From Candidatus Latescibacterota bacterium (GTDB lineage Bacteria > Latescibacterota > UBA2968): a DNA stretch of 64,000 nt. A program made the position numbers and the translations under genes. Location of the stretch: NCBI GenBank assembly GCA_022823725.1, contig JAJEHL010000039.1, positions 7,632 through 71,631 of the forward strand. The letters are read 5' to 3'. Below are positions 1 to 64,000 of the stretch, one piece after another (the first letter of the stretch is position 1; the number at the start of each line of letters is the position of its first letter). The notes under the pieces were generated by a model. The model did not search any database, was not told where the DNA came from, and saw only the letters and a program-made list of their open reading frames with translations.

Positions 1-61
1 ACTGCTGGGCTAGTCTGATAACCTGCGGTTTTGGCATGTCGTTCTCGACACTTTTGGGTGA

Positions 62-301
62 TTCCTGTCTTTCCTTAGCCATTTCTACCTCCTGTCCAAA
101 TTTGGTCCCGGATCTACTCTATCGGAATATTACTGCCAGACGGGTCTTATCGCTAAAAATAAAAGAATGTCAGCGGCTTATGTCAACGCTCTTTCGGCAG
201 ACACTGCGCTTCGGTTGGTGCGTTACTTTGGAACCACAGATCAATTCTGGCTCAATCTGCATACGCGCTATAATTTAGATTTGGAGAAATCGCCTCGGTG
301 A
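62..301 (+). pseudogene. HigA-like XRE-family antitoxin, C-terminal region (remnant or start-less copy at window edge)
   Basis: Frame-2 translation ...KFGPGSTLSEYY...LSADTALRLVRYFGTTDQFWLNLHTRYNLDLEK ends at TGA 299-301. It matches the conserved HigA C-terminal motif (ALRL..FGTs.eFWLNLQ..YDL). The frame opens only after an in-frame TGA at 59-61 and has no ATG/GTG/TTG before the HTH region, so the gene is truncated, frameshifted or uses an unusual start. Confidence 0.35.
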
Positions 302-623
302 GCGATTGGAGGCAGAGGTGTGGGTTTTAGCGTGATGTGTTGACAGACATCCAATGACAGCAAATTGAGAACAACCTGCTCGAGCGGATGCGGGTGCCCC
401 AGACCTTTGGGAGCGCGTCAGAAAGATCCAGCGAGAGATCAACCCGTAATTCTCGAGCTGCTTACTCATCAGCCTCAGACTGCTCTCGACCACCTCATTC
501 ACATCCATCGCTTGGCGCGGCTCCTCGGACACATCACGGGAGAATACGCGCAAGTGATCGACCGTACCCGCCATCCTATCGGCCCACCCCGAACATCCTC
601 CATCAACTGTCTGTAAATCCCAT

Positions 624-2216
624 TCATACACCCGGACCTTTGACAAACATCCCTGGAGTCGCACCTGTGTGTTCGCCATTTTTGAGGACGTGGATGCCAT
701 TGACGAAGACGTCGCGGATGCCGGTAGAGAGTTGGTGGGAGTCGTCGAATGTCGAGCGGTCGGCGACGGTGTCGGGGGCAAAGACGACGACATCGGCCCA
801 GCAGTTGGGCTGGAGTCGCCCGCGGTCCCACAGTGAGAGGCGATTGGCGACCGAGGAGGTCATTTTGCGGATGGCTTCTTCGAGTGGCATGAGCTTTTCG
901 TCGCGGACATAGCGACCGAGGACGCGGGGATAGGTTCCGTACGACCGGGGGTGGAGCGGTCCCTCAGCAGCCGCCCATTCTGGATCGACGCCGCCCGCAT
1001 CTGTGGAGACTTTGATCCAGGGGAGTTGGAGTTGGAGACGGACGTTGTCTTCGGATATGGTGTGGTAGATGGTGAAGATGCGCTGGTTTTCCGATAGCAG
1101 GAGGTCGATGGTGGCTTCTATCCAGTCCTGGCCGCGCATCTCGGCAATTTCAGAAAGGCGCTTGCCGATGTACTGCTGATTTTCGGATTTTTTAAATCCG
1201 ACCGGAGCGATTCGGTCGGGGCGACGGGGAATCTCGCCCTGGCGGTTTCTGACTTCGGAGACGATTTTCGCGCGGGTGTCGGGATCGCGCAGGTTGGCGA
1301 AGAATTTGCCGTCTGCGGCCACCCAGGTGGGCAGGACAGTAGATAGGCCAGTGCCGCTGGCGGTGTAGGGGTACATATCGGCGGTGATGTCGAGGCCCTC
1401 GGCGCGTACTTGATTTATGCGCGCAATGACCTGGTGCATCTTGGGATAGTTGCGCTCGGGGACGGCTTTGAGGTGGTAGATTTCGACCGGGATGTTGGCG
1501 CGCTGTCCGATTTCGATGGCTTCGTCCAGGGCTTCGAGAAGTTTGTCGGCTTCGGACCGGATGTGGGTGATGTAGATGCCGCCAAATCTCGCCACTGTTT
1601 TGCAGATTTCGACGATTTCGTCTGTAGTGGTATATGTATCCGGTGGATAGATGAGGGCGTAGGAGGGACCGAAGGCGCCATCTTCCATGGATTCGGCCAT
1701 GATGCGGTGCATGGTTTTCATTTCGTCGGGGGTTGGCTCACCCATCCGCATGCCCATTGCGTGCGCGCGCAGGGTGCCCGCACCCAGGAAGGAGCCGACG
1801 TTGGGCGAGACACCGGCTTCGATCATGGCGTCGAGCCAGTTGCCAAAGCGATGCCAGCCCTGCGCCCGTTCCCGCCAGTTTTTGGGGAGAGATCGCGAGA
1901 GGTTATTGGAGCCGCCGACAGGTGCGGGGGTCCACGCTTCGCCCATGATTTCGGTCGTGATGCCCTGTGTGATTTTGGAGAGGCATCGGCCATCGCGCAT
2001 GAGTGGGACGATGGAGTGGCTCTGGATGTCGATGAAGCCGGGACAGACGATGTGACCGGAGGCATTGACGATTTCACCGATGTTATCGCGGGGGATGGTT
2101 CCCGGTGGCTCGATGGCGGATATTTTGCCGTTTTGTAGAGCGACATCGCCGTAGTGCCAGGGGTTGCCAGTGCCGTCAATGATCCTGCCTGAGTGAATAA
2201 GGGTAGTGATTGGCAT
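624..2216 (-). CDS. N-acyl-D-amino-acid deacylase (D-aminoacylase) family amidohydrolase
   Basis: The ORF reads MPITTLIHSGRIIDGTGNPWHYGDVALQNGKISAI...CPGFIDIQSHS..., typical of the D-aminoacylase/metal-dependent amidohydrolase family. The start is set at the internal ATG (2216) preceded by AAGGGA; the track ORF extends to 2366 and overlaps the upstream gene. Confidence 0.75.
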   Translation of the reverse strand: MPITTLIHSGRIIDGTGNPWHYGDVALQNGKISAIEPPGTIPRDNIGEIVNASGHIVCPGFIDIQSHSIVPLMRDGRCLSKITQGITTEIMGEAWTPAPVGGSNNLSRSLPKNWRERAQGWHRFGNWLDAMIEAGVSPNVGSFLGAGTLRAHAMGMRMGEPTPDEMKTMHRIMAESMEDGAFGPSYALIYPPDTYTTTDEIVEICKTVARFGGIYITHIRSEADKLLEALDEAIEIGQRANIPVEIYHLKAVPERNYPKMHQVIARINQVRAEGLDITADMYPYTASGTGLSTVLPTWVAADGKFFANLRDPDTRAKIVSEVRNRQGEIPRRPDRIAPVGFKKSENQQYIGKRLSEIAEMRGQDWIEATIDLLLSENQRIFTIYHTISEDNVRLQLQLPWIKVSTDAGGVDPEWAAAEGPLHPRSYGTYPRVLGRYVRDEKLMPLEEAIRKMTSSVANRLSLWDRGRLQPNCWADVVVFAPDTVADRSTFDDSHQLSTGIRDVFVNGIHVLKNGEHTGATPGMFVKGPGV

Positions 2217-2238
2217 GGGAGTCCCTTTCGTTTTTTTA

Positions 2239-3795
2239 TTAAAAGTCTGCGCCGAAGTTTTGGACAAAGATGAGGAAATCAGAGAAGGTAACGCGCAGGT
2301 CACCGTCGAGGTCAAAGGTGGGGTCAAAGCCAACGTCGCCTGCGGTTTTGCCAAAGCCCGAGACAAAGGCGAGGAAGTCTGAGAAGCCTATTTCACTGTC
2401 GCCATCAAAGTCTGATGTTGCGGGACCAGAAGCGAGTTCAGATACGGAGAGGGTGTAACCGATTGCTGTGCCAGATGTGGAGGTGATGGCGAGGCTTCGG
2501 GCAATATTGCCCGATGTGTGTATGCGTTTTGTCTGTGAGGCTGGGATGGGAATTGGCGCGGCAAAGGGTTGATTCCCTTCGGCAATGAGTGTGACGAGAA
2601 GGTCGTTGTCACCTGTGGATTGAATTGTGAAGGCGAGGTCGGGTGTTTTGCCCAGACCGAGATAGTCTATGCCCCAGCGCGTGGCGCGTCGCGTGAGATT
2701 GTTGGTCGGGACGGTGAGGATTTCGCGCTTTACCGGGGGCAGGTCAATGGCGCGATAGCCGAGGTCTCCCTCACCGTCGAGGTACATGGCTGCGGCCCAT
2801 TGCCCAAAGAGGTGATCAAAGCGTTCGGGCATGTTGAGCGATTGGAGAATATTGTCGATGCTCGCTATGCTGCTGTCTGGATCTGCGACGAGTTTGCGGA
2901 GTGCGCTGTCGCCATAGCGCTGTGCGAAATACGTCATATATAGATATGTCTGGTCAAAATCAAAAAACTGATCTTCCCAATAGGTGAGGTCTGTATTGGC
3001 CGCGAGCGAGAGAAAATTTTCAGTAGCGGCTGCTGTAGTGTCTTTGTATCCACAGGCGAGTTCGGCGTATTCCGAGCACCCTTCGTCGAGCCATTTGGCT
3101 TCGTCGGAATCGGCTTTCCAGTGGATCAGGTGCTGAAATTCGTGGGCGAGTGTGGCGCGTGCGAGGTTGCTGTCAATGTCAAGGGGACGGGCGTCGATAT
3201 AAATGATTTCGCGCGAGACGGGCGGGGCTTCGTTGTCGGTATCGATATAACCGATAAATGTGATGCCCGTGATTGGACTGTCGAGCACGTCGAGTACGAG
3301 GATGAGTATGCGGGGATCGGCATCGACATCTGGGGGATCGCCAAAGAGGTTGGTGACAGTCTCGTAAATGCCGAGGTCGGGATGACGTGCGGTGGATTGA
3401 TCAAACGCGCGTGCCAGGGATTCAATACCCGCTTGTGTTACGCGCGGGGTGTTCCACATGTCATCTTCTACAAAAATATAACAGTGGTCGCCCACATAGC
3501 GACAGGTTGTTGTGGTGTGGTATTTTCCGCCGCCAACGAGTTGGAAACTGTATGCGGGCAGCGTGAGTGTATCGCCAACGCGGAATGGCGTGGAGAAGGG
3601 AATTTTGGTCGCGGGGCGATAGGGTGTGGTTTGGCGTGGAATCAGGTGGGTTCCGCTTTGGGGGATGGGTTGGGCGTGGACGGAAAACCATCCGCAGAGG
3701 AACGCAGATGAGCACAGATAAATGCAAAAAGATCGCAATCCGGCTGTTATATTCGCGAAGAGGAGATCGCATTTGCGAATTGTTGGCGGAGACAT
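2239..3795 (-). CDS. secreted HExxH zinc metallopeptidase with C-terminal dockerin-like (EF-hand) repeat pair
   Basis: There is an N-terminal signal peptide (LRSFCIYLCSSAFLCGWFSVHAQP) and a LAHEFQHLIHW zincin motif. The C-terminus carries two repeats, DFDGDSEIGFSDFLAFVSGFG and DLDGDLRVTFSDFLIFVQNFG, with a DxDGDxxIxFxDF calcium-binding dockerin type-I-like pattern. Confidence 0.6.
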   Translation of the reverse strand: MSPPTIRKCDLLFANITAGLRSFCIYLCSSAFLCGWFSVHAQPIPQSGTHLIPRQTTPYRPATKIPFSTPFRVGDTLTLPAYSFQLVGGGKYHTTTTCRYVGDHCYIFVEDDMWNTPRVTQAGIESLARAFDQSTARHPDLGIYETVTNLFGDPPDVDADPRILILVLDVLDSPITGITFIGYIDTDNEAPPVSREIIYIDARPLDIDSNLARATLAHEFQHLIHWKADSDEAKWLDEGCSEYAELACGYKDTTAAATENFLSLAANTDLTYWEDQFFDFDQTYLYMTYFAQRYGDSALRKLVADPDSSIASIDNILQSLNMPERFDHLFGQWAAAMYLDGEGDLGYRAIDLPPVKREILTVPTNNLTRRATRWGIDYLGLGKTPDLAFTIQSTGDNDLLVTLIAEGNQPFAAPIPIPASQTKRIHTSGNIARSLAITSTSGTAIGYTLSVSELASGPATSDFDGDSEIGFSDFLAFVSGFGKTAGDVGFDPTFDLDGDLRVTFSDFLIFVQNFGADF

Positions 3796-3797
3796 TG

Positions 3798-4421
3798 TTA
3801 AAATCGGACTGAGAGTCGCACCTGTAAGTCCCCAGAGGTATTGGGGGAAACAGTTGCAATGGGACGGGTTTTGGCGGCGATGTTGGCGGCATTTAACGCG
3901 CTGGCAAAGCGATTGAAGATGAGTGCGCCCACAAAGAGAAAGCTGCGTGTGCGTGCCCAGGTGGCTTTGCTTCGCAGTTCTCGGAAGTGTTCACGGGAAG
4001 CCGGTGAGTCCCACTCCCAAAAGTTTTCGGGTGTTTCTGGTAGTGGGTTGCCCGATGAGCCTTCGACATATATCAATCGGGCGTTGTAGTCGTAGATGCT
4101 GTTGTAACTGGATAGGCGGTCGTAATGGGAGTTGGGTTTTTTGACGTTGGTTGCGCCAGCGCGTGCCGCGGCATAAGCGCGGAAGGTATTTTCTCGCGTG
4201 GTGTTGAGTTTTTGAAATGCAAATAATCCCGTCCAGAACATGCCTTCGGTAAATAGGAAAAATTTCGCAGATTTTCGCCCGCCCGCATATCGCTCGCCCA
4301 GGCCGGGTAAGAGGATCGATAAAAAGGCAGCTTTTTTTGGTGATTTCGCTTCTTGTGCAAATGCGGCAGACGGAGCGAGCAAACAGGCACAGACGATCAG
4401 GATTTGGGATGGTGTTTTCAT
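3798..4421 (-). CDS. secreted hypothetical protein (paralog A of tandem pair; conserved LLPGLGE-YAG motif)
   Basis: Signal peptide ILIVCACLLAPSAAFAQ. Shares AAFLSILLPGLGERYAGG / AFFLSLLVPGLGELYAGA, a FRAYA..R.. block and a C-terminal ...R.SV(E)L..RF with the neighbouring gene. Sits in the operon 3 nt from the upstream gene. Confidence 0.5.
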   Translation of the reverse strand: MKTPSQILIVCACLLAPSAAFAQEAKSPKKAAFLSILLPGLGERYAGGRKSAKFFLFTEGMFWTGLFAFQKLNTTRENTFRAYAAARAGATNVKKPNSHYDRLSSYNSIYDYNARLIYVEGSSGNPLPETPENFWEWDSPASREHFRELRSKATWARTRSFLFVGALIFNRFASALNAANIAAKTRPIATVSPNTSGDLQVRLSVRF

Positions 4422-4425
4422 GATG

Positions 4426-5097
4426 CTAAAATCTCGTTTTCAATTCAACCATGGACCGTCCATGACTATCGACAGGCGTGATGTCGATCCACAAGCTCGG
4501 ACCGGTCTTTTTTTGGCGTGTGCGCGTATAGGCCGAGGCGTGTATGGCACTGGCAATGTGGTTGAGTACTGCCAGACCTGTGACAACAGACGCGCGTTTG
4601 AGGTATTTGTTGCTGTCGTTGCGACGGGTTTCATAGTCCAGTCTGCGTGACGATGGCACGTTCTTATTGTCGGTGGAAAAGTCAGCCGTCACATCGTCCC
4701 AGCCATAGACAAATTGATGATATTTGCCAATGAGTTCGTAATACTGTTGCGTGTCGTTGCTTTTGGAAGGCAGGTCGTGGGTTTCGTAATACGGCTCGGG
4801 CTGAGTTTTGTTCCATTCCCGCCAGGCGGTGTACTGTGCTTCCTGCCAATGCCGATCGGCATATGCCCGAAATTCTTCCTTAATGTCATTGCCTTTGCTC
4901 CGCCATGAAACATAAGCGGTCCATGTGAGGGCTTCTGCACCTATAAATCCGACTGCGCGCATTTTGGCTCCGGCATATAATTCACCCAGACCCGGTACAA
5001 GTAGTGAGAGAAAGAAGGCCGTTTTAGGCGATTTTTCCGCAGCGACCTGTCCGCACATGAGCGCGAAAGCAAGCGTGCAGAGTGTGAATGTTCGCAT
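4426..5097 (-). CDS. secreted hypothetical protein (paralog B of tandem pair)
   Basis: Signal peptide TLCTLAFALMCGQVAAE. Same conserved blocks as 3798-4421 and the same C-terminal ...ELKTRF end, giving an aromatic terminus like outer-membrane proteins. Confidence 0.5.
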   Translation of the reverse strand: MRTFTLCTLAFALMCGQVAAEKSPKTAFFLSLLVPGLGELYAGAKMRAVGFIGAEALTWTAYVSWRSKGNDIKEEFRAYADRHWQEAQYTAWREWNKTQPEPYYETHDLPSKSNDTQQYYELIGKYHQFVYGWDDVTADFSTDNKNVPSSRRLDYETRRNDSNKYLKRASVVTGLAVLNHIASAIHASAYTRTRQKKTGPSLWIDITPVDSHGRSMVELKTRF

Positions 5098-5111
5098 GGG
5101 AATTCCTTTGG

Positions 5112-8100
5112 CTAAAAGTTGACTTTCCCAACATCCGTAACAAATCCAAATAATAATGTAAAATATACTTTAAAACCACTTTGTTCAAGTGGATCGCCAG
5201 CCCGTTGCAAAGGCACATGGTCGAAACCGTAGGCCACGTCGAGGCTGGCACGTGTGGGAAAAAGATAAAACGAGGTGGCGTCGTAGCGCAATTGCGTGCC
5301 CAGTTCGCGTTTCCATCCGCGTTTGAGTATCGCGTCGTCGGGTGTGCCATCCCAGGCGCGGGCGATTCCGGCAAAGAACGCGCCGTAGAGTTGATCGGAG
5401 TAGATTGGGCCTGTTTGTCGATCGATGCGCGACCATAAGGGAAAGCGATAAGCCGACCGCAACATCAGGGCGCGGCGACCTTCCAGGCTATAAAACGTAT
5501 ATCCTTTCATACCGGGCAAGCCCCCGAGAAAGAAGTCAAAGGTGTCGTCAACTTCGCTGTCGATCACGCCGCCAAAAAAGCGGAAACTCAGGGCACTGCG
5601 GCCGGGAGCGACCGGGATAAATTCGTTCCAGTCGAGGGAGAGTTGGTTGTAGAAATAGCGGTCGTAGGTTTCGACGATTAGCGAGGAATTTTCCTCAAAG
5701 CCGCTGATGAACCAGTTGAAATAGCGATCGTATCGCAGCGCGAGATGGCGTCCGGATCGGGGATTGATTTCCGAGTCTCGGGATCGACCTATGGCATTGA
5801 GGCGATAGGTGAGGGCGAGGTCAAATCCGTTGAGGGTGGTGGCGGCCACTATGTCGCGATTGAGGCCGTTGAATCGCGCTTGATCCAGGACTGCACCCGT
5901 GCGATTGTACACGAGGCGCGCGTCGATCGTACCGCCGCGTCTCAGGGTGTATTTGCCGCCTATTTCAATGCCCGTGAGCGCAAAGGTGCGGTTGTAGATG
6001 CGAAAGTCTTCGTCACGGCTGATTACATCTTCTTCAACGTGGCGCGATAGACGATAGGCTTCGAGAAAAAAGGTGGGGCGTTTTTTGCGGTATTCGTAAA
6101 GCGCGTACAGGTCCATATCCAGATCGTGGGCAAGCAGACCACTGATAAAAAAGGTTTGTTTTCGCAAGACGTCGTCGGATCCCGCTATGGCGCCGAGTTT
6201 GATTTTGCCGCTGTCAATTGCCAGACGCGGAAGTATGGTGGTGGATGAAAATTCGTTTTTGTATGGGCGGCTCGATATCGCGGGTTTGGGCGGTGTGGGG
6301 ACGAAGGGTTCGACTCGAAAAATGCTGGTCTCTACGGACTCTTTTAATGGCTGAGAGATAACGCGAATTTCGTAGGCGTTTTTGCCGTAGTGGCTATATG
6401 CGATGCGATGGCCATCTGGATGCACCTGGGGTTGAAATGCGCCGCCGTACACGCGGGTGAGGCGGTCTATTGCGCCGTTGGATAGATTGGCGCGATAGAG
6501 GTTGAAGATGCCGTCGTGGTCAGAGGCAAATACGAGGGATGAGCCATCGGGTGTCCAGCACGGATCGCGGTCGGTTTCGCGGGAGGCGATGCGCACTGTG
6601 TAGTCACCGCCTGTTGCGGGAATGGTGGCGATGTCCCGCGAGGTGCCGCTTTGGTAGAGCGAGAATGCGATTTGCGATCCATCGGGAGACCAACGCGGAG
6701 TGGCGACCTGTGAGCCATCGTCGAAAGATGTGAGATATCGAATAGTGTCTGCCGCGATGTCGAGGATACAAAGATTGGTGCTGCCCCCGCCGTTTTTGAT
6801 AAACGCTATTTGCGCTCCGTCTGGCGAATAGGCCGGGTGGATGCCGCGCAAGCCAGTGCTGAGGCGCGTTTCGCCCGGGAAAGTGGCTTGTGCGAGACCA
6901 ATTTTAGTTTTGACATTTTGAAATAGGCTCGATTTGACGGCTTTGGTTTCCATGGCGTAGAGGTCCCATTGCCGCGCACCGTATTTATTGGGCTGGCTGT
7001 GGCGCGCGTAGAGGAGTTGCTCGCCATCAGTTGACCAGTCAAAGGCCGTGACCGCGCTGGGAGCGGCGATTTCTACGCTGCTGTCGGCGAGGGTATAGAC
7101 CATCAAACTCGTGCGCCCATAATCGCTACCTTTATTGGAGAGGTAGGCGAGTTTTGTTCCATCGGGAGACCAGCGAGGGTGTAGATTGAGGTAGCCGTCT
7201 TCGCGGATGAGGTCGCCCTGTGCGGGACTGATTTCGATCTGTGCGATTTGATCCGCATAGCGTTTTTTGAGCGATGCGACCCAGCGCTCGTGCAATTCGC
7301 TTGCAGAGATGCCCAGGGTGGCGCGGATTGCGCCGCCAAAATCCGTGCGCCACCAGACTTTCATTTGCCGATACAATTCGGGGAGTTTGTCGCGCCCAAA
7401 AGTATCGACAATAAAGAGGGAGAGCGAGTAGCCGTGGTCGTACACTTTTTCAAATCCGAGACCTGTTTTGGCGCCAAAGACGGACATTTCGTCGCGGGTG
7501 AGTAAGCTTCCATTGCGCGTGGCCTGGCGCAAAACCATATCGCGGTGTGAGTCCCAGCGGTCGTGTTGTGCGCCCGGTGCCATGTATTGCGCCGTGCCTT
7601 CGGCAAACCAGGGCGGGATGATGGTGGCGGGAATGGCATAAGCGGCAAGGACATTGGGATAGCCAGCGAGGATGTCGTCGCGTTTGCCTTCGCCCTGATA
7701 TTGCAGGTAGTTGAGGAAGATGGCGGGGATGCGCCGCGAGGATTTTCGAGCGATTTGGAGCGAGATGATGTGCGTCAATTCGTGCGTTATCACGTTTGGA
7801 AGCCAATCTGTACTGCCGCGCAGTGCAAAGTCGAGGTTGGAGACCCAGATTTCGATGGTGTTGTGGTAATAATACGCTGCGCCATTGGCATAGTCTTCGG
7901 TGTCTTTGAGAATGATGCGGACTTTGCTATCGGGTTCAAAATTGTAAAAGGACGCGATCGGGCTGTACGCGTCTTCGGCGATTTGGGCAGCACGCGGAGC
8001 CAGCTTTTCCAGTCCCTGATGGTAATAGACTTTGAAGTGCTCGGTTTCAATGACGCGCCAGTTCAGTTCGGGGTGATTGGCGTCAAATTGCGCGAGGGCC

Positions 8101-8153
8101 TGTGTACTCAGGGTCAGGAGGATGAGGATCGTTTGTGTGAATTTGTAAGACAT
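5112..8153 (-). CDS. outer-membrane Omp85/BamA-type beta-barrel protein with N-terminal HExxH peptidase-like domain and TolB-like PD40 beta-propeller (no recognisable POTRA)
   Basis: Signal peptide (ILILLTLSTQALAQ), followed by the motif VITHELTHIIS. At least five PD40-type repeats are present (PRWSPDGTKLAYLS, PAYSPDGAQIAFIK, PRWSPDGSQIAFSL, PCWTPDGSSLVFAS, PQVHPDGHRIAYSH). The C-terminal roughly 350 aa carry Omp85 motifs (FLGGLPGMKGYTFYSLEGRRALMLRSAYRFPL) and the protein ends ...GKVNF with a terminal Phe. Confidence 0.65.
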   Translation of the reverse strand: MSYKFTQTILILLTLSTQALAQFDANHPELNWRVIETEHFKVYYHQGLEKLAPRAAQIAEDAYSPIASFYNFEPDSKVRIILKDTEDYANGAAYYYHNTIEIWVSNLDFALRGSTDWLPNVITHELTHIISLQIARKSSRRIPAIFLNYLQYQGEGKRDDILAGYPNVLAAYAIPATIIPPWFAEGTAQYMAPGAQHDRWDSHRDMVLRQATRNGSLLTRDEMSVFGAKTGLGFEKVYDHGYSLSLFIVDTFGRDKLPELYRQMKVWWRTDFGGAIRATLGISASELHERWVASLKKRYADQIAQIEISPAQGDLIREDGYLNLHPRWSPDGTKLAYLSNKGSDYGRTSLMVYTLADSSVEIAAPSAVTAFDWSTDGEQLLYARHSQPNKYGARQWDLYAMETKAVKSSLFQNVKTKIGLAQATFPGETRLSTGLRGIHPAYSPDGAQIAFIKNGGGSTNLCILDIAADTIRYLTSFDDGSQVATPRWSPDGSQIAFSLYQSGTSRDIATIPATGGDYTVRIASRETDRDPCWTPDGSSLVFASDHDGIFNLYRANLSNGAIDRLTRVYGGAFQPQVHPDGHRIAYSHYGKNAYEIRVISQPLKESVETSIFRVEPFVPTPPKPAISSRPYKNEFSSTTILPRLAIDSGKIKLGAIAGSDDVLRKQTFFISGLLAHDLDMDLYALYEYRKKRPTFFLEAYRLSRHVEEDVISRDEDFRIYNRTFALTGIEIGGKYTLRRGGTIDARLVYNRTGAVLDQARFNGLNRDIVAATTLNGFDLALTYRLNAIGRSRDSEINPRSGRHLALRYDRYFNWFISGFEENSSLIVETYDRYFYNQLSLDWNEFIPVAPGRSALSFRFFGGVIDSEVDDTFDFFLGGLPGMKGYTFYSLEGRRALMLRSAYRFPLWSRIDRQTGPIYSDQLYGAFFAGIARAWDGTPDDAILKRGWKRELGTQLRYDATSFYLFPTRASLDVAYGFDHVPLQRAGDPLEQSGFKVYFTLLFGFVTDVGKVNF

Positions 8154-8165
8154 AGTGTTAATGGT

Positions 8166-11156
8166 TTACTTAATTACTGCGGCTTTGATAAATCGCACCT
8201 CTGTGCGCGTGCTATTGCTGGCTTGCAGGCGACAGATATAGAGGCCGCTGGCATAATCGGATATATCCCAGGCGATTTCGTTGTCAGTATTGGGCATGGG
8301 ATTGTTGTGAGTGAGGTCGGCGACTCTTTCACCGAGGGGATTGTAAATGGTCATAGTGATTTCGGCGGGTTCTAACAAAAAAAAGCGAATGCGCGCCCTG
8401 TCGCCATTGCGGATCGGGTTGGGGTAGAGATATGCTCGTGCCGCAGGTAAAAGCGAGGTTTCTGTTGGGGTTGCGATTTCGCCCGGCTGTTGGAGCAATT
8501 TGCCCGTGTTGCCCGGTCCGCCGCCGAGTTGTCCCCAGATAATTTTGTTACCGGTATAAGATGGGTCAATTGTTTCCAGGTGGAAGAGTTGCGCGCTGCC
8601 GTCGGCGGTATAGATAATGAGTTCCAGGGTGCCGTCGTTGTCAAGGTCGTCGATAAGTGGTGATGAGAGAATGGGGCCGGGTACTAACAGAGGGAAGCCC
8701 GGTAGGGAATGTCCTTCGGCGGTCAGACCGTAGAGGAAGCCACCGCGTGTACCCGCGAAAATATCGGGGGTTGTGTCGTTATTGATGTCGGCGAGAATAG
8801 GCGGTGCTTCAATGGGGCCGGCGTCGTCTTTTATCGGGAGGGCGAGTGCGCCTTCGGTTTGCAAGATGGCGTTGAAGCGATAAAGCCAGAGTTTGCCGTT
8901 GCCGCCAAAGAGGACTTCGACAAATCCGTCGCGATCGACGTCGGCTACAACAGGGGGTGAATGCGCGCCGCCGGGTACGGGATCGCTTGTGAAGGCGAGG
9001 CCGTTGGCGTCGAGGATGGAGAGGATACCGTCTGTTGAGATGACTGCAATGTCGTCATTGCCATCGCGGTCGAGGTCGCCTATTGCCGGGCCGCCGATGA
9101 TGGGAGACGCGAATGTGGCGAGTGGATTGGATTGGTTGGTTCTGTGAATGAGGTGGAGCTGAGCACTGCTGGTAATGGCGATGAGTTCATTGTCCGAGTC
9201 GCCGTCGATATTTCCCACGGCGAGCGATTGGATGGCATCGCTCAGGGCGATGCTGCCCGTGGTTTCAGATAGAAGATTACCCCATTCGATTTTTCCATCG
9301 CTCCTTCCCCAGATATCGACATATGTTGTGGGGAATTTTGCAATGACGGGTGTTGAAGAGAAAAATGGATTGATATCGATGGTTTCGTGGACTGTACCAC
9401 TGGGACGCCAGTGCGTTCGGGTTGTTTCTCCGCGATGATAGATGAATCCGGCTATTTCCGGGTCGCCAATTGCAGGGGTTGTCGCAAATGACTCGTCCAG
9501 GCTGTGCTGTGTGCCCGCGATTTTCCACGCGCCAGCACTGTGAAGGATTTCTTTGCTTCCATCTCCGTCGAGGTCGATGACGCGGGGCGACTCCCGTGTG
9601 GGATTCAAGTTTGTAATCGGCCAGTTATCTATCCGATTGGCAAAACGGATAGCAACTGACATTACTTCGCCGTGTGGGCTGAGTACTTCGATAGTTATGC
9701 CGCTTTCATAGCCTGAGTTGCTGCGGGTGTTCGGCGAGGTGTTGGGATCAAATACGGCGTTGTTGCCCACGTAAAAGGCGTCTTCTGGCGCGCCTTCGAT
9801 ACTGCTTAATGAGATGATACCAGCTTGAATGATGCGGCTGGCCGATACATTGCCGATGTCTTGAAGGCCATCGGCTTCCTCGAGGGCAATGCCGCGGCGA
9901 TATTGGGCGGGTGCAATTTTGTAATCGGGATGGCTATTGATGTGTTTTTCTGCATTGCTGGCCCGAATAATCGCATCGTCAATGTGGTAGATGAGAATGC
10001 CCGAGCCGGGTATGAATGCGTCGTAGTCATCTGTGGAAAGCCAGACATTATGAGGGGTAGAAAATTCGATTTGCGGGATGCGATTTTCAATATTGAGGCG
10101 CGAGTAGCGATTTTCAATTAAAAAATATTCTGTGGCGCTGATAGGTACGCGAATAGCCTGCGGAAGATCGGACGCGCTACCGGATGCAGCGATTTCTACG
10201 GTGTCGTTGTGGGTGATCACGAGTGGTTCGAGCCAGCCGAGTTGCATGCGGCACCAGGCGATCATGCGACTGGGCAAGAATCCAATCAAATTTGTGCTGG
10301 CGGGGTCGTTTCTGAGGGGTTGGAGTCCCAGGCGCGCGGCGTCAATTTGATTGTTGGCACCCGTGTCCATCAAACTCCAGTCGCCAATTGCAGGCAGATC
10401 GTTTTCAAAGTCCGAAAGACCGGGCAAGCCGAGTTGCGAGGCAAAAAATCGAGCGATCGTACCGTTGAGACCACCCTGACCATTTGTGCTGATGGCTTCG
10501 GGCAATAGCATGCCCGATGTGACCTGAAAAGCACCGTTGTTGACGGAAATCGCGCCGTCGGCGAGTTCGATGAGGTCGCGTTCAAAAATAAAGGCCGAGG
10601 GTATATCATTGAGTTTTTGACCTGCTTCTCCGCCGAGTCCCGCATGAAATACTGCAAAGGCGCGGTATTTTGAGAAATCTATATTTGCGCCATCTGTGTT
10701 ATCCGCAGCGCGAATACCATCCCGAAAAAGCCGCGTGACGCGCTCATTTATTTCGCGCCTTGTGCGCCCATTGCCGTATTCGATCAAGGGGGTGTCGAGG
10801 ACGTAACTCGCGGTGGAGTCTTGTGGATAGACATCGTATTCGATGGTTAGTTGACCTCGGGATATGTCGCGGTAATAATTGGACAGTGCCTGCAGGTGGG
10901 CTTCAAAATAGGCGCGGTCATGGGGGGGGGCATCAAAGGGGTAGATGCGATCGGGACTTTCGACTGTACTGAGATTGAACGTGCCGTTTCCACTGGTGGT
11001 TTCGTTGTCGGGATCTTCGGGGGGAAAAGAGACGCGCACGGCTAAGACGCGATAGGTTGGGTCAGCTATAATAGGCTGTACAAAAAGGGCTATAAGACAC
11101 AGGAGGATTCCGCATCTGGACAGAAGGGTCATAGTTAAGCGTGTATTCGGTTTCAT
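8166..11156 (-). CDS. large secreted M6 (immune-inhibitor-A)-like domain protein with FG-GAP repeats and T9SS C-terminal sorting domain
   Basis: Signal peptide is present. The segment ...TIARFFASQLGLPGLSDFENDLPAIGDWSLMDTG resembles the M6 HEYGHNLGLPDEY...WSLM region, but with the His/Glu positions substituted. There are at least six FG-GAP-like Ca-binding repeats (IDLDGDGSKEIL, GNIDGDSDNELIAI, GDLDRDGNDDIAVI, ADVDRDGFVEVLF, ADINNDTTPDIFAG, DDLDNDGTLELIIY). The C-terminus LYPNPIRNGDRARIRFFL...TMTIYNPLGERVADL...GLYICRLQA...VRFIKAAVIK fits the T9SS CTD (Por secretion tail). Confidence 0.7.
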   Translation of the reverse strand: MKPNTRLTMTLLSRCGILLCLIALFVQPIIADPTYRVLAVRVSFPPEDPDNETTSGNGTFNLSTVESPDRIYPFDAPPHDRAYFEAHLQALSNYYRDISRGQLTIEYDVYPQDSTASYVLDTPLIEYGNGRTRREINERVTRLFRDGIRAADNTDGANIDFSKYRAFAVFHAGLGGEAGQKLNDIPSAFIFERDLIELADGAISVNNGAFQVTSGMLLPEAISTNGQGGLNGTIARFFASQLGLPGLSDFENDLPAIGDWSLMDTGANNQIDAARLGLQPLRNDPASTNLIGFLPSRMIAWCRMQLGWLEPLVITHNDTVEIAASGSASDLPQAIRVPISATEYFLIENRYSRLNIENRIPQIEFSTPHNVWLSTDDYDAFIPGSGILIYHIDDAIIRASNAEKHINSHPDYKIAPAQYRRGIALEEADGLQDIGNVSASRIIQAGIISLSSIEGAPEDAFYVGNNAVFDPNTSPNTRSNSGYESGITIEVLSPHGEVMSVAIRFANRIDNWPITNLNPTRESPRVIDLDGDGSKEILHSAGAWKIAGTQHSLDESFATTPAIGDPEIAGFIYHRGETTRTHWRPSGTVHETIDINPFFSSTPVIAKFPTTYVDIWGRSDGKIEWGNLLSETTGSIALSDAIQSLAVGNIDGDSDNELIAITSSAQLHLIHRTNQSNPLATFASPIIGGPAIGDLDRDGNDDIAVISTDGILSILDANGLAFTSDPVPGGAHSPPVVADVDRDGFVEVLFGGNGKLWLYRFNAILQTEGALALPIKDDAGPIEAPPILADINNDTTPDIFAGTRGGFLYGLTAEGHSLPGFPLLVPGPILSSPLIDDLDNDGTLELIIYTADGSAQLFHLETIDPSYTGNKIIWGQLGGGPGNTGKLLQQPGEIATPTETSLLPAARAYLYPNPIRNGDRARIRFFLLEPAEITMTIYNPLGERVADLTHNNPMPNTDNEIAWDISDYASGLYICRLQASNSTRTEVRFIKAAVIK

Positions 11157-11165
11157 AATGCGAGA

Positions 11166-12512
11166 TCAGTGAGAATAGCTGATGCGATAGATCAGGCCGG
11201 CCTGGTCGTCCGATACGAGCAGGGAACCGTCGGGCATGACGAGTACATCGACTGGCCTGCCCCAGTTCGATTCGCCCTGCAGCCAGCCTTTTGCGAATGG
11301 CTCATAGCTGACTGCCTCGTTGCCATTCAGGCGCACCAGGGTGACGCGGTAGCCGATCTTGCTGCTGCGATTCCAGGATCCGTGTTCGGCGATAAAGATC
11401 TGATTGCGGTACTCCTCTGGAAACATGTCGCCAGTGTAGAAGCGCATTCCCAGAGCCGCTACGTGTGGGCCGAGTTCCTGGACCGGCGCGACGAACTCGC
11501 CGCAGCTACGCTGATCGCCGAATACAGGATCGGCGATGTTGGTGCCGTGGCAGTAGGGATAGCCGAAGTGCTGTCCATTGACGGTTATTCTGTTCAGTTC
11601 GTCCGGTGGCACATCGTCGCCCATTCTGTCTCTTCCGTTGTCCGTGAACCACAGTTCGCCCGTTTCCGGATGCCAATCGAAACCGACGGTGTTGCGAATG
11701 CCTCGCGCTATGATGCCGAAGTTGCCATTGGTGTCCAATCTTCCGATTGAGGCGTACGGATCGCCGCGATTGCAGATGTTGCACGGCGCGCCGACGGGTA
11801 CGTACAGCAAACCGTCGGGGCCAAAGCGGATGAACTTCCAGCCGTGCGATCGATTCGTGGGAAAAGTGTCGTTGACGATTTCCGGCTGTGGCGGGTTGTC
11901 GAGTTGTGCTTCGATGTTGCGATAGCGCAGGATGCGGTTGATTTCGGCTACGTACAGGTCGCCGTTCTTGAAGGCGACGCCGTTGGGGTTGTTCATGCCG
12001 CGGGCGAGGATGATGACTCGTTCTGCTTTGTGGTCGCCATCTTCGTCGCGTAGTGCGTACACGCGGCCACTGGGGCGAGTGCCGACAAAGAGGGTGCCGT
12101 GTGGACTGAGGCTCATTGAGCGAGCACCCGTTATCCCTTCGGCGTATATGTGAATGTGGAATCCTTCAGGTAGTTCAATTCGCGTCAGGCGTGGATCGCT
12201 GGGTGGTTGTGGTGCCGTTGATGATGCCGCAAAGCTATTGACAAATAGCAGAAAATCGTCAAATGCAATCTCGCCATTCCCATCCAGGTCGTATTTCGCA
12301 TCGTACCGCTCTTGGCCGGCTTGAGATCCGAATGCGGTGACAAATAGCAAAAAGTCGGGAAAATCGACAACACCATTGCCATTAAAGTCCGAAGAAGGGG
12401 GACTGCTATTTTGAGAAAAAAGAGGCGAAAGCAAGAGTGTGAAGTTCAGCAAACTGGCGGTGCCGAGCGCGAGAAGGCGAGGTCTGGCATTGTATCTCAA
12501 GAGATTTAGCAT
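11166..12512 (-). CDS. PQQ-dependent soluble aldose/sorbosone dehydrogenase (GSDH family) with N-terminal dockerin-like repeat pair
   Basis: A signal peptide is followed by DFNGNGVVDFPDFLLFVTAFG and DLDGNGEIAFDDFLLFVNSFAA (dockerin/EF-hand pattern). The body matches GSDH/YliI-type beta-propeller dehydrogenases (...RNTVGFDWHPETGELWFTDNGRDRMGDDVPPDELNRITVNGQHFGYPYCHG...). Confidence 0.7.
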   Translation of the reverse strand: MLNLLRYNARPRLLALGTASLLNFTLLLSPLFSQNSSPPSSDFNGNGVVDFPDFLLFVTAFGSQAGQERYDAKYDLDGNGEIAFDDFLLFVNSFAASSTAPQPPSDPRLTRIELPEGFHIHIYAEGITGARSMSLSPHGTLFVGTRPSGRVYALRDEDGDHKAERVIILARGMNNPNGVAFKNGDLYVAEINRILRYRNIEAQLDNPPQPEIVNDTFPTNRSHGWKFIRFGPDGLLYVPVGAPCNICNRGDPYASIGRLDTNGNFGIIARGIRNTVGFDWHPETGELWFTDNGRDRMGDDVPPDELNRITVNGQHFGYPYCHGTNIADPVFGDQRSCGEFVAPVQELGPHVAALGMRFYTGDMFPEEYRNQIFIAEHGSWNRSSKIGYRVTLVRLNGNEAVSYEPFAKGWLQGESNWGRPVDVLVMPDGSLLVSDDQAGLIYRISYSH

Positions 12513-12569
12513 TGTATTTCAACTGATGTCTTCGTCGCAAGGAGAATCAGTTTGCTGAACTTGCGAGGA

Positions 12570-13634
12570 TTAAAATATAAATCCACCCGTAAAGCGGAAT
12601 GTATTGCTGGCAGGCGTATCTTCCGTCGGCACAAAATACGAGATATCGAAATTTGCCCAGTTGTATTTTAAACCCAGCCCAAAGGTGGGAAAGTTGCGTT
12701 TGCCATCCTTGTCGTAGGAATAGCCACTGCGCAGGGCAAAAGACGAATCTTCAGATAGCTGGTACATCCATTCGGCACCTACGCGGTAATCTATATCGTC
12801 AAATTCCGTAAAACCGTTTCCGCCCGGATTGGGCTTCCAGCCAAAGGTGTCGTCGTGCCAGCCAGAAATAAAGGAAAAGAAATTATCAGAGGCGAGAGGT
12901 TTGTAAATATCTGTGGTGAGCATCAGGGAAGACGAGTTGTTTTTCATCACTTTGTATGCGATGCCAAAAACGAAATTTTGCGGCAGCGGATCTGCCTGGT
13001 CGGCATCGATAAAGGTCATGTTTGGGCCAACATTGCGCAATACGCTACCGAAGCTAAGCCGATCTGTGGCGGCCCACATGAGACCTATGTCTCCGGCAAA
13101 AGAAGTCGCAGTGCCTTTGCCTTGCTCAATGCCCGCACCTGCGTCGGAGAGGTTTTCATGGATAAACTTAACCGTGATGCCCAGTGCCAGATTTTTGAAG
13201 AGATGCGTGCCATAAGATACACCCAGGGCCATGCCGTAGCTTTTAAATGTACCTAAAAGATTTCCCTCTTCATCGGTGCGTTGTTGTTCGCCCAAAGAAC
13301 TATAAATGAGGCTATATCCCAAATTGCCAATGCCACTAAAGGGATGTGTATAAGCACCGAATGACGAAAAGATGTCGCCGGCCAGTCGGGGAACAGGTTT
13401 GTACAGAGTGGTGCTGAGACTGTGAATTTGTAATGAAGCCAGTGCGGCGGGGTTGTAGTACGTGGCATTTGCGTCATTGGCAATAGCGACATAAGCATTG
13501 CCCATGCCCGCTGCACGGGCCGATGGCGCGAACAACAGAAAATTGGCTGCGGCATGGCTTTCGGGCGTTGCATAAACTGGCGTGCTGAGCAGGCCAATGC
13601 CAAGCGCAAATAGGGTGAGAAGACGGTATTTCAT
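12570..13634 (-). CDS. FadL-like outer-membrane beta-barrel, PorV/PorQ-family candidate (T9SS-associated)
   Basis: Signal peptide LFALGIGLLSTPVYA. The N-terminal hatch motif SARAAGMGNAYVAIANDANATYYNPAALA is typical of PorV/PorQ/FadL-like proteins. It is beta-strand-rich throughout, ends ...FTGGFIF with a terminal Phe, and is the first gene of the operon containing a T9SS cargo. Confidence 0.5.
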   Translation of the reverse strand: MKYRLLTLFALGIGLLSTPVYATPESHAAANFLLFAPSARAAGMGNAYVAIANDANATYYNPAALASLQIHSLSTTLYKPVPRLAGDIFSSFGAYTHPFSGIGNLGYSLIYSSLGEQQRTDEEGNLLGTFKSYGMALGVSYGTHLFKNLALGITVKFIHENLSDAGAGIEQGKGTATSFAGDIGLMWAATDRLSFGSVLRNVGPNMTFIDADQADPLPQNFVFGIAYKVMKNNSSSLMLTTDIYKPLASDNFFSFISGWHDDTFGWKPNPGGNGFTEFDDIDYRVGAEWMYQLSEDSSFALRSGYSYDKDGKRNFPTFGLGLKYNWANFDISYFVPTEDTPASNTFRFTGGFIF

Positions 13635-13929
13635 TGGGGCTCTCCTTTATGGAATTGGCCGGGAAGCTTGCAAAACATAAAAAAACCCGGCCGTGAGCGC
13701 GTGTGAACGCGCCACCAACCGGGGGGCATTCTAACATCGCGCGCTAAAGCAAGCACATCTCGAATATCGGACAAGATTTTACTGATGCAAAAAAACAGCG
13801 CTTTAGCGGTGATGCGATAGATAAATTTCCTGATTAATGGTGAGATAAGATCAAAAAAACCGCTTGTTTGAGACTCGCGTGTTGCCTATTTTCAGATCAC
13901 GAATTTTTGATTGATGAAAGGGAAGAACC

Positions 13930-14193
13930 GTGATTGACCGAGACTTACTCGATATTTTGGCCTGTCCAGAGAACAAAATGCCCGTAAAATTGGCCGATCA
14001 ACCGCTGATAGACGCCATCAACAGTGCGATTGCAAAAGGCGAGGTTAAAAACCGAGGCGGACAAAAAATTGAACAGCCAATTGATGGAGGCCTGGTGCGG
14101 GAAGATTACATCTGTTTATATCCCATTCAGGACGCGATTCCCATTATGTTGATCGACGAATCCATCCCAATAGAAAAATTCGCGGCTCAATAG
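13930..14193 (+). CDS. Trm112-family small protein (UPF0434/DUF343)
   Basis: MIDRDLLDILACPENKMPVKL... carries the LLDILACP...C-less Trm112-like motif. It is small (87 aa) and stand-alone. Confidence 0.6.
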   Translation: MIDRDLLDILACPENKMPVKLADQPLIDAINSAIAKGEVKNRGGQKIEQPIDGGLVREDYICLYPIQDAIPIMLIDESIPIEKFAAQ

Positions 14194-14346
14194 CTTTTTC
14201 CTCATTTTTAAAGTATTTTAAAACTTCAGCAAATCCTTCCCATGTGTCAAGCCTTTTTTGTTCGGTTTAGACGTTTCCACATGCAGCGGGTTCCGTATTT
14301 TTTAAAATTTATATAATATATAATATTTGGTCACACGTGGGTCGTT

Positions 14347-15807
14347 ATGCGGCAAAATATCTGGATCGCGTTCGTGTTTGGGGTTTTGGCCTGTGGTGGA
14401 GGAGATGAGGCGACAAAATTAGATGTAACGGCGTTGGATGGCGGAAGAATAAGCTGGCGGACATGGAGCCAAAGGGATTCCGCCCGAATCCTCGGGCGCC
14501 CCATCTTGTTGTTTTTGTACACGCAGCGGTCGGTTTGGTGCCGAGATCTCGTAGTGCGGTGTTTTGAAGATCCAGAAATTGCGCGAGCGATTACCCGTTA
14601 CACTTTGCCGATATGGATTGATGCCGATCAACGGCCCGATTTGTTTGAGCGTTTTGGTCTGGGCGGGGTCCCATCGCTCGCTTTTTTGACACCTGATGGA
14701 CAGTGGATTACAGGCAGCACCTATCTCGACCCCGGGGATATGACGGATCTGTTGCGGTGGGTGCAAATTTTGTACGACAATCCCGATAGACTCGTCAGGC
14801 TCGAGGTGCAGCGGGCAGAATTGATGCGGCGAGCAGAACGCGATAAAAAGAAAAATCCGCGCCCTCGTATCAATCCCAGTGCAGCGCTTTTGCACCGGGT
14901 GCGCGATAGTTTGAAATCGGTGGTAAAAAGCGGTTTTGATCCAGGTCCCGAAGGTCTTCTCGCGCTTGCAGAAGCGGGTATTGACTCGCCTTTGATCAAT
15001 TTTGTACACAGCGCAGGGCGCGATACAGATGGCGTTTATGTGTTGGGGGTATTAACACATCGCGGGCCTGTGATTGATGCAGAAAAACACATGGCGGTCA
15101 ATGCTCAATTATTGCGGGCATTTGCACAGGTAAATTTGTCCCGCGATCTGGCCGATGCAATGCTCGAACAATTTGCCGTATCTGGCGATGGTTTGTTGTG
15201 TGCCGGGCTGACGGGTTTTCGAGATCAGGCGGGAAATATATTGCGGGATGCAGAGGTTTATTCGGGCTGGAATGCACTGGCAGTTTCGGGTTTATGCGCG
15301 GCGTTTCTCGAAACTCGAGAGGCGCGTTTTTTAGATGCTGGGCGGCAAATTTTTGAAGCGATTAAGACGCATTTTGTGCAGGAAGATAGCCTGTTTGCCC
15401 ACGCGCGATCTCTGAGTACACCCCATTTTTTGATAGATCAGGTTTTAATCATTCGCGCTGCTCTCGATTTGTTTGAGGTGCAAGAACTCGAGGCCGATTT
15501 GTTATTTGCGCGAGCGCATGCAGATCGGGTTATGACAGCTTTTGCCGATTCTTCGGGCGCTTTGAGAGACCGAACGCCGGAGGCAGAGGTCTCGAACTCA
15601 TCCGCTATTGATCGGTGGTTGCCTTCGGGAAATGGTGTGGCGGCGCAGGTTTTAATACGGCTTTTTGCGCATACGAAAATGCCGCGCTATCGAGATCGCG
15701 CAGAGATAATTTTGACAGTTCTGGTTGGACCCAATATAGATCGTATCGGATATGCTGGCGCGCTGAATCGCGCATTGGCATTATTTGTTCGAGAAAGCGA
15801 AAACTAA
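14347..15807 (+). CDS. thioredoxin-domain lipoprotein, DUF255/YyaL-like (thioredoxin fold + six-hairpin glycosidase-like domain)
   Basis: Lipobox VFGVLACGG. The N-terminal thioredoxin-like region (...LLFLYTQRSVWCRDL...IWIDADQRPDLFERFGLGGVPSLAFLTPDG...) is followed by an alpha-helical domain typical of DUF255 proteins. Confidence 0.5.
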   Translation: MRQNIWIAFVFGVLACGGGDEATKLDVTALDGGRISWRTWSQRDSARILGRPILLFLYTQRSVWCRDLVVRCFEDPEIARAITRYTLPIWIDADQRPDLFERFGLGGVPSLAFLTPDGQWITGSTYLDPGDMTDLLRWVQILYDNPDRLVRLEVQRAELMRRAERDKKKNPRPRINPSAALLHRVRDSLKSVVKSGFDPGPEGLLALAEAGIDSPLINFVHSAGRDTDGVYVLGVLTHRGPVIDAEKHMAVNAQLLRAFAQVNLSRDLADAMLEQFAVSGDGLLCAGLTGFRDQAGNILRDAEVYSGWNALAVSGLCAAFLETREARFLDAGRQIFEAIKTHFVQEDSLFAHARSLSTPHFLIDQVLIIRAALDLFEVQELEADLLFARAHADRVMTAFADSSGALRDRTPEAEVSNSSAIDRWLPSGNGVAAQVLIRLFAHTKMPRYRDRAEIILTVLVGPNIDRIGYAGALNRALALFVRESEN

Positions 15808-16703
15808 TGGCTAATAATCGGTTGCTCATTGTCGGTGCATCGGGCTTTTTGGGGCACGCACTTTGCGATGTATCCGGTGGTGACTGGGAGCGAGTACCTG
15901 TGTCGCGTAGTGGCTCAAGGGGTCATCTTGTCGTAGATTTAACACGGCCCGATTTGGTGCACGAGGTGGTAGCGCAGGTGCGCCCTCAGTGGGTGATCAA
16001 TTCAGCAGCTATGACAAGCGTTGATGGATGTGAGCGAAATCCCGCGCTTGCGCGTGCGATACACGTTGATGGAACGCACAATTTGGTTCAAGCGTGTGAA
16101 CGGGTTGGATGCGGTCTGGTGAACTTATCGACCAATTATGTGTTTGATGGAAAGAAAGGGCCTTTTGCCGAGGCTGATGAAGCACATCCAGTGAATGTGT
16201 ATGGACAGACCAAGTTAGAAAGCGAAGTTGTTGTGTTGAATGCACTTTGTCCCGGCATTGTAGTGCGAACGGCGGTGTTGTACGGTTTTCGCCCGTCTTG
16301 TCGGCCCAATTTTGTGACCTGGGCCATTTCATCGCTGGCGGGGCGCGAGGCGATTCGCGTGGTGACAGACGAGTGGACAAATCCGACTTTTGTCGATGAA
16401 CTCGCCGCATTTATATTAAAATTGTGCCGCACGGACTTTCGCGGTGTGGTGCATTTTGGTGGGGCGGATTTTTTGACGCGCTTTGAAATGGTCGAGCGGA
16501 TTTGTACGGTGATGGGGCTTGACCTTTCGCTGGTGTCTGCCGCAACATCTGCAGAATTTGGACGGGCCGCACAGCGGCCGCCGCGAGCCGGGTTGACAAC
16601 CGCACTTGCCAGGACATTATGTGATATTGCGCCTGCCTCTTTTGAACATAACTTGAGGCAATTAAAGAACGTCTTTCACAGGATTGTTAATACCCATGTC
16701 TGA
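15807..16703 (+). CDS. rmlD: dTDP-4-dehydrorhamnose reductase (RmlD-like NAD(P)-dependent epimerase/reductase)
   Basis: MANNRLLIVGASGFLGHAL... matches the Rossmann GxxGxxG, and ...VINSAAMTSVDGCERNPALARAIHVDGTHNLV...NYVFDGKKGPFAEADEAHPVNVYGQTKLESE matches the RmlD substrate-binding domain. The ATG at 15807 overlaps the upstream TAA. Confidence 0.7.
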   Translation: MANNRLLIVGASGFLGHALCDVSGGDWERVPVSRSGSRGHLVVDLTRPDLVHEVVAQVRPQWVINSAAMTSVDGCERNPALARAIHVDGTHNLVQACERVGCGLVNLSTNYVFDGKKGPFAEADEAHPVNVYGQTKLESEVVVLNALCPGIVVRTAVLYGFRPSCRPNFVTWAISSLAGREAIRVVTDEWTNPTFVDELAAFILKLCRTDFRGVVHFGGADFLTRFEMVERICTVMGLDLSLVSAATSAEFGRAAQRPPRAGLTTALARTLCDIAPASFEHNLRQLKNVFHRIVNTHV

Positions 16704-17415
16704 TAATACACTCCGCATTTCTCTGATTACGCCCACCTATAACGAGCGCGAGAATATTTCCTTATTGGTCGAAGAAATATTTGACGTTCTGAAAGACTAT
16801 TCCGACATTGATCTCGAATTGATTGTGGTTGATGACAATTCGCCCGACGGTACGGGAGAGGTTGCCGAATCACTCGTGGATCGCTATCCGGTGCAGGTGG
16901 TTCACCGCGCCGGGAAATTGGGATTGGGCAGTGCTGTGATGGCCGGGTTTGAGCGGGCAGAGCGGGATCTGTTGGGGGTGATTGATGCCGATTTGAGCCA
17001 CGATCCCATTGTTTTGCCTCAGCTCATTTACGGGTTGCGGGATCACGATCTGGCTATTGGTAGTCGATTTGATTCGGATAGTCGCGTCGAAAAATGGGCC
17101 TGGTACCGCAAGTTTATTTCTCAATTGGGGGTGTTTCTCGCACGGCAGTTAACCGGCGTACAAGACCCACTGGCGGGCTATTTTTTCTTGCATCGGCGCG
17201 TTATTAAAGATATGGTATTGACTTCACCGGGGTATAAAATTTTGCTGGAGATTCTGGTCAAGGGGCATTATAAGTCTTTTATAGAGGTCCCCTTCGTGTT
17301 TCGCAACCGGCAACACAGCAGCAGCAAATTGAACTGGACTGAGTATTATTTGTTTCTCAAGCAATTGTTGACATTCTATTTTTTGCGAAAAAAGACCAAC
17401 GCCGATAATAAATAA
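16696..17415 (+). CDS. GT2 polyprenol-phosphate mannosyl/glycosyltransferase (Dpm1-like)
   Basis: ISLITPTYNERENI...ELIVVDDNSPDGTGEVAESL...GSRF... matches the dolichol-phosphate mannosyltransferase-like GT2 family. The start overlaps the rmlD stop by 8 nt. Confidence 0.75.
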   Translation: MSDNTLRISLITPTYNERENISLLVEEIFDVLKDYSDIDLELIVVDDNSPDGTGEVAESLVDRYPVQVVHRAGKLGLGSAVMAGFERAERDLLGVIDADLSHDPIVLPQLIYGLRDHDLAIGSRFDSDSRVEKWAWYRKFISQLGVFLARQLTGVQDPLAGYFFLHRRVIKDMVLTSPGYKILLEILVKGHYKSFIEVPFVFRNRQHSSSKLNWTEYYLFLKQLLTFYFLRKKTNADNK

Positions 17416-17500
17416 GTCTGGTATTTTGGCTTGACAGAGGGGCAATAGGCTTTTATGTTGAGCATTGATTTGTGCAATTTTTTTGTAACTGGAGGCGTTT

Positions 17501-18172
17501 ATGGCAGAGCAGCACGAACTCAACACCCAGATATCTCTTCCGCTTTCCAAAGCAGTTGAGATCAGCTTTAATAGCGTTAAGATCCGATTTGGTCGGTCTT
17601 TGATTACGGTGAGTGGCATTGTGCTTGCCATCGCTTTTTTAATGTCGATTTGGGCAGGCAATGCCATTATTGACGGTTTGATGGCTGCCAGCGATCCTAA
17701 AATTAACCTGATCTTGCAGCAAAAGGGCGTTGAAATTGATCCCGATAGTGCCGCAGCGATCCAGCAACGGTCAAAAGATGCCTGGCTGGTGGTGTTGTCG
17801 CTGCTCGTGTGTTTGGTGGGTATTGCCAATGCCATGCTTATGTCTGTTACCGAGCGGTTCCGCGAGATTGGTACCATGAAGTGTATGGGCGCATTGGACG
17901 GATTTATTATTAAGCTATTTATTCTCGAATCGACGTTTATGGGTGCAGCGGGCACGGTTATTGGCGTGGTCGTTGGGTTTTTGTTGACAGCATTGCTCAA
18001 TATGTCGAGTTTTGGCACGGTGATTTTCGATCATCTTCCCATGGTTCAAATCCTTCAAGATGGTGTTAAAGCTATTGTCATTGGTTCTTTTTTGTCGCTG
18101 ATTGGTGGCATTTTGCCGGCCTATCGCGCTGCCAAGATGGAGCCGGTTGATGCGATGTCTTTGGAAGTGTAA
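17501..18172 (+). CDS. ABC transporter permease, short FtsX-like (4 TM, no large periplasmic domain)
   Basis: There is an N-terminal TM helix, and the C-terminal ...MSVTERFREIGTMKCMGALDGFIIKLFILES...ILPAYRAAKMEPVDAM is the FtsX/MacB/LolCE signature region. Confidence 0.8.
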   Translation: MAEQHELNTQISLPLSKAVEISFNSVKIRFGRSLITVSGIVLAIAFLMSIWAGNAIIDGLMAASDPKINLILQQKGVEIDPDSAAAIQQRSKDAWLVVLSLLVCLVGIANAMLMSVTERFREIGTMKCMGALDGFIIKLFILESTFMGAAGTVIGVVVGFLLTALLNMSSFGTVIFDHLPMVQILQDGVKAIVIGSFLSLIGGILPAYRAAKMEPVDAMSLEV

Positions 18173-18198
18173 ATGACAAACCGATTGTGAGGTGTTTT

Positions 18199-18969
18199 AT
18201 GGCTGCCGAAGAAAAAACAGAAACAAATGCAGAGGCCGAAGAAGCGACAGTTGTACGCACACAAGATGTGAAAAAGGTGTACATAATGGGCGAGGAGCAG
18301 ATTCACGCACTCAAAGGTGTGGATCTGGAAGTGACGCAGGGCGAATACCTGTCCATCATGGGACCTTCTGGTTCGGGAAAGAGTACTTTGTTTAATATGG
18401 TGGGGGGATTGGATAAGCCGACAGAGGGCAAGGTTTATATCGATGACGTAGATGTCGCCCAACTCGACGCTTATGAACTCGCGTGGTTGCGCTGCCGAAA
18501 GATCGGTTATATTTTTCAATCTTATAATTTGATTCCGGTGATGACAGCGCTTGAGAATGTGACCTTGCCGATGGTGTTTGCCGGGCTGACGAGCGACGAG
18601 GCGCGCGACAAGGGTGTAGACTTGTTGACGCAGGTCGGTCTGGGCGAGCGCGTGATGCACAAGCCTTTTGAGCTTTCGGGCGGTCAGCAGCAGCGCGTGG
18701 CTGTTGCGCGGGCTTTTGCCAACGATCCGGCGATCATTTTGGCTGACGAGCCGACTGGGAATCTCGATTTGAATACGGGGCGGGAGATTATTGAGTTGTT
18801 GCGCCAGATGAACGAAGAGTCGGGTGTGACTGTGATTTCAGCGACGCACGATCACAAGATGCTGTCGGTGTCCGACCGCGTGGTGTGGGTGCGCGATGGT
18901 CGCGTAGATCGCATTATTGATCGCGACGAGTTGAAGATTGAGGTGGGCACGATTGACGGCCATGAATAA
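18199..18969 (+). CDS. ABC transporter ATP-binding protein (MacB/LolD-type)
   Basis: Walker A GPSGSGKST, Q-loop, ABC signature LSGGQQQRVAVARA and Walker B IILADEPTGNLD are all present. Confidence 0.9.
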   Translation: MAAEEKTETNAEAEEATVVRTQDVKKVYIMGEEQIHALKGVDLEVTQGEYLSIMGPSGSGKSTLFNMVGGLDKPTEGKVYIDDVDVAQLDAYELAWLRCRKIGYIFQSYNLIPVMTALENVTLPMVFAGLTSDEARDKGVDLLTQVGLGERVMHKPFELSGGQQQRVAVARAFANDPAIILADEPTGNLDLNTGREIIELLRQMNEESGVTVISATHDHKMLSVSDRVVWVRDGRVDRIIDRDELKIEVGTIDGHE

Positions 18970-18995
18970 CTTCCTTCTTGACACTGTTTTAGAAT

Positions 18996-19025
18996 TTGTT
19001 ATCTTTGGCGCGTCTGATATATAAC
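18996..19025 (+). promoter_or_regulatory. candidate sigma70-type promoter for trp leader/operon (-35 TTGTTA, -10 TATAAC, 18-nt spacer)
   Basis: Hexamers read from the sequence about 8-25 nt upstream of the leader RBS AAGGAA (19034-19039). The match is weak and has not been checked against any model. Confidence 0.25.
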
Positions 19026-19048
19026 TCTCGTTTAAGGAATTTGGTGTG

Positions 19049-19153
19049 ATGAACGCTTTTGCAACCTACTTCTGGTATTTTTGGCGTCGATTTGACGGCC
19101 GATATTATTATTATCGCCGCCTGTCCAAGAGTGTGGTTTGTCCTGCGTTTTAA
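19049..19153 (+). CDS. candidate trp-operon leader peptide, 34 aa, aromatic-rich (MNAFATYFWYFWRRFDGRYYYYRRLSKSVVCPAF)
   Basis: An ATG with RBS AAGGAA 9 nt upstream opens a 34-codon ORF containing 2 Trp, 4 consecutive Tyr (TAT x4) and 4 Phe codons. It lies about 25 nt upstream of a terminator hairpin and about 110 nt upstream of trpE. Confidence 0.5.
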   Translation: MNAFATYFWYFWRRFDGRYYYYRRLSKSVVCPAF

Positions 19154-19178
19154 GTGTGATGTAAGTGAATGAAAGTAC

Positions 19179-19215
19179 GAGGTCGTGGGCAAACTGCTCA
19201 CGACCTTTTTTTTTC
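19179..19215 (+). terminator. intrinsic terminator / attenuator hairpin (GAGGTCGTG-loop-CACGACCT followed by T9)
   Basis: The inverted repeat aggtcgtg...cacgacct with an 11-nt loop is followed by ttttttttt. It lies between the leader peptide stop and the trpE RBS. Confidence 0.6.
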
Positions 19216-19262
19216 TGCCTTTCATCTGCGTCCATCTGCGGATTTGACTTAAGGATTTTTTA

Positions 19263-20738
19263 GTGATTCAACCCGATCTCAAAACTGTCGAGAAGCTGAG
19301 CGAAGGCTGTGGTCTCGTTCCCATCTCAAGAGAACTGCTCGCGGATACAGAGACGCCCGTTTCGGCTTATTTGAAAATTCGCGCAAAGTCGTCTCATGCG
19401 TTTTTATTTGAAAGCGTGGTGGGCGGCGAGCAGATTGGGCGGTATTCGTTTTTGGGCGTGGATCCGTTTTTGGTTTTTCGTTCGCGCGGAACAAAAATTT
19501 CGATTGAACAGGCGACAACGGGTGAGTTGAGAATATTTGATGGGGAGCCTGTTGAGGTATTGCGAGGGTTGTTAAAAAAATACCACTCGCAACACATGGA
19601 AGGGTTTCCTCGATTTACGGGCGGTGCTGTGGGCTACGTGAGTTATGATGCCGTGCGTTTGATTGAGCGCATCCCCGAGACGGTTGAAGACGATCTCGAT
19701 ATAGACGATATATTTTTCTCATTTTACGATTCGGTGCTGGCATTTGACAATGTGACGCACAAAGTGCATGTGATGGCCAATGTGCATACAGAGGGCGATT
19801 TGAAGGCGAATTACGCAGATGCAGTCAAACGAATTGATGGACTGATTGAGCTACTGGCGCAACCTGCGGATACATCCTTAAAGCCAGGGACGAGTTCGTG
19901 CGCGGTGACCTCAAATACGAGCAAAGAAGCGTATATGGATGTGGTGGCGCGTTGCAGGGAGTACATCGTGGCGGGTGATATTTTTCAGGTGGTACCTTCG
20001 CAGCGTTTTGCAATGGATGTGACGGTTGATGCGCTGGATATTTATCGGGCGTTGCGGACGGTGAATCCGTCGCCTTATATGTTTCACGTCGATTTGATAG
20101 ACCATCAACTCGTGGGCGCGTCGCCCGAGTTGCTCGTCCGGGTAGAAGATGGGGTGGTGCAGGTGCGCCCCATTGCGGGAACGCGGTGGCGGGGTAAAAC
20201 AGAGGCAGAGGATCAGGTGCTGGCACAGGAGTTGTTGGCAGATGAAAAAGAATGTGCCGAGCATATTATGCTGGTGGATTTGGGACGCAATGATGTGGGG
20301 CGCGTCTCAAGGTTTGATACGGTGCGCGTGACCGAGCAGATGACGATTGAACGCTATTCGCATGTGATGCATATCGTTTCGAATGTGCGCGGTGAATTGC
20401 ACGAGGATGTCGATGCGCTGGACGCGCTTTTTGCCTGTTATCCGGCTGGTACGGTGTCGGGCGCGCCAAAAATTCGGGCAATGGAGATTATCGACGAGAT
20501 GGAGCCAACGCGTCGCGGGCCTTATGCCGGTGCGGTGGGTTATATCGATTTTGCGGGCAATATGGATACGTGTATTGCCATTCGCACGATGGTGATTAAG
20601 GAAGGCAAAGCGTATGTGCAGGCAGGGGGGGGCGTGGTGTTTGATTCAGAGCCGGGATACGAATATCAGGAGACCGTGAACAAAGCACGGGCACTGTTTC
20701 GGGCGGTAGAAATGGCTGAAGGAGGAGAGTTGTTGTGA
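19263..20738 (+). CDS. trpE: anthranilate synthase component I
   Basis: 491 aa with a chorismate-binding enzyme fold and conserved TrpE blocks (...[16 protein letters not shown]..., ...[12 protein letters not shown]..., ...[20 protein letters not shown]...). GTG start with AAGGA RBS. Confidence 0.9.
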
Positions 20739-21298
20739 TTCTCGTCATTGATAATTACGATTCTTTTACTTATAACCTCGTTCAATATCTCGGGGAACTG
20801 GGTGCGGATTTGGTGGTCTATCGCAATGATCAAATTTCACTTGAAGAGATTGATGATATGGCACCTGAGAAGATCGTGATTTCCCCGGGGCCATGCACGC
20901 CAAATGAGGCGGGAATTTCCGTGGCTCTGGTGCAGCATTTTGCGGGAAAGATTCCTATTTTAGGGGTTTGTCTGGGGCATCAGTCCATTGGGCAGGCATT
21001 TGGCGGGAAAATTGTGGGCGCGCCGACGATTATGCACGGGAAGGTGTCGGAGATTCATCATAGAGGGGAGTCTATTTTTGAGGGATTACCCGAGCCGTTT
21101 ATTGCTACGCGCTATCACTCTTTGATAGTGGAGAGAGATAGCCTTCCCGATTGTCTGGAGATTACGGCTGAGACCGATGATGGCGTGATTATGGGGTTGC
21201 GCCATCGAGATATGGCGGTGGATGGCGTACAGTTTCATCCCGAATCGATTTTGACAGGTGAAGGCAAGAATTTGTTGCAAAACTTTCTCGATACATGA
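20735..21298 (+). CDS. trpG: anthranilate synthase component II (glutamine amidotransferase)
   Basis: [23 protein letters not shown]...[11 protein letters not shown]...HPESIL is a class I GATase with the Cys-His-Glu triad. It overlaps trpE by 4 nt. Confidence 0.9.
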
Positions 21299-21314
21299 TT
21301 TGTGAGCTGAGGAG

Positions 21315-22334
21315 ATGAGTATGAACATACAAGAGGCAATTGCAAAAGTGATTGAAGGTGCAGATTTGAGCCGGGATGAGATGGCGGATGCGATGACTCA
21401 GATTATGTCGGGCGAGGCGACGGACGCGCAGATCGGCGCGTTTTTGATTGCGTTGCGCGTGAAGGGCGAGTGTGTTGATGAGATTGCCGGGGCCGCGTCT
21501 GTGATGCGCGAGAAGGCGACGCCGATTGTGACAAAGCACGATGTGATTGTCGATACCTGTGGCACGGGGGGCGATCATTCGGGCACGTTTAATATTTCGA
21601 CAACGGCGGCATTTGTCGCGGCTGGGGCGGGTTTGTGTGTGGCAAAACACGGCAATCGCGCGGCGACGAGCCAAAGTGGTAGCGCGGATGTGCTGGGTGC
21701 ATTGGGTGTGAATATTGAGGCATCGCCCGAGACGGTGAGCAGGTGTCTGGACGATGTGGGTATCGGGTTTTTGTTTGCCATTTCGTTGCATGGGGCGATG
21801 AAATACGCGATTGGGCCGCGTCGGGAAATTGGTGCGCGGACAATTTTCAATGCGCTGGGGCCACTGAGCAATCCGGCGGGTGCAACGCGGCAGGTGGTCG
21901 GTGTGTACAGCGCGGCATTGATCGAGACACTTGCAGGTGTTTTGGGGAATCTGGGGGCGGAGCGCGCGTTTGTCGTTCACGGTTCGGATGGTTTGGATGA
22001 GATGACGTTGACGGGACTGACGAGGGTGAGCGAATTGAAGAATGGCTCAGTTTCGACGTATGACGTATCACCCGGGGACTTTGGGTTGGCGCAGGCTTCA
22101 GCCGATGCGTTAAAAGGTGGAGATGCCGATTATAATGCAGAGATTACGCGGTCGATTTTGAATGGCGAAGAAGGTCCTCGGCGCGATATTGTGTTGTTGA
22201 ATGCGGCGGCGGCGATTGTGGCGGGCGATAAGGCGCGTGATCTAAATGAAGGCGTGCAGGTCGCGGCTGAAGTGATTGATTCGGGTAAGGCGTTGGAGAA
22301 GTTGGAGGGGTTGGTCGCGGCGAGTCGGGAATGA
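21315..22334 (+). CDS. trpD: anthranilate phosphoribosyltransferase
   Basis: ...DTCGTGGDHSGTFNISTTAAFVAAGAGLCVAKHGNRAATSQSGSADVLGALG... is the TrpD signature. Confidence 0.9.
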   Translation: MSMNIQEAIAKVIEGADLSRDEMADAMTQIMSGEATDAQIGAFLIALRVKGECVDEIAGAASVMREKATPIVTKHDVIVDTCGTGGDHSGTFNISTTAAFVAAGAGLCVAKHGNRAATSQSGSADVLGALGVNIEASPETVSRCLDDVGIGFLFAISLHGAMKYAIGPRREIGARTIFNALGPLSNPAGATRQVVGVYSAALIETLAGVLGNLGAERAFVVHGSDGLDEMTLTGLTRVSELKNGSVSTYDVSPGDFGLAQASADALKGGDADYNAEITRSILNGEEGPRRDIVLLNAAAAIVAGDKARDLNEGVQVAAEVIDSGKALEKLEGLVAASRE

Positions 22335-22357
22335 TTTTGGAGATGGAGTGACGTAAA

Positions 22358-23422
22358 ATGTCTCTTTCGGTAGGTGTTGCTGGTTTGCGATTTGGCATGT
22401 CCTGGGCGCAGGTGTTTGATGCGTATGCCGAGACTGAGTTGGTCGCTGTTTGTGATGTTCAGGAGGAGAGCCTTAGCCAGGCAAAAGAGCGGTTGGGTGT
22501 CGATGCCTGTTATACAGCTTTTGACGATCTGGTCGCTGATGAACGGATTGATGCGGTGGCTATTTTTACTCCCGCACCGCTTCATGCAGAACAGGTGATT
22601 CGAGCGATTCGGGCCGGTAAGCACGTTTTGTGTGCTGTCCCCGCTGCGCTGACTATGGATGAGGCAAAGGCATTGGTCGAGGCCGTTTCAAATAGTGACC
22701 GCATTTATATGATGGCTGAGAATTGGGTCTATGAACCCAGTGTGGTGCGTGCGAAGTCGCTTTATGAAGCGCAAAAATTGGGGCGTATTTACTATGCCGA
22801 GGCCGAGTATATTCACGGTCTAAAAGCGTTGAGACGACATCCCGATGGGCGTCCTACCTGGCGGAATAGTTTGCAACCCCTTCTTTATCCGACACATGGG
22901 ACGTCGCCGTATTTGAATATGACGGGCGATCGTTTGGTTGAGGTCATGGCTGTTTCGGCATCAGGGCGAGATGAATTTTTAGGGGGGTATGAAGCAGATT
23001 GGGTGCAGACGGCTTTGTTCCGAACGGAAGCAGGCGCGGTGTTCAGGTTGACCAATTCGTTTCAGAATGTGCATGGGATGAGCCATTTCTTGAGCTTTTA
23101 TGGCGATGAGGGGTCTTTTGAGACGGGGCGATTTCGCGAAGCAAGAACGGTGTGTTATTATTCGGTGGGAAATAAAGAGCAGGTGACGCGCGAAGAATGC
23201 CACCACCCCGAATTATCCCAGTTTTCGGACGCACTCGGTGCAGGGCATGGCAAAACGAGTATGCTCATTGTTCTGGATTTTGTGCGGGCGATTGTGAATG
23301 GGTCGCCATCGCCGATAGATTTGATGCAGGCGCTGGATATGACACTGCCCGGTATTGCGGGATTGCAGGCGGTGCGCGAAAATGGATGGGTGTCTGTTCC
23401 CGATCCGCGGTCTTGGCTTTAG
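22358..23422 (+). CDS. Gfo/Idh/MocA-family NAD(P)-dependent oxidoreductase
   Basis: The N-terminal Rossmann region (LSVGVAGLRFGMSWAQVF...VAVCDVQEESLSQAKERLG...) and ...AIRAGKHVLCAVP... are typical of Gfo/Idh/MocA. It is inserted between trpD and trpC. Confidence 0.75.
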   Translation: MSLSVGVAGLRFGMSWAQVFDAYAETELVAVCDVQEESLSQAKERLGVDACYTAFDDLVADERIDAVAIFTPAPLHAEQVIRAIRAGKHVLCAVPAALTMDEAKALVEAVSNSDRIYMMAENWVYEPSVVRAKSLYEAQKLGRIYYAEAEYIHGLKALRRHPDGRPTWRNSLQPLLYPTHGTSPYLNMTGDRLVEVMAVSASGRDEFLGGYEADWVQTALFRTEAGAVFRLTNSFQNVHGMSHFLSFYGDEGSFETGRFREARTVCYYSVGNKEQVTREECHHPELSQFSDALGAGHGKTSMLIVLDFVRAIVNGSPSPIDLMQALDMTLPGIAGLQAVRENGWVSVPDPRSWL

Positions 23423-23447
23423 CTCTGTCTGAGGATGGTGGGATTTT

Positions 23448-24242
23448 ATGGCCGGTAATATTCTCGACAAAATTGTGGCGTATAAACGCGAGTTTCTCGC
23501 CAGGTGTATGGCGCAGATGCCGTTTGAAGAGATGGCGCGATTGGCAGAAGATGCGCGAGAACCGCCTTCATTTTTTGATGGGCTGATAGATGGGGACGAT
23601 ATTGCTGTGATCGCCGAGGTCAAAAAGGCATCGCCGTCTAAGGGCGTGATCCGCGGGGATTTTGATGCGGTGGATATTGCGAAGGTTTATGTGGAAAATG
23701 GGGCTTCGGCGCTTTCGGTATTGACGGATGAGAAATTTTTTCAGGGGTCGGCAGATTATTTGACTCAGATTTCAACCGTTGTTGATCGGCCCATTTTGCG
23801 CAAGGATTTTACTATTGATCCCTATCAAATTTATGAAGCGCGCGCGATTGGAGCTTCGGCTGTGTTGTTGATTGTGTCGATTTTGACGCCTGGAGAATTG
23901 TCCTCATTTATAGCGACGAGTCGGGCATTGGGGCTGGATGCGCTGGTAGAGGTACACGAGAGAGAGGAACTGATGGTCGCGCTCGATGCGGGTGCGGAGA
24001 TTGTGGGGATTAACAATCGGAATTTGAAAACTTTTGATACGTCTCTGGATACGACTTATGGGTTGATAGATCACATCCCTGATGACGTGTTGACGGTGAG
24101 TGAGAGCGGTATTTATACGCGCGAGGATGTTGTCGCGCTTCGAGATGCGGGTGCAGATGCCGTGCTGGTGGGCGAGAGTTTGATGCGCGAATCGGATATT
24201 GCCGCCAAGTTGCAGGAGCTGATGGGATATGGTGCGAGCTAA
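23448..24242 (+). CDS. trpC: indole-3-glycerol phosphate synthase
   Basis: ...IAEVKKASPSKGVIRGDFDAVDIAKVY...GASALSVLTDEKFFQGS... is the IGPS signature. Confidence 0.9.
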   Translation: MAGNILDKIVAYKREFLARCMAQMPFEEMARLAEDAREPPSFFDGLIDGDDIAVIAEVKKASPSKGVIRGDFDAVDIAKVYVENGASALSVLTDEKFFQGSADYLTQISTVVDRPILRKDFTIDPYQIYEARAIGASAVLLIVSILTPGELSSFIATSRALGLDALVEVHEREELMVALDAGAEIVGINNRNLKTFDTSLDTTYGLIDHIPDDVLTVSESGIYTREDVVALRDAGADAVLVGESLMRESDIAAKLQELMGYGAS

Positions 24243-24837
24243 AATTTGCGGTGTTACAAATCGGGATGATGCGCTGTGCGCGATTGATAATGGCGCAGAT
24301 GCTCTGGGGTTTAATTTTTACGAGAAGAGTCTTCGCTATATCGCACCCGAGAAAGCTGGAGAAATTGTTTTTGATTTGCCGCCGTTTGTGACGCCCGTAG
24401 GGATATTCGTGAATGCATCGGAGCGAGAAATTGATATTGCCGTGAAGTTGGCGGGGCTGCGGGCGATTCAATTGCACGGGGATGAACCTCCCGAAGCATG
24501 TCTGAGGCATGCGGTTCCTGTGATTCGCGCGCTTCGCGTGGGACGCGATTTTGATGTGCATACCATGGGATCGTATCTGGTCAATACCTTCTTATTGGAT
24601 GCAGAGAAAGCGGGGTCTTACGGCGGTACGGGAGAGACATTTGACTGGACAAAGGCGATGGAAGCAAAAAGGTATGGGCGCATTATTCTTGCCGGTGGTT
24701 TAAATCCGGATAATGTTCAGGAGGCGATTGAGCAAGTTGGCCCCTATGCGGTGGATACGAGTAGTGGTGTGGAAGCCGAGCCAGGGAAGAAGGATCACAA
24801 AAAAGTACGAGATTTTTTGGCGCGTGTAAAGGCGTAA
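24229..24837 (+). CDS. trpF: phosphoribosylanthranilate isomerase
   Basis: MVRAKICGVTNRDDALCAIDNGADALGFNFYEKSLRYI... is the PRAI fold. It overlaps trpC by 14 nt. Confidence 0.88.
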   Translation: MVRAKICGVTNRDDALCAIDNGADALGFNFYEKSLRYIAPEKAGEIVFDLPPFVTPVGIFVNASEREIDIAVKLAGLRAIQLHGDEPPEACLRHAVPVIRALRVGRDFDVHTMGSYLVNTFLLDAEKAGSYGGTGETFDWTKAMEAKRYGRIILAGGLNPDNVQEAIEQVGPYAVDTSSGVEAEPGKKDHKKVRDFLARVKA

Positions 24838-24853
24838 ATATGGAGATAAAAAC

Positions 24854-26116
24854 GTGGATGTATTAGACGATTTGGCATTTCGTGGCTATATTTTTCAGAT
24901 GACAGATGAAGATAAGCTCCGCAGGCGTTTGGCAGAGGGACGGATGACACTGTATTGCGGATTTGACCCCACTGCCGATAGTCTGCATGCGGGCAGCCTG
25001 GTTCCCCTTATGGGATTGCGTCGCTTTCAAGATGCGGGGCACAAGCCCATTGCACTTGTGGGCGGGGGCACGGGGTTGATTGGCGATCCGAGTGGGAAAG
25101 CAGAAGAGCGACAGTTGAATTCACTGGAGGTGGTGCAGGCATATACAGAGCGTCAGCGCGCGCAATTGGAAAAGTATCTGGATTTTGAGACCGGGCACAA
25201 TCAGGCTCTGATGGTGAGCAATTATACCTGGCTTTCAGAGTTGCGTACGATTGAATTTTTACGCGATGTGGGCAAACACTTTTCAATGGGGTATATGCTG
25301 GGCAAAGAGTCGGTGTCGTCGCGTCTTTCGACCGGGATTTCGTTTACCGAATTTAGTTATATGGTTTTGCAGGCTTATGACTTTATGGAGTTGAATCGGG
25401 AGTATGGTTGTGAGCTTCAGATCGGAGGTAGCGATCAGTGGGGCAATATTACGGCAGGGATAGAGTTGTGTCGGCGCATGCTCAATAAGACTGTCTATGG
25501 GTTGACTTTTCCGTTGTTGGAAAAGTCTGATGGGACAAAGTTTGGCAAGACAGAGACGGGAACGTTATGGCTCGATCCCGAAAAGACATCGCCCTATCAA
25601 TTTTATCAGTTTTGGGTGAATGCAGCAGATCGCGATGTGGTGAAATTTTTAAAGTTGTTCACTTTTTTGAGCCGCGAACGCATAGAGGAGTTGGAACGAG
25701 AGGTGGAGGCACGGCCCGAGAAGCGCGAGGCGCAGCGCGTGCTGGCCGAAGAGGTGACGACTTTTATCCACGGTGTGGCCGCAAAGAATCGCGCCGTGCA
25801 TATTTCCGAGGCGTTGTTTTATGGCAATTTGCAGGATTTGAATGAACAGGAGGTCGCAGAGGGATTTAGCGATGTGCCATCTTACGCGCTCAATGGTGGC
25901 GATGAAGTGGGGTTGATCGATTTGCTCGTGGATGCACAAATTTCATCGTCCAGACGACAGGCGCGCGAAGATATCAGGACCGGTGCCATTTATATTAATG
26001 GTCAAAGGTGTACAGATATGGGCCATATTTTAGAGCCATCTGAAAGACTGGCTGGAAAATATCTGGTGATGCGCCGCGGTAAACGCCGCTACTTTTTGGT
26101 GAGTTGGTCGGTGTGA
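24854..26116 (+). CDS. tyrS: tyrosyl-tRNA synthetase
   Basis: The HIGH-type region ...LYCGFDPTADSLHAGSLVPLMGL... and the KMSKS-type KFGKTETG are present, with a C-terminal S4-like domain. GTG start. Confidence 0.88.
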   Translation: MDVLDDLAFRGYIFQMTDEDKLRRRLAEGRMTLYCGFDPTADSLHAGSLVPLMGLRRFQDAGHKPIALVGGGTGLIGDPSGKAEERQLNSLEVVQAYTERQRAQLEKYLDFETGHNQALMVSNYTWLSELRTIEFLRDVGKHFSMGYMLGKESVSSRLSTGISFTEFSYMVLQAYDFMELNREYGCELQIGGSDQWGNITAGIELCRRMLNKTVYGLTFPLLEKSDGTKFGKTETGTLWLDPEKTSPYQFYQFWVNAADRDVVKFLKLFTFLSRERIEELEREVEARPEKREAQRVLAEEVTTFIHGVAAKNRAVHISEALFYGNLQDLNEQEVAEGFSDVPSYALNGGDEVGLIDLLVDAQISSSRRQAREDIRTGAIYINGQRCTDMGHILEPSERLAGKYLVMRRGKRRYFLVSWSV

Positions 26117-26174
26117 CTGGGCAGGTGCATGTAGATTTTTTACTAACTACTTAATTCCAAAGAAAGGATTTTTT

Positions 26175-27152
26175 ATGAAAGCACCCTGGATTACCTACCG
26201 CCCGGAACTCAAGGTACTCGATTGTACGATCCGAGACGGCGGTTTGATGAATGACCATCATTTTGATGATGATTTTGTGAAAGCCGTGTATGAAACATGT
26301 GTCGCGGCGGGTGTTGACTATATGGAAATTGGGTACCGAAACTCCAAGGAGATGTTCCCCAAAGAAGATTTTGGTGCATTCCGCCACAGCGATGAAGAGG
26401 ATATTCGCAAAATTACCGGGGATCACGATCCCGAAGCAACGGGGATGAAACTCGCTATTATGGCCGATGCTGGCAAGAGCGATTGGGCCAAAGATATTTT
26501 GCCATCCGGCGAGAGCGTGGTCGATATGGTGCGCGTGGCGTGTTACGTCGATCAGATTCCCGAGACCGTTGAAATGTTGCTCGATGCCCATGAAAAGGGA
26601 TATGAAACGAGTTGTAATATTATGGCGATTTCGACTGTGCAAGATGTCGAGATTGATCAGGCATTAGAAGTGTTGATGCAAACTCCTGTGGGTACGATTT
26701 GCGTTGTGGATAGTTTCGGCGCCCTGTACCGCGAGCAGGTTGATATGCTTGTGCGAAAATACATGGACGCGACCAAAGGCTCGGGCAAAGAGGTGGGCAT
26801 TCACGCGCACAACAATCAGCAACTGGCATTTGCCAATACCATTGAGGCCATTATTCTGGGGGCCAACCGAATCGATGCCACTGTGGATGGATTGGGTCGC
26901 GGTGCGGGCAATTGTCCCATGGAATTGTTGCTCGGTTTTTTGCGGAATCCCAAGTTTAAGATCCGCCCTGTCTATAAGTTGCTGGAAGAGCATTTTGTCA
27001 AGTTGCGCCGCGAAATGGCGTGGGGGCCTCTGGTGCCCTATAACATCACGGGCCAGCACAACCAGCATCCCCGCGAGGCTATGGCATTGCTCGATGGTGA
27101 TGACCGCGAGCAGTATCTGGCGTTTTACGACCGCGTGGTTGGAGATGTTTAA
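26175..27152 (+). CDS. DRE-TIM metallolyase, DmpG/BphI-like (4-hydroxy-2-oxovalerate aldolase family) without adjacent DmpF-type dehydrogenase
   Basis: ...[12 protein letters not shown]..., ...[10 protein letters not shown]..., ...[45 protein letters not shown]... match the metal-binding DRE-TIM motifs of DmpG-like aldolases. It lies between tyrS and trpB. Confidence 0.65.
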
Positions 27153-27165
27153 GGGGATATACAAT

Positions 27166-28371
27166 ATGGCTGTAGATGCGAGTGATTTGCCCGATGCGCG
27201 CGGGCATTTTGGACCTTATGGTGGGCAGTATGTGCCCGAGACACTTATGGCGCTGTTGGAAGACCTGGAGGCGGCTTATCGGGAGGCAAAGCGCGATCCC
27301 GAGTTTTGGGCTGAACTGGATCGGTATTTGCGCGATTATGTCGGGCGGCCCACGCCGCTTTATTTTGCCGAGCGGTTGACAGAAGAACTCGGCGGCCCTA
27401 AAATTTATCTCAAGCGCGAAGACCTCGCCCATACGGGAGCGCATAAAATCAATCATGCCATGGGGCAGATTTTGCTCGCCAACCGAATGGGCAAGACGCG
27501 GATTATTGCCGAGACCGGCGCTGGGCAACACGGCGTGGCAACGGCAACTGTGGCGGCGATGTTCGGTCTCAAATGCGAAATTTACATGGGTGTTGAAGAT
27601 ATGGAACGGCAAGCGCTCAATGTGTTTCGCATGCGGCTCCTGGGTGCAAAAGTTACGGGTGTCCATTCGGGTAGCAAAACGCTGAAAGATGCGATTAATG
27701 AGGCTATCCGAGACTGGGTGACCAATGTAGAGGATACGTTTTATATTTTCGGTTCGGTTTTGGGACCGCATCCATATCCGATGATTGTGCGCGATTTCCA
27801 GCGGGTTATTGGCGTTGAAGCTCGTGCTCAAATTTTGGAGAGAGAAGGCCGATTGCCCGATGTGCTCGTCGCCTGTGTGGGCGGGGGAAGCAATTCTATC
27901 GGGTTGTTTCACGCTTTTTTGGATGATGCCAATGTGCAAATGATCGGCGTGGAGGCCGGGGGGCACGGTATTGCGTCTGGCGAGCACGCTGCGCGATTTA
28001 ATGGTGGCGATTTGGGGGTTTTGCACGGTGCGCGCATTTATGTGTTGCAAGATGATGACGGGCAAATCGCATTGACGCATTCGGTATCGGCTGGTCTCGA
28101 TTATTCGGGTGTGGGGCCAGAGCATTGCTATTTGCGAGATATGGCGCGTACGGCTTATACGTATGCGACGGATGAGGAAGCTCTCAGTGCTTTTGAGTTG
28201 CTCAGTCATACCGAAGGGATTATTCCCGCTTTGGAGAGTGCACACGCGATTGCCCATGTTTGCAAGTTGGCCCCCGAGATGAGTCGAGAGCAGATTGTGG
28301 TGGTCAATTTATCGGGACGCGGGGACAAAGATGTGCAGCAGGCGGCGCGGTTTATAGAAGGAGTGAGATGA
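27166..28371 (+). CDS. trpB: tryptophan synthase beta chain
   Basis: ...[16 protein letters not shown]..., ...[24 protein letters not shown]..., ...[10 protein letters not shown]... The start is set at ATG 27166 with RBS AAGGGG; the track ORF extends upstream into the preceding gene. Confidence 0.9.
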
Positions 28372-29171
28372 CGCGGATTAGACAGCGGTTTGAAGACTTG
28401 AGAAAAGCGGGCAGGACCGGGTTCGTCGCGTATATTACGGCGGGTGATCCGGATTTAAATACCACCCATCAGGTGGTGTTGGAATTGGATCGGCAGGGTG
28501 TGGATGTCCTGGAATTGGGTGTTCCCTTTTCAGATCCTCTGGCGGATGGGCCTGTGATTCAGGAGGCGTCACAACGCGCTTTGGCCGCTGGTGCAACGCT
28601 CGAGGGCGTGTTGTCTATGGTTGCAGATGTGCGCGCTGAGACCGAAATCCCCATTGTGCTGTTTACGTATTACAATCCGATTCATCGCTACGGTGTGGAG
28701 CGCTTTGTAAAACGCGCTGCAGATGTGGGCGTAGATGGTGTTCTGATGCTGGATCTGCCTCCGGAAGAGGGCGGTGATTACATAGCGCGGATGAATGAGT
28801 ACGGGCTGGATACAATTTTTCTCATGACACCTACCACGCGCGATGATCGGATGAAGCTGATTGCATCGCATACCAGGGGTTTTGTCTATTATGTGTCGCG
28901 CACCGGGGTGACGGGCGAGCGCGATTCTCTGGCTGATGAAATTCAAAGTAAGGTGTCTGCGATATGCCAGTACACAGATATGCCGATTGCCGTTGGATTT
29001 GGGATTTCAACGCCCGAGCATGTATCGGAAATTGCGCGGTATGCCGATGCGGTTGTGGTTGGTAGCGCGATTGTGCGTCGTGTGGGTGAGTACCAAAACG
29101 ATGTGGATCTGGTTTCAAAGGTCGGTGCTTTTGTCGGGTCTTTGATTGACCCTTTGAGAGAAGGTGTGTAG
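28368..29171 (+). CDS. trpA: tryptophan synthase alpha chain
   Basis: [33 protein letters not shown]...[18 protein letters not shown]... with an ATGA start/stop overlap with trpB. Confidence 0.88.
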
Positions 29172-29174
29172 GTT

Positions 29175-29459
29175 ATGGAGAAGGATCTGGATTTCTGGCG
29201 CGAGAAAATTGATGTCTTAGATGATCAAATTCTCGAGTTGCTCAATGAGCGTGCTCGATGTGCGCTGTCTGTGGGAAAAATTAAGTGTGCCGAGGGTTTG
29301 CCCTATCATGTCCCTGAACGAGAAACCCTGATTCTCAACCGCATTCGCGAATTGAATGGCGGTCCTTTGAGTCACGAAGCAGCACAACGCATTTTTAGAC
29401 AGATTATCGATGAGTCACTGCGGTTGGAAGAAGATCACGCAGAGTTTAAAAAAAGGTAA
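29175..29459 (+). CDS. chorismate mutase (AroQ class, monofunctional)
   Basis: 94 aa; ...REKIDVLDDQILELLNERARCALSVGKIK... is the AroQ helical CM signature. Confidence 0.8.
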   Translation: MEKDLDFWREKIDVLDDQILELLNERARCALSVGKIKCAEGLPYHVPERETLILNRIRELNGGPLSHEAAQRIFRQIIDESLRLEEDHAEFKKR

Positions 29460-29464
29460 TTATT

Positions 29465-30490
29465 ATGAGTTTCAAACGGATTCAGCCCATTCCCAGTGCA
29501 GAAGAAATTCAAGATGTTTTGCCTCTGCCCGATGATTTGAAGGCTAAGAAGGATGAACGCGATGCCGAGATTCGGGCTGTTTTTGAGCGTAAGAGCGATA
29601 AGTTTTTGTTGATTATTGGTCCTTGCTCGGCTCACAATGTCGATGCGGTGTGCGAATATGTGAATCGCCTATCGCGACTTCAAGAGCAGGTGAAAGACAA
29701 GTTGGTGCTCGTGCCGCGGATTTATACCAATAAGCCGCGCACGACTGGCGAAGGGTATAAGGGCATGGCCCATCAACCCGATCCCGAGGGTATGCCCGAT
29801 ATGGTTGTTGGGATTAAGACTATTCGGCAGATGCAGATTCGCGCTTTTCGCGAGTCGCATTTGACGGCTGCCGATGAGATGCTCTATCCTTCGAATTTGC
29901 CTTATGTGGAGGATTTGCTGAGTTATATTGCCGTGGGGGCGCGGTCTGTTGAGAATCAGAATCATCGCCTGACCATTAGCGGTGTCGATGTGCCTGCGGG
30001 CATGAAAAATCCAACGGGTGGCGATCTGGATGTGATGTTCAATGCCATTTATGCAGCGCAAATTCCGCATGTATTTTTTCACAACGGTTGGGAAGTCAGC
30101 ACGTCGGGCAATCCGCTGACGCATGCGGTGTTGCGCGGAATGTCGTATAATGGGCGGAGCATCCCCAATTATCACTACGAAGATTTGATGCATGTTGCCG
30201 AGCAATACCTGACGCGCAAGTTGAGCAATCCGACGATTATTGTGGATACGAATCACAACAATTCAGATAAAACGTTTTCCGAACAGCCGCGCATTGGTCT
30301 GGAGGTGATGCGCAGCCGCCGCCATTCTGCGCTTCTTCACAATGTGGTGCGCGGGTTGATGGTGGAGAGCTATCTGGTGGAAGGCGCGCAAAAACCCGAA
30401 GAGGGGATATTTGGGAAGTCGATTACCGATCCATGCCTGGGGTGGGAAGATACGGAAGTGTTTGTGAAAGACCTGGCGGGTCTGGTTTAG
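29465..30490 (+). CDS. 3-deoxy-7-phosphoheptulonate (DAHP) synthase, class I alpha
   Basis: ...FLLIIGPCSAHNVDAVCEYVNRL... and ...KNPTGGDL... are class I DAHP synthase blocks. Confidence 0.85.
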   Translation: MSFKRIQPIPSAEEIQDVLPLPDDLKAKKDERDAEIRAVFERKSDKFLLIIGPCSAHNVDAVCEYVNRLSRLQEQVKDKLVLVPRIYTNKPRTTGEGYKGMAHQPDPEGMPDMVVGIKTIRQMQIRAFRESHLTAADEMLYPSNLPYVEDLLSYIAVGARSVENQNHRLTISGVDVPAGMKNPTGGDLDVMFNAIYAAQIPHVFFHNGWEVSTSGNPLTHAVLRGMSYNGRSIPNYHYEDLMHVAEQYLTRKLSNPTIIVDTNHNNSDKTFSEQPRIGLEVMRSRRHSALLHNVVRGLMVESYLVEGAQKPEEGIFGKSITDPCLGWEDTEVFVKDLAGLV

Positions 30491-30511
30491 GGGTGTGAAA
30501 CCCCCAGATAA

Positions 30512-30604
30512 TACGAAGCGAAGTACGATCTGGATGGCGATGGCACAATTGGATTTGGTGATTTTCTCATTTTTGCCAACGACTTCGGTAAAGAAGCGTC
30601 ATAA
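30512..30604 (+). pseudogene. relic 3' end of a dockerin-bearing gene (single dockerin repeat, no start codon)
   Basis: The frame between TAA (30509-30511) and TAA (30602-30604) encodes YEAKYDLDGDGTIGFGDFLIFANDFGKEAS. This matches the second dockerin-like repeat of the proteins at 2239-3795 and 11166-12512 but lacks any upstream coding body or start. Confidence 0.55.
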
Positions 30605-30670
30605 AGCTAAAGAAGCGGGTACGATTCATGTCGTTCTTGTTTTTTATGCCAAATTGGGTATATTAGTTTT

Positions 30671-31003
30671 ATGTTGAATAAATCTATTTCTTGGATCTCG
30701 TCTTCAAGAGAAGATCTACGCAACTTTCCCAAATCGGTACGCCGCAAAGCAGGTCTTGAATTGAGAGCCTTACAACGGGGGGAAATGCCAACCGATTTTA
30801 AACCCATGTCTTCAATTGGCCCGGGCGTCATGGAGATTCGTATCAATGTGGGCAATACCTATCGGATTTTCTACGTGGCTAAATTTGAAGAAAGTATCTA
30901 TGTCTTACATGCTTTTCAGAAAAAAGCACGGCGCACATCGAAAAAAGATATTCAACTTGCCCAGCAACGGTACAGAATGATGATAAAATATAGGCAAGGA
31001 TGA
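30671..31003 (+). CDS. type II toxin, HigB/Gp49-like (RelE/ParE superfamily)
   Basis: ...GPGVMEIRINVGNTYRIFYVAKFEESIYVLHAFQKKARRTSKKDIQLAQQRY... matches the Gp49-like toxin family. It is followed 15 nt later by an HTH antitoxin. Confidence 0.7.
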   Translation: MLNKSISWISSSREDLRNFPKSVRRKAGLELRALQRGEMPTDFKPMSSIGPGVMEIRINVGNTYRIFYVAKFEESIYVLHAFQKKARRTSKKDIQLAQQRYRMMIKYRQG

Positions 31004-31018
31004 GAAGGAGGCTAAGTT

Positions 31019-31306
31019 ATGAAAGTGACTCAAAGTAGCGATAATGTATTCGAAGATATCGGTTTTGATCGAGAAGAAGCAGCGAGCTTAAAAGTTCGGG
31101 CTGATTTAATGCTTGACTTGAGAAAGTACATTGAAACGCAAGGGTGGACCCAGAGTCAAGCCGCTACATTTTTTGGCGAATCCCAGCCGCGTATTAGTAA
31201 TTTAATGCAGGGAGATATTCGTCGGTTTAGCGTGGATAAGTTGATCAATATGTTGACGGTAGCTGGGATGCAAGTCGAAGTTTACGTCAAACCACAAGCA
31301 GCCTGA
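31019..31306 (+). CDS. type II antitoxin, HigA-like XRE-family HTH protein
   Basis: ...DLRKYIETQGWTQSQAATFFGESQPRISNLMQGDIRRFSVDKLINMLTVAGMQVEVYV is an XRE-type HTH, with the Q-x-x-A...ISNL pattern. Confidence 0.7.
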   Translation: MKVTQSSDNVFEDIGFDREEAASLKVRADLMLDLRKYIETQGWTQSQAATFFGESQPRISNLMQGDIRRFSVDKLINMLTVAGMQVEVYVKPQAA

Positions 31307-31326
31307 TTGAGAGCAATGAAAGCGAT

Positions 31327-32436
31327 ATGAACGATCCTCCGTTTAGAGATGCCGCGATTGCCATTGTGGGTGTGGGGTTGATTGGTGGGTCGCTGGGGCT
31401 GGCGTTTAAGCGATTGGGTATTGGGCGCGAGATTATTGGTATTAGCCGCGCGGAGACCCTGCGAGAGGCCCGTGCGCTTGATGTGATCGATAGCGGTTAT
31501 GAATACGACGCGATGGACAGTGGCGTAAAACGGTCAGATCTGGTATTTTTGTGCTCGCCCATTGTGCGTATTCTGGAGCAGTTGCCCGCGGTCTTGCAAG
31601 CGGCCTCGCCGGGTTGTATTATCACAGATGTGGGCAGTACCAAGGGGGCAATTGTCGCATGTGCGGAGCGGGTCGCGCGTGAAGGTGTGCATTTTGTGGG
31701 CGGGCATCCCATGGCGGGGTCGGAAAAGAGCGGGGTGGGTGCTGCCGATCCCTTTTTGTTTGAAAACGCGCTTTATGTGCTCACGCCCGCAAGCGGTGTT
31801 CCCGATCAAATTGTAGATGCGCTTGCAGCGCTGGTGCAATGTATTGGTGCGCGTTCTATGCGTATGGAAGCCGAGACGCATGATCGGGTCGCGGCAACGG
31901 TGAGTCATTTGCCGCAGATGATGGCTACCACACTCGTGGGATTGGTGGGCAGGCTCAATGAGGCCGATGGCCTTCCCCTGCAAATGGCCGCGGGTGGGTT
32001 CCGCGATTTGACGCGCATTGCCTCCAGTCCGTTTGCGATGTGGCGAGATATTTGCCAGACCAATGCCGGTCCTATTCGAGAGATGATCGATGCATATCTC
32101 GACGCGCTTGTAGAGATACGAGAGAAAGTGGATCAGGAAGTGTTATCAGATGATTTTGACTATGCCAATCGCATTCGAGGGGAGATTCCCAAGGATTCTA
32201 AGGGGTTTTTGCATCTGCTCCATGAAATTCTTCTGGTGGTGGAGGACAAACCCGGTGTGATTGCAGATGTTGCATCGCGTTTATCTGCCGAAGGAATTAA
32301 TATTGAAGACATTGAAGTGCTGAAGGTGCGCGAAGGCGAAGGGGGGACGATTCGGATGGGGTTTGGGCAGCGGGAGGAAGCCGAGCGGTCTGTCGATATT
32401 TTGCGAGATGCGGGTTATCAAGTGCGGTTGCGTTAG
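31327..32436 (+). CDS. tyrA: prephenate dehydrogenase with C-terminal ACT domain
   Basis: ...IAIVGVGLIGGSLGLAFKRLG... is the NAD site, and ...HPMAGSEKSGV... The C-terminal ...VVEDKPGVIADVASRLSAEGINIEDIEVLKV... is an ACT domain. Confidence 0.85.
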   Translation: MNDPPFRDAAIAIVGVGLIGGSLGLAFKRLGIGREIIGISRAETLREARALDVIDSGYEYDAMDSGVKRSDLVFLCSPIVRILEQLPAVLQAASPGCIITDVGSTKGAIVACAERVAREGVHFVGGHPMAGSEKSGVGAADPFLFENALYVLTPASGVPDQIVDALAALVQCIGARSMRMEAETHDRVAATVSHLPQMMATTLVGLVGRLNEADGLPLQMAAGGFRDLTRIASSPFAMWRDICQTNAGPIREMIDAYLDALVEIREKVDQEVLSDDFDYANRIRGEIPKDSKGFLHLLHEILLVVEDKPGVIADVASRLSAEGINIEDIEVLKVREGEGGTIRMGFGQREEAERSVDILRDAGYQVRLR

Positions 32437-32446
32437 AGGGGTAAGT

Positions 32447-33106
32447 ATGTATGAAGTAAAAGAAGCGCGTGGGCTTATTGGGGAATGCAATGTGTCGGGA
32501 GATCCTGAGACTACGCTGTATTTGCTCGGCGCTGCGGCGATGTTACCTCAGTCGGATCTGACCCTTCACTGCGTTGGTGATGATTGGAAGACCCGACGCG
32601 TATTGGATTTGTTACGGCGATTGAATGCACAATTGGACATTCAGGTGACGCGATCAAAATCTAAGGTGATGCGTACGATTAAAGTCCAGGGGTCTGAATT
32701 GCGGCGCACGCGCATAGGGGGCGAGCAGACGGATCTATTTATGCAAGAAGTGCCTTTTCTCGCTGTGCTGGGCACACAGGCCGCGGGCGAAACGGTTATT
32801 CGGGATGCAGATGGTTTGCGACGGGGAGAGACCGACCGCCTATCACTGGTGATTCAAAATTTGCGTCAAATGGGTGCTAAGGTAGGCGAAATGCCCGATG
32901 GCCTGGTGGTGCAGGGACCTGTGCGTCTTCAGGGAATGGAGGTCGATGCCGGCGGCGATGCCCGTACGGGATTGACCTTTGCACTGGCGGGATTGGCAGC
33001 CGAGGGAGAAACCCGGGTGTCAAGTACGGGTGATATGTGCCGAGATTTTGATGAGTTATTCATGTGTTTATCGACCATTGTTCAACCAAAAGAGGTGAAA
33101 ATATGA
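32447..33106 (+). CDS. aroA: EPSP synthase (3-phosphoshikimate 1-carboxyvinyltransferase) C-terminal half only
   Basis: The 219-aa protein aligns with roughly residues 225-427 of E. coli AroA (...GDPETTLYLLGAAAM..., ...RRGETDRLSLVIQNLRQMGAKV..., ...DARTGLTFALAGLA...DFDELF). There is no N-terminal half: tyrA stops 10 nt upstream and RBS AGAGGG precedes the ATG. Confidence 0.6.
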   Translation: MYEVKEARGLIGECNVSGDPETTLYLLGAAAMLPQSDLTLHCVGDDWKTRRVLDLLRRLNAQLDIQVTRSKSKVMRTIKVQGSELRRTRIGGEQTDLFMQEVPFLAVLGTQAAGETVIRDADGLRRGETDRLSLVIQNLRQMGAKVGEMPDGLVVQGPVRLQGMEVDAGGDARTGLTFALAGLAAEGETRVSSTGDMCRDFDELFMCLSTIVQPKEVKI

Positions 33107-33258
33107 AGATACTTTTTAAGCTCGCGCTCTTTGCGATTTTGACGATTCTGGGCGGTGTGGCATTTATACGCTATACATACAACTGCTCGTGGAAGGAAAG
33201 TTTTGATATTGCCGATGAGTTTGTAAATGATTTGCTGGATGGCAATCGGCGGTCTTGA
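33103..33258 (+). CDS. small single-TM hypothetical protein (51 aa)
   Basis: MKILFKLALFAILTILGGVAFIRY... has one hydrophobic helix. It is translationally coupled (ATGA/TGATG overlaps) between aroA-fragment and aroE. Confidence 0.35.
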   Translation: MKILFKLALFAILTILGGVAFIRYTYNCSWKESFDIADEFVNDLLDGNRRS

Positions 33259-34136
33259 TGAGTATTCGCGCGACAAGTCAGGTGCTGGGCGTTATTGGTG
33301 ACCCGGTGGCTCATTCGTTTTCTCCCGATATGCACAATGCGGCAATTGCCGCATTAGATGTGGATTATTGTTATGTGGCTTTTCATGTGTTGCCCGACCG
33401 CGTGGGCGAGGCACTGAAAGGGTTGCGCGGGTTGAATATTCGCGGATTAAATGTGACTATTCCGCACAAGCTGGCGGTGATGGAACACCTGGACCGCATT
33501 TCAGAAGAAGCGCTGGCTGTGGGTGCGGTTAATACTATTTCGCGCGAAGAAGATGAGTTGGTCGGATACAATACGGATGTCTATGGCGTCTTGAGGGCAT
33601 TGCGCGATATTGCGGAGATTGAGACATTTCCCGCGCATTGCGTGGTGCTCGGTGCCGGTGGAGCTGCCCGCGCTGTGACGTACGCGCTGGGGACACAAGA
33701 CGGTGTGCAGCGGGTGACGATTTTAAATCGCACGGTCAAGCGCGCTGAGGCGCTGGCAGTGGATATGGAAAAAATAACAGGTACAAAAATGGATGTGGGC
33801 GCGCTGGATGCCGATGTGCAATGCAGGGCGTTTACCGATGCGGGCGTGGTTGTGAATACCACTTCGCTGGGGATGTATCCCGAGGTCAATTCCTCGCCCC
33901 TTGCCGATGTGAGTGCTGTCCATTCAGATTTGGTGCTCTACGATACGGTGTTCAATCCGCTGGAAACACAGTTGATGCGCGCGTTTCAGTCGGTTGGCGC
34001 ACTGGCCTTTGGCGGGCTGGATATGCTGGTTTTTCAAGGGGCGCGTTCTTTTGCGATCTGGACGGGTGTTGAGCCACCGACTGATGTGATGAAAAATGTT
34101 GTTGTCAAACGGGTCGGCACAAAAAATGAGAAGTGA
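33258..34136 (+). CDS. aroE: shikimate dehydrogenase
   Basis: ...VLGVIGDPVAHSFSPDMHNAA..., ...NVTIPHKLAVMEHLD..., ...VLGAGGAARAV... are AroE blocks. Confidence 0.88.
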   Translation: MSIRATSQVLGVIGDPVAHSFSPDMHNAAIAALDVDYCYVAFHVLPDRVGEALKGLRGLNIRGLNVTIPHKLAVMEHLDRISEEALAVGAVNTISREEDELVGYNTDVYGVLRALRDIAEIETFPAHCVVLGAGGAARAVTYALGTQDGVQRVTILNRTVKRAEALAVDMEKITGTKMDVGALDADVQCRAFTDAGVVVNTTSLGMYPEVNSSPLADVSAVHSDLVLYDTVFNPLETQLMRAFQSVGALAFGGLDMLVFQGARSFAIWTGVEPPTDVMKNVVVKRVGTKNEK

Positions 34137-34884
34137 GCACAGGCATAACCCACGACCGACAGATATCGCGCACGATGTGTTGCTCAAACCAGAAGCCAAG
34201 CGCGCTTTTGTGCGACAGATGTTTGACGGGATTGCCCGCAGATACGATTTGCTCAATCACCTGTTGAGCATGGGCGTTGATATTGTTTGGCGAAAAAAGA
34301 CTATTGACCGATTGCGACCCGGGCCGAACTGGCGCGTCTTAGATCTGGCTACGGGCACGGGCGATTTGGGGTTTGAATGCGGCAAGCGCGCTGGCGATAT
34401 TCAGGTGATTGGTGTCGATCCTTCGGTGCCGATGTTGCGCGAGGGCGCAAAAAAAAATGAGTCGCGAGCAAATCCGGTCGCGTTTTTGTGTGGTGATGGG
34501 GAGTGTCTCCCTTTTGGAGAAGGGACATTTGACGGCGTGACAATCGGATTTGGCATTCGCAATGTGGCCGGGTTGGAAACGGCCCTGAGCGAGATGTGCC
34601 GCGTGCTCAAGGTGGGTGGGCGCGTGGCTGTGCTGGAGTTTTCAAGGCCGCGAGCTCCTGTGTTCCGCGGCCTTTACAATTTTTATTTTCAGCGTATTTT
34701 GCCTCGTATTGGACATATGGTCTCCCGCGATCCGAATGCCTATCGATATTTGTATGAATCTGTGATGCTTTTTCCCGAAGGTGATGCTTTTTGCCAGCGA
34801 TTGTCCGATGCGGGGTTTGTCGATATACAGACAGTTCGGTTGAGCTTTGGGATTGCAACCATTTATCTGGCTTCGAAATCGTAA
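34126..34884 (+). CDS. ubiE: demethylmenaquinone/ubiquinone biosynthesis C-methyltransferase
   Basis: ...VRQMFDGIARRYDLLNHLLSMGVDIVWRKK...VLDLATGTGDL... is the UbiE/MenG signature. The start at 34126 overlaps aroE by 11 nt; the alternative start is 34096. Confidence 0.8.
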   Translation: MRSEHRHNPRPTDIAHDVLLKPEAKRAFVRQMFDGIARRYDLLNHLLSMGVDIVWRKKTIDRLRPGPNWRVLDLATGTGDLGFECGKRAGDIQVIGVDPSVPMLREGAKKNESRANPVAFLCGDGECLPFGEGTFDGVTIGFGIRNVAGLETALSEMCRVLKVGGRVAVLEFSRPRAPVFRGLYNFYFQRILPRIGHMVSRDPNAYRYLYESVMLFPEGDAFCQRLSDAGFVDIQTVRLSFGIATIYLASKS

Positions 34885-34885
34885 T

Positions 34886-35350
34886 ATGTCTTTGACGCTC
34901 ATACAAATCGTGTTGATTCTCGCTCCCATTTTATTGGGCGCGTCTATTGTGGCCTATTGGCGATTGCGGCGTCATGTGTCCAATGCACAAGAGCCTGTGG
35001 TGGTTTTTTTGCAGAAGCGATGGGATGTGTTTTTGATAGTGATGGGGGGTATTGTGCTGTTTCGGGGAGCTGCGATCTCAGATGGCGTGGGATTTGTGCC
35101 GCAATTATTCGGTTTTTTGCTTTCTCTCGAATTTTTTTATATCGCGTATGCTACTATTCGCGTAACTATGAGTGAGCGCGGATTGCTGATGGGTATGCGC
35201 TATATGCCCTGGCAGCGTTTTTCGAGATATGTGTGGCGTACAGAGCGCGATTTGGAACTCATTTCTCAACGAAAAAACTATCGATTTCGCGTACCCGCGC
35301 AGATGAAGGTCGATGTACAGAAAATTTTGGATTTGGATATTTTGAAATAA
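34886..35350 (+). CDS. hypothetical membrane protein (2-3 TM) of unknown function
   Basis: MSLTLIQIVLILAPILLGASIVAYW... and ...VFLIVMGGIVLF... are hydrophobic helices. The function is not recognised. Confidence 0.4.
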   Translation: MSLTLIQIVLILAPILLGASIVAYWRLRRHVSNAQEPVVVFLQKRWDVFLIVMGGIVLFRGAAISDGVGFVPQLFGFLLSLEFFYIAYATIRVTMSERGLLMGMRYMPWQRFSRYVWRTERDLELISQRKNYRFRVPAQMKVDVQKILDLDILK

Positions 35351-35372
35351 GGGAGGGCTGGGAAAGAAGTCC

Positions 35373-37100
35373 TTGAGATATTGGAGGTATTTTGTGGTAA
35401 ATCCCTTTGTCGATGAAATTGTATTGCAGGTGTCAAAAGCAACTGAGATGTCTTGTGGCGATGTGAGGGCGCTGATCGAAACGCCGCCAAAACCCGAGAT
35501 GGGCGATTATGCATTGCCGTGTTTTACACTGGCTAAAATTTTTCGCAGAGCACCCCATCTTATTGCCGAAGATCTATGTGCACAAATTGCGACGGGTGAT
35601 CGAATTTCAGAGGTGCGTCCCGCGGGTCCGTATCTAAATTTTTTTGTGCCAAAGACCAATCTGGTGGAGGAGACACTCTCGGCGGTCCTCGAACAGGGCG
35701 CGGATTACGGGCGCGGAGATCACGGTGCTGGAAAGACGATTGTGATCGATTTTTCGCATCCCAATATTGCCAAACCATTTGGCATTCACCATCTGCGGTC
35801 AACGGTGATTGGCAATGCCCTGCGAAATATTTATCGGGCGTTGGGCTACGAAGTGATTGGAGTGAATCATCTGGGCGATTGGGGATCCCAGTTTGCGAAA
35901 TTGATTCTGGCGTGGAATTACTGGGGTGAGGGCGAATTGACAGCGGATATTACCATTCAGAAGTTGCTGGAACTCTATGTTCGCATTAACGAAGAAATTG
36001 AAGACAATCCCGAACTCGAACAAGAAGCCCGCGATTGGTTTCGCCGCCTCGAAGACGGCGATGAAGAAGCCGTGCGGATGTGGCAGGTATGCGTGGATGT
36101 GAGTTTTAAGGAGTTTGACCGCGTTTACGATATGCTGGGCATTGGGTTTGAGTCGATTGCTGGCGAGAGTTTTTATCAGGATAAGATGCCGGCGACATTG
36201 GATCGATTGCGGTCAAAGGGGTTGCTGACCGAGAGTGACGGCGCAACCATTGTGGATTTAGAAAAATGGGATATGCCGCCTTTGATCGCATTGCGCAGCG
36301 ACGATGCGACATTGTACGGTACACGCGATTTGGCCGCGCTGGAGTACCGGTGGGCAACATATCGCTTTGAAAAGTTGCTCTATGTGGTGGATGTGGCGCA
36401 ATCGCTGTATTTTCGCCAGTTGTTTCAGGTGTTGGAATTGATGGAATACGACTGGCGAGAAAAATGCGCGCATGTGCAATTTGGGCGGTTGCGTTTCAAA
36501 GATGGCAGTGGGGCCTCAACGCGCAGGGGCAATGTGGTTTTTTTAGAAGATGTGCTGAATCGAGCGATTGAGTTGACGCAAAAAATTATTGCCGATAAGA
36601 ATCCCGATTTGCCCAATAGTGATCAGATTGCACGAGATGTGGGTATTGGTGCGATTATTTTTGCGGATCTGGATTCCAAACGGACGCGCGATATTGTGTT
36701 TGATTGGGACGAGGTTCTAAATTTTAACGGCGAAACCGGTCCCTATCTGCAATATACTCACGCGCGATATTGCAGTGTGTTGCGACGTTATGACGGCACT
36801 TTGCCGCCGCGAGATATCGACTTCGCGTTGTTAAATGAGCCAGAAGCTATTGAGGTCGTCAAATGTCTTGCGCGTTTCCCCGGGCAGATTCAAAAGGCTG
36901 CGGACGAATACGAACCCTCTGCTGTGACAACGCTTATGATTGAATTGTGTACGGTCGCCAATCGATTTTACAATGCCCATCAGGTTATTTCTGAACAAGC
37001 GGATTTGACGGCTGCCCGCGTTGCACTGGTTTATGCGATTAAGACGGTGCTGGCGTCGGGCCTGACTTTGCTGGGGATGAAAGCGCCAGAACAGATGTGA
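35373..37100 (+). CDS. argS: arginyl-tRNA synthetase
   Basis: ...IVIDFSHPNIAKPFGIHHLRSTVIGNAL... is the HIGH-type region, followed by the C-terminal DALR anticodon-binding region. 575 aa. Confidence 0.88.
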   Translation: MRYWRYFVVNPFVDEIVLQVSKATEMSCGDVRALIETPPKPEMGDYALPCFTLAKIFRRAPHLIAEDLCAQIATGDRISEVRPAGPYLNFFVPKTNLVEETLSAVLEQGADYGRGDHGAGKTIVIDFSHPNIAKPFGIHHLRSTVIGNALRNIYRALGYEVIGVNHLGDWGSQFAKLILAWNYWGEGELTADITIQKLLELYVRINEEIEDNPELEQEARDWFRRLEDGDEEAVRMWQVCVDVSFKEFDRVYDMLGIGFESIAGESFYQDKMPATLDRLRSKGLLTESDGATIVDLEKWDMPPLIALRSDDATLYGTRDLAALEYRWATYRFEKLLYVVDVAQSLYFRQLFQVLELMEYDWREKCAHVQFGRLRFKDGSGASTRRGNVVFLEDVLNRAIELTQKIIADKNPDLPNSDQIARDVGIGAIIFADLDSKRTRDIVFDWDEVLNFNGETGPYLQYTHARYCSVLRRYDGTLPPRDIDFALLNEPEAIEVVKCLARFPGQIQKAADEYEPSAVTTLMIELCTVANRFYNAHQVISEQADLTAARVALVYAIKTVLASGLTLLGMKAPEQM

Positions 37101-37122
37101 TACCGTATCGTGGAAGAGCACT

Positions 37123-37683
37123 GTGTTTAATCTACCTGATAAACCCATATTTCTCACTGGTTTTATGGCTACTGGGAAAACCAGAGTCGGGCGCATTTTG
37201 TCCGGATGGTTGAATCGGACCTTCGTTGATACAGATGAATTGGTGGTCGATGCCGCTGGGAAAACAATTCCGGAAATTTTTGAGGAATGTGGTGAAACCG
37301 CATTTCGCCAGTTGGAACACCAGGCGGTTATCGTGGCATCGAAGATGGGCAATGTGATCGTTTCTCTCGGTGGTGGTGCCATTACTCAGGAGCGGAATTG
37401 GGCGGTCATTCGCAAAACCGGCGTGTGTTTGTGTTTTCGCGCTTCTGTCGATACGATTTTTGAACGGGTCAGTCGCAAGCGCGATGAGAGACCCTTGCTG
37501 GCCGGGCTGGATGATGAGGGTTTGAAGAACAAAATTGAGGTGATGATGGCGGAGCGAGAGCCATTCTATGCGCGTGCAGATGCGTTTGCAACTTCGACAA
37601 ATGATCACACGCCCGAAGATACGGCAGAGACAGCATTGATTGAATTACAGAGTGTTTTTGAAACCACCGATAAACAGGGATGA
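37123..37683 (+). CDS. aroK: shikimate kinase
   Basis: ...IFLTGFMATGKTRVGRILS... is the P-loop, and ...VSLGGGAI... is a further match. Confidence 0.85.
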   Translation: MFNLPDKPIFLTGFMATGKTRVGRILSGWLNRTFVDTDELVVDAAGKTIPEIFEECGETAFRQLEHQAVIVASKMGNVIVSLGGGAITQERNWAVIRKTGVCLCFRASVDTIFERVSRKRDERPLLAGLDDEGLKNKIEVMMAEREPFYARADAFATSTNDHTPEDTAETALIELQSVFETTDKQG

Positions 37684-37700
37684 ACAATGAGGAGGTAAAA

Positions 37701-37910
37701 ATGTTGGAAATACACAAAAATTACGTTCTCGACGAAAACCAAAATCCAATCGCTGTGCAGATTCCGCTTGCGGAATTTGAACGCATCGAAGAGATCATTG
37801 AAAATTATGGTCTCGCACGCCTGATGGATGAAGTTCAAGATGAGCCGTGTCTCACAGGAGAAGAAGCATACCAACACTATCGGTCACTGAAAAATGAACT
37901 GGAGGGTTGA
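37701..37910 (+). CDS. type II antitoxin (Phd/YefM-like), cognate to downstream RelE/ParE toxin
   Basis: MLEIHKNYVLDENQNPIAVQIPLAEFERIEEIIENYGLARLMDE... resembles the Phd/YefM core (..AVVISAEEYERL..). GAGGAGG RBS upstream; the alternative in-frame start is 37680. Confidence 0.55.
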   Translation: MLEIHKNYVLDENQNPIAVQIPLAEFERIEEIIENYGLARLMDEVQDEPCLTGEEAYQHYRSLKNELEG

Positions 37911-38169
37911 TTATACGGAGAGATTTTTGAGGGAACTGGCCCGCCTCCCCAAACATATTCAAAAACGAGCAGAAGCCATTGTATTTCATCAATTTTCTTC
38001 AACTAACCCCTTTCAATCAGGATATATCGAAAGCATGAAGGGATACCGAGATAAATATAAGATCCGCATTGGTAATTATCGTATAGGGATCGCGGTTGAT
38101 CGAGAGAACAGGGTGATTATATGTCAGCGTATTGCTCATCGACGAGATATTTACAGAATATTTCCGTAG
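37894..38169 (+). CDS. type II toxin, RelE/ParE family
   Basis: ...YRDKYKIRIGNYRIGIAVDRENRVIICQRIAHRRDIYR is the RelE/ParE C-terminal signature. It overlaps the antitoxin by 17 nt. Confidence 0.7.
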   Translation: MNWRVDYTERFLRELARLPKHIQKRAEAIVFHQFSSTNPFQSGYIESMKGYRDKYKIRIGNYRIGIAVDRENRVIICQRIAHRRDIYRIFP

Positions 38170-38183
38170 TCAAGGATGGTGTG

Positions 38184-39287
38184 ATGGAAACGGTGACGGT
38201 TGATTTAGGTGATCGAAGTTATGATATTTTGATCGGTCGCGATTGCTTGCGCGGTTTGGGCGATTTGTATGCAGAGCGCGGTTTGGGAGAAACAGCGGTA
38301 ATTGTGACCAATCCGACGGTTGCCGCGCTCTATCTCAATACGGTTCGGCAGAGTCTCGCCCGCGCCGGTGTGAAGGTTGTGGTCGTAACTGTGCCCGATG
38401 GCGAGCAATACAAGACGCTTGAGACAGCGGGGCAGATCTATGGCGATTTGATCGCGGCGGGATTGGATCGCAAGTCCTGTGTCGTGACATTGGGCGGCGG
38501 TGTGGTTGGCGATATGGCTGGTTTTGTCGCTGCGACGTATTTGAGGGGTGTTGATTTTGTGCAGGTGCCCACGACGCTGGAAGCGCAGGTCGATGCGAGT
38601 GTGGGGGGAAAAACAGCTGTGGATCATGTTTTGGGAAAGAACATGATCGGTGCTTTTCACCAGCCAAAGTTGGTGTTGATCGATACGGCTACACTCGATA
38701 CTTTACCCAAACGCGAAGTGCGGGCGGGTATGGCCGAGGTGATCAAGCACGGGATTATACGCGATCCCGGTCTGGTGTCGTTTTTGGAAGATCACATTGA
38801 AGATGCTGCAAATTTAAGCCTGCCTTCGGATCAGATCAATTGGCTCGTTGCCCAACAGTGTCGCATCAAGGCGGGGGTTGTGGCTGCCGATGAAACCGAG
38901 AAAGGCGTACGCGAAATTTTAAATTACGGTCATACGGTGGGACACGCGCTGGAAGTGGTGACGCATTACGATTATTACAAACACGGTGAGGCGGTGTGTT
39001 TGGGGATGTTGGCCGCAGGGTATATCGCAGTGCAAAAGGGGATGTGGTCAGGGGATGCGTTCGAGCGGCAAAATGCTCTTATTGCCCGTCTGGGCATTCC
39101 CAAAGGCGTGCCTGATTTGAAGGTCGATGAGGTGTTGGAGCGGATGATGAGTGATAAGAAAGCGCGGGATGGTATCATCCGCTTTGTATTGCCCGAGCGG
39201 ATCGGAAAAATTGTGCCGCGAGATGATGTGGCACACGCAGAAATCGTTGCGGGGATTCAGTATATGCAGCATCAAGCGTTGGGATAG
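38184..39287 (+). CDS. aroB: 3-dehydroquinate synthase
   Basis: ...VVTLGGGVVGDMAGFVAATYLRGVDFVQVPTTLEAQVDASVGGKTAVDH... is the AroB signature. The start is set at ATG 38184 with AAGGA RBS. Confidence 0.88.
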   Translation: METVTVDLGDRSYDILIGRDCLRGLGDLYAERGLGETAVIVTNPTVAALYLNTVRQSLARAGVKVVVVTVPDGEQYKTLETAGQIYGDLIAAGLDRKSCVVTLGGGVVGDMAGFVAATYLRGVDFVQVPTTLEAQVDASVGGKTAVDHVLGKNMIGAFHQPKLVLIDTATLDTLPKREVRAGMAEVIKHGIIRDPGLVSFLEDHIEDAANLSLPSDQINWLVAQQCRIKAGVVAADETEKGVREILNYGHTVGHALEVVTHYDYYKHGEAVCLGMLAAGYIAVQKGMWSGDAFERQNALIARLGIPKGVPDLKVDEVLERMMSDKKARDGIIRFVLPERIGKIVPRDDVAHAEIVAGIQYMQHQALG

Positions 39288-39296
39288 GAGATTTTT

Positions 39297-40847
39297 ATGA
39301 GCGAAGATATTGGTCACGAATGCGGCGTGGCAGCCCTCTACTGGCTCGGGGAAAACGGCGATGCCGGCGATACCGATGATTTTGAAAATGTTGCAGCACT
39401 AATGCCGAGTATGTTGCTCGACCTTCAAAATAGGGGACAACTCGCCGCGGGATATTGCTCCTATCACCCCAACCGCGATCATCTTTTACGCACATTTAGA
39501 GATCTGGGCGGTGTTACCGAAGCCTTCCGCATGTCGCATCCCGGTAAATACCAGTCCATTATTGACCAATATGCAGGGATAGCTGCGATTGGACATACGC
39601 GCTATGCCACCAGTGGCGAAGACGATGTGCGCTACGCACAGCCCTTTGAACGGCAGCACGGGCGTATTTGGAAATGGTTTAGCCTGGCTTTTAACGGCAA
39701 TCTGGCCAATTACACGCTGTTGCGCGAACGCTTGTTGTCCAAGCAGGGGTATCACTTTACCCTAAATATCGATACCGAAATTATCATGCATACCCTGGCG
39801 TATCGATTGAAGGGTGAAAATGCGCCCGATCTGGCCGATGTGATGCGTTCGCTTTCCCGCGATTTTGACGGCGCTTATAATATCGCATTTCTCGATGCCT
39901 CGGGGCGTATGTTCGTCTCGCGCGATCCGCTCGGTTTGCATCCCATGTGCTGGGGGGTGAAAGGTCGTCTTTTTGCCGCAGCCAATGAATCAACGGCTCT
40001 TTCCAATCTCGGTTTTAGCGATATAAAATGGCTCAAACCCGGGGAAATGATAATTATTGAAGATGGTAATCTGCGCGTTGCGCACTATACGAAATCAAAA
40101 AAAACAGCCCGTTGTTTTTTTGAATGGGTCTATTTTTCTAATGTTGCCAGTGAAATTGACGGCCTCAGCGTTTATACTTCTCGCGCTGAGGCCGGTCGTA
40201 TTTTGGCTGAAAAAGAAAGCCAGAAAATTGACGATTCATGTGTGGTTGTGCCCGTTCCCGATACGGCCAAAGCTGCAGCCGATGCTTATGCTCATCACCT
40301 GAAAATGCCCTGTATGGAAGGTGTGATCCGCAATCGCTATGTGGGGCGCACTTTTATCCAGCCCAAAACCACCCGCTCGCAGAGTGCTAAAAGCAAGTAC
40401 ACGTCATTGGCCTCTGTTTTATCGGGCAAGCGCGTTTTTCTGGTAGAAGATTCTATTGTGCGCTCCCTCACGCTTCGCACCCTTGCCCATCAGGTACGCG
40501 ACAGCGGCGCGACCGAGGTACATGTGCGCGTGGCCTGTCCGCCCATTGTTGCGCCGTGTTTTTACGGGATTGATATGACGACCCTGGACGAACTCTTTGC
40601 CCCCGAACACGTTCCGGTGCGATACCGCGGTATGCCCAGCGTACAGACGCTAAAAAAAATGGCTATCGATCTCGATGTCGATAGCCTGAGATACCTCGAT
40701 GTTCCCGATCTGGGTTCCAGCATTGGGTGTGAAACAGATACCCTGTGTCTGGGATGTGTCACGGGCAAATATCCCACTACATGGGGCAATCGCCTCATGC
40801 GAGAGGCTCGCAAAAACCCCGAGACCGTTGGTCGCCTCTATGGGTGA
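39297..40847 (+). CDS. purF: amidophosphoribosyltransferase (glutamine PRPP amidotransferase), propeptide-containing type
   Basis: The propeptide MSEDIGHE is followed by the nucleophile Cys (CGVAAL). The C-terminal PRTase block ...FLVEDSIVRSLTLRTLAHQVRDSGATEVHVRVACPPIVAPCFYGIDM... is present. Confidence 0.8.
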   Translation: MSEDIGHECGVAALYWLGENGDAGDTDDFENVAALMPSMLLDLQNRGQLAAGYCSYHPNRDHLLRTFRDLGGVTEAFRMSHPGKYQSIIDQYAGIAAIGHTRYATSGEDDVRYAQPFERQHGRIWKWFSLAFNGNLANYTLLRERLLSKQGYHFTLNIDTEIIMHTLAYRLKGENAPDLADVMRSLSRDFDGAYNIAFLDASGRMFVSRDPLGLHPMCWGVKGRLFAAANESTALSNLGFSDIKWLKPGEMIIIEDGNLRVAHYTKSKKTARCFFEWVYFSNVASEIDGLSVYTSRAEAGRILAEKESQKIDDSCVVVPVPDTAKAAADAYAHHLKMPCMEGVIRNRYVGRTFIQPKTTRSQSAKSKYTSLASVLSGKRVFLVEDSIVRSLTLRTLAHQVRDSGATEVHVRVACPPIVAPCFYGIDMTTLDELFAPEHVPVRYRGMPSVQTLKKMAIDLDVDSLRYLDVPDLGSSIGCETDTLCLGCVTGKYPTTWGNRLMREARKNPETVGRLYG

Positions 40848-42925
40848 TCATCTATTCGTCTATATCGCGCTTCGAGATCGCGCAATCCTTTATTGTTTCC
40901 CAAAATTGTCAATCGATCATTTTCTTGCAGTACGGTATTGCCGCGGGGAATGACCATGCGCCCGCCACGGCGCAACATCGCCACGAGACAGCTTTTTGGA
41001 AAATCCGTCTCGATCAGGGCACGGCCAATGAGGTCGGCGGTCGCGTGATTGTGGCGCAGTGTTAATAATAAAAAGGCTTCGTCGCGCAACAGGGCTTCTT
41101 TTAACTCGACTTCATCGCTGGCGGAGTGCCATTCGCGCAAGAAGTTTTCATCGTCTGCACGCCGCGCAATTTGTGCCAGAATACGCAGGTGCTGTGAGGG
41201 GTCGTGCTCTGGGCTGAATAAGAAAAAGAGCGCGGTTAGCTGCGTTTCTACCTCGTGCCCGGTCAGTGAATCTGTAAACTGGATGTGAATGCCCGGCAGT
41301 GATCGCACGAGGACCATTTCGCAGTGTTCGATCCCATCAATCCGAAGATGTGGCAATCCCACGCCGTGTGTCACGGGGGTGGAGCCAATATGCGTGCGGT
41401 CCAGCAATTGTTTTTCGATTTCATCGATGGTATGCGGCACCCGACCCGCGAGCCAGTCCGCTACCTGCCGCACGACCTCCTCGAATTCAGCTGGGCGGTC
41501 CAGATCGATGACCAGACTTCGCGCCGCGATCTCTTCAAAGGGGTCTTCATCGCGCAATCCCTTTTCCTTCAGGATGCCCCGGAGTTCGACATCCAGCCCA
41601 GTGTACCGTCTTTGCCCCCAGCGTTCAAACATGTGGTAAATCGCACCATCGCGGTTTACCTTGTCTCGAGCAAATTTGAAGTACCAGATTGTTCCTATCA
41701 GGATCAGTCCGAGGGAGAATAGAGACGATAACCAGCCCATCTCAATGATTAACACACACGAAGAAATTATGCCGAATAATTGCATATAGGGGTATAGCGG
41801 TGAATGATATCCCGAGTCGTAGGAATCCAATCCGCTTTCGCGCATGACAATTACGGCCAGGCATACCAGCGCGAACATCAATAATTGAAATGCACTGGCC
41901 AATTTGGCAATTTTGGTTGGGTCGAGAAAGATGAGGATCAAGACAATTACGCCCATGGTGGCCAGTACCCCATGAACAGGGGCGCCTTTTGCATTCAAAT
42001 GCTGGAAAAATCTCGGCATCATGTAGTCTCGGCTCATTGCCAGGGGATAGCGCGAAGCCGAGAGCATTCCGGCATTGGCGACTGATATAAAGGCGAGGAA
42101 GGCAGCCACAGAGATGACCATCACGCCCCAATCGCCAAATACGGCTTTGGCTGCTGAGGCGGCGGGTGTTAAATCACCTACGAGTTGATCGAGTGGCAAT
42201 ACACCGACCATGACGCCCGTGCCCAATGCATAGACCAGAACTGCCGTGATCAATGAAAAGATGACGCCCAGGGGTAAATTGCGCTCGGGATGTTTTATTT
42301 CTTCAGACAAACTCGCAACTTTTGTCACGCCCACATAGCTGATATAGACCAGTCCCGCTGTGGATAATATCGTGTGGGTCTCTACCTCGAATACTGCGGT
42401 CAATCGCGCGTGTTCAATAGTGGGTATGCCTCCTCCGATAAATATTCCCAGGATCGCCAATAGGCCCAACACCAGTGCTATTTGAAATCCACCGCTTTTT
42501 TGCGTGTCCAATAGATTCAGGACGCCCAATCCAATCGCAATTGTGACGGCCACGGGTGTTATCGGCAATTCGGGCACATAAAGCGCGATGTACGCTCCCA
42601 TACCCACGAGTGCGAATGCCACTTTTAATACCATTGCCAGCCATGTGCCAATGCCTCCAAGCGTGCCCATCCACGGTCCGAGCGATCGATCCAAAAAATA
42701 ATACACGCCACCCGCGCGGGGCATTGCGGTTGCCAGTTCAATAATGCTGAACATCGCGGGTACGAGCGGAACAGCGGCAATGATATACGCCAGTACAATG
42801 GCAGCACCGGCCTGTTCGGCAGCCAGTCCCGGCAATAAAAAGAATCCCGCACTCAGAGTAGCACCTGTTGAGATTGCATAAACACCGAATAAGCCGAGTT
42901 CTTTTTTTAATTTTGTCGTTTTCAT
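40838..42925 (-). CDS. APC-family amino-acid permease fused to C-terminal PTS-EIIA(Ntr)-like and TrkA-C (RCK_C) regulatory domains
   Basis: The N-terminal roughly 430 aa have 12 TM helices (...GLFGVYAISTGATLSAGFFLLPG...). The C-terminus carries ...HGVGLPHLRIDGIEHCEMVLVRS..., an EIIA type-2-like region, and ...CLVAMLRRGGRMVIPRGNTVLQENDRLTILG..., a TrkA-C-like region. Confidence 0.65.
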   Translation of the reverse strand: MKTTKLKKELGLFGVYAISTGATLSAGFFLLPGLAAEQAGAAIVLAYIIAAVPLVPAMFSIIELATAMPRAGGVYYFLDRSLGPWMGTLGGIGTWLAMVLKVAFALVGMGAYIALYVPELPITPVAVTIAIGLGVLNLLDTQKSGGFQIALVLGLLAILGIFIGGGIPTIEHARLTAVFEVETHTILSTAGLVYISYVGVTKVASLSEEIKHPERNLPLGVIFSLITAVLVYALGTGVMVGVLPLDQLVGDLTPAASAAKAVFGDWGVMVISVAAFLAFISVANAGMLSASRYPLAMSRDYMMPRFFQHLNAKGAPVHGVLATMGVIVLILIFLDPTKIAKLASAFQLLMFALVCLAVIVMRESGLDSYDSGYHSPLYPYMQLFGIISSCVLIIEMGWLSSLFSLGLILIGTIWYFKFARDKVNRDGAIYHMFERWGQRRYTGLDVELRGILKEKGLRDEDPFEEIAARSLVIDLDRPAEFEEVVRQVADWLAGRVPHTIDEIEKQLLDRTHIGSTPVTHGVGLPHLRIDGIEHCEMVLVRSLPGIHIQFTDSLTGHEVETQLTALFFLFSPEHDPSQHLRILAQIARRADDENFLREWHSASDEVELKEALLRDEAFLLLTLRHNHATADLIGRALIETDFPKSCLVAMLRRGGRMVIPRGNTVLQENDRLTILGNNKGLRDLEARYRRIDDHP

Positions 42926-42930
42926 CTTTT

Positions 42931-44175
42931 TTATGTGCTTTCTATCTCGACTCTAACATTTTGGGCTTCAGGCGTAAAGGCCACCAGTGTTACATCGCCT
43001 TCTCGATAATATGTGCCATCCCGAAAGGTCGCTTTTGTCAACGCGGGTGTCAGGGGTTTGCCGTTTATTTTTACGCCTGCAACTGTTATTTCACGCAATC
43101 GCAATGTGAATTCGGGCACCTGTACGGGCAAATCGAGTGTTATTATTTGTTCTTCTACCTTTACATCGGCCATTTCGCGCGCGATTGCATAGTTGGTAAT
43201 TTCACTGCATTTGCGCCACTGAGATTTCTCGCCATTGGGATCGCGTTCTTTTAACCTTCGCACAATGGTCTGAAATGCCCGAAATCCGCGGCGATCTTCA
43301 TTGTGAATCCCGTAAAATCCCTGCCAGTGGCTGATCATCACGGCAGGGTCGCCCGCGTCGATGACTTCGGGCAAACGCCCACCCTGGAGGTCCGATGTGA
43401 TGTAATAATCTACATCTACCTCGCCATATCCTGTCCACGATCCCGTGCGATCACCCGTCGCGGCGATCACTTCACCCATTGCCTCGCCACGCTCGGGTTT
43501 GGGATACCACACCGGACAATCTACCGCACCGCTGGACGATACGCGCTTAAATAGATACGGTGTTGGATTGCCCGTTATCCTGCGCACGGCGTTTTCCGCA
43601 CATCTGGCATAAAAGTCTATTGGATTGCCAAATCCCCCCGGGCTTGTCACTCCTGCAGGTGTTAATCCCACATTGTGCAAAATTTCACATGCCAGTGCGA
43701 TATAATTTGTTACCAACTCTTCTTCGTCGGTTGGCAAATTGTTCCATCCCCATTGTTCCCACAAGTTTGGATCAACAGGTTGCAATGTTTCAAGGTCAAC
43801 CACAAAGGTGTGTGTGATCATTTCCGGCGTGATGTCGTAATTGGGCATAATCAGTTCCCGACACATCGCCAACCAGCTTTCCTGCTGCGCTTTGGAGAAC
43901 AAGGGGAGTCCATGGTCTATTCGCCCAAGTGCGGCGGGACACGGTACCACGCTGAATTTGCCCTTTACATCGTGTTCCAAACAGAATTCGGCAAATTCGC
44001 GCGTGAACGATTCCGGATGTACCACGGGCACATCTTCCCAGCGATAATCCGTTCCATCTACGGCCTGGCGGTCTCGCATAAAAAAATAATTCAGATTTAC
44101 CAGTACGGTGGAATCATCAAAAATGATCGATATCGGCACGCGGTCTAAGGCGTGTTTGTTGATTTCGACTTGCAT
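42931..44175 (-). CDS. hypothetical protein (possible polysaccharide-deacetylase-like fold)
   Basis: 414 aa with no signal peptide. ...PISIIFDDSTV... resembles deacetylase motif 1, but no confident family assignment can be made. Confidence 0.3.
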   Translation of the reverse strand: MQVEINKHALDRVPISIIFDDSTVLVNLNYFFMRDRQAVDGTDYRWEDVPVVHPESFTREFAEFCLEHDVKGKFSVVPCPAALGRIDHGLPLFSKAQQESWLAMCRELIMPNYDITPEMITHTFVVDLETLQPVDPNLWEQWGWNNLPTDEEELVTNYIALACEILHNVGLTPAGVTSPGGFGNPIDFYARCAENAVRRITGNPTPYLFKRVSSSGAVDCPVWYPKPERGEAMGEVIAATGDRTGSWTGYGEVDVDYYITSDLQGGRLPEVIDAGDPAVMISHWQGFYGIHNEDRRGFRAFQTIVRRLKERDPNGEKSQWRKCSEITNYAIAREMADVKVEEQIITLDLPVQVPEFTLRLREITVAGVKINGKPLTPALTKATFRDGTYYREGDVTLVAFTPEAQNVRVEIEST

Positions 44176-44345
44176 AAAACACTCCTGATTTATAGGGGTG
44201 GGCTTGAGGAGTGAGAAGATACCACAATTTTATACCCTCCACAATCCCCAATCATGTTGCTATCCAGAAATTCTTGCATTATCATGACGGATTGTGTACA
44301 ACTGGTCGCAGTTCATTTAAATTAAAAAATTACAGGAGAATTACC

Positions 44346-45401
44346 ATGGCAGCCGAAATGTATGCAGGCGCAGAATGGGATCCGGAAAACCCGCGCATGC
44401 ATATTGGTACACAGCGGTTTTCCACGTCGGATGAGCATCTCGAGTTTCTCGCGCGGTGTGGTGTTACGAATATGGCGCTCAACGATGCCAGAGAAATTAC
44501 GCCAGATCCAAGTAGCGGTTGGACAGTGGAAGAGATCGTGGAGAAAAAAGAAAAAGCAGCAAAACACGGCATTACCGTGGAAATGGTGGCATTGCCGGTG
44601 CAACATCTCAATGTCAATGGCAGTTTTGTGCCCGAGTTTATGCGCGGGAATATGAAGGATGGCGAGAAAGAAATTGAGATTGCCTGTGATATGGTGCGCG
44701 CTGCCGCAGATGCGGGTATTCCCGCGCTGAAGTATTTTCTTTGCGAAATGGAAAATCAACGCACGGAAGGCGTTCCGCTGGGGCGGGGAGGTGTGCGCTA
44801 TTCCACGTGGGATTTGTCTGTGGCCGATGTGGATACGCCGCGGTATGATGAACCGGTTACAGCAGAACAGAATTGGGAAAATATTACTTTCTTTTTGGAG
44901 CGCGTTATTCCCGTTGCTACCGAATGCAAAGTGCGTATGGCCTGTCACCCGTGCGATCCTTGGTTGCCGCCCGGTTACAAAGGTGTTGATCGCGTGCTGG
45001 GTGGATACGATGGATTCAAGAGTTTTATCGATATTTGCCCAAGTCCTTACCACGGTCTCAATCTTTGCCTCGGTTGCATGGCGGAGAGCGTTGTGGATCC
45101 TCGCAATGAGGTGGCCGATATTATTCGCTATTTTGGGGAAAGAAAAAAAATTCATCTTATCCACTTTCGCAATATTACGGGGGGACGCAACAAGTTTCAG
45201 GAGGTTTATCCCGATGAAGGCGATATGAATATGTTTGTGCTGATGAAAGCGCTCAAGGAAGTGGGCTATCCGCACATGATTGTTCCCGATCACGCGCCTG
45301 GCCACGAGGCGCAAGGGCATTTCGAACAGGCATTCGCTTTCCAGTTTGGTTTTATCAAAGCTCTGCTTCAGGCGGTGGAGATAGAAACAGGGGAGGAGTG
45401 A
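44346..45401 (+). CDS. uxuA: mannonate dehydratase
   Basis: ...VRMACHPCDPW..., ...IHLIHFRN..., ...IVPDHAPGH... align with the UxuA blocks (VRMAVHPDDPP, IYFTHLR, RPDHGH). Start at ATG 44346 with AGGAGA RBS. Confidence 0.75.
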   Translation: MAAEMYAGAEWDPENPRMHIGTQRFSTSDEHLEFLARCGVTNMALNDAREITPDPSSGWTVEEIVEKKEKAAKHGITVEMVALPVQHLNVNGSFVPEFMRGNMKDGEKEIEIACDMVRAAADAGIPALKYFLCEMENQRTEGVPLGRGGVRYSTWDLSVADVDTPRYDEPVTAEQNWENITFFLERVIPVATECKVRMACHPCDPWLPPGYKGVDRVLGGYDGFKSFIDICPSPYHGLNLCLGCMAESVVDPRNEVADIIRYFGERKKIHLIHFRNITGGRNKFQEVYPDEGDMNMFVLMKALKEVGYPHMIVPDHAPGHEAQGHFEQAFAFQFGFIKALLQAVEIETGEE

Positions 45402-46405
45402 TATCCTTGAGTTATTCAATTCGAGAGATTCGAGAGGCGTTGGGAATGTGTAGCCGATTGTCGCTTGCCGATTTGCCCACGCCGTTGATGGATTGCCCGA
45501 GGTTGGCAGAGAAGTTGGGTGGACCGCGTATCTTGGTCAAGCGTGAGGATCAGACGGGGTTGGCATTTGGGGGGAATAAGGTGCGCGAGTTTGAATATTC
45601 CGTAGCTCCTGCTGTGGATGAGGGGTATGATGTGTTGCTTCACGGCGCGGCATCGCAGTCGAATCAATCGCGGTTGACCGCAGCGGTTGCGGCGAGGTTG
45701 GGTCTGAAGGCTGTGATGGTGGGGCGCAAGGATGACCATGCAGATCCCGTGAATGGCAATTTGTTGCTCACGCATCTGTTTGGCGCAGAGGTGCATTTGA
45801 TTGAGGGCGAGCAGGAAAAGCAAGCTGTTATTGAAAAGTTAAAGGCCGATGGACACAGGGTCTATAACACGAGTTCGGATGGGTATTATTATCGCAGCGT
45901 GTCTTATGTGGATGGGTTTTTGGAATTGTGGGAGCAGATGCAGGCAATGGATGTGATACCCGATGCCATCTATGTGTGCGCGGGCGTGCATACGCATACC
46001 GGGCTTGTCGTTGGTGCAAAAGCACTGGGTGTTGATGTGCGGATTATTGGCATAAGTCCGAGTCCACAGGACGATGAGAAAAAGAATGTGCAACTCGCCG
46101 AGGTTGCAAATGAGGTGTGTAATATTCTGAATTTGGATCTGAATTTTACGGCAGATGATTTTGAGAGTTATGGCAAATACGCTGGACCGGCTTATGGGGT
46201 GCTGACGCCCGGCGCGCGAGAGGCCGTGTTGTTGGCCGCGCAAACCGAAGGGTTGCTGCTGGATCCCGTTTATGCGGGCAAAACGTATGGTGCAATGATT
46301 GAGCATATCCGCGAGGGATGGTATCGCAAAGATCAAACGGTTGTGTTTGTGCATACGGGTGGGACCCCTGCGCTATTTGCTTATGGCGATGAGTTGTTGG
46401 CATAA
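45398..46405 (+). CDS. PLP-dependent ACC deaminase / D-cysteine desulfhydrase family enzyme
   Basis: ...LADLPTPLMDCPRLAEKLGGPRILVKREDQTGLAFGGNKVREFEY... is the fold-type II PLP signature. The start is uncertain (GTG 45398 or ATG 45446). Confidence 0.7.
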   Translation: MISLSYSIREIREALGMCSRLSLADLPTPLMDCPRLAEKLGGPRILVKREDQTGLAFGGNKVREFEYSVAPAVDEGYDVLLHGAASQSNQSRLTAAVAARLGLKAVMVGRKDDHADPVNGNLLLTHLFGAEVHLIEGEQEKQAVIEKLKADGHRVYNTSSDGYYYRSVSYVDGFLELWEQMQAMDVIPDAIYVCAGVHTHTGLVVGAKALGVDVRIIGISPSPQDDEKKNVQLAEVANEVCNILNLDLNFTADDFESYGKYAGPAYGVLTPGAREAVLLAAQTEGLLLDPVYAGKTYGAMIEHIREGWYRKDQTVVFVHTGGTPALFAYGDELLA

Positions 46406-46425
46406 ATATTGAAAGGATTTGAACG

Positions 46426-48201
46426 ATGCAATCCGAATCTGACCGCCGCGACCAGAGTGTGCTTTACGAACCCAATGAGCGGCCCCCAAATACCATTGCT
46501 TTCGCGCTTGGATTTCAGGCGGCTATGCTCTGTATTGCGGGCATTGTGATCACGCCGGTCATCGTGGTGAGGGCTGCGGGTGGGGGGGAGCCTTATCTGT
46601 CGTGGGCGGTTTTTGGTGCGCTTTTGGTCAGTGGGTTGACCACGGTGTTGCAGGCTGTGCGCGTTGGACGCATTGGCGCTGGCTATGTTCTCCTCATGGG
46701 CACTTCTGGCGCGTTTATCGCGGTTTGTGTGACAGCACTTGCCAAGGGCGGTCCGGCGATGCTCGCGACTCTGGTCGTCATCTCGTCGTTGTTCCAATTC
46801 GCGCTCTCGACGCGGCTTTCGCTGTTGCGACGAATCATTACGCCAACCGTGGCTGGAACGGTGATTATGTTGATCGCGGTGACCGTTATGCCGATCGTCT
46901 TTGATATGTTGGCCGATGTGCCCGAAGGTACGCCCTCGGCTGCCGCGCCCGCGTGTGCTATCGCAACCTTGTTCGTCATCGTGGTGCTCGCGTTGCGGGT
47001 TTCGGGTGTATGGCGCCTTTGGGTGCCAATCATCGGGATCGTTGTAGGATGCATTGTCGCTTCGTTTTTTGGGCTGTACGACATCCAGCGCGTTATTGAA
47101 GCTCCCTGGATAGGGTTTCCCGCAGGTGGCGGTTGGCCGGGTTTTGATTTCAGCTTTGGCCCTGTTTTCTGGTCGCTTCTTCCCGCTTTCATATTTGTGA
47201 CCCTGGTCGGTGCGATCGAAACAATAGGCGATTCTATCGCCATCCAGAAGGTTTCGTGGCGCACGCCCCGCGCGCCCGATTTTCGGGCGGTGCAGGGCGC
47301 TGTCACCGCAGATGGCGTGGGCAACTTGCTTTCTGGCATTGCGGGAACAGTTCCAAACACGACCTACTCGTCAAGTGTTTCAATCACGGAACTCACCGGC
47401 GTTGCCGCGCGCGGTGTCGGCGTGTGTATTGGTATTGTATTTGTGACGGCGTCCTTTCTGCCCAAAGTGTCGGCCCTCCTTCTGGCAATTCCCAATCCCG
47501 TGGTCGGGGCCTATGTGACGGTGCTGCTGGCACTTCTCTTTGTCGTGGGTATGCGGATCATCGTGCAGGATGGGGTAGATTATCGCAAGGCGATGATCGC
47601 GGGAACCGCATTCTGGATTGGCGCGGGATTTCAGGATCAGGCCATTTTTGCGGAATATCTCGGCGAGTGGTGGGGGGCACTGCTCGGCAATGGGATGACG
47701 GCTGGCGGCCTCACGGCGATTTTCCTGACGCTGTTTATGGAGTTGACAGCACCGCGCCGGCAGCGCGTGGAGACCGCGCTCACTGTCGAGGCTTTGCCAG
47801 AGATTATGGCTTTCCTCGAAAAATTCGCTTCGCGCAGGGGTTGGGACGCCGGGATGACGAATCGTCTCTGTCTATCTGCCGAAGAAACCCTCCTGATTCT
47901 CATTCAGCAAGGGGAGGACGAACAGGCGGAGAAACGCTTGCTTCTAATTGTGCGCAGCGATGGCGGTAATGGCGCGGAACTCGAGTTTATCGCTTCGACG
48001 GGTGAGGGGAATATTGAGGACCGCATGGCCTATCTTAGAGAACAGACGGAAGAGATGCCGGTAGAGCATGAAATCTCGCTGCGATTGCTTCAGCATTTCA
48101 CATCGTCTGTGCGTCACCAGCAATATCACGATGCGGATATTGTAACGGTTCGCGTTGAGGCTCCGGTGGGAGAGAAAAAGTCAAAAGAAGAAGGCGAATA
48201 A
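46426..48201 (+). CDS. NCS2-family nucleobase (xanthine/uracil) permease with ~150-aa C-terminal cytoplasmic extension
   Basis: There are multiple TM helices, and ...SVSITELTGVAARGVGVCIG... is an NCS2-like motif. The C-terminal soluble region (...RLCLSAEETLLILIQ...ELEFIAS...) is not part of canonical NCS2 transporters. Confidence 0.6.
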   Translation: MQSESDRRDQSVLYEPNERPPNTIAFALGFQAAMLCIAGIVITPVIVVRAAGGGEPYLSWAVFGALLVSGLTTVLQAVRVGRIGAGYVLLMGTSGAFIAVCVTALAKGGPAMLATLVVISSLFQFALSTRLSLLRRIITPTVAGTVIMLIAVTVMPIVFDMLADVPEGTPSAAAPACAIATLFVIVVLALRVSGVWRLWVPIIGIVVGCIVASFFGLYDIQRVIEAPWIGFPAGGGWPGFDFSFGPVFWSLLPAFIFVTLVGAIETIGDSIAIQKVSWRTPRAPDFRAVQGAVTADGVGNLLSGIAGTVPNTTYSSSVSITELTGVAARGVGVCIGIVFVTASFLPKVSALLLAIPNPVVGAYVTVLLALLFVVGMRIIVQDGVDYRKAMIAGTAFWIGAGFQDQAIFAEYLGEWWGALLGNGMTAGGLTAIFLTLFMELTAPRRQRVETALTVEALPEIMAFLEKFASRRGWDAGMTNRLCLSAEETLLILIQQGEDEQAEKRLLLIVRSDGGNGAELEFIASTGEGNIEDRMAYLREQTEEMPVEHEISLRLLQHFTSSVRHQQYHDADIVTVRVEAPVGEKKSKEEGE

Positions 48202-48226
48202 TTACCCAAAAATGTAGAGGTTTAAT

Positions 48227-48715
48227 ATGGTGGATTTTAAGACAATGGCCGCAGATGTGGGTGCGTTGCTAAAAGAAAAAGGACAGACCGTGTCGGTGGC
48301 AGAGTCTTCGGCGGGTGGAATTATTTCAGCAGCACTTTTGGCTGTGCCGGGGGCTTCGGCTTATTTCAAGGGTGGTGGGGTGTGTTATACGGGTGATTCA
48401 AAGCAGACATTGATGGCTGTTTCAGATGCGGCAATGGGCGAGGCGCGGGCTGCGACAAAGACGCACGCACTGCATCTGGCTCGCGCTGCGCGCGAACGTT
48501 TGGGGGCGGATTGGGGCATCGGCGAGACGGGCGCGGCTGGTCCGACGGGAAATCGGTACGGCGATCCGCCCGGTCATACGTGTATCGGCGTTGTGGGGCC
48601 AGATACCGAGCGTGCGATTGCGAGCGCAACGGGCAGCGAGAACCGGGGCGAGAATATGGAAGTGTTTGCCCGCGAAGCATTAGATCTGCTGGTTGAATGC
48701 TTGCAGCGGGATTGA
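48227..48715 (+). CDS. CinA C-terminal domain protein (nicotinamide-nucleotide amidohydrolase PncC-like)
   Basis: ...TVSVAESSAGGIISAALLAVPGASAYFKGGGVCY... is the CinA-C signature. Confidence 0.75.
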   Translation: MVDFKTMAADVGALLKEKGQTVSVAESSAGGIISAALLAVPGASAYFKGGGVCYTGDSKQTLMAVSDAAMGEARAATKTHALHLARAARERLGADWGIGETGAAGPTGNRYGDPPGHTCIGVVGPDTERAIASATGSENRGENMEVFAREALDLLVECLQRD

Positions 48716-48733
48716 TTGTCCAAGGAGGGAGAT

Positions 48734-49981
48734 ATGGCAGAGTTAGCACTGTTGGGAGGCGAGCGTGAGGTAAAAGAGAAGGATGATATTTTATGGCCGA
48801 TGTATGATGCGGCCGAAAGAGATGCTCTTATTGAGGTGCTGGAGAGCCGGGCGTGGTACAATTCCTCGAAGTGCCAGGAGTTTGAAGAGACGTTTGCGGC
48901 GTTTCAAGATGCGAAATACGGGATCGCGTGTACTGGCGGCACGGTGGCTCTGGAGATGATTTGTCGCGGGGCGGGCATTGGCGTAGGCGATGAGGTGATT
49001 ACGAGTGCATATACGTTTATCGGTACGTGTTCGGGGATTCTGAAAGCAGGTGCTACGGTTGTTTTTTGCGATATAGACCCGGATACCAATAATCTCGATG
49101 TGGCGGAGGTCGAAAATCTCATCACAGAGCGCACGAAGGGGATTATGCCGGTGCATTTTGGTGGGTTGGCGTGTGATCTCCAGCGGTTGTTGGATATTGC
49201 CGAGCGACACAATCTCGCGATTTTAGAAGATGCGGCGCACGGGTGGGGATCTACTTATCGGGATCGCGGGCTGGGCAGTTGGGGACTGGCTTCGGGATTT
49301 TCTTTTCAGCAGAGCAAAAATATGACGGGTGGAGATGGGGGCATTGCCCTGACCAATGACGAGGCAGTTGCCGATGCGATTGGCTGTGCGACTAATGTCG
49401 GGCGGTCGCGGTATGGTCGTACGGAGGAATCTCGACAATGGGGTGGGAACCATCGGATGACGGAGTTTGTCGCTGCGGTCTTATTGTGCCAGTTGAAGCG
49501 CATTCCCGAGCATACGGAGATCCGCGAACAAAATGGGGCGATGTTGACGCGCACGTTGTCGGAGGTTGAGGGTATTGAGCCGATTCACCGGTTGGAAGAT
49601 GCAACCCGCGTCAACTGGCATGTGTATGGTGCGCGGTATTTATCCGAGGCGTTTGATGGCGTTTCACGCGATGCATTTGTCAGGGCGATACGCGCTGAAG
49701 GTGTGCCGGTGAGTACGGGATACGAGACGCCGGTTTACAAACATCCGGTTTTTCAAGAGGATTGGAAAGCACGCGATTACACGCCTTTTGCGTGGACAGA
49801 TGCGGCGCAGGATTATCGCTCGTTGCACTTGCCAAAGGTCGAGCAGTATTGCAGGGAACGGCTGTCGATAAGCCAGAGGGCTTTGCTGGCTTCTGAAACG
49901 CGGATGCGGGATATGGCGCGCGCATTTGTCAAGGTGCGCGAAAATGCAGATAAGCTTCGGGAATGGGAGAGAAGTAACTAA
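48734..49981 (+). CDS. DegT/DnrJ/EryC1/StrS-family PLP aminotransferase (sugar aminotransferase/dehydratase)
   Basis: ...CTGGTVALEMICRGAGIGVGDEVITSAYTFIGTCSGILKAGATVVFCDID... is the DegT family fold. AGGAGG RBS. Confidence 0.75.
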   Translation: MAELALLGGEREVKEKDDILWPMYDAAERDALIEVLESRAWYNSSKCQEFEETFAAFQDAKYGIACTGGTVALEMICRGAGIGVGDEVITSAYTFIGTCSGILKAGATVVFCDIDPDTNNLDVAEVENLITERTKGIMPVHFGGLACDLQRLLDIAERHNLAILEDAAHGWGSTYRDRGLGSWGLASGFSFQQSKNMTGGDGGIALTNDEAVADAIGCATNVGRSRYGRTEESRQWGGNHRMTEFVAAVLLCQLKRIPEHTEIREQNGAMLTRTLSEVEGIEPIHRLEDATRVNWHVYGARYLSEAFDGVSRDAFVRAIRAEGVPVSTGYETPVYKHPVFQEDWKARDYTPFAWTDAAQDYRSLHLPKVEQYCRERLSISQRALLASETRMRDMARAFVKVRENADKLREWERSN

Positions 49982-50000
49982 ACGAATAGAGGAGACGATC

Positions 50001-50720
50001 ATGTTTGAAAATGCAATTGGACTAAAGCAGAAATACCGCAATGGCGAACGCATTATTGGCGTGTCTATGGCACCGAATACACCGCCGGATCGGTTTGATC
50101 AGATTATGGATAAAGATGATTACGATTTCGTGTCTATTGATAGCCAGCATACGCCGTTGAGCGAAGAGCGCATTGCGGCGTTTTGCGATATGGCTGCCGA
50201 GCGCGATGTGTTCGTGCAGTTTCGGATTAAACACACGCGCAATGCCTATTTGATTGGCAATTATCTCGATTTGGGTCCGTGTGGGATCGAGATTCCGCAG
50301 ACCGAGTTGGAAGAGACGGTTGATGATGCGTTGCACTATTTTTATTATCCGCCAGATGGAGGGCGCAGTTTTGGCGGGGGACATCGGCGAGGCGCGGAAG
50401 GTAAAGAGGCAGAGGAGTACGCGGATTGGTGGAATAGCTTTGGGATTTTGTGGTTGCAGATTGAGTCGGTAGAGGCTGCAACGCGCGGGCATTTGCTCGC
50501 GAAGGCGGGTGTGGATTGTTTGTCGATGGGTCCGACGGATTTGTCTATGAGCATTAAGGCACATCCGCAACACTGGTTGAAATCTGTGGATGATACGATT
50601 GCGTATTTGTGCAGGTCTTTGGAAGGGACTGGCGTGGCGGTCTGTCATCGCAATCGCACACCGGATACGCGCGAGAAATACGCCGATATGGGGGTGACGG
50701 TGTTTTTGGAGAGTGCGTAA
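50001..50720 (+). CDS. HpcH/HpaI-family aldolase (2-keto-3-deoxy-acid aldolase / citrate-lyase-beta-like)
   Basis: ...VSIDSQHTPLSEERIAAFCDMA... and ...LQIESVEAATRGHLLAKAGVDCLSMGPTDLSMS... match the HpcH/HpaI aldolase. GAGGAG RBS. Confidence 0.65.
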   Translation: MFENAIGLKQKYRNGERIIGVSMAPNTPPDRFDQIMDKDDYDFVSIDSQHTPLSEERIAAFCDMAAERDVFVQFRIKHTRNAYLIGNYLDLGPCGIEIPQTELEETVDDALHYFYYPPDGGRSFGGGHRRGAEGKEAEEYADWWNSFGILWLQIESVEAATRGHLLAKAGVDCLSMGPTDLSMSIKAHPQHWLKSVDDTIAYLCRSLEGTGVAVCHRNRTPDTREKYADMGVTVFLESA

Positions 50721-50852
50721 AGACATGTCATCCGCAGATGAACGCAGATAGACACAGATAAAAGGCGGATACGACGGTCTTTTTGGAGAATGTGTAGGTG
50801 CGGGTTTGAAACCCGCACCTGCGGCCCACCCAAATTTCAGGAGGTTAATACC

Positions 50853-52085
50853 ATGCCTGCTATGCCAGCGAGAGAGATTCCATTGTCCGATGCGCCGCGA
50901 GATGAGGTGAATGCTGCGGATTTTTTTGATCGGGAATCTATGACATGTGGTCTGGAAGATGCGGTTGCATCGTTGCCAGAGAGCGGTGGTCGGGTGCGTA
51001 TTCCAGCGGGTACATATCTTTTGCGCAAGACGCTGTACGTGCCCAGTCGGGTGAGTTTGATCGGAGATGGGCCAGCGACGGTGTTGAGGATTCGGCCTTT
51101 GCAGGTGGCTTATCTGTCAAAAGATATTCGCAAAGGTGGTCGGGTGTTGACCTGTAAGACTGAGCCGCCTTTTCGCGTGGGTGAGGGGATTGGGGTTTGC
51201 GACGATAAGCACAGGGGATGGTGGGGTACGCATGGGGAGGTCGAACGGGTTGTGGGCAATCGCGTGTGGATGAATGTGCCGTTTAATCGGCGATTGTTGG
51301 CGTGTGACAATGCTCGGGTGGTGAATTTGTTTCCCTGTATATGGGCAGAGGGTGAGACGGATATTGAGATACGGGATTTGACGATTAAGGGACCTGAAGA
51401 TTACGAGGGTGATTGGTGGGATTTTACGTATTCGGCGGTGCATATTGTGGGCTGTGAGCGCGTACGCGTTCTGAATTGTTCGGTGTTTGGATGGCCCAGC
51501 GATGGGTTTGGGATTCAGCGCGGTTGCGATGCCCAGGTAGCGCATTGTCAGGCTCATGAATGTCGCGGGCATGGATTTCATCCCGGAACGGGGTTGGCGC
51601 GAAGTGTGTGGTCGCACAATATTGGGAAGGGAAATGGGGGCGATGGGTATTATTTTTGTGCGCGGGTGCATCATTCGGTGTGTAGCGATAGCGTGTTTTC
51701 CGAAAATGGACAACACGGGATTGGCGGTGTGGCAAATGGTGGGGATCACCACAATATTGTGAGTAATAATGTGTGTTCGTACAATGGGATGTGTGGGATA
51801 GATGCCAATAGAGGGGATGAGCAGGTGATTACGGGGAATTTGTTGCTGAGCAATTCCCGGGCGGAAAAGGGAGAATATCCCGGTATCCGCGTACACGATT
51901 TGACTCATTCGATCATGCAGGGCAATCGGTGTGCAGACGATCAGGAAAAGCCGACGCAGTTGAAGGGTATTGAGGAGAGCGGTGAGAGCGACTATAATTT
52001 GATTAGCGGTAATTTGTGTGTGGGGATGGATAAGGCTGTTGCTGTTGTGGGGAGAAATAGCCGGGCAGAGGGAAATTTGGTGTGA
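50853..52085 (+). CDS. right-handed parallel beta-helix (pectin-lyase-fold) protein
   Basis: Repetitive NxxxxN/G beta-helix rungs (...HNIVSNNVCSYNGMCGIDANRGDEQVITGNLLLSN...). The function is not assignable. Confidence 0.5.
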   Translation: MPAMPAREIPLSDAPRDEVNAADFFDRESMTCGLEDAVASLPESGGRVRIPAGTYLLRKTLYVPSRVSLIGDGPATVLRIRPLQVAYLSKDIRKGGRVLTCKTEPPFRVGEGIGVCDDKHRGWWGTHGEVERVVGNRVWMNVPFNRRLLACDNARVVNLFPCIWAEGETDIEIRDLTIKGPEDYEGDWWDFTYSAVHIVGCERVRVLNCSVFGWPSDGFGIQRGCDAQVAHCQAHECRGHGFHPGTGLARSVWSHNIGKGNGGDGYYFCARVHHSVCSDSVFSENGQHGIGGVANGGDHHNIVSNNVCSYNGMCGIDANRGDEQVITGNLLLSNSRAEKGEYPGIRVHDLTHSIMQGNRCADDQEKPTQLKGIEESGESDYNLISGNLCVGMDKAVAVVGRNSRAEGNLV

Positions 52086-52090
52086 TATGT

Positions 52091-52120
52091 AGGGGCGACC
52101 CCCTGTGGTCGCCCGCTTTT
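52091..52120 (+). terminator. intrinsic terminator (GGGCGACC-loop-GGTCGCCC + GCTTTTT)
   Basis: A perfect 8-bp GC-rich inverted repeat with a 6-nt loop and T-run lies immediately after the beta-helix gene stop. Confidence 0.6.
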
Positions 52121-52134
52121 TCAGGAGATGAATC

Positions 52135-52923
52135 ATGCTGACAGAAAAGCAAGTGGCGGAGTTTCACGAGAATGGGTTTTTGAATGGGGGACCGGTGCTG
52201 GACGACGCGCAGGTCGAGGTGTTGCGCGAGGAATTGTACCGTGTGATTGAGAATAAAGATCGCGATGATGTATCGCAGCCGGTTTTGTTGCGCAATTTGG
52301 GCGGTAATGATTCGGCGCCGGTCTGGCAGATTGTGAATATCTGGGAAGCGAGTGAGGCGTTTAGGAATTTGATGTATTCAGAGAAGATTGTAGAGGAGGT
52401 GGCGCAGTTGACCGGGGCGACGGAGTTGCGTATCTGGCATGATCAGATTCAGTACAAGCCCGCTGAAATTGGAGGGACGACCGGATGGCATCAGGACGCG
52501 CCGCTGTGGCCGATTATTCGACCGATGACAGAGGTGAGCGCGTGGGTGGCATTGGACGATGTGGATGTGGAAAATGGATGTATGAGTATGGTGCCAGGGT
52601 CGCACAAGTGGGGCAATCAGATTGCGTTTGTGCGACAGGTAAAGGATTTTGACGCCATGCCCTCAGAGTTTGAAGGTCAATCCATATCGGTGGTGCGCCG
52701 ACCGGTGAAAAAGGGAGAGGTGCATTATCACCACGCTCTGACCTGGCACGGTTCCCACGATAATCGCAGCAAGCGACCCCGACGCGCGATTGCGATTCAC
52801 TATATGACGCAGGATACGTATTACGATGCGAGCGGCGATCACGCGATGAAGGAATTTGTAACCGTGGAAGATGGCGAGATTTTGCGGGGGGAACATTTTC
52901 CAACGGTGTGGAGGGCTGAGTAG
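52135..52923 (+). CDS. phytanoyl-CoA dioxygenase (PhyH) family Fe(II)/2OG oxygenase
   Basis: MLTEKQVAEFHENGFL..., ...WHQDAPLWP... and ...HYHHALTWHGSHDN... are PhyH family motifs. Confidence 0.75.
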   Translation: MLTEKQVAEFHENGFLNGGPVLDDAQVEVLREELYRVIENKDRDDVSQPVLLRNLGGNDSAPVWQIVNIWEASEAFRNLMYSEKIVEEVAQLTGATELRIWHDQIQYKPAEIGGTTGWHQDAPLWPIIRPMTEVSAWVALDDVDVENGCMSMVPGSHKWGNQIAFVRQVKDFDAMPSEFEGQSISVVRRPVKKGEVHYHHALTWHGSHDNRSKRPRRAIAIHYMTQDTYYDASGDHAMKEFVTVEDGEILRGEHFPTVWRAE

Positions 52924-52927
52924 ATAA

Positions 52928-53407
52928 CTACACTTTGCGGTCTTTCAACGGCATTGCGTAGTGGATTTGTCGGGCGACTGCGGTAAAGCCCGAGCGCGGA
53001 TAAAAGTTCTGTCCAACGGGATTCTGGTCGAGGGTTTCGATTTTTGCCACGGCCATTTCCTGTTCTTCAAAATAGTCAAAGGCGGCTGTCATCAATGCTT
53101 TGCCGATTCCCTGGCCCTGGTATTCGGGCAAGACGGCGAGGTTGGGTATGCCGCCTATTTTGCTTTCATGGTCGATGCGCGTGGTGATGTAGGCCGCGAC
53201 TTTGCCGTTGTCTTCCCAAACGAAGATACCATCGGCATTGGCCGCGACGTCCGCGTCTATGTGTTTGGCTTTGCGGGTTTTCCAATCTGTGTCGGCAAAT
53301 TGACCGAAGTTTTTTTCGATATTCTGATCAATCGATACCCCATCAAAACAAATGACGGTGATTTCTTTGAGGGCGTCGAGGTCTTTGGGGCGGTATTTTC
53401 GGATCAT
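52928..53407 (-). CDS. GNAT-family N-acetyltransferase
   Basis: ...AVLPEYQGQGIGKALMTAAFDYFEE... is the acetyl-CoA-binding motif A. Confidence 0.8.
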   Translation of the reverse strand: MIRKYRPKDLDALKEITVICFDGVSIDQNIEKNFGQFADTDWKTRKAKHIDADVAANADGIFVWEDNGKVAAYITTRIDHESKIGGIPNLAVLPEYQGQGIGKALMTAAFDYFEEQEMAVAKIETLDQNPVGQNFYPRSGFTAVARQIHYAMPLKDRKV

Positions 53408-53420
53408 TGGGATAGTCCTT

Positions 53421-53539
53421 TATGCACCGATGCGGACGAGGGCCAGTGTGAGAAAGATAATGCCGATCACACAGATCCATGTGACGATGAAGCCTATGAC
53501 TGTTTCTTTGGATGGTTTTCGAATTTCAAGGCCAAACAT
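53421..53539 (-). CDS. small membrane protein, 39 aa (MFGLEIRKPSKETVIGFIVTWICVIGIIFLTLALVRIGA)
   Basis: Not in the ORF track (<60 aa). A strong AGGAGG RBS lies 5 nt upstream of the ATG. It is a single hydrophobic helix, between the GH gene and the GNAT gene on the same strand. Confidence 0.3.
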
Positions 53540-53555
53540 AATAGCCTCCTCGGAA

Positions 53556-55097
53556 TTAGTTGCGCGATAATTCTAAGATGCCAAAACTGTTTTTGGGAAT
53601 CAAGAGATTATTGCAAGCACCAGACCATTCGCGGATCGCGACTTCTATTTTGCCCGCGCCTTCCATTTCCGCATTGCCTCCGTTTGATGCATTGAGCCTT
53701 TCATGGGCTACGTAGCGGTATGTGAGCGCGCCTTCAAATTTTTTGCCGTCGATGGTGAGGCTCGGCGACAGGTCGTCTGCTGTGCGGTTGCTGATGAGAA
53801 CAAAAAGGTGCGAGGTGCTTCCGACTGCTTGTGCTTGAATGCCCGGTATTTGTTTTCCCTCGTATTCGAGTTGTCCATTGAGGATGGGTGGATTTTGGAC
53901 GGAGAGGGCGAATTTCGCGTCCGATTGCGCGAATGCTTCTCCAATTAATTGAAGGGGATAGTAGGTCGCGCGCCGAATTGTTTTTCCAAAATCCGCCTCT
54001 GGTTCGCCTCCGTATTTCCAATTGGTTCTCGGCGATGGGGGTGTGATTGGGGAGAATGCGGGAAATCCTTTGCCGGGACCAGCTATTACGTGAAAGTTTG
54101 CATGGGTAATGCGCGGTTGCGTGAGCATTTTTAAGAAGAAGTCGCCCGCGTACATGGCGTGCAGTTGTGTATTGGCGACCCGGTTTGCGGGGTTGGCGAT
54201 ATTCCACTCGGTTATCCACATTTCTTTGTTGGGGAATAATTTTTTATAGTAGTCCATGGCGTCGTCGAAGTCGCAGTGGATCCAACCAAAGAGATAGCCC
54301 CGATATTCCTCAATTTCTTTTTTTCGAGCGGTTCGATACGCATAGACGTGAACGGTATAGGCGTCGTAAAATTGATCCGCAGCCGCCAATGCACTATCCC
54401 ATTTGCGTTGATCCACGTTTTTTTCAAAGCCGTTTTTGTGGAAGGCTACCGGGCTTGCACAGACCGAGACTTTTATCGTTGGGTCAATCGCTTTCATCGC
54501 CTGTGCGTGTTTTTGAGCTTGTGCGATATAGGTTTCGGCAGAGGGATATTTTTCCGCGTACCAAGGTAGGTAGTACTCATTTCCGAGTTCCCAATACGCG
54601 ATTTCGTATCCCTTGTTTTTTGCGTATTGAACCCATCCAGCACTTTCTTTTGGGCTCCCCGTCCAAAGATTGACGACTGCGATGGGCGTTATTTTTAGCG
54701 CGTTGCACATCTGCATGAAGTCGTCAAATGCAAGTCTCCCATTTCTCCTTTTTCTCAGTCTGACAAAATTGCCTCTGTTTCGTCTGTTGAGTTGCTCGCT
54801 GGTGGTTGAACTCATTTCACTCTGGATAAATCCAGCTATTTTCCAGTGGTAAAAATTGCCGATTGTGCCTCCGGGAAAACGCAGTGTTTGGGGTTGCAGG
54901 TCTTTTGTGAGCGCGACGAAGTTAGAGTCGAGATAACCGTAGTCACCGCTCATCATGTTCGTGTTGAAGCCGTAGAGGCTTTTGGGGAGGGGTTGCGTCT
55001 GGTCAGTTTTTAGATGTAGTACAGGATCGGCGGCTTGAGAGGAATACCCCAAACTCGTGTAAAATACCGCGATAAGCAATATGGACCTGAGACGCAT
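53556..55097 (-). CDS. secreted clan GH-A glycoside hydrolase (GH5/GH51/GH79-like)
   Basis: A signal peptide is present, ...YWELGNEYY... supplies the acid/base NEP-type motif, and ...MWITEWNIA... the nucleophile. ...LRFPGGTIGNFYHW... is a GH-A (beta/alpha)8 barrel block. Confidence 0.65.
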   Translation of the reverse strand: MRLRSILLIAVFYTSLGYSSQAADPVLHLKTDQTQPLPKSLYGFNTNMMSGDYGYLDSNFVALTKDLQPQTLRFPGGTIGNFYHWKIAGFIQSEMSSTTSEQLNRRNRGNFVRLRKRRNGRLAFDDFMQMCNALKITPIAVVNLWTGSPKESAGWVQYAKNKGYEIAYWELGNEYYLPWYAEKYPSAETYIAQAQKHAQAMKAIDPTIKVSVCASPVAFHKNGFEKNVDQRKWDSALAAADQFYDAYTVHVYAYRTARKKEIEEYRGYLFGWIHCDFDDAMDYYKKLFPNKEMWITEWNIANPANRVANTQLHAMYAGDFFLKMLTQPRITHANFHVIAGPGKGFPAFSPITPPSPRTNWKYGGEPEADFGKTIRRATYYPLQLIGEAFAQSDAKFALSVQNPPILNGQLEYEGKQIPGIQAQAVGSTSHLFVLISNRTADDLSPSLTIDGKKFEGALTYRYVAHERLNASNGGNAEMEGAGKIEVAIREWSGACNNLLIPKNSFGILELSRN

Positions 55098-55106
55098 GGC
55101 GCTTCC

Positions 55107-56648
55107 CTACTCCATAACAACTTTTATACCTGCTTCGCGCAATTTGTGCTCTTGTCCAACGGGTGTGTGGAGCAAGGTGTAAAAGCGGTCGAGTCGTTCT
55201 TTGTCTTGCGGTTTGGTGAGTTTGCTGACGATGATGAGTGCGGCAAAGCCACCGGCGATGTAGAGCACATAGCGATAGGGCAATTCCCAGCCGAGGCCGC
55301 CAATGTAGATGCCCAGGCTTTCCAAATTGATGATTGTTTGACCGGATATGGCGAATAAGAATGCCGAGACGATCAGGCCCGCCCAGGCGCCGGGTGCATT
55401 GCACCTGCGCCAGAGAATACCTCCCCAAAATGCAATCCCAAAGAATGCCACGAGCGACCAGGAGAGGCGAATAATCGCGACGACAGAGGTGAAATAGAGC
55501 GCGATGATGATGCCGAATATGACCAGTATGAGGGCGACGATGCGACCTGTGGTGAGGTAGTGTTTGTCGTCGGCTTCGGGTTTGAAGAGGGGTTTGTAAA
55601 AGTTTTCGACAAAGAGGGCGGCGCCATCGACCATAAATGAGTCGCAGGTGGACATGACCGCGGCGATCATTGAGGCGAGCATGATGCCGATGAGACCGAT
55701 GGGCAAGAGGTCGCGCGAGGCGAGTCCAAAAGCGTGTTCAGGATCGTCGATGTTGGGGTAAAGGGCAATGCAGGCTACGCCGGTAAATGCCCAGGCTACG
55801 GTGCAGAGGCGTTTGATCATGTTGCCGTATGTGAATCCCACGCGGGCTTCGCGTTCGGTTTTGCCCGCACCGCCAATTTCCATGTGGTGGGGTTGGGCAA
55901 TGATGCCGACGAGGGCGTTGATGACGACCATGACGATGAAGAAGGGCGTGATGCGGTCGTATCCGGGCGGGGGATCGCCGGGTGCTGCAAGGCTAAATTT
56001 TTCAATGGGGACTTGCTGGTGAAGGCCGGTGAAGCCGCCGACGCCGTCGATGACAAAGGGGATGAGGAGAAAAGAGAGGACGATGATAAAGATGCCCTGG
56101 ATAAAGTCGGTGATGATGGCTGCGGGCAGGCCGCCTAACAGACCGTAGGAGAGGAAGAGGACGGTCATCACACCGATGGCGATTTCGGGGGAAATCGCAC
56201 CGCCGGTCATGGCACTGGCTGTTTTGCCCGTGCCCAGGAGCATGATGCCTATTTGTATGGCAAAGTAGAGCAGGCCATAGAGGGCGTAGAAATAACCGAG
56301 CGAGTTGCTGAACCGGTCTTCAAAGAAGTCCGCGATGGTGAGATAGCGCAGTCTTCGCCATATTGGCGCGATGAGCCAATAGAAGGGGGTGGCAAATAAA
56401 TAGAGCCATTGATACCATATTCCCGCCATGCCCAATTTGTAGGAGGCTCCTGCAACGGTGACGGCCTGATCTGTGTGGGTGCCGGTGCCAAAGGCGTGCA
56501 TGATCATAAATGCTTTGCCAAAGCTGCGTCCACCCATAAAATAGTCGCCCGTATTTTTGATTTTGCGGGCGACCCATAAGCCGGCAATCATGATGCCAAT
56601 TAAATAGATGGCGAGGGTGGCAAAGTCCAGCGCGTGTAGTCCAAGCAT
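55107..56648 (-). CDS. sodium:solute symporter (SSF family)
   Basis: 513 aa with about 13 TM helices and an SSS-like N-terminus (...DYFMGGRSFGK...). Confidence 0.8.
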   Translation of the reverse strand: MLGLHALDFATLAIYLIGIMIAGLWVARKIKNTGDYFMGGRSFGKAFMIMHAFGTGTHTDQAVTVAGASYKLGMAGIWYQWLYLFATPFYWLIAPIWRRLRYLTIADFFEDRFSNSLGYFYALYGLLYFAIQIGIMLLGTGKTASAMTGGAISPEIAIGVMTVLFLSYGLLGGLPAAIITDFIQGIFIIVLSFLLIPFVIDGVGGFTGLHQQVPIEKFSLAAPGDPPPGYDRITPFFIVMVVINALVGIIAQPHHMEIGGAGKTEREARVGFTYGNMIKRLCTVAWAFTGVACIALYPNIDDPEHAFGLASRDLLPIGLIGIMLASMIAAVMSTCDSFMVDGAALFVENFYKPLFKPEADDKHYLTTGRIVALILVIFGIIIALYFTSVVAIIRLSWSLVAFFGIAFWGGILWRRCNAPGAWAGLIVSAFLFAISGQTIINLESLGIYIGGLGWELPYRYVLYIAGGFAALIIVSKLTKPQDKERLDRFYTLLHTPVGQEHKLREAGIKVVME

Positions 56649-56660
56649 ATATCTCCTCTC

Positions 56661-57905
56661 TCAGAATGTATCTTTTTGCGGTGTTGCACCATCGGCCACG
56701 TCGCGTTTCCAGGCGTCGATTGCATGGCACATTTGTTGGACGCGATGGGATTGTTGCGATGCGAGGTCGTTACTTTCCGATATGTCACGGGATAGGTCGA
56801 ATAGATGCGGCGTGCCTTTTTCGATTACGAGTTTGTACTTGTCGTCGCGCATGGCAAGGCCATTCCAGAACAGTTGTCGGGCACCGGGTTCGCTCTCGTT
56901 CAGGAGGGTGGATTTGAGGCTGATGCCGTCAAAGTGATTGTCTGGCGCAGGTGCTCCTGTGAGGTCGCACATGGTGGGAAAGAGGTCGATGCTGATGGCG
57001 AGTTGGTCGGTGACGCTGTTGGGAGCAATTGTTCCGGGCCACCATGCAATGGCGGGGACGCGGTGGCCGCCTTCCCATACGGTGCCTTTGTTCCCGCGCA
57101 ACGGTGCATTGGATTCGGGATTTTGACGGGTGCCGCCGTTGTCGGAAAAAAAGAAGACGAGGGTGTTTTTCTCAATGCCGAGTTCTCTCACTGTGCCCAT
57201 AATTTCGGCCAGGCTGTCGTCCATGGCTTTCATCATCTGGCAATAGGTTTCTCGGGGGTCGTCGGGATGAAAGTTTGCTTTTTCCGGACCGCGAATGGCG
57301 GGATCATCTGGTCCCTGCAAGGGGGTGTGTACGGCTTCGTGTGCAACGTAGAGGCAAAAGGGCGTGTCTTTGTGGTCTTTGATGAATTGTACCGAATGCT
57401 GGGTGATGAGATGCGTGGTATATCCCTCTTCTTCGATGTGTTCGAGGCCCTCCCACCAGTCGTACACTTCCATACGGTCGTAGTGCGAGATGTAGTCGAT
57501 GTTGCCGCTTACATATCCGCGAAAGCGGTCAAAGTCGTGGTGCATGGGATTGAATTTTTTGTCGTATCCGAGGTGCCATTTGCCAAATATGGCAGAGGTG
57601 TAGCCAGCTTTTTTGAGCAGTTTGGGAAAGGTGATTTCAGAGGGGTACAATCCCACATAGTGGTCGGCGCTTTGGGGATTGGCACCGATCACTTTGGGCA
57701 CGCCAGCGCGCTGTTGATAGCGTCCGGTGAGCAGTCCGGCGCGCGTGGGGCTGCAAACCACACCGCTGGAATGAAAATCGGTGAATTTAAGCCCTTCGCG
57801 GGCCATTTGTTCCATTGCGGGCGTGTCGATCCAGCCCCCGTACGCACTGGAATCCCCATAGCCCATGTCGTCGGCGAGTACGATGATGATGTTGGGTTTG
57901 TTCAT
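56661..57905 (-). CDS. sulfatase (formylglycine-dependent, Cys-type)
   Basis: ...IIIVLADDMGYGDSSAYGG... and the CSPTRAGLLTGRY sulfatase signature 1 are present, along with a downstream GKWHLG motif. Confidence 0.85.
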   Translation of the reverse strand: MNKPNIIIVLADDMGYGDSSAYGGWIDTPAMEQMAREGLKFTDFHSSGVVCSPTRAGLLTGRYQQRAGVPKVIGANPQSADHYVGLYPSEITFPKLLKKAGYTSAIFGKWHLGYDKKFNPMHHDFDRFRGYVSGNIDYISHYDRMEVYDWWEGLEHIEEEGYTTHLITQHSVQFIKDHKDTPFCLYVAHEAVHTPLQGPDDPAIRGPEKANFHPDDPRETYCQMMKAMDDSLAEIMGTVRELGIEKNTLVFFFSDNGGTRQNPESNAPLRGNKGTVWEGGHRVPAIAWWPGTIAPNSVTDQLAISIDLFPTMCDLTGAPAPDNHFDGISLKSTLLNESEPGARQLFWNGLAMRDDKYKLVIEKGTPHLFDLSRDISESNDLASQQSHRVQQMCHAIDAWKRDVADGATPQKDTF

Positions 57906-57909
57906 ACGT

Positions 57910-58710
57910 TCAATTCACTTCATTCATTCTAAAGCCGGACACAATGGTGCTGTCTTTGCGTTCCAAGATGTTGTTGGGATCAATGCGGTAGGGGTCGTCT
58001 TCTGCGCGGCCCACGGGTTGCATCTGGGTGCTGTGGTAGCCGAAGCGCACGGATTTTCGCCATTCGTTGGTGCGGTTACAATCGGACCAGTGAATGATCT
58101 GATAGCTAAAGAAGATGACGTCTCCGGCGTTTGCCGGGATTAAGATGGAGTCGATTTTGTCGGGGTGGTACTCATCTGGGGGCAGATGAGGAGAGGTGTC
58201 TGGACCCAGGACGTGAACGAGCGGGCCCTTTTTGTGGCTGCCGGGTACCACGCGCAAGCACCCGCTTTCTATTGGGGTGTCGTCCAGGTGGAGCAGGCAA
58301 TCGACAAAGTCGGGACCGTCGTGCGGATAAAAGGGATAGTCCTGGTGCATGGGAAAAGGCGTGCCGAGTTCTGGTGGTTTGGCATGGAGTACGGTGTGGT
58401 GCCACTGAACGGTGTCGCGGATCAGGTCTTCTACACAGCCGACGAGTCGTTCGTTGAAGATGGCACGCCCCCAGGTTGCGGAGTAGAATTGGGGATTGTG
58501 CATGAAGACGGCTTTGGTGTTGAGACGTTCGTCTTTGGGCAGGTATCGATCGCGCCAGGGGCCCCGCCAGCCAATGGTCTCATTGCCCCAGTTTTCGATG
58601 ATGCGCACCATTTCCGAGCCGAGTTCGGCGGTTTCTTCAGGTGTAAAGAGCGCTTCGCATTTGAGATATCCATTTTCGTGGTAGAAGTCGATTTGTTCTT
58701 GTGTCAACAT
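57910..58710 (-). CDS. phytanoyl-CoA dioxygenase (PhyH) family Fe(II)/2OG oxygenase, second paralog
   Basis: MLTQEQIDFYHENGYL... parallels 52135-52923, and ...HQDYPFYPHDGPDFVDCLLHLDD...VPGSHKKG... The start is set at the internal ATG matching the paralog N-terminus; the track ORF extends to 58806. Confidence 0.7.
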   Translation of the reverse strand: MLTQEQIDFYHENGYLKCEALFTPEETAELGSEMVRIIENWGNETIGWRGPWRDRYLPKDERLNTKAVFMHNPQFYSATWGRAIFNERLVGCVEDLIRDTVQWHHTVLHAKPPELGTPFPMHQDYPFYPHDGPDFVDCLLHLDDTPIESGCLRVVPGSHKKGPLVHVLGPDTSPHLPPDEYHPDKIDSILIPANAGDVIFFSYQIIHWSDCNRTNEWRKSVRFGYHSTQMQPVGRAEDDPYRIDPNNILERKDSTIVSGFRMNEVN

Positions 58711-58873
58711 GGCGTCCTCCAAATATAATAACGCAAGAGAACAAGGGATTTGCAAGGATCTCCCCCAGTCCCTACGTCTCCCCGTTCTCTTGCGTGATTT
58801 TTTCAATTATTGCATTGGCCCAATATAGCATGATAGATGCGTTAAAAAAAGTAAAATTCTGCGTTTTAGACCC

Positions 58874-60118
58874 TCATTTTTTGGGAATTTGAATGGCCGC
58901 ATTGGGAAAAACGGCAACGCGGGCATTATCGGGCAATTTTACAATGAGTTGGTTGAAGAGCGTGTCCCAGTCGCGGAAGAGGACACCGTCGGGGTTGCGT
59001 TTGTAAAATTCGTCAACCGGAAAGTTTTCAGACCACATCAGGGTCTGGTGCGGACCTTCGATTTTGGGTTCGGGGAGTTCTTGCTGGGGCTGTTCAGATT
59101 TTAGTTTGCAAAATCGCGCGTAGTCTATTTCGTCGTATAATCCGTGGTGACATATTCCATCGGTGGCGGGATTGATGGCGACTTTGTAGGCGTTTTTGAA
59201 CAGCCGAAGCGGCCAGAGTGCTTTGCCAGCTTGAACGGGGTCGTAGTCGAGTGGATAGCAGTTGGCAATGACGAGGTCAGGCTCTGTTTCTGGTGCCTGG
59301 GTTGCGTAGGTTTTTAGTGCGAATCGGGCACCGGTACGCTGCGCCTGGATGAAGTCGCCCACAAATACACCGGTGATCTCGCGTTTGTGGTTGAGTGTTA
59401 CATTGACGACGGCATCGAGGCCCAGGACTTTTGCGACTGCTTCGGCGGCGTCTCGGTGGTCGGGTTCGTCGCCCTGTCGTTCAATATTGGCGTGTCCTCG
59501 GCTTGCGTAAAAGGTGTGGAAGTAGAACATGGTGGCAAAGCCCGATACGCCCGGTAAAATGAGTTTGGCACCGCCGCCAAAACCCACGTTGCCGTGGGGA
59601 TAGATGCCGCCTACGCAGAGCTTGAGGTCGGCATCTGCGACAACTCTGTCTATGTAAATGGGGAGGCCGCTGTCCAGGCTGCCCAGTGCGCGGAGGTCGC
59701 CGCTCATGAAGTTGTGGTTCGTGACTTGATATGCGCGGGCGATGTTAGCCCCTACTTTTTTGTCGATTTCCTCCGCGTCGATTGGACGATGAGAGCCTCC
59801 ACCTACGACAATGCGGATTTGGTTTTTTGGTATGCCGGCTGTGTCGAGTTCTTTGAGGACATAGGGGATGAGTTCGGCAGCGGGTGTGGGACGGCTCAGG
59901 TCATCGACGATGATTGCGGCGCTGTTTTTCCCTTTGGCGAGTTCTGAAATCCGCGGTGTGCCGATGGGGTTGTCAAAGGCGGTTTGGATCTGGTCTGCGG
60001 TGACTTGAGGACATTCCTGTGGACCAAAGGTTTCAACTATCCAGCCTTTGGGAAAGGTGATGGTGAGGGCTTCATCACCCGCCCATGCGCGGGTGTGTAT
60101 TGTGGCGGTGTTGGTCAT
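58874..60118 (-). CDS. LarA-family nickel-pincer-nucleotide-dependent racemase/epimerase homolog
   Basis: ...AAIIVDDLSRPTPAAELIPYVLKEL...IRIVVGGGSHRP... matches the LarA N-terminal (DUF2088) signature. 414 aa, typical LarA size. Confidence 0.6.
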   Translation of the reverse strand: MTNTATIHTRAWAGDEALTITFPKGWIVETFGPQECPQVTADQIQTAFDNPIGTPRISELAKGKNSAAIIVDDLSRPTPAAELIPYVLKELDTAGIPKNQIRIVVGGGSHRPIDAEEIDKKVGANIARAYQVTNHNFMSGDLRALGSLDSGLPIYIDRVVADADLKLCVGGIYPHGNVGFGGGAKLILPGVSGFATMFYFHTFYASRGHANIERQGDEPDHRDAAEAVAKVLGLDAVVNVTLNHKREITGVFVGDFIQAQRTGARFALKTYATQAPETEPDLVIANCYPLDYDPVQAGKALWPLRLFKNAYKVAINPATDGICHHGLYDEIDYARFCKLKSEQPQQELPEPKIEGPHQTLMWSENFPVDEFYKRNPDGVLFRDWDTLFNQLIVKLPDNARVAVFPNAAIQIPKK

Positions 60119-60347
60119 TGTTTCCTCTTTTGTTTTTGTCCGATCAGATTGGATTTTTGCGTGGTAGTTTCAGGTTGCAGCACATTATAAAACACTGTCG
60201 TTGAGTACACAAGAACTTTGCGGTGAAAAAAGTTGGATTTCCAGCCCGATATTGGTCTGGATGTGAAGATTTTTTGGAAACTTAAGAAAAAGCATCTTGT
60301 CTAAATCTGTGCTGGGGAAGCTGATTCAATTTAAAAAAGGGGAGGCC

Positions 60348-62774
60348 ATGTTAAGAAATTATCTGACAGTCGCTTTTCGCAATCTGTTTCGGCAAAAGGT
60401 TTATTCATTTGTCAATATAGCGGGATTGGCGATTGGCATAGCGACTTGTGTCTTGATTTTGAGTTTTGTTCGCTTTGAACTCAGTTATGATACGTATCAT
60501 GAAAAGGCGGACCGGATTTACAGGGTTGCACATGACCGTATAGCTGTAGATGGACAGGTTGTGCCAACGGCGACTTCCCCACCGCCATTGGCTCCTGCCT
60601 TACGAGCCGAATTCCCCGAGGTTGCTCAGGCCGCCAGATTCGTGCGCGGGTCATCTGTGATCTTTCATGAGAATAACCGCTTCCAAGAGCAGATCCTTTT
60701 TGGGGATGCATCGGTTTTGGAGGTTTTTGATTTTCCCATGATTGAGGGAGACCGACATACGGCGCTTCAGGCACCCTATTCTGTCGTGCTTACCGAGAAG
60801 GCAGCACGCAAGTATTTCGGTACAAAAAATCCTGTGGGGCAGGTTCTCACATTTGTAACGCCTGTCTTGCAAAACCATTACACAGTGACGGGGATTATAC
60901 GGGAAGTTCCGCGCAATTCTCATTTTAGATTCGATATTTTGGCTTCGTATGCGAGTTTACATGAGAGAGGCGCGACAAGTGCTATTCTGAAGAATTGGCT
61001 GTCCAATCCGTTGCTTTATACCTATGTGGTTCTTCCGAAGGGATATTCGCCCGATGAGCTTGAGGATAAATTTCCCGCGTTTGTGAAAAAATACATGGGG
61101 GAGGCGCTGGCAGAGCGTGGATTGGGTGTGAGATTTTTCTTGCAGCCCCTTACGAGAATCCATCTCTACTCGCATTTAAGTCACGAGATCGAGCCGAATA
61201 GCGATATTGTTCACGTCTATGTCTTCACCGCTCTCGCCTGTTTCGTGCTTTTGATCGCGTGTATCAATTTTATGAATCTTTCGACGGCGCGCTCTGCTGC
61301 GCGTGCGAAGGAGGTGGGTATAAGAAAGGTCGTAGGAGCTTATCGCTTGCAATTGATCCGACAATTTATAGGTGAATCTGCACTGCTGGCATTTATTGCG
61401 CTTTTGTTTGCGGTCTCCCTTGTCGAACTTTCACTGCCTTTTTTCAATAGTTTGATCAATCAACAATTGGTCGTTGAATACACCAGTATCTCTGCGATAT
61501 TGGGTTTGGCCAGCGTCGCGCTTATTACGGGTATTGTCGCGGGAAGTTATCCGGCGTTTTTTCTTTCGGCATTTCAACCTGTGGCGGTGTTAAAGGGAGG
61601 GCGGCATGCAGGTTTTCAAACTTCGCGCATCAGACAATTGCTCGTGGTTGTCCAATTTGCCATTTCAATCGCGTTGATTACAGGTACGAGCGTTATTTAC
61701 TCGCAAATGGCGTATGTGAAAGACAAGGACCTGGGGTTTGAAAGGGCGAACGTTATTTCTTTGCCGCTTTTCAGACAGCGGGATCTCCGCGCAAAATACG
61801 AATCAATCAAGGCAGACTTTTTACAGAGTCCCGATCTCCTGAGTTGCGCGCTTTCATCTCGTGTACCTGTGCCAACGCGATCAACGGGATTTCCACTTAT
61901 CAGACGGCCGGTGCATCCGGAAGGCGTGCAGGGTGAAATGCAGGTGCCAGGCTATGCGGTTGATCACGATTTTATAAAGACGCTTGGGATTGAGATACTT
62001 GAGGGGAGGGATTTTTCTAAGGCTTTCACAACCGATGAATCCGAGGCTGTTATTGTAAACGAAACAGCGGTTGAGTACTTTGGCTGGGGTTCGCCCAAAG
62101 AAGCTCTTGGTAAGGAATTGATTTTGGTATTTCGGGATAGCCGACCGCGTACTGTCATAGGCGTGGTGAAGGATTTTCACGTTCAATCTCTCTATCAGCA
62201 GATTGAACCGATGTTCTTGCATATTTCGCCGAGTGGCGGTCATTATCTTTTGGTACGAGTTCGTCCCAATCGGAGTTCGGATGCGCTGAATTTTTTGAAG
62301 GAGAAGTGGGCGTCCTATGTTCCCTATTCTCCATTTGAATACGCATTTTTGGACGATTATTTCGAACGCCAGTATCGCGCAGATGAACAGCGCGGCAAGA
62401 TGCTCGGCGGTCTGACGGCGCTGGCTATTTGTATCGCGTGCCTCGGTTTGTTTGGTCTGGCTTCTTATATAGCGGAACAGCGCACGAAAGAGGTTGGGAT
62501 TCGGAAGGTGTTGGGTGCATCAGTCGCGAATATCGTGCTGCTGTTTACAAAGGATTTTGTAAAGCCCGTTATTCTGGCAAATCTCCTCGCCTGGCCAGTC
62601 GCCTATTACGCGATGAGCGGCTGGCTCCACAATTTCGCCTATCGCATTGATCTGAGTATTGGGTTTTTCATTTTGAGCGGGGTGCTGACGCTGATCATTG
62701 CGCTGCTGACGGTGGGCTGGCAAGCAGTTAGAACTGCGGGCGCCAATCCTGTGGATTCTTTGCGGAGTGAGTGA
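60348..62774 (+). CDS. ABC transporter permease, MacB-like double-FtsX (large periplasmic domains), no adjacent ATPase
   Basis: MLRNYLTVAFRNLFRQKVYSFVNIAGLAIGIA... opens the protein, which has two FtsX signature regions (...LSTARSAARAKEVGIRKVVGA... and ...AEQRTKEVGIRKVLGAS...) and about 8 TM helices. Confidence 0.8.
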   Translation: MLRNYLTVAFRNLFRQKVYSFVNIAGLAIGIATCVLILSFVRFELSYDTYHEKADRIYRVAHDRIAVDGQVVPTATSPPPLAPALRAEFPEVAQAARFVRGSSVIFHENNRFQEQILFGDASVLEVFDFPMIEGDRHTALQAPYSVVLTEKAARKYFGTKNPVGQVLTFVTPVLQNHYTVTGIIREVPRNSHFRFDILASYASLHERGATSAILKNWLSNPLLYTYVVLPKGYSPDELEDKFPAFVKKYMGEALAERGLGVRFFLQPLTRIHLYSHLSHEIEPNSDIVHVYVFTALACFVLLIACINFMNLSTARSAARAKEVGIRKVVGAYRLQLIRQFIGESALLAFIALLFAVSLVELSLPFFNSLINQQLVVEYTSISAILGLASVALITGIVAGSYPAFFLSAFQPVAVLKGGRHAGFQTSRIRQLLVVVQFAISIALITGTSVIYSQMAYVKDKDLGFERANVISLPLFRQRDLRAKYESIKADFLQSPDLLSCALSSRVPVPTRSTGFPLIRRPVHPEGVQGEMQVPGYAVDHDFIKTLGIEILEGRDFSKAFTTDESEAVIVNETAVEYFGWGSPKEALGKELILVFRDSRPRTVIGVVKDFHVQSLYQQIEPMFLHISPSGGHYLLVRVRPNRSSDALNFLKEKWASYVPYSPFEYAFLDDYFERQYRADEQRGKMLGGLTALAICIACLGLFGLASYIAEQRTKEVGIRKVLGASVANIVLLFTKDFVKPVILANLLAWPVAYYAMSGWLHNFAYRIDLSIGFFILSGVLTLIIALLTVGWQAVRTAGANPVDSLRSE

Positions 62775-63237
62775 ATTTATTGATACCAGTGGGCGTACAG
62801 GATTTTGAGCTTTTCCATTCAGATTTTGAGCAATCTGTCGATCACCAGAGCCGTTATCGCGACATGGTATTGAGTAGTCTCCAGCTCTCGTCATCGCGGC
62901 AGGTCCCCTGCTTAAATCATACAGGGGCATGCGTTAGCCGCGATCCAGTGATTTTCGCCTGTCATCGTGGCATGATAAGAAGTACATATCTTTCACCATA
63001 TCACTCATTTATTGCTCAAAATTTACACTTTTGTTGCCAATGCTTGAGCTTCGCTTCAACAGACGATCCACAAATTCGAGTTGTAAATAAGAGCGCAATA
63101 CTGCATATTGAAAGCATAATGAGGTGTCTGCATTTCTGACAAGCCTCCTTTTATCGCTCAATTTTATGATCTTGGCCTGATATTTGCTACTGAGTGAACT
63201 GGATAGTCAAGTTATCCTCGATTCATGGAGGTAGAAG

Positions 63238-63648
63238 ATGAATATTTCTACAATTGATATGCTGCAGGTCCTGGACGAGCCAGCATTAGTGGAAGGACGA
63301 TTGATGGAGGTGAACTGGGCTTGTGGCACGGCGGAGTTGCACGACATGCCGCAACGGGTCGTACCGTTGTGTTTCGATTCAGCGCTGAACGACGACATGC
63401 GTCGGCTGGCGACACAGTATGTCGAGATCAGAGGCCGCGGCCGTTTTAACGACAATGACGAATGGGATGTTATTTATGTGGAGCAGGTAAACAGCACGCG
63501 GTCGTGGTCAGAGCCGTTTGACCTCGAAGCGTTTCGCAACGACCCCAATCCGAAGATTTTTGACCCTGATAAAATGGTCACCATTGACTTGACACAAGAA
63601 GAGTGGGAGGCTTTCAACCGCACGCTATGTGAAGGTCGGAATACCTGA
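63238..63648 (+). CDS. hypothetical protein, candidate cognate antitoxin of downstream VapC (atypically long, 136 aa)
   Basis: The stop TGA overlaps the ATG of the PIN-domain gene (cTGAtg). It has an acidic C-terminal half and no recognised DNA-binding motif. Confidence 0.35.
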   Translation: MNISTIDMLQVLDEPALVEGRLMEVNWACGTAELHDMPQRVVPLCFDSALNDDMRRLATQYVEIRGRGRFNDNDEWDVIYVEQVNSTRSWSEPFDLEAFRNDPNPKIFDPDKMVTIDLTQEEWEAFNRTLCEGRNT

Positions 63649-64000
63649 TGCTTTCAAGTCCTTTGCCCATAGTTCTCGATACCAGTGTTGTCTCAATACT
63701 CATACGCCGAGCAGAATCGGCTACCTACTACCAGGAGCGCATCGCGGGACGACGTGCAGTCATTTCATTTCAGACACTGGAAGAGTTGTGGTTTGGTGCC
63801 TACAAAGGGAACTGGGGCGACAGGCGGAAGAATGCTCTACGGCAGATCCTTAACCTGTATGAGGTTGTATGGCCAAATTCTGGTCTGGTTCGTATCTCTG
63901 CACAACTACGTAGCGAACGAGAGCGTGTGGGGCGCAGGCTAAACACGGGAGATGCCTGGATTGCCGCGACCGCACTATTCCTGGCGTGTCCGCTTGCTTC
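63648..64000 (+). CDS. PIN-domain toxin (VapC family), 3'-partial at window edge
   Basis: MLSSPLPIVLDTSVVSILI... and ...TGDAWIAATALF... give the PIN acidic residues (D11, D~104). The frame stays open to the end of the window. Confidence 0.65.
   Translation, partial: MLSSPLPIVLDTSVVSILIRRAESATYYQERIAGRRAVISFQTLEELWFGAYKGNWGDRRKNALRQILNLYEVVWPNSGLVRISAQLRSERERVGRRLNTGDAWIAATALFLACPLA

Follow-up and report, generated by a model that had tools for sequence, protein, structure and literature searches.

A conserved gene cluster linked to porU and porV in uncultured lineages outside Bacteroidia

PorV, the outer-membrane shuttle to which type-A C-terminal domains (CTDs) bind, is to our knowledge the sole core member of the cluster described here that has been studied experimentally. 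Among the described systems closest to that cluster, the PorU-PorV-PorQ-PorZ attachment complex of P. gingivalis includes PorZ, which has two propellers and a retained CTD (PMC5562754, PMC8545088, PMC12365241), and in the gene pairs formed by type B CTD cargo and PorP-like anchors a T9SS cargo gene lies beside that of a barrel thought to hold the cargo on the surface (PMC9143113). The Omp85/TpsB superfamily contains a 'WD40-Omp85' cluster, described by Heinz and Lithgow in 2014, in which a TolB-like propeller is joined to a barrel without POTRA domains. That survey catalogued the peptidase-propeller-Omp85 architecture in ~100 proteins, gave an N-terminal aminopeptidase- or collagenase-like match in its Phyre2 table and likened the architecture to a BamA-BamB fusion; it says nothing of type IX secretion, of gene neighbourhoods or of operons (PMC4104836).

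In this study, we analysed a window of 64,000 nucleotides (the whole stretch of DNA presented here) from a Candidatus Latescibacterota bacterium, in which eight minus-strand genes had been read from the sequence alone as a self-contained machine for surface display, proteolysis or peptide scavenging. Comparison with related loci revealed that the row is a local version, with additions, of a conserved five-to-six-gene cluster that hundreds of species related to Bacteroidota carry beside porU and porV.

Gene order and its conservation across phyla

When genes were called independently on the source contig, the same eight were returned, and the remaining content of the window consists of housekeeping genes. 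The gaps between the eight genes are, in transcription order, 57, 9, 12, 14, 4, 2 and 22 nt, so that the spacing of 2–15 nt with one 57-nt gap reported from the sequence alone holds for six gaps but not for the last. The latter measures 22 nt because the amidohydrolase gene starts at a real ATG (MPITT..., 530 aa) and not at an upstream TTG.

Synteny was determined in 81 non-redundant related loci from many phyla, including Latescibacterota, Gemmatimonadota, KSB1, Ignavibacteria and Calditrichota, and all carriers found belong to uncultured, non-Bacteroidia lineages. The conserved order begins with the gene for PorV, followed by those for an M6-like/FG-GAP/CTD pseudoprotease, a peptidase/TolB-like propeller/Omp85 protein, one or two DUF5683-like proteins and, optionally, an HExxH peptidase. 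Relative to the Omp85 gene, that for PorV is upstream in 65 of 67 loci, the M6-like gene adjoins it in at least 62 of 68, and one or more small DUF5683-like genes come after it in 70 of 75 (two copies in 44 of 69); the denominators vary because each count takes only loci with enough flanking sequence. The HExxH peptidase gene was found in 29 of 62 loci and is phylogenetically limited to some phyla. Unsupervised clustering of all neighbourhood ORFs returned the same core families as the most conserved. Exceptions to the arrangement include three loci (L059, L060 and L073) with a solo paralogue lacking the PorV or M6-like gene, and in some loci a second PorV/PorQ-family barrel is encoded near the cluster.

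The core order is kept across at least eight phylum-level labels at 33–97% protein identity, and the adjacency of these genes is far beyond chance. Conservation of the neighbourhood in related genomes had been set beforehand as the test by which the proposal could be refuted, and the core came through it as a conserved, co-oriented and tightly packed envelope module with a PorV-type barrel, a T9SS substrate and a dedicated Omp85-type barrel. Two other elements of the sequence-only reading have to be abandoned. There is no eight-gene unit, as the dehydrogenase and D-aminoacylase genes occur in the cluster only in the seven closest loci, and the machine is not self-contained, as in 35 of 61 loci the cluster comes directly after porU, the gene for the T9SS sortase. 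The neighbouring PorU proteins score 636–958 bits with NF033707 (cut-off 420). Its place directly behind porU in those loci makes the module an appendage to the sorting locus of the T9SS; in the window's own clade, porU is not adjacent.

Products of the conserved core

The first gene (12570..13634, minus strand) encodes a barrel of 354 aa with a signal peptide and a C-terminal F, and its call as a FadL/PorV-like barrel is borne out by NF033709 PorV_fam (231.6 bits, cut-off 90) and by the Pfam PorV model (64.8 bits, cut-off 27). The protein scores below the T9SS_OM_PorV equivalog NF033710 (162 bits, cut-off 250), as does its positional orthologue in the porU-adjacent locus L005 (170 bits), and the positional orthologue in L076 is above that cut-off at 296 bits. 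This distribution indicates that the shortfall follows distance from Bacteroidia and not paralogy, and we consider the window barrel, from its scores and its place in the gene order, to be the positional orthologue of PorV, the T9SS cargo shuttle. The conserved 5' leader of the gene has a GC-rich hairpin and then U7 (13679..13723, minus strand) ~45 nt upstream of the PorV start codon, followed by a strong RBS (AAAGGAGA). The RNA fold of 13635–13780 has an energy of -49 kcal/mol (z -1.9). Across four related species the leader is 91% identical and the hairpin does not vary, and no Rfam family matches the leader; the hairpin may act in attenuation or stabilisation, or may be what is left of a terminator.

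The 996-aa M6-like protein (8166..11156, minus strand) had been described as an M6-like/FG-GAP protein with a T9SS CTD, and each of these domains was detected. The M6 domain model TIGR03296 scores 59.5 bits and FG-GAP_3 57 bits, and the type-A C-terminal sorting domain (residues 910–991; 8184..8429, minus strand) is above the cut-offs of both TIGR04183 (35.8 bits, cut-off 23) and PF18962 (30.8 bits, cut-off 27). What the earlier description had missed is that the M6-like domain is catalytically dead: an alignment of 72 orthologues places the degenerate motif RFFAS (residues 236–240; 10437..10451, minus strand) at the zinc-binding HExxH. That motif is altered in all 72 orthologues, with the first His and the Glu both replaced except in three that read HQFGH, in which both His are kept and the Glu is replaced. 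The M6-like protein therefore cannot be a protease. Its score with NF052323 T9SSA_dep_M6i is 362.9 bits, below the cut-off of 600, which marks it as a diverged Latescibacterota branch; syntenic orthologues lie above the cut-off in L076 (767.5) and L051 (643.5) and below it in L072 (501), L005 (327), L003 (328) and L004 (316).

The 1013-aa product of the next gene (5112..8153, minus strand) has a signal peptide, an MA-clan zinc peptidase domain (~30–310), a TolB-like beta-propeller (~314–607) and an Omp85-type barrel (~639–1002), and thus a propeller and a gluzincin-like domain N-terminal to the barrel. Its HExxH is intact (HELTH, residues 124–128; 7770..7784, minus strand), and H124, E125, H128 and E185 are invariant among 70 aligned homologues of 42–84% identity. 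The barrel (5148..6239, minus strand) has the Omp85 fold, with 16 strands counted by DSSP in the AF2 model and BamA and TamA as the closest folds. PF01103 has no match at E <= 0.01 on the window protein and matches 5 of 18 aligned homologues (best E 1.2e-11), and neither Pfam nor the secondary structure of the AF2 model shows a POTRA. MKGY (residues 882–885), with Lys in place of Arg, lies in the loop that joins strands 11 and 12; among the aligned homologues, G884 and Y885 do not vary and M882 is kept in at least 90%. The L6 motif of BamA, defined as (V/I/L)RG(F/Y), is conserved as VRGF/Y and reads LRGY in F. johnsoniae (PMC12611786), and MKGY appears from its position and conservation to correspond to it. 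The peptidase, propeller and Omp85 barrel proposed from the sequence alone are thus all present, but the protein is not "atypical", as it belongs to the WD40-Omp85 class catalogued in 2014. Going by UniProt accessions, we presume that the catalogued WD40-Omp85 proteins include some from phyla without T9SS, and the basic job of the fold would therefore not be T9SS-specific.

Downstream are two small proteins, A (4426..5097, minus strand; 223 aa, with a signal peptide) and B (3798..4421, minus strand; 207 aa), whose description as paralogues is upheld by a BLASTP match between them (E 3e-12). Both score below the DUF5683 (PF18935) cut-off of 26.7 (21.8 and 20.9 bits, respectively), but several homologues at 50–65% identity carry a PF18935 match, and A and B are therefore divergent DUF5683 relatives. 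Protein A has a helical body and a C-terminal beta-hairpin and ends in RF; its AF2 model (pLDDT 85) is all-helical with a low-confidence C-terminal hairpin, and the searches returned no solved relative of it. The C-terminal residue is F, W or Y in 99 of 114 members of the small-protein family.

The optional core gene encodes a 518-aa HExxH (HEFQH) metallopeptidase with a signal peptide (2239..3795, minus strand). Its matches to MXAN_6640_HExxH (26 bits) and Peptidase_MA_2 (17 bits) are both weak, and the HExxH is present in every orthologue.

Dockerin-like modules and lineage-specific additions

The HExxH peptidase and the dehydrogenase had both been described as dockerin-tagged, the first at its C-terminus and the second at its N-terminus. 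Each has a module with two D-x-[DN]-G-[DN]...F-x-DF repeats, at residues 460–516 of the peptidase (2248..2418, minus strand) and, as a double Ca-loop, at residues 41–96 of the dehydrogenase (12225..12392, minus strand), and the two modules are homologous (40% identity, E 4e-16). The repeats and the homology favour the description, but the Pfam model gives it less support: the dehydrogenase module, which scores 23.9 bits with EF-hand_1, is below the Dockerin_1 (PF00404) cut-off (21.2 versus 22.9 bits), and Dockerin_1 has no match at E <= 0.01 on the peptidase. NF041540 dockerin_GC is also below its cut-off (20.3 versus 29 bits). Nearly all of the domain calls made beforehand hold.

In porU-adjacent lineages, the peptidase orthologues have a type-A T9SS CTD (TIGR04183 18.5–29.7 bits) at the position of the dockerin-like module. 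The peptidase therefore appears to have swapped its T9SS CTD for a dockerin-like anchor in the window lineage, and the replacement suggests an alternative surface-anchoring tag. A dockerin-based assembly is accordingly a local peculiarity.

The dehydrogenase itself (11166..12512, minus strand; 448 aa, with a signal peptide) is a PQQ-type sugar dehydrogenase-like beta-propeller, as had been proposed, with matches to the glucose/sorbosone dehydrogenase family GSDH PF07995 (61.4 bits, cut-off 25), DUF7133 (57 bits) and TIGR02604 (84 bits). The last gene (624..2216, minus strand) encodes a D-aminoacylase-family amidohydrolase of 530 aa, and here too the call is substantiated, by full-length homology to PDB 1m7j (E 3e-69), by the N-acyl-D-glutamate deacylase 3gip (E 8e-61) and by Amidohydro_3 PF07969 (66 bits). 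Its N-terminus (MPITTLIHSGRIIDGTG) has no signal peptide, contrary to the claim that all eight products carry one, and the enzyme is therefore cytoplasmic. Since the dehydrogenase gene lies between the PorV and M6-like genes only in the seven closest loci, and the D-aminoacylase homologue is likewise confined to them, both are recent insertions specific to this lineage and do not belong to the machine.

Proposed function and comparison with known systems

The cluster is best read as an accessory module of the sorting and attachment step of T9SS cargo, to which we assign a probability of roughly 0.6, with a mechanism that we infer as follows. CTD-bearing cargo would be collected at the translocon by PorV, and the pseudoprotease-propeller protein, held on the surface by its own CTD, would be a subunit for binding or scaffolding, with no catalysis of its own, much like PorZ on PorQ. 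At the outer membrane, the peptidase anchored by the Omp85 barrel and the secreted HExxH peptidase may trim cargo or else remove cleaved CTDs and cargo that has stalled, and the small helical proteins would dock to a barrel via their C-terminal hairpin. The roles suggested for the pseudoprotease, the Omp85-peptidase and the small proteins are drawn by analogy. In favour of this reading are the synteny, the T9SS models matched by neighbouring and orthologous proteins, the dead and live active sites, the aromatic ends and hairpins of the small proteins and the restriction of the two added genes to the seven closest loci. Against it count the window's own clade, where porU is not adjacent, the scores of the window PorV and M6-like proteins below their equivalog cut-offs, the presumed presence of the peptidase-propeller-Omp85 architecture in phyla without T9SS and the solo paralogues of L059, L060 and L073.

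A bolder extension, which we offer only tentatively, is that across most FCB phyla, beyond the class Bacteroidia, the step of attachment and processing has passed to this module. If so, the pseudoprotease-propeller protein would be a PorZ-like adaptor and the Omp85 barrel a permanent receptor, with the small helical proteins inserted in it by beta-augmentation via the aromatic C-terminal hairpin, and removal or recycling of CTDs would fall to the two live peptidases.

Omp85 N-terminal domains are normally periplasmic, and this location lends some weight to a role in outer-membrane biogenesis or quality control, in which the Omp85 barrel would be dedicated to inserting or holding either T9SS barrels (PorV, PorQ-like or SprA) or the small proteins, and the fused peptidase and propeller would degrade stalled clients in the periplasm, as in BepA-BAM. 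The barrel fold nearest BamA and TamA, the conserved candidate L6 motif, the small proteins with an OMP-type aromatic (beta-signal-like) C-terminus encoded immediately downstream and the comparison of WD40-Omp85 to a BamA-BamB fusion (PMC4104836) are all consistent with such a role. However, the protein has no POTRA, which BamA and TamA use for client handling, there is no sign that PorV or SprA require a special insertase, and the CTD-bearing pseudoprotease is left unexplained as the tightest-linked neighbour. We consider this role unlikely.

It is more improbable still that the 1013-aa protein is a type Vd-like autotransporter whose barrel exports its own peptidase and propeller to the surface to act on cargo beside PorV, PorU and the M6-like protein. 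An N-terminal enzyme with a C-terminal 16-strand Omp85 barrel does parallel PlpD-type T5d proteins, a precedent that Heinz and Lithgow discuss for another Omp85-enzyme fusion (PMC4104836), and the other enzymes of the module are surface proteins, CTD-bearing or dockerin-tagged. Of the type Vd order of passenger, POTRA and 16-strand barrel, the barrel is present and POTRA is absent.

We see a similarly slim chance for the original proposal of a self-contained machine for surface display and peptide scavenging, in which dockerin-tagged enzymes would assemble on a cohesin-like partner, the peptidases digest extracellular protein and the D-aminoacylase finish the task inside the cell. The intact HExxH of two peptidases, the two homologous dockerin-like modules, the D-aminoacylase homologue at the 3' end and the tight spacing of all eight genes are what it would predict, but it is at odds with the lack of the dehydrogenase and D-aminoacylase outside the seven closest loci, the T9SS CTD in place of the peptidase dockerin in other lineages, the physical tie to porU in 35 of 61 loci and the catalytically dead M6-like protein, and no cohesin-like domain was detected by HMM in the eight products. 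Lastly, that unrelated envelope genes stand side by side fortuitously, which nothing but the recent addition of two of the eight genes would favour, has a negligible probability, as the synteny data refute it for the core genes with an order kept across at least eight phylum-level labels at 33–97% identity.

Viewed as an accessory T9SS module, the cluster resembles the P. gingivalis attachment complex (PMC5562754, PMC8545088, PMC12365241) in having a PorV-family barrel, with porU and porV adjacent in most related loci and a second PorV/PorQ-family barrel near some of them, and in encoding a large surface protein that has a propeller and carries a type-A CTD. That protein combines an M6 pseudoprotease with an FG-GAP propeller and has no homology to PorZ, however, and the complex is without counterparts of the Omp85-fused zinc peptidase, the DUF5683-like proteins and the HExxH peptidase; in addition, no A-LPS link is known for the cluster. 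Type B CTD/PorP-like pairs similarly encode T9SS cargo beside an outer-membrane barrel (PMC9143113), but the CTD of the cluster is type A and the adjoining barrels are PorV and Omp85-type, not PorP/SprF. Two likenesses are analogies only. PlpD of type Vd also has an enzyme fused N-terminally to a 16-strand Omp85 barrel, whereas the cluster protein has neither POTRA nor a patatin domain, and BepA-BAM also places a zinc protease at an Omp85 machine, with BepA a soluble partner and the cluster protease covalently fused to the barrel. The dockerin-like modules share with cellulosome type I dockerins (PF00404) two tandem Ca-binding loop-helix repeats of ~22 residues at a protein terminus, but they score below the Pfam cut-off and no cohesin accompanies them in the eight products.

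The view that this is not a described system stands for the ensemble and its porU/porV link, for which our literature search found no describing paper, but not for the parts, two of which, NF052323 and WD40-Omp85, had already been catalogued. The 'T9SS-dependent M6-like inactivated metalloprotease' of NF052323 has the same domain order as the window protein, with HExxH lost in both, and positional orthologues from KSB1 and of Ignavibacteria type pass the equivalog at 643 and 767 bits; its NCBIfam name treats the protein as cargo and is silent on the conserved neighbours. The window Omp85 protein has in common with the WD40-Omp85 cluster (PMC4104836) a TolB-like propeller fused to a POTRA-less Omp85 barrel, but unlike that broader cluster, with several paralogues per genome, it belongs to an orthologous group locked to the PorV and M6-like genes. 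The catalogue entries in NCBIfam, Pfam and the 2014 survey each cover single parts.

Cluster layout and conservation of its core

Eight co-oriented ORFs on the minus strand (13634 to 624 in the window) constitute the cluster, and independent gene prediction on the metagenome contig of origin (ERZ23491381 scaffold_195, 120 kb) recovered the same eight genes. In the direction of transcription they are separated by 57, 9, 12, 14, 4, 2 and 22 nt. Six of these agree with the spacing in the earlier sequence-only reading (2–15 nt plus one of 57 nt), whereas the last is 22 nt with the amidohydrolase started at its real ATG (MPITT..., 530 aa) and not at a TTG further upstream, where it would overlap the gene before it. 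That reading had also assigned a signal peptide to every product, which was wrong: plausible signal peptides were identified at the N-termini of seven of the eight, as the amidohydrolase begins directly at its conserved family N-terminus. A scan of 1–14400 for sigma-70 promoters and intrinsic terminators returned counts at chance level and was uninformative on the transcription unit. The rest of the window contains housekeeping genes such as trp genes, ArgRS, purF and permeases.

Two features lie at the upstream edge of the cluster. The first is a leader (13635–13780, minus strand, which is the coding strand) between the divergent genes that contains a GC-rich hairpin followed by U7 (13679–13723), roughly 45 nt ahead of the PorV start codon and with a TAGAAT box just upstream. 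Four related species share an invariant hairpin and 91% identity over the whole leader; the hairpin may act as an attenuator or stabilise the 5' end, and an Rfam scan of 1–15000 assigned no family to it or to the rest of that region. The second is a divergent block (13930–14193 and 14347–15807, plus strand, continuing to about 18000) that is syntenic in the upstream regions of Latescibacterota loci L001, L003 and L004 and encodes a small Trm112p-like protein, a DsbH-type thioredoxin (18 loci), an NAD-dependent epimerase (28 loci), a glycosyltransferase or S41 peptidase, and an FtsX-type permease.

The core of the cluster is conserved across phyla and is usually contiguous with the T9SS sortase gene porU. 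When each GTDB species was represented by one genome, at least 535 species were found to encode a relative. The best 80 loci, all from MAGs or SAGs, are labelled Latescibacterota, Gemmatimonadota, Handelsmanbacteria, KSB1, Ignavibacteria, Calditrichota, LCP-89, Krumholzibacteriia and, for several, "Bacteroidota" or "Chlorobiaceae"; a homologue search for cultured carriers returned MAG proteins only. The window is itself Latescibacterota, at 97% protein identity to OZ242195.1, which like OX638317.1 is a closed Latescibacterota genome with a near-identical locus. Homologue loci at 61%, 52% and 43% identity have the same order of PorV, M6-like protein, Omp85 peptidase, two small proteins and a ~500-aa protein, with the dehydrogenase and amidohydrolase missing, and one MAG has a 1232-aa Peptidase_C25 protein directly upstream of PorV.

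To quantify synteny, HMMs of the window proteins were mapped onto all ORFs of 86 loci, counts being made over the 81 that are non-redundant and restricted in each case to loci whose flanks were long enough; for the dehydrogenase and the peptidase the HMMs were built without the shared dockerin module, which cross-matched them. PorV was upstream in 65 of 67 loci and the M6-like gene adjacent in at least 62 of 68, several of the misses being ORF-calling artefacts. At least one small protein was downstream in 70 of 75 loci (two in 44 of 69), porU was upstream in 35 of 61, and the HExxH peptidase was the sixth gene in 29 of 62. Unsupervised all-against-all clustering of the neighbourhood ORFs ranked the same families at the top (84, 76, 74, 66, 42 and 28 loci), and a solo paralogue was present in three loci (L059, L060 and L073). 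The neighbourhood conservation proposed earlier as a check was therefore found, although for the core and not for all eight genes: the dehydrogenase and D-aminoacylase are confined to the seven closest loci. The window version is the core plus these two genes and a swap of a C-terminal sorting domain (CTD) for a dockerin-like module.

The window PorV scored 231.6 bits against NF033709 (PorV/PorQ family, cut-off 90), confirming the PorV-like barrel, and 162 bits against the PorV equivalog model, under its cut-off of 250. The C25 proteins upstream of PorV are canonical PorU (NF033707, 636 and 958 bits versus a cut-off of 420). The 996-aa protein was closest to NF052323 ("T9SS-dependent M6-like inactivated metalloprotease") with 363 bits, under the cut-off of 600, whereas the PorV of an Ignavibacteria-type locus clears its equivalog (296 bits) and M6-like orthologues from KSB1 and Ignavibacteria-type loci clear NF052323 (643 and 767 bits). 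Since those orthologues pass both models, the lower scores in the window reflect divergence and not different genes. Assignment of the module-adjacent PorU and PorV to NCBIfam PorU2 and PorV2 was rejected, as the canonical models score far better.

Some loci have a second PorV/PorQ-family barrel of 300–330 aa, located 5–7 kb downstream on the opposite strand (L005:21116-22048, L029:21062-21988 and L004:19624-20526, all minus; also L033, L035, L037 and L049). Those in L005 and L029 are nearest to the "PorV2" model (150–176 bits versus a cut-off of 325), and that in L004 is closer to PorV_fam and PorQ. In Ignavibacteria-type loci an extra lipoprotein of about 215–230 aa, with a lipobox Cys and a FlgD-Ig-like stretch, is encoded between the M6-like and Omp85 genes (L044:8997-9650, L046:9341-9985, L056:9276-9932, L061:9312-9977, L076:9294-9980 and six more loci), and KSB1-type loci encode a small secreted protein of another kind at this junction (L042:9316-9963 and L051:9286-9966). 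Like the dehydrogenase in the window, these genes indicate that the module tolerates lineage-specific inserts at gene junctions.

Pseudoprotease, Omp85-fused peptidase and small proteins

The 996-aa protein has the three domains attributed to it earlier, namely an M6-like domain, FG-GAP repeats and a type-A T9SS CTD (TIGR04183, 35.8 bits versus 23), but its M6 zinc site is dead, reading RFFAS instead of HExxH. The site is destroyed in all 72 aligned orthologues, three of which have HQFGH, in which both His are kept and the Glu alone is lost. This loss makes the protein a pseudoprotease, in agreement with the NCBIfam name.

Pfam domains in the 1013-aa protein are Peptidase_MA_2 and PD40 repeats, and it has more than 2,400 full-length homologues. 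Residues H124, E125, H128 and E185 are invariant among 70 aligned homologues (42–84% identity), which argues that this peptidase is probably catalytically active. The AlphaFold2 model from that alignment is confident (pLDDT 87.8, pTM 0.86) and comprises a peptidase (30–310), one propeller (314–607) and a 16-strand barrel (639–1002); in a profile search against the PDB the propeller alone was matched. The earlier call of an "atypical Omp85" with HExxH and PD40 is thus upheld in its parts, but the architecture is not new. Heinz & Lithgow 2014 (PMC4104836) delimited a cluster that they called "WD40-Omp85" and that has a TolB-like propeller, and their Phyre2 table lists an aminopeptidase- or collagenase-like N-terminal match for about 100 proteins. 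The function that they offered was a likeness to a BamA-BamB fusion and nothing beyond, with T9SS, neighbourhoods and operons unmentioned, and our literature search found no functional follow-up of WD40-Omp85. Public names for the family are "biopolymer transporter Tol", "Tol biopolymer transport system component", "PD40 domain-containing protein" and "BamA/TamA family outer membrane protein", which reflect neither the peptidase domain nor the T9SS context. Some WD40-Omp85 accessions are presumably from Myxococcota, Vibrio and Geobacter; if so, the basic activity of the fold would not be T9SS-specific.

The two small window proteins are paralogues, as previously described (E 3e-12), that belong to a family related to DUF5683, their own resemblance to it being weak. 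NCBIfam has no model for them or for the Omp85 peptidase, and no solved relative was identified by PDB profile search or by fold. AlphaFold2 predicted a helical body (pLDDT 85) with long helices at 45–83 and 150–196 and a low-confidence C-terminal beta-hairpin; hydropathy peaks are modest (1.3–1.45 over 19 residues). The C-terminal residue is aromatic in 99 of 114 family members from loci L001-L086 (F 79, W 16, Y 4; RF commonest), a stronger outer membrane protein (OMP)-type signature than that of the PorV orthologues in the same loci, which end in F in 40 of 71. An OMP-type C-terminal signal therefore occurs on a predicted helical, non-barrel protein encoded right after the Omp85 gene. We hypothesize that the small proteins may dock to a barrel by beta-augmentation.

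Dockerin-like modules in the window's lineage

The dehydrogenase is a PQQ-type sugar dehydrogenase propeller (PF07995, 61 bits) and the amidohydrolase a homologue of D-aminoacylase (PDB 1m7j, E 3e-69), both as first read. The accompanying description of dockerin-tagged enzymes holds in that the N-terminal module of the dehydrogenase is homologous to the last 55 residues of the 518-aa HEFQH protein (E 4e-16), but the dehydrogenase module is below threshold for Dockerin_1 (21.2 versus 22.9 bits).

The HExxH motif is kept in all orthologues of the 518-aa peptidase, and it is the C-terminus that differs between clades. The 21 loci of the window's clade, which all lack an adjacent porU, have the dockerin-like module there, whereas in the clade with an adjacent porU a T9SS type-A CTD occupies the same position (TIGR04183 scores of 29.7, 24.1, 22.9, 22.8, 21.6, 20.9 and 18.5 bits versus a cut-off of 23). 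The dockerin-like tag is thus a lineage-specific substitute for a signal of T9SS sorting and anchoring. It is also borne by the dehydrogenase, which in this lineage was inserted after PorV and before the M6-like gene. ORFs matched solely through the module also occur near the cluster in related Latescibacterota or Gemmatimonadota-labelled loci (L008:18879-21053, L015:21498-23024, L016:12313-13059 and L063:21661-22529, all minus), and the tag thus seems common in this lineage. An orphan half module (YEAKYDLDGDGTIGFGDFLIFANDFGKEAS) is present in the window at 30506–30598 (plus), in an intergenic position just after a DAHP-synthase-like ORF (29465–30490) and with stop codons on both sides; it looks like the relic of a dockerin-tagged gene.

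Candidate role in type IX secretion

We consider it very likely that the cluster is a T9SS-linked conserved accessory module, and our overall reading, to which we assign a probability of about 0.6, is that it acts where T9SS cargo is sorted and attached. The pseudoprotease-propeller, with its CTD, would be a surface adaptor, the two zinc peptidases with intact motifs would be responsible for processing cargo or for removing cleaved CTDs and stalled cargo, and the small proteins would be barrel-docked partners. This specific division of labour is put forward tentatively.

Alternatively, the module could serve T9SS barrels as a device for OMP biogenesis or quality control. In favour of this, the strand 11–12 loop of the barrel has an M-K-G-Y motif, its G-Y invariant, at the position of the BamA L6 motif VRGF/Y (as cited in PMC12611786); against it, the AlphaFold2 model of the 1013-aa protein has no POTRA domain. 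We judge this alternative unlikely. A type Vd-like self-exporting peptidase, with peptidase and barrel in one chain, is improbable as a rival; being a question of topology, it overlaps in part with the sorting and attachment role. Similarly improbable is the autonomous dockerin-based scavenging machine of the sequence-only reading: although two products share the tag, domain HMM scans of the operon products revealed no cohesin domain. For the core genes, chance adjacency is refuted by the order kept across phyla.

Knowledge of type IX secretion comes almost wholly from a few Bacteroidia (Porphyromonas, Flavobacterium, Cytophaga). Among Latescibacterota, Gemmatimonadota, KSB1, Ignavibacteria, Calditrichota and relatives, at least several hundred species keep the cluster beside porU/porV. 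It contains three experimentally uncharacterised families: the inactive M6 protease that bears a T9SS CTD, the WD40-Omp85 peptidase fusion, functionally orphan since 2014, and the DUF5683-like proteins. If these proteins work with PorU and PorV, they would represent a second, widespread architecture for the release and attachment of cargo, a function would be assigned to an orphan branch of the Omp85 superfamily, and the exchange of a CTD for a dockerin-like module would amount to a natural experiment in surface-enzyme anchoring. Annotation is affected as well, the present names being "biopolymer transporter Tol", "PD40 domain-containing protein" or "hypothetical", and for T9SS and Omp85 specialists the main appeal is a testable function for two orphan families.

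The earlier statement that this is not a described system applies to the ensemble, but not to its parts, as PorV, NF052323, WD40-Omp85 and DUF5683 are already catalogued singly. Literature on PorV2, DUF5683, M6-like proteins with T9SS, Omp85 with T9SS, WD40-Omp85 and Latescibacteria with dockerin did not describe the ensemble, and no paper was found that describes its porU/porV linkage or the CTD-to-dockerin swap. In Cytophaga hutchinsonii the genes reported after porV (CHU_3239-3241) are small, which means that the module is absent in this form, although CHU_3239 carries a zinc-protease annotation. The closest comparison is with PorZ of the Porphyromonas gingivalis attachment complex, for which the surface-adaptor role proposed here for the pseudoprotease-propeller would be a counterpart in function, although there is no homology between the two proteins.

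Follow-up and report, generated by a model that had tools for sequence, protein, structure and literature searches.

Two adjacent minus-strand genes of the 64-kb window (the whole stretch of DNA that was analysed) encode full-length paralogs, designated A and B. The pair appears to be ancient and non-redundant, its members being Sec-exported, mainly α-helical envelope proteins of the DUF5683 superfamily. We tentatively propose that the two act jointly, probably joined in a hetero-oligomer, and that they serve an outer-membrane T9SS-attachment/Omp85 module, encoded by the surrounding gene cluster, as accessory subunits.

Paralogy, conserved blocks and family membership

Gene B (223 aa, positions 4426..5097, minus strand) is always the first of the pair, and gene A (207 aa, 3798..4421, minus strand) is always the second; both DUF5683-like genes were delimited by open reading frame and family alignment, and they are separated by 4 nt. 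The first-pass annotation had described two adjacent reading frames of these lengths with a common signal peptide, an LLPGLGE-YAG block, a FRAYA block and a common C-terminus. All of these are present in A and B, and both proteins finish in ..RF behind an alternating hydrophobic strand. Pairwise alignment, for which low-complexity similarity had been named as the opposite outcome, demonstrates real paralogy. By BLASTP, 74 N-terminal residues are 43% identical (E 2e-14), and the A and B family profiles compared by hhalign align over 178 columns, approximately the full length of the mature protein, with a probability of 99.7% (E 3.7e-27). The length and score of the profile alignment exclude low-complexity similarity.

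The signal peptide of B comprises aa 1–20 (5038..5097), with predicted cleavage between VAA and EK, as read from the sequence; that of A comprises aa 1–22 (4356..4421), with predicted cleavage between AFA and QE, as read from the sequence and the A alignment. In the family alignments, the N-terminus is hydrophobic in orthologues of both proteins, and a variable linker comes after it. A lipoprotein reading of B was rejected: the Cys near the end of its signal peptide is not conserved, and there is no lipobox.

A few residues past the predicted AxA-type cleavage site begins the motif AFFLSLLVPGLGELYAGA in B (aa 27–44, 4966..5019) and AAFLSILLPGLGERYAGG in A (aa 31–48, 4278..4331; A alignment, AlphaFold2 model and profile comparison). 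It is modelled in B as a helix-turn-helix (helices 24–33 and 37–42). According to the alignment, A27, S31, P35, G36, G38 and E39 (B numbering) are invariant in both families. Among the window's reading frames of 50 aa or more, no other has the pattern PG.G[EQ].[YW]. The FRAYA block (B aa 76–80, 4858..4872; A aa 80–84, 4170..4184, from the A family alignment) lies in the first long helix of B, where F76, R77 and A80 are invariant. The last long helix (150–195 in B) has a conserved hydrophobic end, which contains GLAVLNHIASAIHAS in B (aa 169–189, 4531..4593) and GALIFNRFASALNAA in A (aa 160–180, 3882..3944; alignments and AlphaFold2); G174, N179, S183 and A187 of the B helix are invariant across both families. 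This helix is an additional common block absent from the first-pass annotation (FNRFASALNAA in A, LNHIASAIHAS in B). Each family also has its own invariant cap, QQYYE.IGKY.QF..GWDD in B and SIY..N ... WEWD in A.

The proposed search against DUF families leads to an existing superfamily, at sub-threshold level. Pfam DUF5683 (PF18935) scores 20.9 bits for A (E 3.8e-4) and 21.8 bits for B (E 2.1e-4), both below the cut-off of 26.7. At E ≤ 0.01 the model is found in 32/46 B orthologues (best 1.5e-6) and 25/37 A orthologues (best 1.5e-4), and a precomputed PF18935 mark is present on many B orthologues. In hhalign, the motif block matches canonical DUF5683, represented by a narrow alignment of Flavobacteriia only, at 88.7% (B) and 94.7% (A) over 23–31 columns, the motif being the only aligning block. 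In some relatives the Pfam HMM alignment extends up to model positions 96–116 of 151. A and B thus appear to be distant, sub-threshold DUF5683 relatives, and the family itself is not new. At 50% identity, 3,743 clusters match the A/B profile, and canonical relatives number at least 8,000. Two distant relatives carry an N-terminal CsgG/LpoB/DUF3280-like domain, a fold of the periplasmic, outer-membrane-lipoprotein type.

The age of the pair was evaluated in 80 species-level genomes, those of Latescibacterota together with loci that carry the labels Gemmatimonadota, Zixibacteria, KSB1, Calditrichota or Ignavibacteriales. Across these phyla the B-then-A order is conserved, A following B in 73/77 cases. 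A is nearer to a foreign A than to the B of its own genome in 99.8% of comparisons, and B is nearer to a foreign B in 100%. Judged by these distances, the duplication is ancient. A recent tandem duplication is ruled out because each paralog is nearer its counterpart in other phyla. Of the duplication proposed earlier, the paralogy therefore stands, and the local event is replaced by an ancient one with fixed B-then-A order. The same proximity to foreign counterparts suggests that A and B are non-redundant. Exceptions are two loci in which A is missing (L013 and L014, the latter with B alone) and one (L001) in which the pair is found without the cluster.

The conserved gene cluster

The conserved order is [PorU]–PorV–inactive M6-like T9SS cargo–[peptidase/PD40/Omp85 barrel]–B–A–[HExxH peptidase]. 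Among evaluable loci, the M6-like gene is found in 60/61, PorV in 59/61, the Omp85-like gene in 61/66 and the downstream HExxH neighbour in 58/70. A PorU-like gene, encoding a Peptidase_C25 protein with a sorting domain, directly precedes PorV in 28/55. Both flanks named in the first-pass annotation (Omp85-like and HExxH/dockerin-like) are borne out. Of the suggestion that A and B may be substrates or partners of the adjacent Omp85 barrel, what is supported is that the neighbour is Omp85-like; the steadiest gene neighbours of A and B are PorV and the M6-like cargo, often with PorU, rather than the Omp85 gene.

In the window all cluster genes are on the minus strand. The first is PorV, the T9SS outer-membrane shuttle barrel (12570..13634; PF19572, 64.8 bits against a cut-off of 27). 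It is followed by a GSDH-like propeller with an N-terminal dockerin/EF-hand module (11166..12512), which is present only in close relatives. The M6-like gene (8166..11156) encodes an inactivated metalloprotease with FG-GAP and a T9SS type A sorting domain (NF052323, 362.9 bits; TIGR04183, 35.8 bits), that is, a T9SS cargo; HExxH occurs in only 3/65 orthologues.

The gene directly upstream of B (5112..8153, 1013 aa) combines an MA-clan HExxH peptidase, a PD40/TolB-like propeller and a C-terminal Omp85-like barrel (C-domain 5115..6314; the 'WD40-Omp85' type), and its HExxH is intact in 71/71 orthologues. The Omp85 likeness is seen at family level: the window copy has no Pfam match, PF01103 is found in 7/22 orthologous C-domains (best 2.7e-13), and a 91%-identical orthologue has a weak precomputed match. 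The family profile gives six matches in the PDB, all TamA/POTRA-type barrels (E 0.07–0.4). Two of these alignments fall over GGLPGMKGY, and we take GG..(R/K)G(Y/F) to be the Omp85 loop-6 motif. Downstream of A lies an MXAN_6640-like HExxH putative metalloprotease with a dockerin-like C-terminus (2239..3795, 518 aa), with HExxH in 65/65 orthologues.

Gene junctions of the cluster in the window measure 2–14 nt, which suggests co-translation. Promoter and terminator counts equalled the shuffled background and were uninformative for operon boundaries. Genes beyond the cluster vary from locus to locus. The Omp85 gene is not in the cluster at three loci labelled Zixibacteria or Ignavibacteriales (L075, L077 and L082). 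A protein of ~1,100 aa downstream of A in Zixibacteria-labelled loci was tested as a displaced Omp85-like gene and is not Omp85-like. Since the Omp85 gene, A or the whole cluster is missing at some loci, the partnerships are not obligatory everywhere. Nevertheless, synteny across phyla strongly suggests that A and B are functionally linked to the cluster genes.

Predicted architecture and possible roles

In the AlphaFold2 models (pLDDT 85.4 for B and 82.3 for A), a helical hairpin topped by a small cap is predicted with confidence, and a C-terminal β-hairpin with low confidence. The latter covers aa 201–223 in B (4429..4497; strands 202–207 and 216–221, pLDDT 42–55), ending in ..ELKTRF, and aa 187–207 in A (3801..3863; strands 188–193 and 199–204), ending in ..VRLSVRF. 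The low confidence suggests that a partner is missing from the monomer models. With a β hydrophobic moment of 0.83 in B and 1.1 in A, the last strand is strongly amphipathic. The outer-membrane-protein-like aromatic C-terminus proposed earlier is retained: F, Y or W ends 76/81 A orthologues (94%) and 63/86 B orthologues (73%), and a further 15 B orthologues finish in ..PFD or ..PLD. Among the PorV barrels of these clusters, 57/61 have a terminal F. An amphipathic last strand that finishes in an aromatic residue matches the outer-membrane β-signal type. Neither protein is a complete β-barrel, each model having one hairpin and being helical elsewhere.

The helices after the signal peptide are moderately hydrophobic: KD(19) maxima lie at 1.0–1.45, and Hessa sums, crudely estimated, at +5 to +8 kcal/mol. 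These figures come from simple scales rather than a trained topology predictor, and the Hessa values are approximate. The helices are uniformly hydrophobic and not amphipathic (muH 0.07–0.24). On these scales they do not look like classical stop-transfer segments, and neither does the equivalent last helix of canonical DUF5683 with its two Asp. Sequence and fold searches against the PDB found no solved precedent for A or B. Both proteins have a base of hydrophobic helices, and association with a membrane is probable. Of the earlier label 'small secreted', the signal peptides thus remain, and simple secretion does not.

For our tentative reading of A and B as accessory subunits of the outer membrane, we infer localisation, association and docking as follows. 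After removal of the signal peptide, A and B would reach the periplasm. The LLPGLGE-YAG helix-turn-helix could pack on the hydrophobic halves of two ~40-residue helices, giving a compact, small-residue-rich hydrophobic base with a conserved polar stripe (Glu39, Glu55, Asn179 and Ser183, B numbering). The amphipathic C-terminal hairpin, with its outer-membrane-type aromatic end, would anchor this base to the outer membrane on its periplasmic side. Such docking might occur via β-augmentation onto the Omp85-like or PorV barrel, or via pairing with the hairpins of the other paralog. The polar stalk and invariant cap would reach about 60 Å into the periplasm, where the caps could bind periplasmic propeller/peptidase domains, or else cargo or the anchor substrate. 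Several observations count against this model: a two-stranded hairpin alone cannot make a barrel, the sequence and fold searches gave no solved precedent, cluster partners are missing at some loci, and uniformly hydrophobic helices also fit true membrane embedding, the inner membrane included.

A more specific form of the proposal is doubtful. According to it, A and B would form an outer-membrane-anchored hetero-oligomer with hairpins integrated in the WD40-Omp85 or PorV barrel and caps positioning the PorU-like sortase, the M6-like pseudo-protease or the anchor substrate. Extended to Bacteroidota, this reading would make the DUF5683 protein there a missing envelope factor of like kind.

Alternatively, A and B could reside in the inner membrane (N-out/C-out), the motif forming a periplasmic re-entrant helix, the helix halves crossing the membrane, the cap being cytoplasmic and the hairpin periplasmic. 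Such proteins could connect the outer-membrane module with the inner membrane or, via the buried Glu/Asn stripe, form a small membrane enzyme or ion site. Hydrophobic stretches of 19–22 residues with a low helical moment, many small residues and conserved Glu/Asn within them fit this placement, as does the weak Pfam likeness of the same segments to DUF6677 and ABA_GPCR (another membrane family). It is unlikely, however, since the hydrophobicity is under the usual transmembrane level on both scales given above and the last helix of canonical DUF5683 has two Asp. The cleavable signal peptide, the CsgG/LpoB-like N-terminal fusions in two relatives, and the amphipathic strand with its conserved aromatic end of outer-membrane-protein type also argue against it. 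Basic residues beside the cap side of both helices would suit this topology, but they stand beside the other side too. Distinctly unlikely is a soluble periplasmic holdase of the Skp/prefoldin kind, in which A and B hairpins assemble a small β-barrel body and helical arms hold clients of the Omp85-like protein or T9SS cargo. The signal peptide, the ~60 Å helical hairpin, terminal β elements poorly predicted in the monomer, and the location directly downstream of an Omp85-type gene, which recalls bamA-skp, are all compatible with it. Prefoldin has two paralogous subunit types, and the A/B pair resembles it in this respect. Nevertheless, A and B have no OmpH/Skp Pfam match, neither family profile matches Skp or prefoldin among PDB sequences, the tip is an invariant globular cap instead of free basic arms, and the hydrophobic base is unlike that of soluble chaperones.

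It is very improbable that A and B build an outer-membrane channel of their own, in which many C-terminal hairpins would form a composite β-barrel above a periplasmic tunnel of helices (TolC/CsgG style) for export or anchoring of the cluster products. This reading is derived purely from architecture: an amphipathic hairpin with a terminal aromatic, long helices right beneath it, an obligate pair of fixed order and the CsgG-like domain of two relatives. Fold searches gave no match to TolC, CsgG, secretins or MspA, and the modelled strands are short (about 6 residues). A general housekeeping envelope role of DUF5683 is given equally little probability; here the neighbours would be unrelated to it, and the synteny would reflect an inherited stable operon with no shared complex. 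The parAB-dapB-lepB setting of canonical DUF5683 in two Flavobacteriia genomes is consistent with such a role, as are the locus that keeps the pair without the cluster and the one that keeps B alone. Against it, order and adjacency hold over several phyla while flanking genes turn over, and the short junctions suggest co-translation. Furthermore, both paralogs have diverged far from canonical DUF5683 and possess their own invariant caps, which suggests specialisation.

Comparison with known systems

DUF5683 is a very large family without literature, structure or assigned role: a search for DUF5683/PF18935 returned nothing dedicated, only an unrelated nematode paper, and there is no solved structure. 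What is new here is that one branch of it appears as an ancient fixed-order pair in a porU-porV-centred cluster with a peptidase-bearing Omp85 barrel in several poorly studied phyla. This offers a testable hypothesis for DUF5683: its members could be accessory subunits at the outer membrane that are linked to the attachment of T9SS cargo. Should the link be real, Omp85 and T9SS, both machines of broad interest, would gain parts; should it be false, the pair stays an ordinary conserved hypothetical.

Canonical Bacteroidota DUF5683 proteins (Flavobacterium, Winogradskyella; P0394 and P0423) share with A and B the signal peptide followed by an (A)AF(Y/L)S.(I/L)LPGLG(Q/E).Y motif, a helical middle, a conserved Asn-containing last helix and a C-terminal hairpin with an aromatic end. 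In the canonical set the terminal F is invariant. The A/B motif differs in having Glu for Gln, and the A/B cap is larger with other invariant residues. In the two Flavobacteriia genomes checked (L087 and L088), canonical DUF5683 is a single gene in the order parA-parB-DUF5683-dapB-lepB, unlike the B-A pair in its PorV/M6-like/Omp85 cluster. Because these canonical genes have no T9SS or Omp85 neighbours, the core function of DUF5683 may be more general than T9SS.

In Bacteroidota, tandem OmpH-like genes lie beside bamA. Skp/OmpH resembles A and B in being exported, in its long helical hairpin and terminal β elements, and in the location of its gene directly downstream of an Omp85-family gene. 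Unlike Skp/OmpH, with which there is no sequence or fold match, A and B add a conserved hydrophobic base, a globular invariant cap and the terminal aromatic. PMC12611786 describes skpA at the F. johnsoniae bamA locus as a T9SS component. The new subunits of the Bacteroidota BAM reported there were considered as kin of A and B and are unrelated, and DUF5683 goes unmentioned in the supplements of that paper.

Heinz and Lithgow (2014, PMC4104836) described the 'WD40-Omp85' subfamily, in which an Omp85-type barrel follows a TolB-like propeller in place of POTRA domains. The upstream neighbour of B has this propeller and barrel architecture and differs in its additional N-terminal MA-clan HExxH peptidase; no helical partner proteins are described in PMC4104836. 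The 'Metallo-Omp85' class of the same authors was rejected for this neighbour, being defined by another Pfam domain (PF00149).

Among described T9SS components A and B have no counterpart: no NCBIfam or Pfam T9SS model matches either protein, and no PDB sequence or fold match was found, the PDB searched including T9SS and Bacteroidota BAM complexes. Literature searches on T9SS in Latescibacteria and on PorV in Gemmatimonadetes returned nothing useful. One of the closest described systems is the PorU-PorV-PorQ-PorZ attachment complex of P. gingivalis (PMC12365241, PMC8754138), with which the cluster shares PorV and, at about half of the evaluable loci, the PorU-like protein; no PorQ or PorZ homologue was identified. 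As in PorU and PorZ, the large propeller-bearing protein of the cluster keeps a T9SS sorting domain. Unlike P. gingivalis, the hosts here belong to non-Bacteroidota phyla of the FCB group, and the cluster provides a conserved gene set for studying T9SS attachment outside Bacteroidota.

Paralogy and age of the pair

Gene B (4426..5097, minus strand, 223-aa ORF) and gene A (3798..4421, minus strand, 207-aa ORF) are separated by 4 nt. By BLASTP their products align over no more than the ~75 N-terminal residues (43% identity, E 2e-14). Profile-profile comparison of the family alignments made from database homologues (A1 for the A family, 37 sequences; A2 for the B family, 46 sequences) covers 178 columns, nearly the full length of the mature protein, with 99.7% probability and E 3.7e-27. 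The paralogy asserted in the first-pass annotation is thus confirmed far beyond chance, and every sequence block listed there was found in both proteins. Fourteen columns are invariant in both families (B numbering: A27, S31, P35, G36, G38, E39, F51, E55, A80, R159, G174, N179, S183, A187), and the last helix carries an additional common block (FNRFASALNAA in A, LNHIASAIHAS in B). Among the other ORFs of the window, none has the motif and none is recognised by the A or the B family HMM.

In 99.8% of comparisons A is nearer to A proteins from other genomes, other phyla included, than to B from the same genome, and B is nearer to foreign B than to its own-genome A in 100%. The duplication is therefore older than the divergence of these lineages, which replaces the earlier view of a local event; the two copies have persisted since then without a change of order.

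Relation to DUF5683

The family is not new, since HMM search detects distant relatives in Pfam DUF5683 (20.9 bits for A and 21.8 bits for B, below the cut-off of 26.7). The match is weak in most orthologues and at threshold in some; NCBIfam models match neither protein. Canonical DUF5683 proteins were retrieved with a probe sequence used only as bait, which returned real PF18935-annotated proteins; those that are named belong to Flavobacterium and Winogradskyella. Like A and B, they possess a signal peptide, the motif (here AAFYSAILPGLGQAYNKKYWK), an Asn-containing last helix (here LNIVDANVDAHL) and a C-terminal hairpin, the final F being invariant in the canonical set. Against a narrow canonical alignment, the motif alone of the A and B profiles was aligned (23–31 columns, 89–95% probability).

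In two Flavobacteriia genomes (loci L087 and L088) the canonical gene is single and lies within parA-parB-DUF5683-dapB-lepB. It overlaps the end of parB and is followed by dapB (6102–7561 in L087, 6109–7606 in L088), and co-transcription with the partition genes is suggested. The signal peptidase I encoded after this region is fused to DUF5684. Given the motif-only alignment and the different gene context, A and B are not clean members of the DUF5683 superfamily but two branches that have diverged within it.

Gene cluster and its conservation

The cluster genes in the window share one strand and are packed, with junctions of 2–14 nt. PorV (12570..13634, minus strand; PF19572, 64.8 bits), a GSDH-like/dockerin protein (11166..12512, minus strand), an M6-like inactivated metalloprotease with FG-GAP and a T9SS sorting domain (8166..11156, minus strand) and a 1013-aa MA-peptidase/PD40 protein (5112..8153, minus strand) precede B and A, and a 518-aa HExxH/dockerin-like protein (2239..3795, minus strand) follows. 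Over its last 400 residues the 1013-aa protein is Omp85-like when judged at the level of the family: PF01103 matches 7 of 22 orthologous C-domains (best 2.7e-13), and all six PDB matches of the family profile, although weak (E 0.07–0.4), are TamA/POTRA-type Omp85 barrel proteins, the two printed alignments sitting on the GG..(K/R)GY motif.

HExxH is intact in 71/71 Omp85-fused MA-domain proteins and 65/65 of the 518-aa proteins, and occurs in only 3/65 M6-like proteins. Judged by these residues, the cluster, in the window and in its orthologues in L002–L086, brings together one pseudo-protease and two apparently active zinc peptidases. The 518-aa protein has a dockerin/EF-hand-like calcium-binding module at its C-terminal end and the GSDH-like propeller protein has one at its N-terminal end; the two proteins match each other with about 50 bits. 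The cluster yielded no cohesin-like partner. An Amidohydro_3-type (D-aminoacylase-like) gene (624..2366, minus strand), a neighbour shared with no loci but those of very close relatives (L002, L003), has a probable ATG about 22 nt past the 518-aa stop and therefore may be co-transcribed. The GC skew of the window (1..64000) is strongly positive (0.1–0.3) almost throughout, irrespective of coding strand, and falls to about zero at 40–44 kb.

Scanning a single genome for each GTDB species gave 80 loci. The window is 99% identical to a Candidatus Latescibacterota MAG; other loci are labelled Gemmatimonadota, Handelsmanbacteria, Zixibacteria, KSB1, Calditrichota, Ignavibacteriales, Cytophagia and Planctomycetota, some of which bin labels may be wrong. 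Neighbours of B were counted where the flank sufficed to judge them: A lies directly downstream in 73/77 loci, and the M6-like cargo (60/61), PorV (59/61), the Omp85-like gene (61/66) and the 518-aa HExxH gene (58/70) accompany it. Genes beyond the cluster vary from locus to locus. The linkage to T9SS attachment genes is very stable and usually extends to the Omp85-type barrel.

A PorU-like protein (Peptidase_C25 and T9SS sorting domain) is encoded directly upstream of PorV in 28 of 55 evaluable loci (L036, L039–L044, L046, L050–L054, L057, L059, L061, L062, L065, L067–L069, L071, L072, L075–L077, L082, L085) and is absent from this position in the window's own clade; the ancestral cluster therefore probably began with porU-porV. 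In L075, L077 and L082 (labelled Zixibacteria or Ignavibacteriales) PorU-PorV-M6-like-B-A is intact, and the Omp85-like gene is absent within 10 kb. There (about 3300–6200 and 11400–16000), PorV is extended at its N-terminus by ~600 aa (with LysM and Reg_prop in L082), and B-A is followed by an NHL propeller protein and another of ~1,100 aa without a Pfam match. No A follows B in L013 and L014, and in L001 (10001–11345) the pair is on its own, with no cluster around it, beside integrase and DNA methylase genes; these three loci belong to a sub-clade, 77–81% identical to the window, with an eroded cluster. A second, weakly PorV-like ORF (24–48 bits, 308–330 aa) is found on the opposite strand about 6–7 kb downstream of the pair in many loci (L040–L043, L046, L051, L053, L054, L058–L062, L064, L065, L069, L071, L072, L074; about 16–18 kb, minus strand). 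The cluster also occurs on a 4.2-kb contig binned as Gemmatimonas phototrophica (L048) and on a contig from Caldithrix sp. (L084); should these bins be correct, the pair might exist in cultivable relatives and so be open to experiment.

Architecture and possible function

Both proteins have an AxA-type signal peptide, read from sequence, followed in the orthologues by a linker of variable length. AlphaFold2 models built from the family alignments are confident (pLDDT 85.4, pTM 0.70 for B; pLDDT 82.3, pTM 0.64 for A). In each, two antiparallel ~40-residue helices enclose a small helical cap, and the LLPGLGE-YAG block forms a short helix-turn-helix; the C-terminal beta-hairpin is of low confidence (pLDDT about 42–67). 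The caps are extremely conserved yet differ between the paralogs (T..LP...QQYYE.IGKY.QF..GW.D in B, SIY..N...WEWD..SR..F..LRS in A). The outer-membrane-protein-like C-terminus noticed earlier holds: the last strand is strongly amphipathic as a beta-strand, and an aromatic residue closes the sequence in 76/81 A and 63/86 B orthologues, with ..PFD or ..PLD at the end of another 15 B. In the PorV barrels of these clusters the last residue is F in 57/61. A and B are shown to be non-redundant paralogs with a confident helical architecture and an outer-membrane-protein-like terminal strand. In two distant B-like relatives, a CsgG/LpoB/DUF3280-like domain precedes the DUF5683-like part (P0178, aa 57–133; P0218, aa 64–176); this fold is periplasmic, of the outer-membrane-lipoprotein type.

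In the favoured but tentative reading, A and B would be exported to the periplasm and held on the periplasmic side of the outer membrane by the hydrophobic base and terminal hairpin, docked to a barrel or to each other, while the stalk and invariant cap could extend toward the propeller/peptidase domains or cargo. Outer-membrane anchoring taken separately is plausible, short of probable. The hydrophobic halves of the long helices share one end with the motif and the hairpin. These halves contain many small residues, have almost no helical amphipathicity (muH 0.07–0.24) and are only moderately hydrophobic (KD(19) <=1.45; a crude sum of +5 to +8 kcal/mol on a Hessa scale). Placement of both proteins in the inner membrane, N-out/C-out, is unlikely, and a channel self-assembled as a barrel from the terminal hairpins is highly improbable.

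The stable linkage makes a functional connection to the cluster likely, and a housekeeping role unrelated to the neighbours has a very small probability, comparable to that of the channel. The earlier proposal of a partnership with adjacent genes stands as probable, without its focus on the Omp85 barrel: PorV and the M6-like gene stay beside the pair more steadily than the barrel gene, so that specific, direct binding to this barrel is doubtful, and the linkage indicates the PorU/PorV attachment genes at least as much. A Skp/prefoldin-like periplasmic holdase, marginally less probable than the inner-membrane placement, would agree with the gene position and gross shape, which recall Skp beside bamA, but every similarity test with Skp failed.

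No homology of A or B to any described T9SS or BAM subunit was found. The adjacent 1013-aa protein matches the architecture of the 'WD40-Omp85' class (Heinz and Lithgow, PMC4104836), from which it differs by an added peptidase domain. The closest known family to the pair is DUF5683, itself uncharacterised; the pair departs from it in its sub-threshold similarity, its different invariant caps, its duplication into two lineages and its T9SS/Omp85 gene context.

Follow-up and report, generated by a model that had tools for sequence, protein, structure and literature searches.

A clan MA peptidase, a PD40 propeller and an Omp85-type barrel fused in a Latescibacterota outer-membrane protein encoded beside T9SS genes

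The WD40-like Omp85 subfamily and its Latescibacterota member

Omp85 proteins form the core of outer-membrane biogenesis, and a 2024 paper treats the subfamilies without POTRA domains as functionally blank and the WD40-like Omp85 subfamily as uncharacterised (PMC11116518). The latter subfamily was defined by Heinz and Lithgow (2014; Front Microbiol 5:370; PMC4104836). According to the supplementary tables of that survey, it combines PF07676 (PD40) with PF01103 (Table S2), and for most members the best barrel match is BamA/TamA, the best WD40 match is TolB (2W8B/2IVZ), and an aminopeptidase-type match is given with 98.7-99.4% confidence, mostly to M1 enzymes such as 1Z5H, 4KXD and 3QNF, and also to 4AR1 (Table S3). 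The UniProt members listed include H1XQ58 and D0MEQ5 and extend to Proteobacteria and Myxobacteria, and the main text deals with the WD40 part only, as a 'BamA-BamB fusion' (PMC4104836).

The gene described here (the target) lies in a window of 64,000 nucleotides, the whole stretch of DNA analysed, and the features are collected in Table 1. Its ORF begins with ATG on the minus strand and translates into 1013 aa; a plus-strand reading of 5112-8153 is ruled out, as that frame is full of stop codons. It is not a chance ORF, because at least 119 full-length homologues (38-93% identity) exist and a relative occurs in more than 573 species genomes. The product is a genuine outer-membrane protein, 1013 residues long, from a Latescibacterota bacterium. 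The full-length AF2 model has a pLDDT of 86.4 and a pTM of 0.84, with the signal peptide region forming a helix (residues 2-14) and then a low-confidence stretch (14-24). Scans of the DNA for promoters and terminators gave signals no higher than the shuffled expectation.

By its architecture and by an overlap of lineages, the target is assigned to the WD40-like Omp85 subfamily. A TolB-type PD40 propeller lies N-terminal to the Omp85-type barrel, and the aminopeptidase-like clan MA domain at the N-terminus is represented by a Peptidase_MA_2 match above cutoff. The accessions of the 2014 survey include members from Caldithrix, Rhodothermus, Salinibacter, Chloroherpeton and Cytophagia, lineages that overlap the MAG labels of the relatives, and 4AR1 is a collagenase. 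The tripartite architecture, for which an earlier sequence-only reading of this DNA suggested a search of public genomes, is not new, as it was catalogued in 2014 (PMC4104836).

Table 1. Features of the target and of neighbouring genes (positions in the window)
Feature	Position	Strand	Basis
Whole target gene, peptidase-propeller-Omp85, 1013 aa, positions including the stop codon	5112..8153	-	ORF list and translation; at least 119 full-length homologues
Sec signal peptide, residues 1-22, MSYKFTQTILILLTLSTQALA followed by Q	8088..8153	-	sequence; cleavage site predicted
Gluzincin (clan MA) metallopeptidase domain, residues 23-310	7224..8087	-	Pfam Peptidase_MA_2 and AF2 fold
HELTH, predicted zinc-binding/catalytic motif (H124, E125, H128)	7770..7784	-	translation check
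E185, presumed third zinc ligand, in WFAEGTAQY (M1-like 'NEGFA'-type motif)	7599..7601	-	gluzincin pattern
Six-bladed PD40 (TolB-type) beta-propeller, residues 311-607	6333..7223	-	Pfam, AF2, Foldseek
Pro-rich linker, 31 residues (608-638), no POTRA, ETSIFRVEPFVPTPPKPAISSRPYKNEFSST	6240..6332	-	sequence
16-stranded Omp85-type barrel, residues 639-1013	5115..6239	-	
L6-like loop motif GGLPGMKGYTFYSLEGR, equivalent of Omp85 (V/I)RG(Y/F)	5475..5525	-	between strands 11 and 12 (AF2)
PorV/PorQ-family outer-membrane protein	12570..13634	-	NCBIfam PorV_fam, 231.6 bits (cutoff 90)
M6i, inactivated M6-like metalloprotease; carries FG-GAP repeats and, at its C-terminus, a T9SS type A sorting domain	8166..11156	-	NF052323, Por_Secre_tail
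DUF5683-like protein a, 223 aa	4426..5097	-	weak Pfam DUF5683 match
DUF5683-like protein b, 207 aa	3798..4421	-	weak Pfam DUF5683 match; present in 50/80 loci
518-aa HExxH (HEFQH...WLDEG) protein with C-terminal dockerin-like repeats	2239..3795	-	weak Peptidase_MA_2 and MXAN_6640 matches

The three domains of the fusion

The metallopeptidase-like head proposed in the sequence-only reading is borne out: Pfam Peptidase_MA_2 scores 43 bits on the full protein and 47.8 bits on the isolated domain (cutoff 32.4), and in the AF2 model the fold is alpha/beta, one helix (117-134) bearing the HExxH and another (181-190) a Glu. Finding a zincin at this place excludes a diverged POTRA array. The string VITHELTHIIS, on which the proposal was based, occupies residues 121-131, and H124, E125 and H128 within it are invariant in all 119 homologues. 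For the glutamate ligand that ought to follow the HExxH, the candidate is E185, which is likewise invariant in 119/119, as are W182, G186 and Q189; going by the gluzincin pattern, E185 would be the third zinc ligand. The target thus has both elements that define gluzincins (clan MA(E)), an HExxH and a downstream Glu, and as far as the sequence tells, the catalytic motifs of the zinc-peptidase domain are intact. Because the catalytic site is invariant, proteolysis is probably the activity under selection. Membership of the M1 aminopeptidase family is rejected, since the GxMEN exopeptidase motif upstream of HExxH is found in none of the 119 homologues and the target has no Pfam Peptidase_M1 match. 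The HExxH and the Glu are separated by 56 residues in the target and by 18 in M1 enzymes. A profile search of PDB sequences with the peptidase domain returned no match at E<=10.

The second domain is matched by Pfam PD40 (E 7e-25), and AF2 places 24 strands in six groups of four. Repeats of the form x[WV]xxDGxx[IL][AVL][FY] occur near residues 326, 371, 440, 486, 531 and 575, so that the TolB-type propeller foreseen from the sequence stands, with its repeat count of 'at least five' refined to six repeats and six blades. In a Foldseek comparison with the PDB, TolB structures come out on top (E about 3e-12), and S9 peptidases are also matched. A true TolB is nevertheless rejected: the partial match to NCBIfam TolB (TIGR02800) reaches 135 bits where the cutoff is 343, covering profile positions 194-353 only, and the N-terminal alpha/beta domain of TolB is absent. 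Between the propeller and strand 1 of the barrel lies nothing but the linker. Neither a Pfam match to POTRA nor a beta-alpha-alpha-beta-beta element in the AF2 model was found in the target, which agrees with the idea that peptidase and propeller replace the POTRA repeats and sets the protein apart from canonical BamA, TamA and TpsB proteins, where at least one POTRA precedes the barrel.

Propeller matches dominated the full-length Foldseek search, which gave nothing useful on the other domains, and therefore the barrel was modelled separately. The AF2 model has 16 barrel strands, as is expected of an Omp85 C-terminus, and the best structural matches of the barrel are BamA proteins; the figures for other Omp85 proteins in this comparison are 19.7 for CdiB, 19.3 for Sam50, 18.8 for TamA, 17.8 for FhaC and 17.4 for Toc75. 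The Omp85-like motif GGLPGMKGYTFYSLEGRRALMLRSAYRFPL, noticed in the sequence-only reading, is present at residues 877-906. The counterpart of the Omp85 L6 motif is M-K-G-Y (882-885) within the 865-893 loop, where G877, G878, G884, Y885 and G892 never vary and each of the 119 homologues has K or R at position 883. The strand-13 (F/Y)xDxG motif has a family counterpart Y-x-[D 63 / G 50]-x-G, with G931 in 117/119, which is degenerate in the target (FAGIA), and the conserved Gly close to the end of strand 16 is retained in the family. The terminal ...VNF of the sequence-only reading does exist, but its status as an Omp85 hallmark is rejected, as only 3/119 homologues end in F; their conserved C-terminal motif is KxYFT[LV]LFG[YF]L.

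At the level of sequence profiles, the C-terminal 360-410 aa of the target have no Pfam match even at E<=10, and the barrel profile has none among PDB sequences at the same threshold; a word-index protein search with the barrel alignment recovered six fragments only. Of six homologues checked against Pfam Omp85 (PF01103; cutoff 24), five pass, those of 42-48% identity to the target doing so at 25.5-48 bits; 7 of 24 homologue C-termini match it (best 1.8e-13), and one remote member reaches 63.9 bits with the full profile covered. The Omp85 link of the target is accordingly established through fold comparison and transitive Pfam matches only. Remote representatives of 50%-identity clusters keep Peptidase_MA_2 and PD40, and 2/8 also score on Omp85; judged by these profiles, the peptidase-propeller-barrel fusion is ancient and stable.

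The surrounding operon

Window neighbours were counted by tblastn against 80 related loci drawn from numerous phyla of the FCB group, whose MAG labels span more than eight phyla or candidate divisions. The porV gene lies upstream of the target in 63/80 loci, on the same strand except in one (L042), and the M6i gene is directly upstream in 70/80. M6i scores above cutoff on Por_Secre_tail; on NF052323 (cutoff 600) it reaches 363 bits in the window and 839 bits in the orthologue of locus L057. The two neighbours form an enzyme/pseudo-enzyme pair, with HExxH in 79/79 target ORFs of these loci and in 0/70 M6i proteins. DUF5683-like protein a is directly downstream of the target in 69/80 loci, and independent gene calls likewise place DUF5683 there in L083 and L084. 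PorU (NF033707, 927 bits) is found upstream of PorV in 29 loci; in the window's own clade porU is not adjacent. The order (porU)-porV-[M6i]-target-DUF5683 protein(s) is invariant and holds even at 25-35% identity; for example, independent gene calls and Pfam labels of L084 read Peptidase_C25-PorV-Por_Secre_tail protein-target-DUF5683. Intergenic gaps have medians of 42-97 nt across loci and measure 2-57 nt in the window.

Such conserved co-localisation with core sorting genes associates the target with the T9SS, and a gene order kept at this divergence, across this many phyla and with median gaps below 100 nt would be difficult to account for if co-expression were not under selection. Synteny is association, not mechanism. 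Three fully flanked loci contain no partner gene at all, and of four remote family members sampled, two are in non-T9SS contexts, beside AddAB or lipid-biosynthesis genes. An aromatic C-terminal residue, as in the OMP beta-signal, occurs in 75/90 DUF5683 and 50/66 PorV proteins. Literature searches on the T9SS-Omp85-PD40 combination and on DUF5683 yielded nothing relevant, and no paper found describes the gene context, which appears to be new. It was also absent from the sequence-only reading.

The 518-aa HExxH protein is restricted to certain lineages (39/80 loci, nearly every one with a Latescibacterota, Gemmatimonadota or Handelsmanbacteria label). Close paralogy with the target's N-terminal domain was considered and rejected, as an hhalign probability of 10% indicates the same clan only.

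Proposed role and known systems

In Omp85 barrels the N-terminus of strand 1 is on the periplasmic side, and hence the peptidase and propeller should hang off the inner face of the outer membrane. On the most likely reading, for which the chances seem evenly balanced, the target would be an outer-membrane-anchored, periplasm-facing, propeller-gated zinc peptidase working with the T9SS sorting module; both the topology and the T9SS role are inferred here. The barrel would mainly be an anchor and docking platform. In propeller-plus-peptidase pairs such as the S9 and tricorn enzymes, entry is as a rule confined to peptides or unfolded chains, and by analogy the propeller of the target probably limits it in the same way. 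Acting beside PorV as an accessory protease, much as BepA does at BAM, the target may process or remove polypeptides connected with the T9SS on the periplasmic side; candidate substrates are pieces of the C-terminal sorting domain, or cargo that bears it and has stalled or been mis-sorted. The DUF5683 partner, with its OMP-type terminal beta-signal, may dock on the barrel seam. A bolder form of this proposal is advanced tentatively: the target could be an unrecognised outer-membrane subunit of the T9SS sorting/attachment machinery in many FCB lineages, forming a trans-outer-membrane complex with DUF5683, M6i, PorV and PorU, in which the periplasmic zincin would process or dispose of sorting-domain cargo or cleaved sorting domains. 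Among model species, P. gingivalis and F. johnsoniae appear to lack the target; their attachment complexes are not known to contain an Omp85 or zincin component, nor their porU/porV loci the target gene.

Other readings give the barrel a larger share of the work. It may be a specialised insertase that, like BamA or TamA, folds and inserts the OMPs of the operon (PorV, DUF5683), with the peptidase as built-in BepA-like quality control and the propeller as a BamB-like scaffold, an idea already contained in the BamA-BamB fusion of the survey text cited above (PMC4104836). The BamA-like fold, the L6 [KR]GY motif, the conserved strand-16 Gly and the beta-signals of the partners are in line with it. 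It is still unlikely, as no POTRA is there to receive substrates, a normal BamA is also expected in genomes with the target gene, the catalytic site, being invariant, speaks for proteolysis as the central activity, and nothing shows a lateral gate that is open. Exporting its own peptidase and propeller, in the type V-like manner first proposed for PlpD, would make the barrel the carrier of a surface protease acting beside M6i, which is expected on the surface because it carries a T9SS sorting domain, and the conserved pairing of active and inactive protease would suit such an arrangement. This option of the sequence-only reading is improbable: the N-terminus of an Omp85 barrel faces the periplasm, a folded peptidase and propeller of 600 residues is an unlikely passenger for 16 strands, and the target has neither POTRA nor TPS-type secretion domain. 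Moreover, a PlpD study of 2024 reportedly placed the N-terminal enzyme domain in the periplasm, overturning the earlier export view.

The remaining alternatives loosen the tie between peptidase and T9SS. Because subfamily members are listed from Proteobacteria and Myxobacteria, which are not known to have a T9SS, the ancestral function of the subfamily cannot be T9SS-specific. Such members, together with the remote relatives beside AddAB or lipid-biosynthesis genes and the three loci lacking all partners, would suit a general envelope housekeeping peptidase for which the barrel is a mere anchor and the FCB synteny an inherited order devoid of functional coupling. Against this quite unlikely reading stand the order and short gaps maintained over great divergence, on one strand with a single exception, and the T9SS-specific nature of the partner families. 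Highly improbable, finally, is an envelope tether in which the TolB-like propeller binds a Pal/OmpA_C-type peptidoglycan-associated protein, perhaps PorE-like, and links the sorting complex to the cell wall, leaving the peptidase secondary. Both the Foldseek ranking and the partial TIGR02800 score recall TolB, but that score is far under its cutoff, the TolB N-terminal domain is missing, PD40 propellers are generic, and a tether would not explain why the catalytic site is so strictly conserved.

What is contributed is the invariance of the peptidase catalytic site, the age and stability of the fusion, and the tie of one large family branch to an operon that also holds porU/porV and the gene of a dead, T9SS-carried protease. 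From this follows a hypothesis, concrete enough to be tested, for an Omp85 subfamily that has been an orphan, and possibly a missing T9SS component outside the model Bacteroidia. If the subunit reading were true, the target would be the first proteolytic member of the Omp85 family and also its first with a tie to the T9SS.

The subfamily account of 2014 shares the tripartite design, and its main text mentions neither the invariant catalytic site nor a T9SS gene context (PMC4104836). Unlike BamA and TamA, the target has no POTRA, its extracellular loops are short except L6, and its sequence similarity is below Pfam detection. PlpD and patatin-like Omp85 proteins likewise join an Omp85 barrel to an N-terminal enzyme domain, PlpD having one POTRA and a lipase in place of the zincin and propeller. 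With TolB the target shares the six-bladed PD40 propeller, without the TolB N-terminal domain; S9 family and tricorn peptidases also combine propeller and peptidase, but the catalytic domain of the target is a zincin and not a serine hydrolase. BepA at BAM is a functional analogue, a periplasmic zinc metallopeptidase for quality control at an Omp85 machine (PMC8423444; PMC13478230); it is an M48 enzyme with a TPR domain and a separate soluble or docking protein, in contrast to the clan MA domain covalently fused to the barrel in the target. With respect to the T9SS attachment complex PorU-PorV-PorZ-PorQ, the target is co-encoded with porU, porV and M6i, a sorting-domain and propeller protein that recalls PorZ.

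A peptidase-propeller-barrel protein and its predicted fold

The ORF of 3042 nt is real, starts with ATG and lies on the minus strand; the plus-strand reading was rejected, that frame being full of stop codons. At least 119 full-length homologues (38-93% identity) exist and relatives are encoded in more than 573 species-level genomes, so it is not a chance ORF. The window matches a Latescibacterota MAG chromosome with 97% identity at the protein level. All motifs quoted in the sequence-only reading were found in the protein, namely VITHELTHIIS (121-131), GGLPGMKGYTFYSLEGRRALMLRSAYRFPL (877-906) and the terminal VNF. Its PD40 repeats are likewise present, six in number where that reading gave at least five; the terminal Phe is shared by only 3 of the 119 homologues, the conserved family ending being KxYFT[LV]LFG[YF]L.

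Pfam recognizes PD40 (E 7e-25) and Peptidase_MA_2 (cutoff 32.4 bits), the latter at 43 bits, or 47.8 when the domain is taken alone. Relaxing the threshold to E<=10 brought no match in the final 360-410 residues. H124, E125, H128, E185 and many neighbouring residues are invariant in the alignment of 119 full-length homologues, E185 standing in the family context W-F-A-E-G-x-A-Q-Y, and the HExxH is kept in 79 of 79 loci. As judged from sequence, HExxH with a Glu on the following helix is a gluzincin signature. GxMEN, the exopeptidase motif found in M1 aminopeptidases, occurs in 0 of 119 homologues; M1 proper was thus rejected and the domain is assigned to clan MA outside it.

A confident full-length AlphaFold2 model built with the same alignment (pLDDT 86.4, pTM 0.84) comprises an alpha/beta N-terminal domain (HExxH helix 117-134, Glu helix 181-190), a propeller of 24 strands in six four-stranded blades (314-599), a proline-rich linker of 31 residues and a barrel of 16 long strands (639-1002), with no POTRA-like beta-alpha-alpha-beta-beta unit. 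The 29-residue loop between strands 11 and 12 (865-893) carries M-K-G-Y. The barrel matched D. radiodurans BamA (21.0), CdiB (19.7), Sam50 (19.3), TamA (18.8), FhaC (17.8) and Toc75 (17.4), against 15.4 for the best unrelated barrel. The model and these matches uphold the structural interpretation first drawn from sequence, an Omp85 barrel bearing a zincin and a propeller and lacking POTRA domains. PF01103 has no match in the window protein; it matches 7 of 24 family C-termini (best 1.8e-13), the Pfam Omp85 gathering score is passed by five of six checked homologues, and in one remote member the Omp85 profile is matched over its full length, at 63.9 bits. Support for Omp85 membership at the level of profiles is transitive. 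The L6 motif [KR]-G-Y is conserved in 119 of 119 homologues; the strand-13 Y-x-D-x-G has survived only in part across the family, and the window protein has a degenerate form of it, FAGIA. That the protein joins an Omp85-type barrel to a zincin with intact catalytic motifs and a TolB-type propeller is very nearly certain.

Earlier descriptions and age of the fusion

The Omp85/TpsB superfamily was split into ten subfamilies, including 'WD40-like Omp85' (Heinz and Lithgow, 2014; PMC4104836). In that study, Table S2 gives PF07676 plus PF01103 architectures for this subfamily, and Table S3 gives, for most members shown, fold matches to BamA/TamA for the barrel and TolB for the WD40 part, with a 'best aminopeptidase hit' at 98.7-99.4% confidence (1Z5H, 4KXD, 3QNF, 4AR1). 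Where its main text deals with the subfamily, the propeller alone is treated, as a 'BamA-BamB fusion'. Because these two tables list all three parts, the tripartite design was already catalogued in 2014; by its architecture our protein is a new member of that subfamily, and the novelty ascribed to its design falls away. The subfamily was still listed as uncharacterised in the 2024 paper on PlpD, a patatin-like Omp85 (PMC11116518), and a literature search found no later functional work on it.

A barrel-only profile searched against 1.84 billion cluster representatives matched 1084 clusters at E<=0.001, of which 122 reach E<=1e-30. Among the 150 matches listed, roughly half are ~1000 aa with a C-terminal barrel; the others listed are shorter, and many look like fragments. 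Peptidase_MA_2 is kept in 8 of 8 remote representatives, with PD40 scores in 7 of 8 and Omp85 in 2 of 8. These sequence comparisons indicate that the fusion is old and stable.

Genomic context

The gene is encoded together with type IX secretion (T9SS) sorting genes, in a same-strand array with gaps of 2-57 nt. The window neighbours were searched by tblastn against 80 related loci, which yielded the M6-like protein in 70, the first DUF5683 protein in 69, PorV in 63 and the second DUF5683 protein in 50; many misses are truncated contigs, and all partners are absent from three loci with full flanks. Partner order is constant, and strand agrees throughout except for PorV in one locus (L042). The MAGs that contain these loci bear the labels Latescibacterota, Gemmatimonadota, Handelsmanbacteria, KSB1, Calditrichota, Ignavibacteria, Chlorobi-like, Bacteroidota, LCP-89 and others; the order persists at just 25-35% protein identity, with median intergenic distances of 42-97 nt.

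Unsupervised clustering of all locus ORFs found a ~1340-aa family that immediately precedes PorV, on its upstream side, in 29 loci. This family is the T9SS sortase PorU, which in locus L057 scores 927 bits on NF033707 (cutoff 420). PorV of the same locus scores 245 bits where the PorV equivalog asks for 250, and 285 bits with the model for the PorV/PorQ family; the M6-like protein there passes its NCBIfam equivalog (839 bits versus 600). At a locus with a remote member (L084), genes called independently and carrying Pfam labels computed beforehand gave Peptidase_C25, PorV, a Por_Secre_tail protein, the family member and DUF5683; independent calls at another (L083) gave a partial version. No paper describing this conserved T9SS context was found in the literature. 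Elsewhere, one remote member lies beside AddAB genes and another ends a lipid or aryl-polyene-like cluster; with two members in unrelated contexts, the linkage is a trait of a large branch and not of the whole family.

Features of the window and of related loci
Feature	Position	Strand	Remarks
Sec signal peptide	N-terminus of the 1013-residue protein		typical; MSYKFTQTILILLTLSTQALA, then Q
518-aa HExxH protein	2239-3795	-	last in array
Two DUF5683-like proteins	4426-5097, 3798-4421	-	tandem, after the tripartite gene
Peptidase-propeller-Omp85 protein	5112-8153	-	1013 residues
M6-like (InhA-like) protease homologue (M6i)	8166-11156	-	third in array; no HExxH, FG-GAP repeats, T9SS type A C-terminal sorting domain
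GSDH/DUF7133-type propeller protein	11166-12512	-	second in array, clade-specific
PorV/PorQ-family protein	12570-13634	-	first in array
Thioredoxin-like DUF255 protein	14347-15807	+	lipoprotein-like N-terminus; diverges from the operon at its porV end
513-aa ORF	53556-55097	-	no Pfam match at E<=1e-5
513-aa sodium:solute symporter	55107-56648		adjoins the preceding ORF
Second family paralogue, 972 aa	L053 17706-20624	+	~4.6 kb downstream of the first
Remote homologue P0253	L082 8001-10859		peptidase-PD40-Omp85; last gene of its cluster
Extra ~218-aa protein	about 9.3-10.0 kb in most		L049, L051, L052, L057, L059, L062, L064, L069, L074

HExxH was found in 0 of 70 orthologues of M6i. By its motifs, M6i is a conserved pseudo-protease paired with an always-active adjoining zincin, and it might have a PorZ-like role. 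The C-terminus of the DUF5683 protein is aromatic in 75 of 90, after an alternating OMP-type beta-signal. Each copy in the window has a signal peptide, PGxG[EQ]xY, a central QYYELIGKY..GW.D, only weakly hydrophobic segments and, at the C-terminus, a beta-signal of OMP style whose last residue is Phe; they may be small proteins of the outer membrane or else membrane proteins of helical type.

Paired dockerin/EF-hand-like repeats (D.DG(D/N)..(I/V).F.DFL.FV..FG) are N-terminal in the GSDH-like protein and C-terminal in the 518-aa protein, and the lineage may use them as a common tag for anchoring or sorting. The GSDH-like gene, inserted between porV and M6i, is confined to the nearest relatives of the window (7/80 loci). 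The DUF255 gene and the following epimerase/reductase-like gene hold the same position in loci from Latescibacterota and some Gemmatimonadota (20-26/80), where they occupy the place of porU. The ~218-aa protein lies between M6i and the tripartite gene in Ignavibacteria and Bacteroidota-type loci and has no NCBIfam match; its L057 copy has a lipobox-like start (LFSC), and in L046 a different 215-aa protein takes the same position. The cluster of P0253 encodes MMPL, methyltransferase, acyltransferase, KR, ACP, an ApeP/FabA-like dehydratase and two ketosynthases (aryl-polyene or lipid-like), which hints at another partner system in that branch.

Possible role at the sorting module

Established Omp85 topology puts the beginning of strand 1 on the periplasmic side and the loop that joins strands 11 and 12, L6, outside the cell. 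On this topology the peptidase and propeller are expected in the periplasm, tethered beneath the outer membrane. For such a periplasmic N-terminal domain a precedent is reportedly provided by the 2024 study of PlpD. A self-exported surface protease is the rival to this placement. Two further rivals take the protein for a specialised insertase of the BamA kind to which a quality-control protease is fused, or for a TolB-like tether.

In another rival reading the synteny is inherited around a housekeeping peptidase; the unlinked remote members speak for it and the wide retention of the gene order against it. A functional tie to T9SS in this branch stands at about even chances; a specific quality-control or disposal role at the sorting module, argued by analogy, is rather unlikely. 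The conserved porU-porV-M6i-tripartite gene-DUF5683 operon offers a concrete, testable hypothesis for the family. Under the sorting-module role, the propeller would act as a gate for unfolded chains, as in S9 and tricorn peptidases; the zincin, on the periplasmic side of the PorV/PorU module, would act on polypeptides to process or remove them, like BepA at BAM; and, speculatively, the terminal strand of the DUF5683 protein could dock on the barrel seam in the manner of TamB on TamA.
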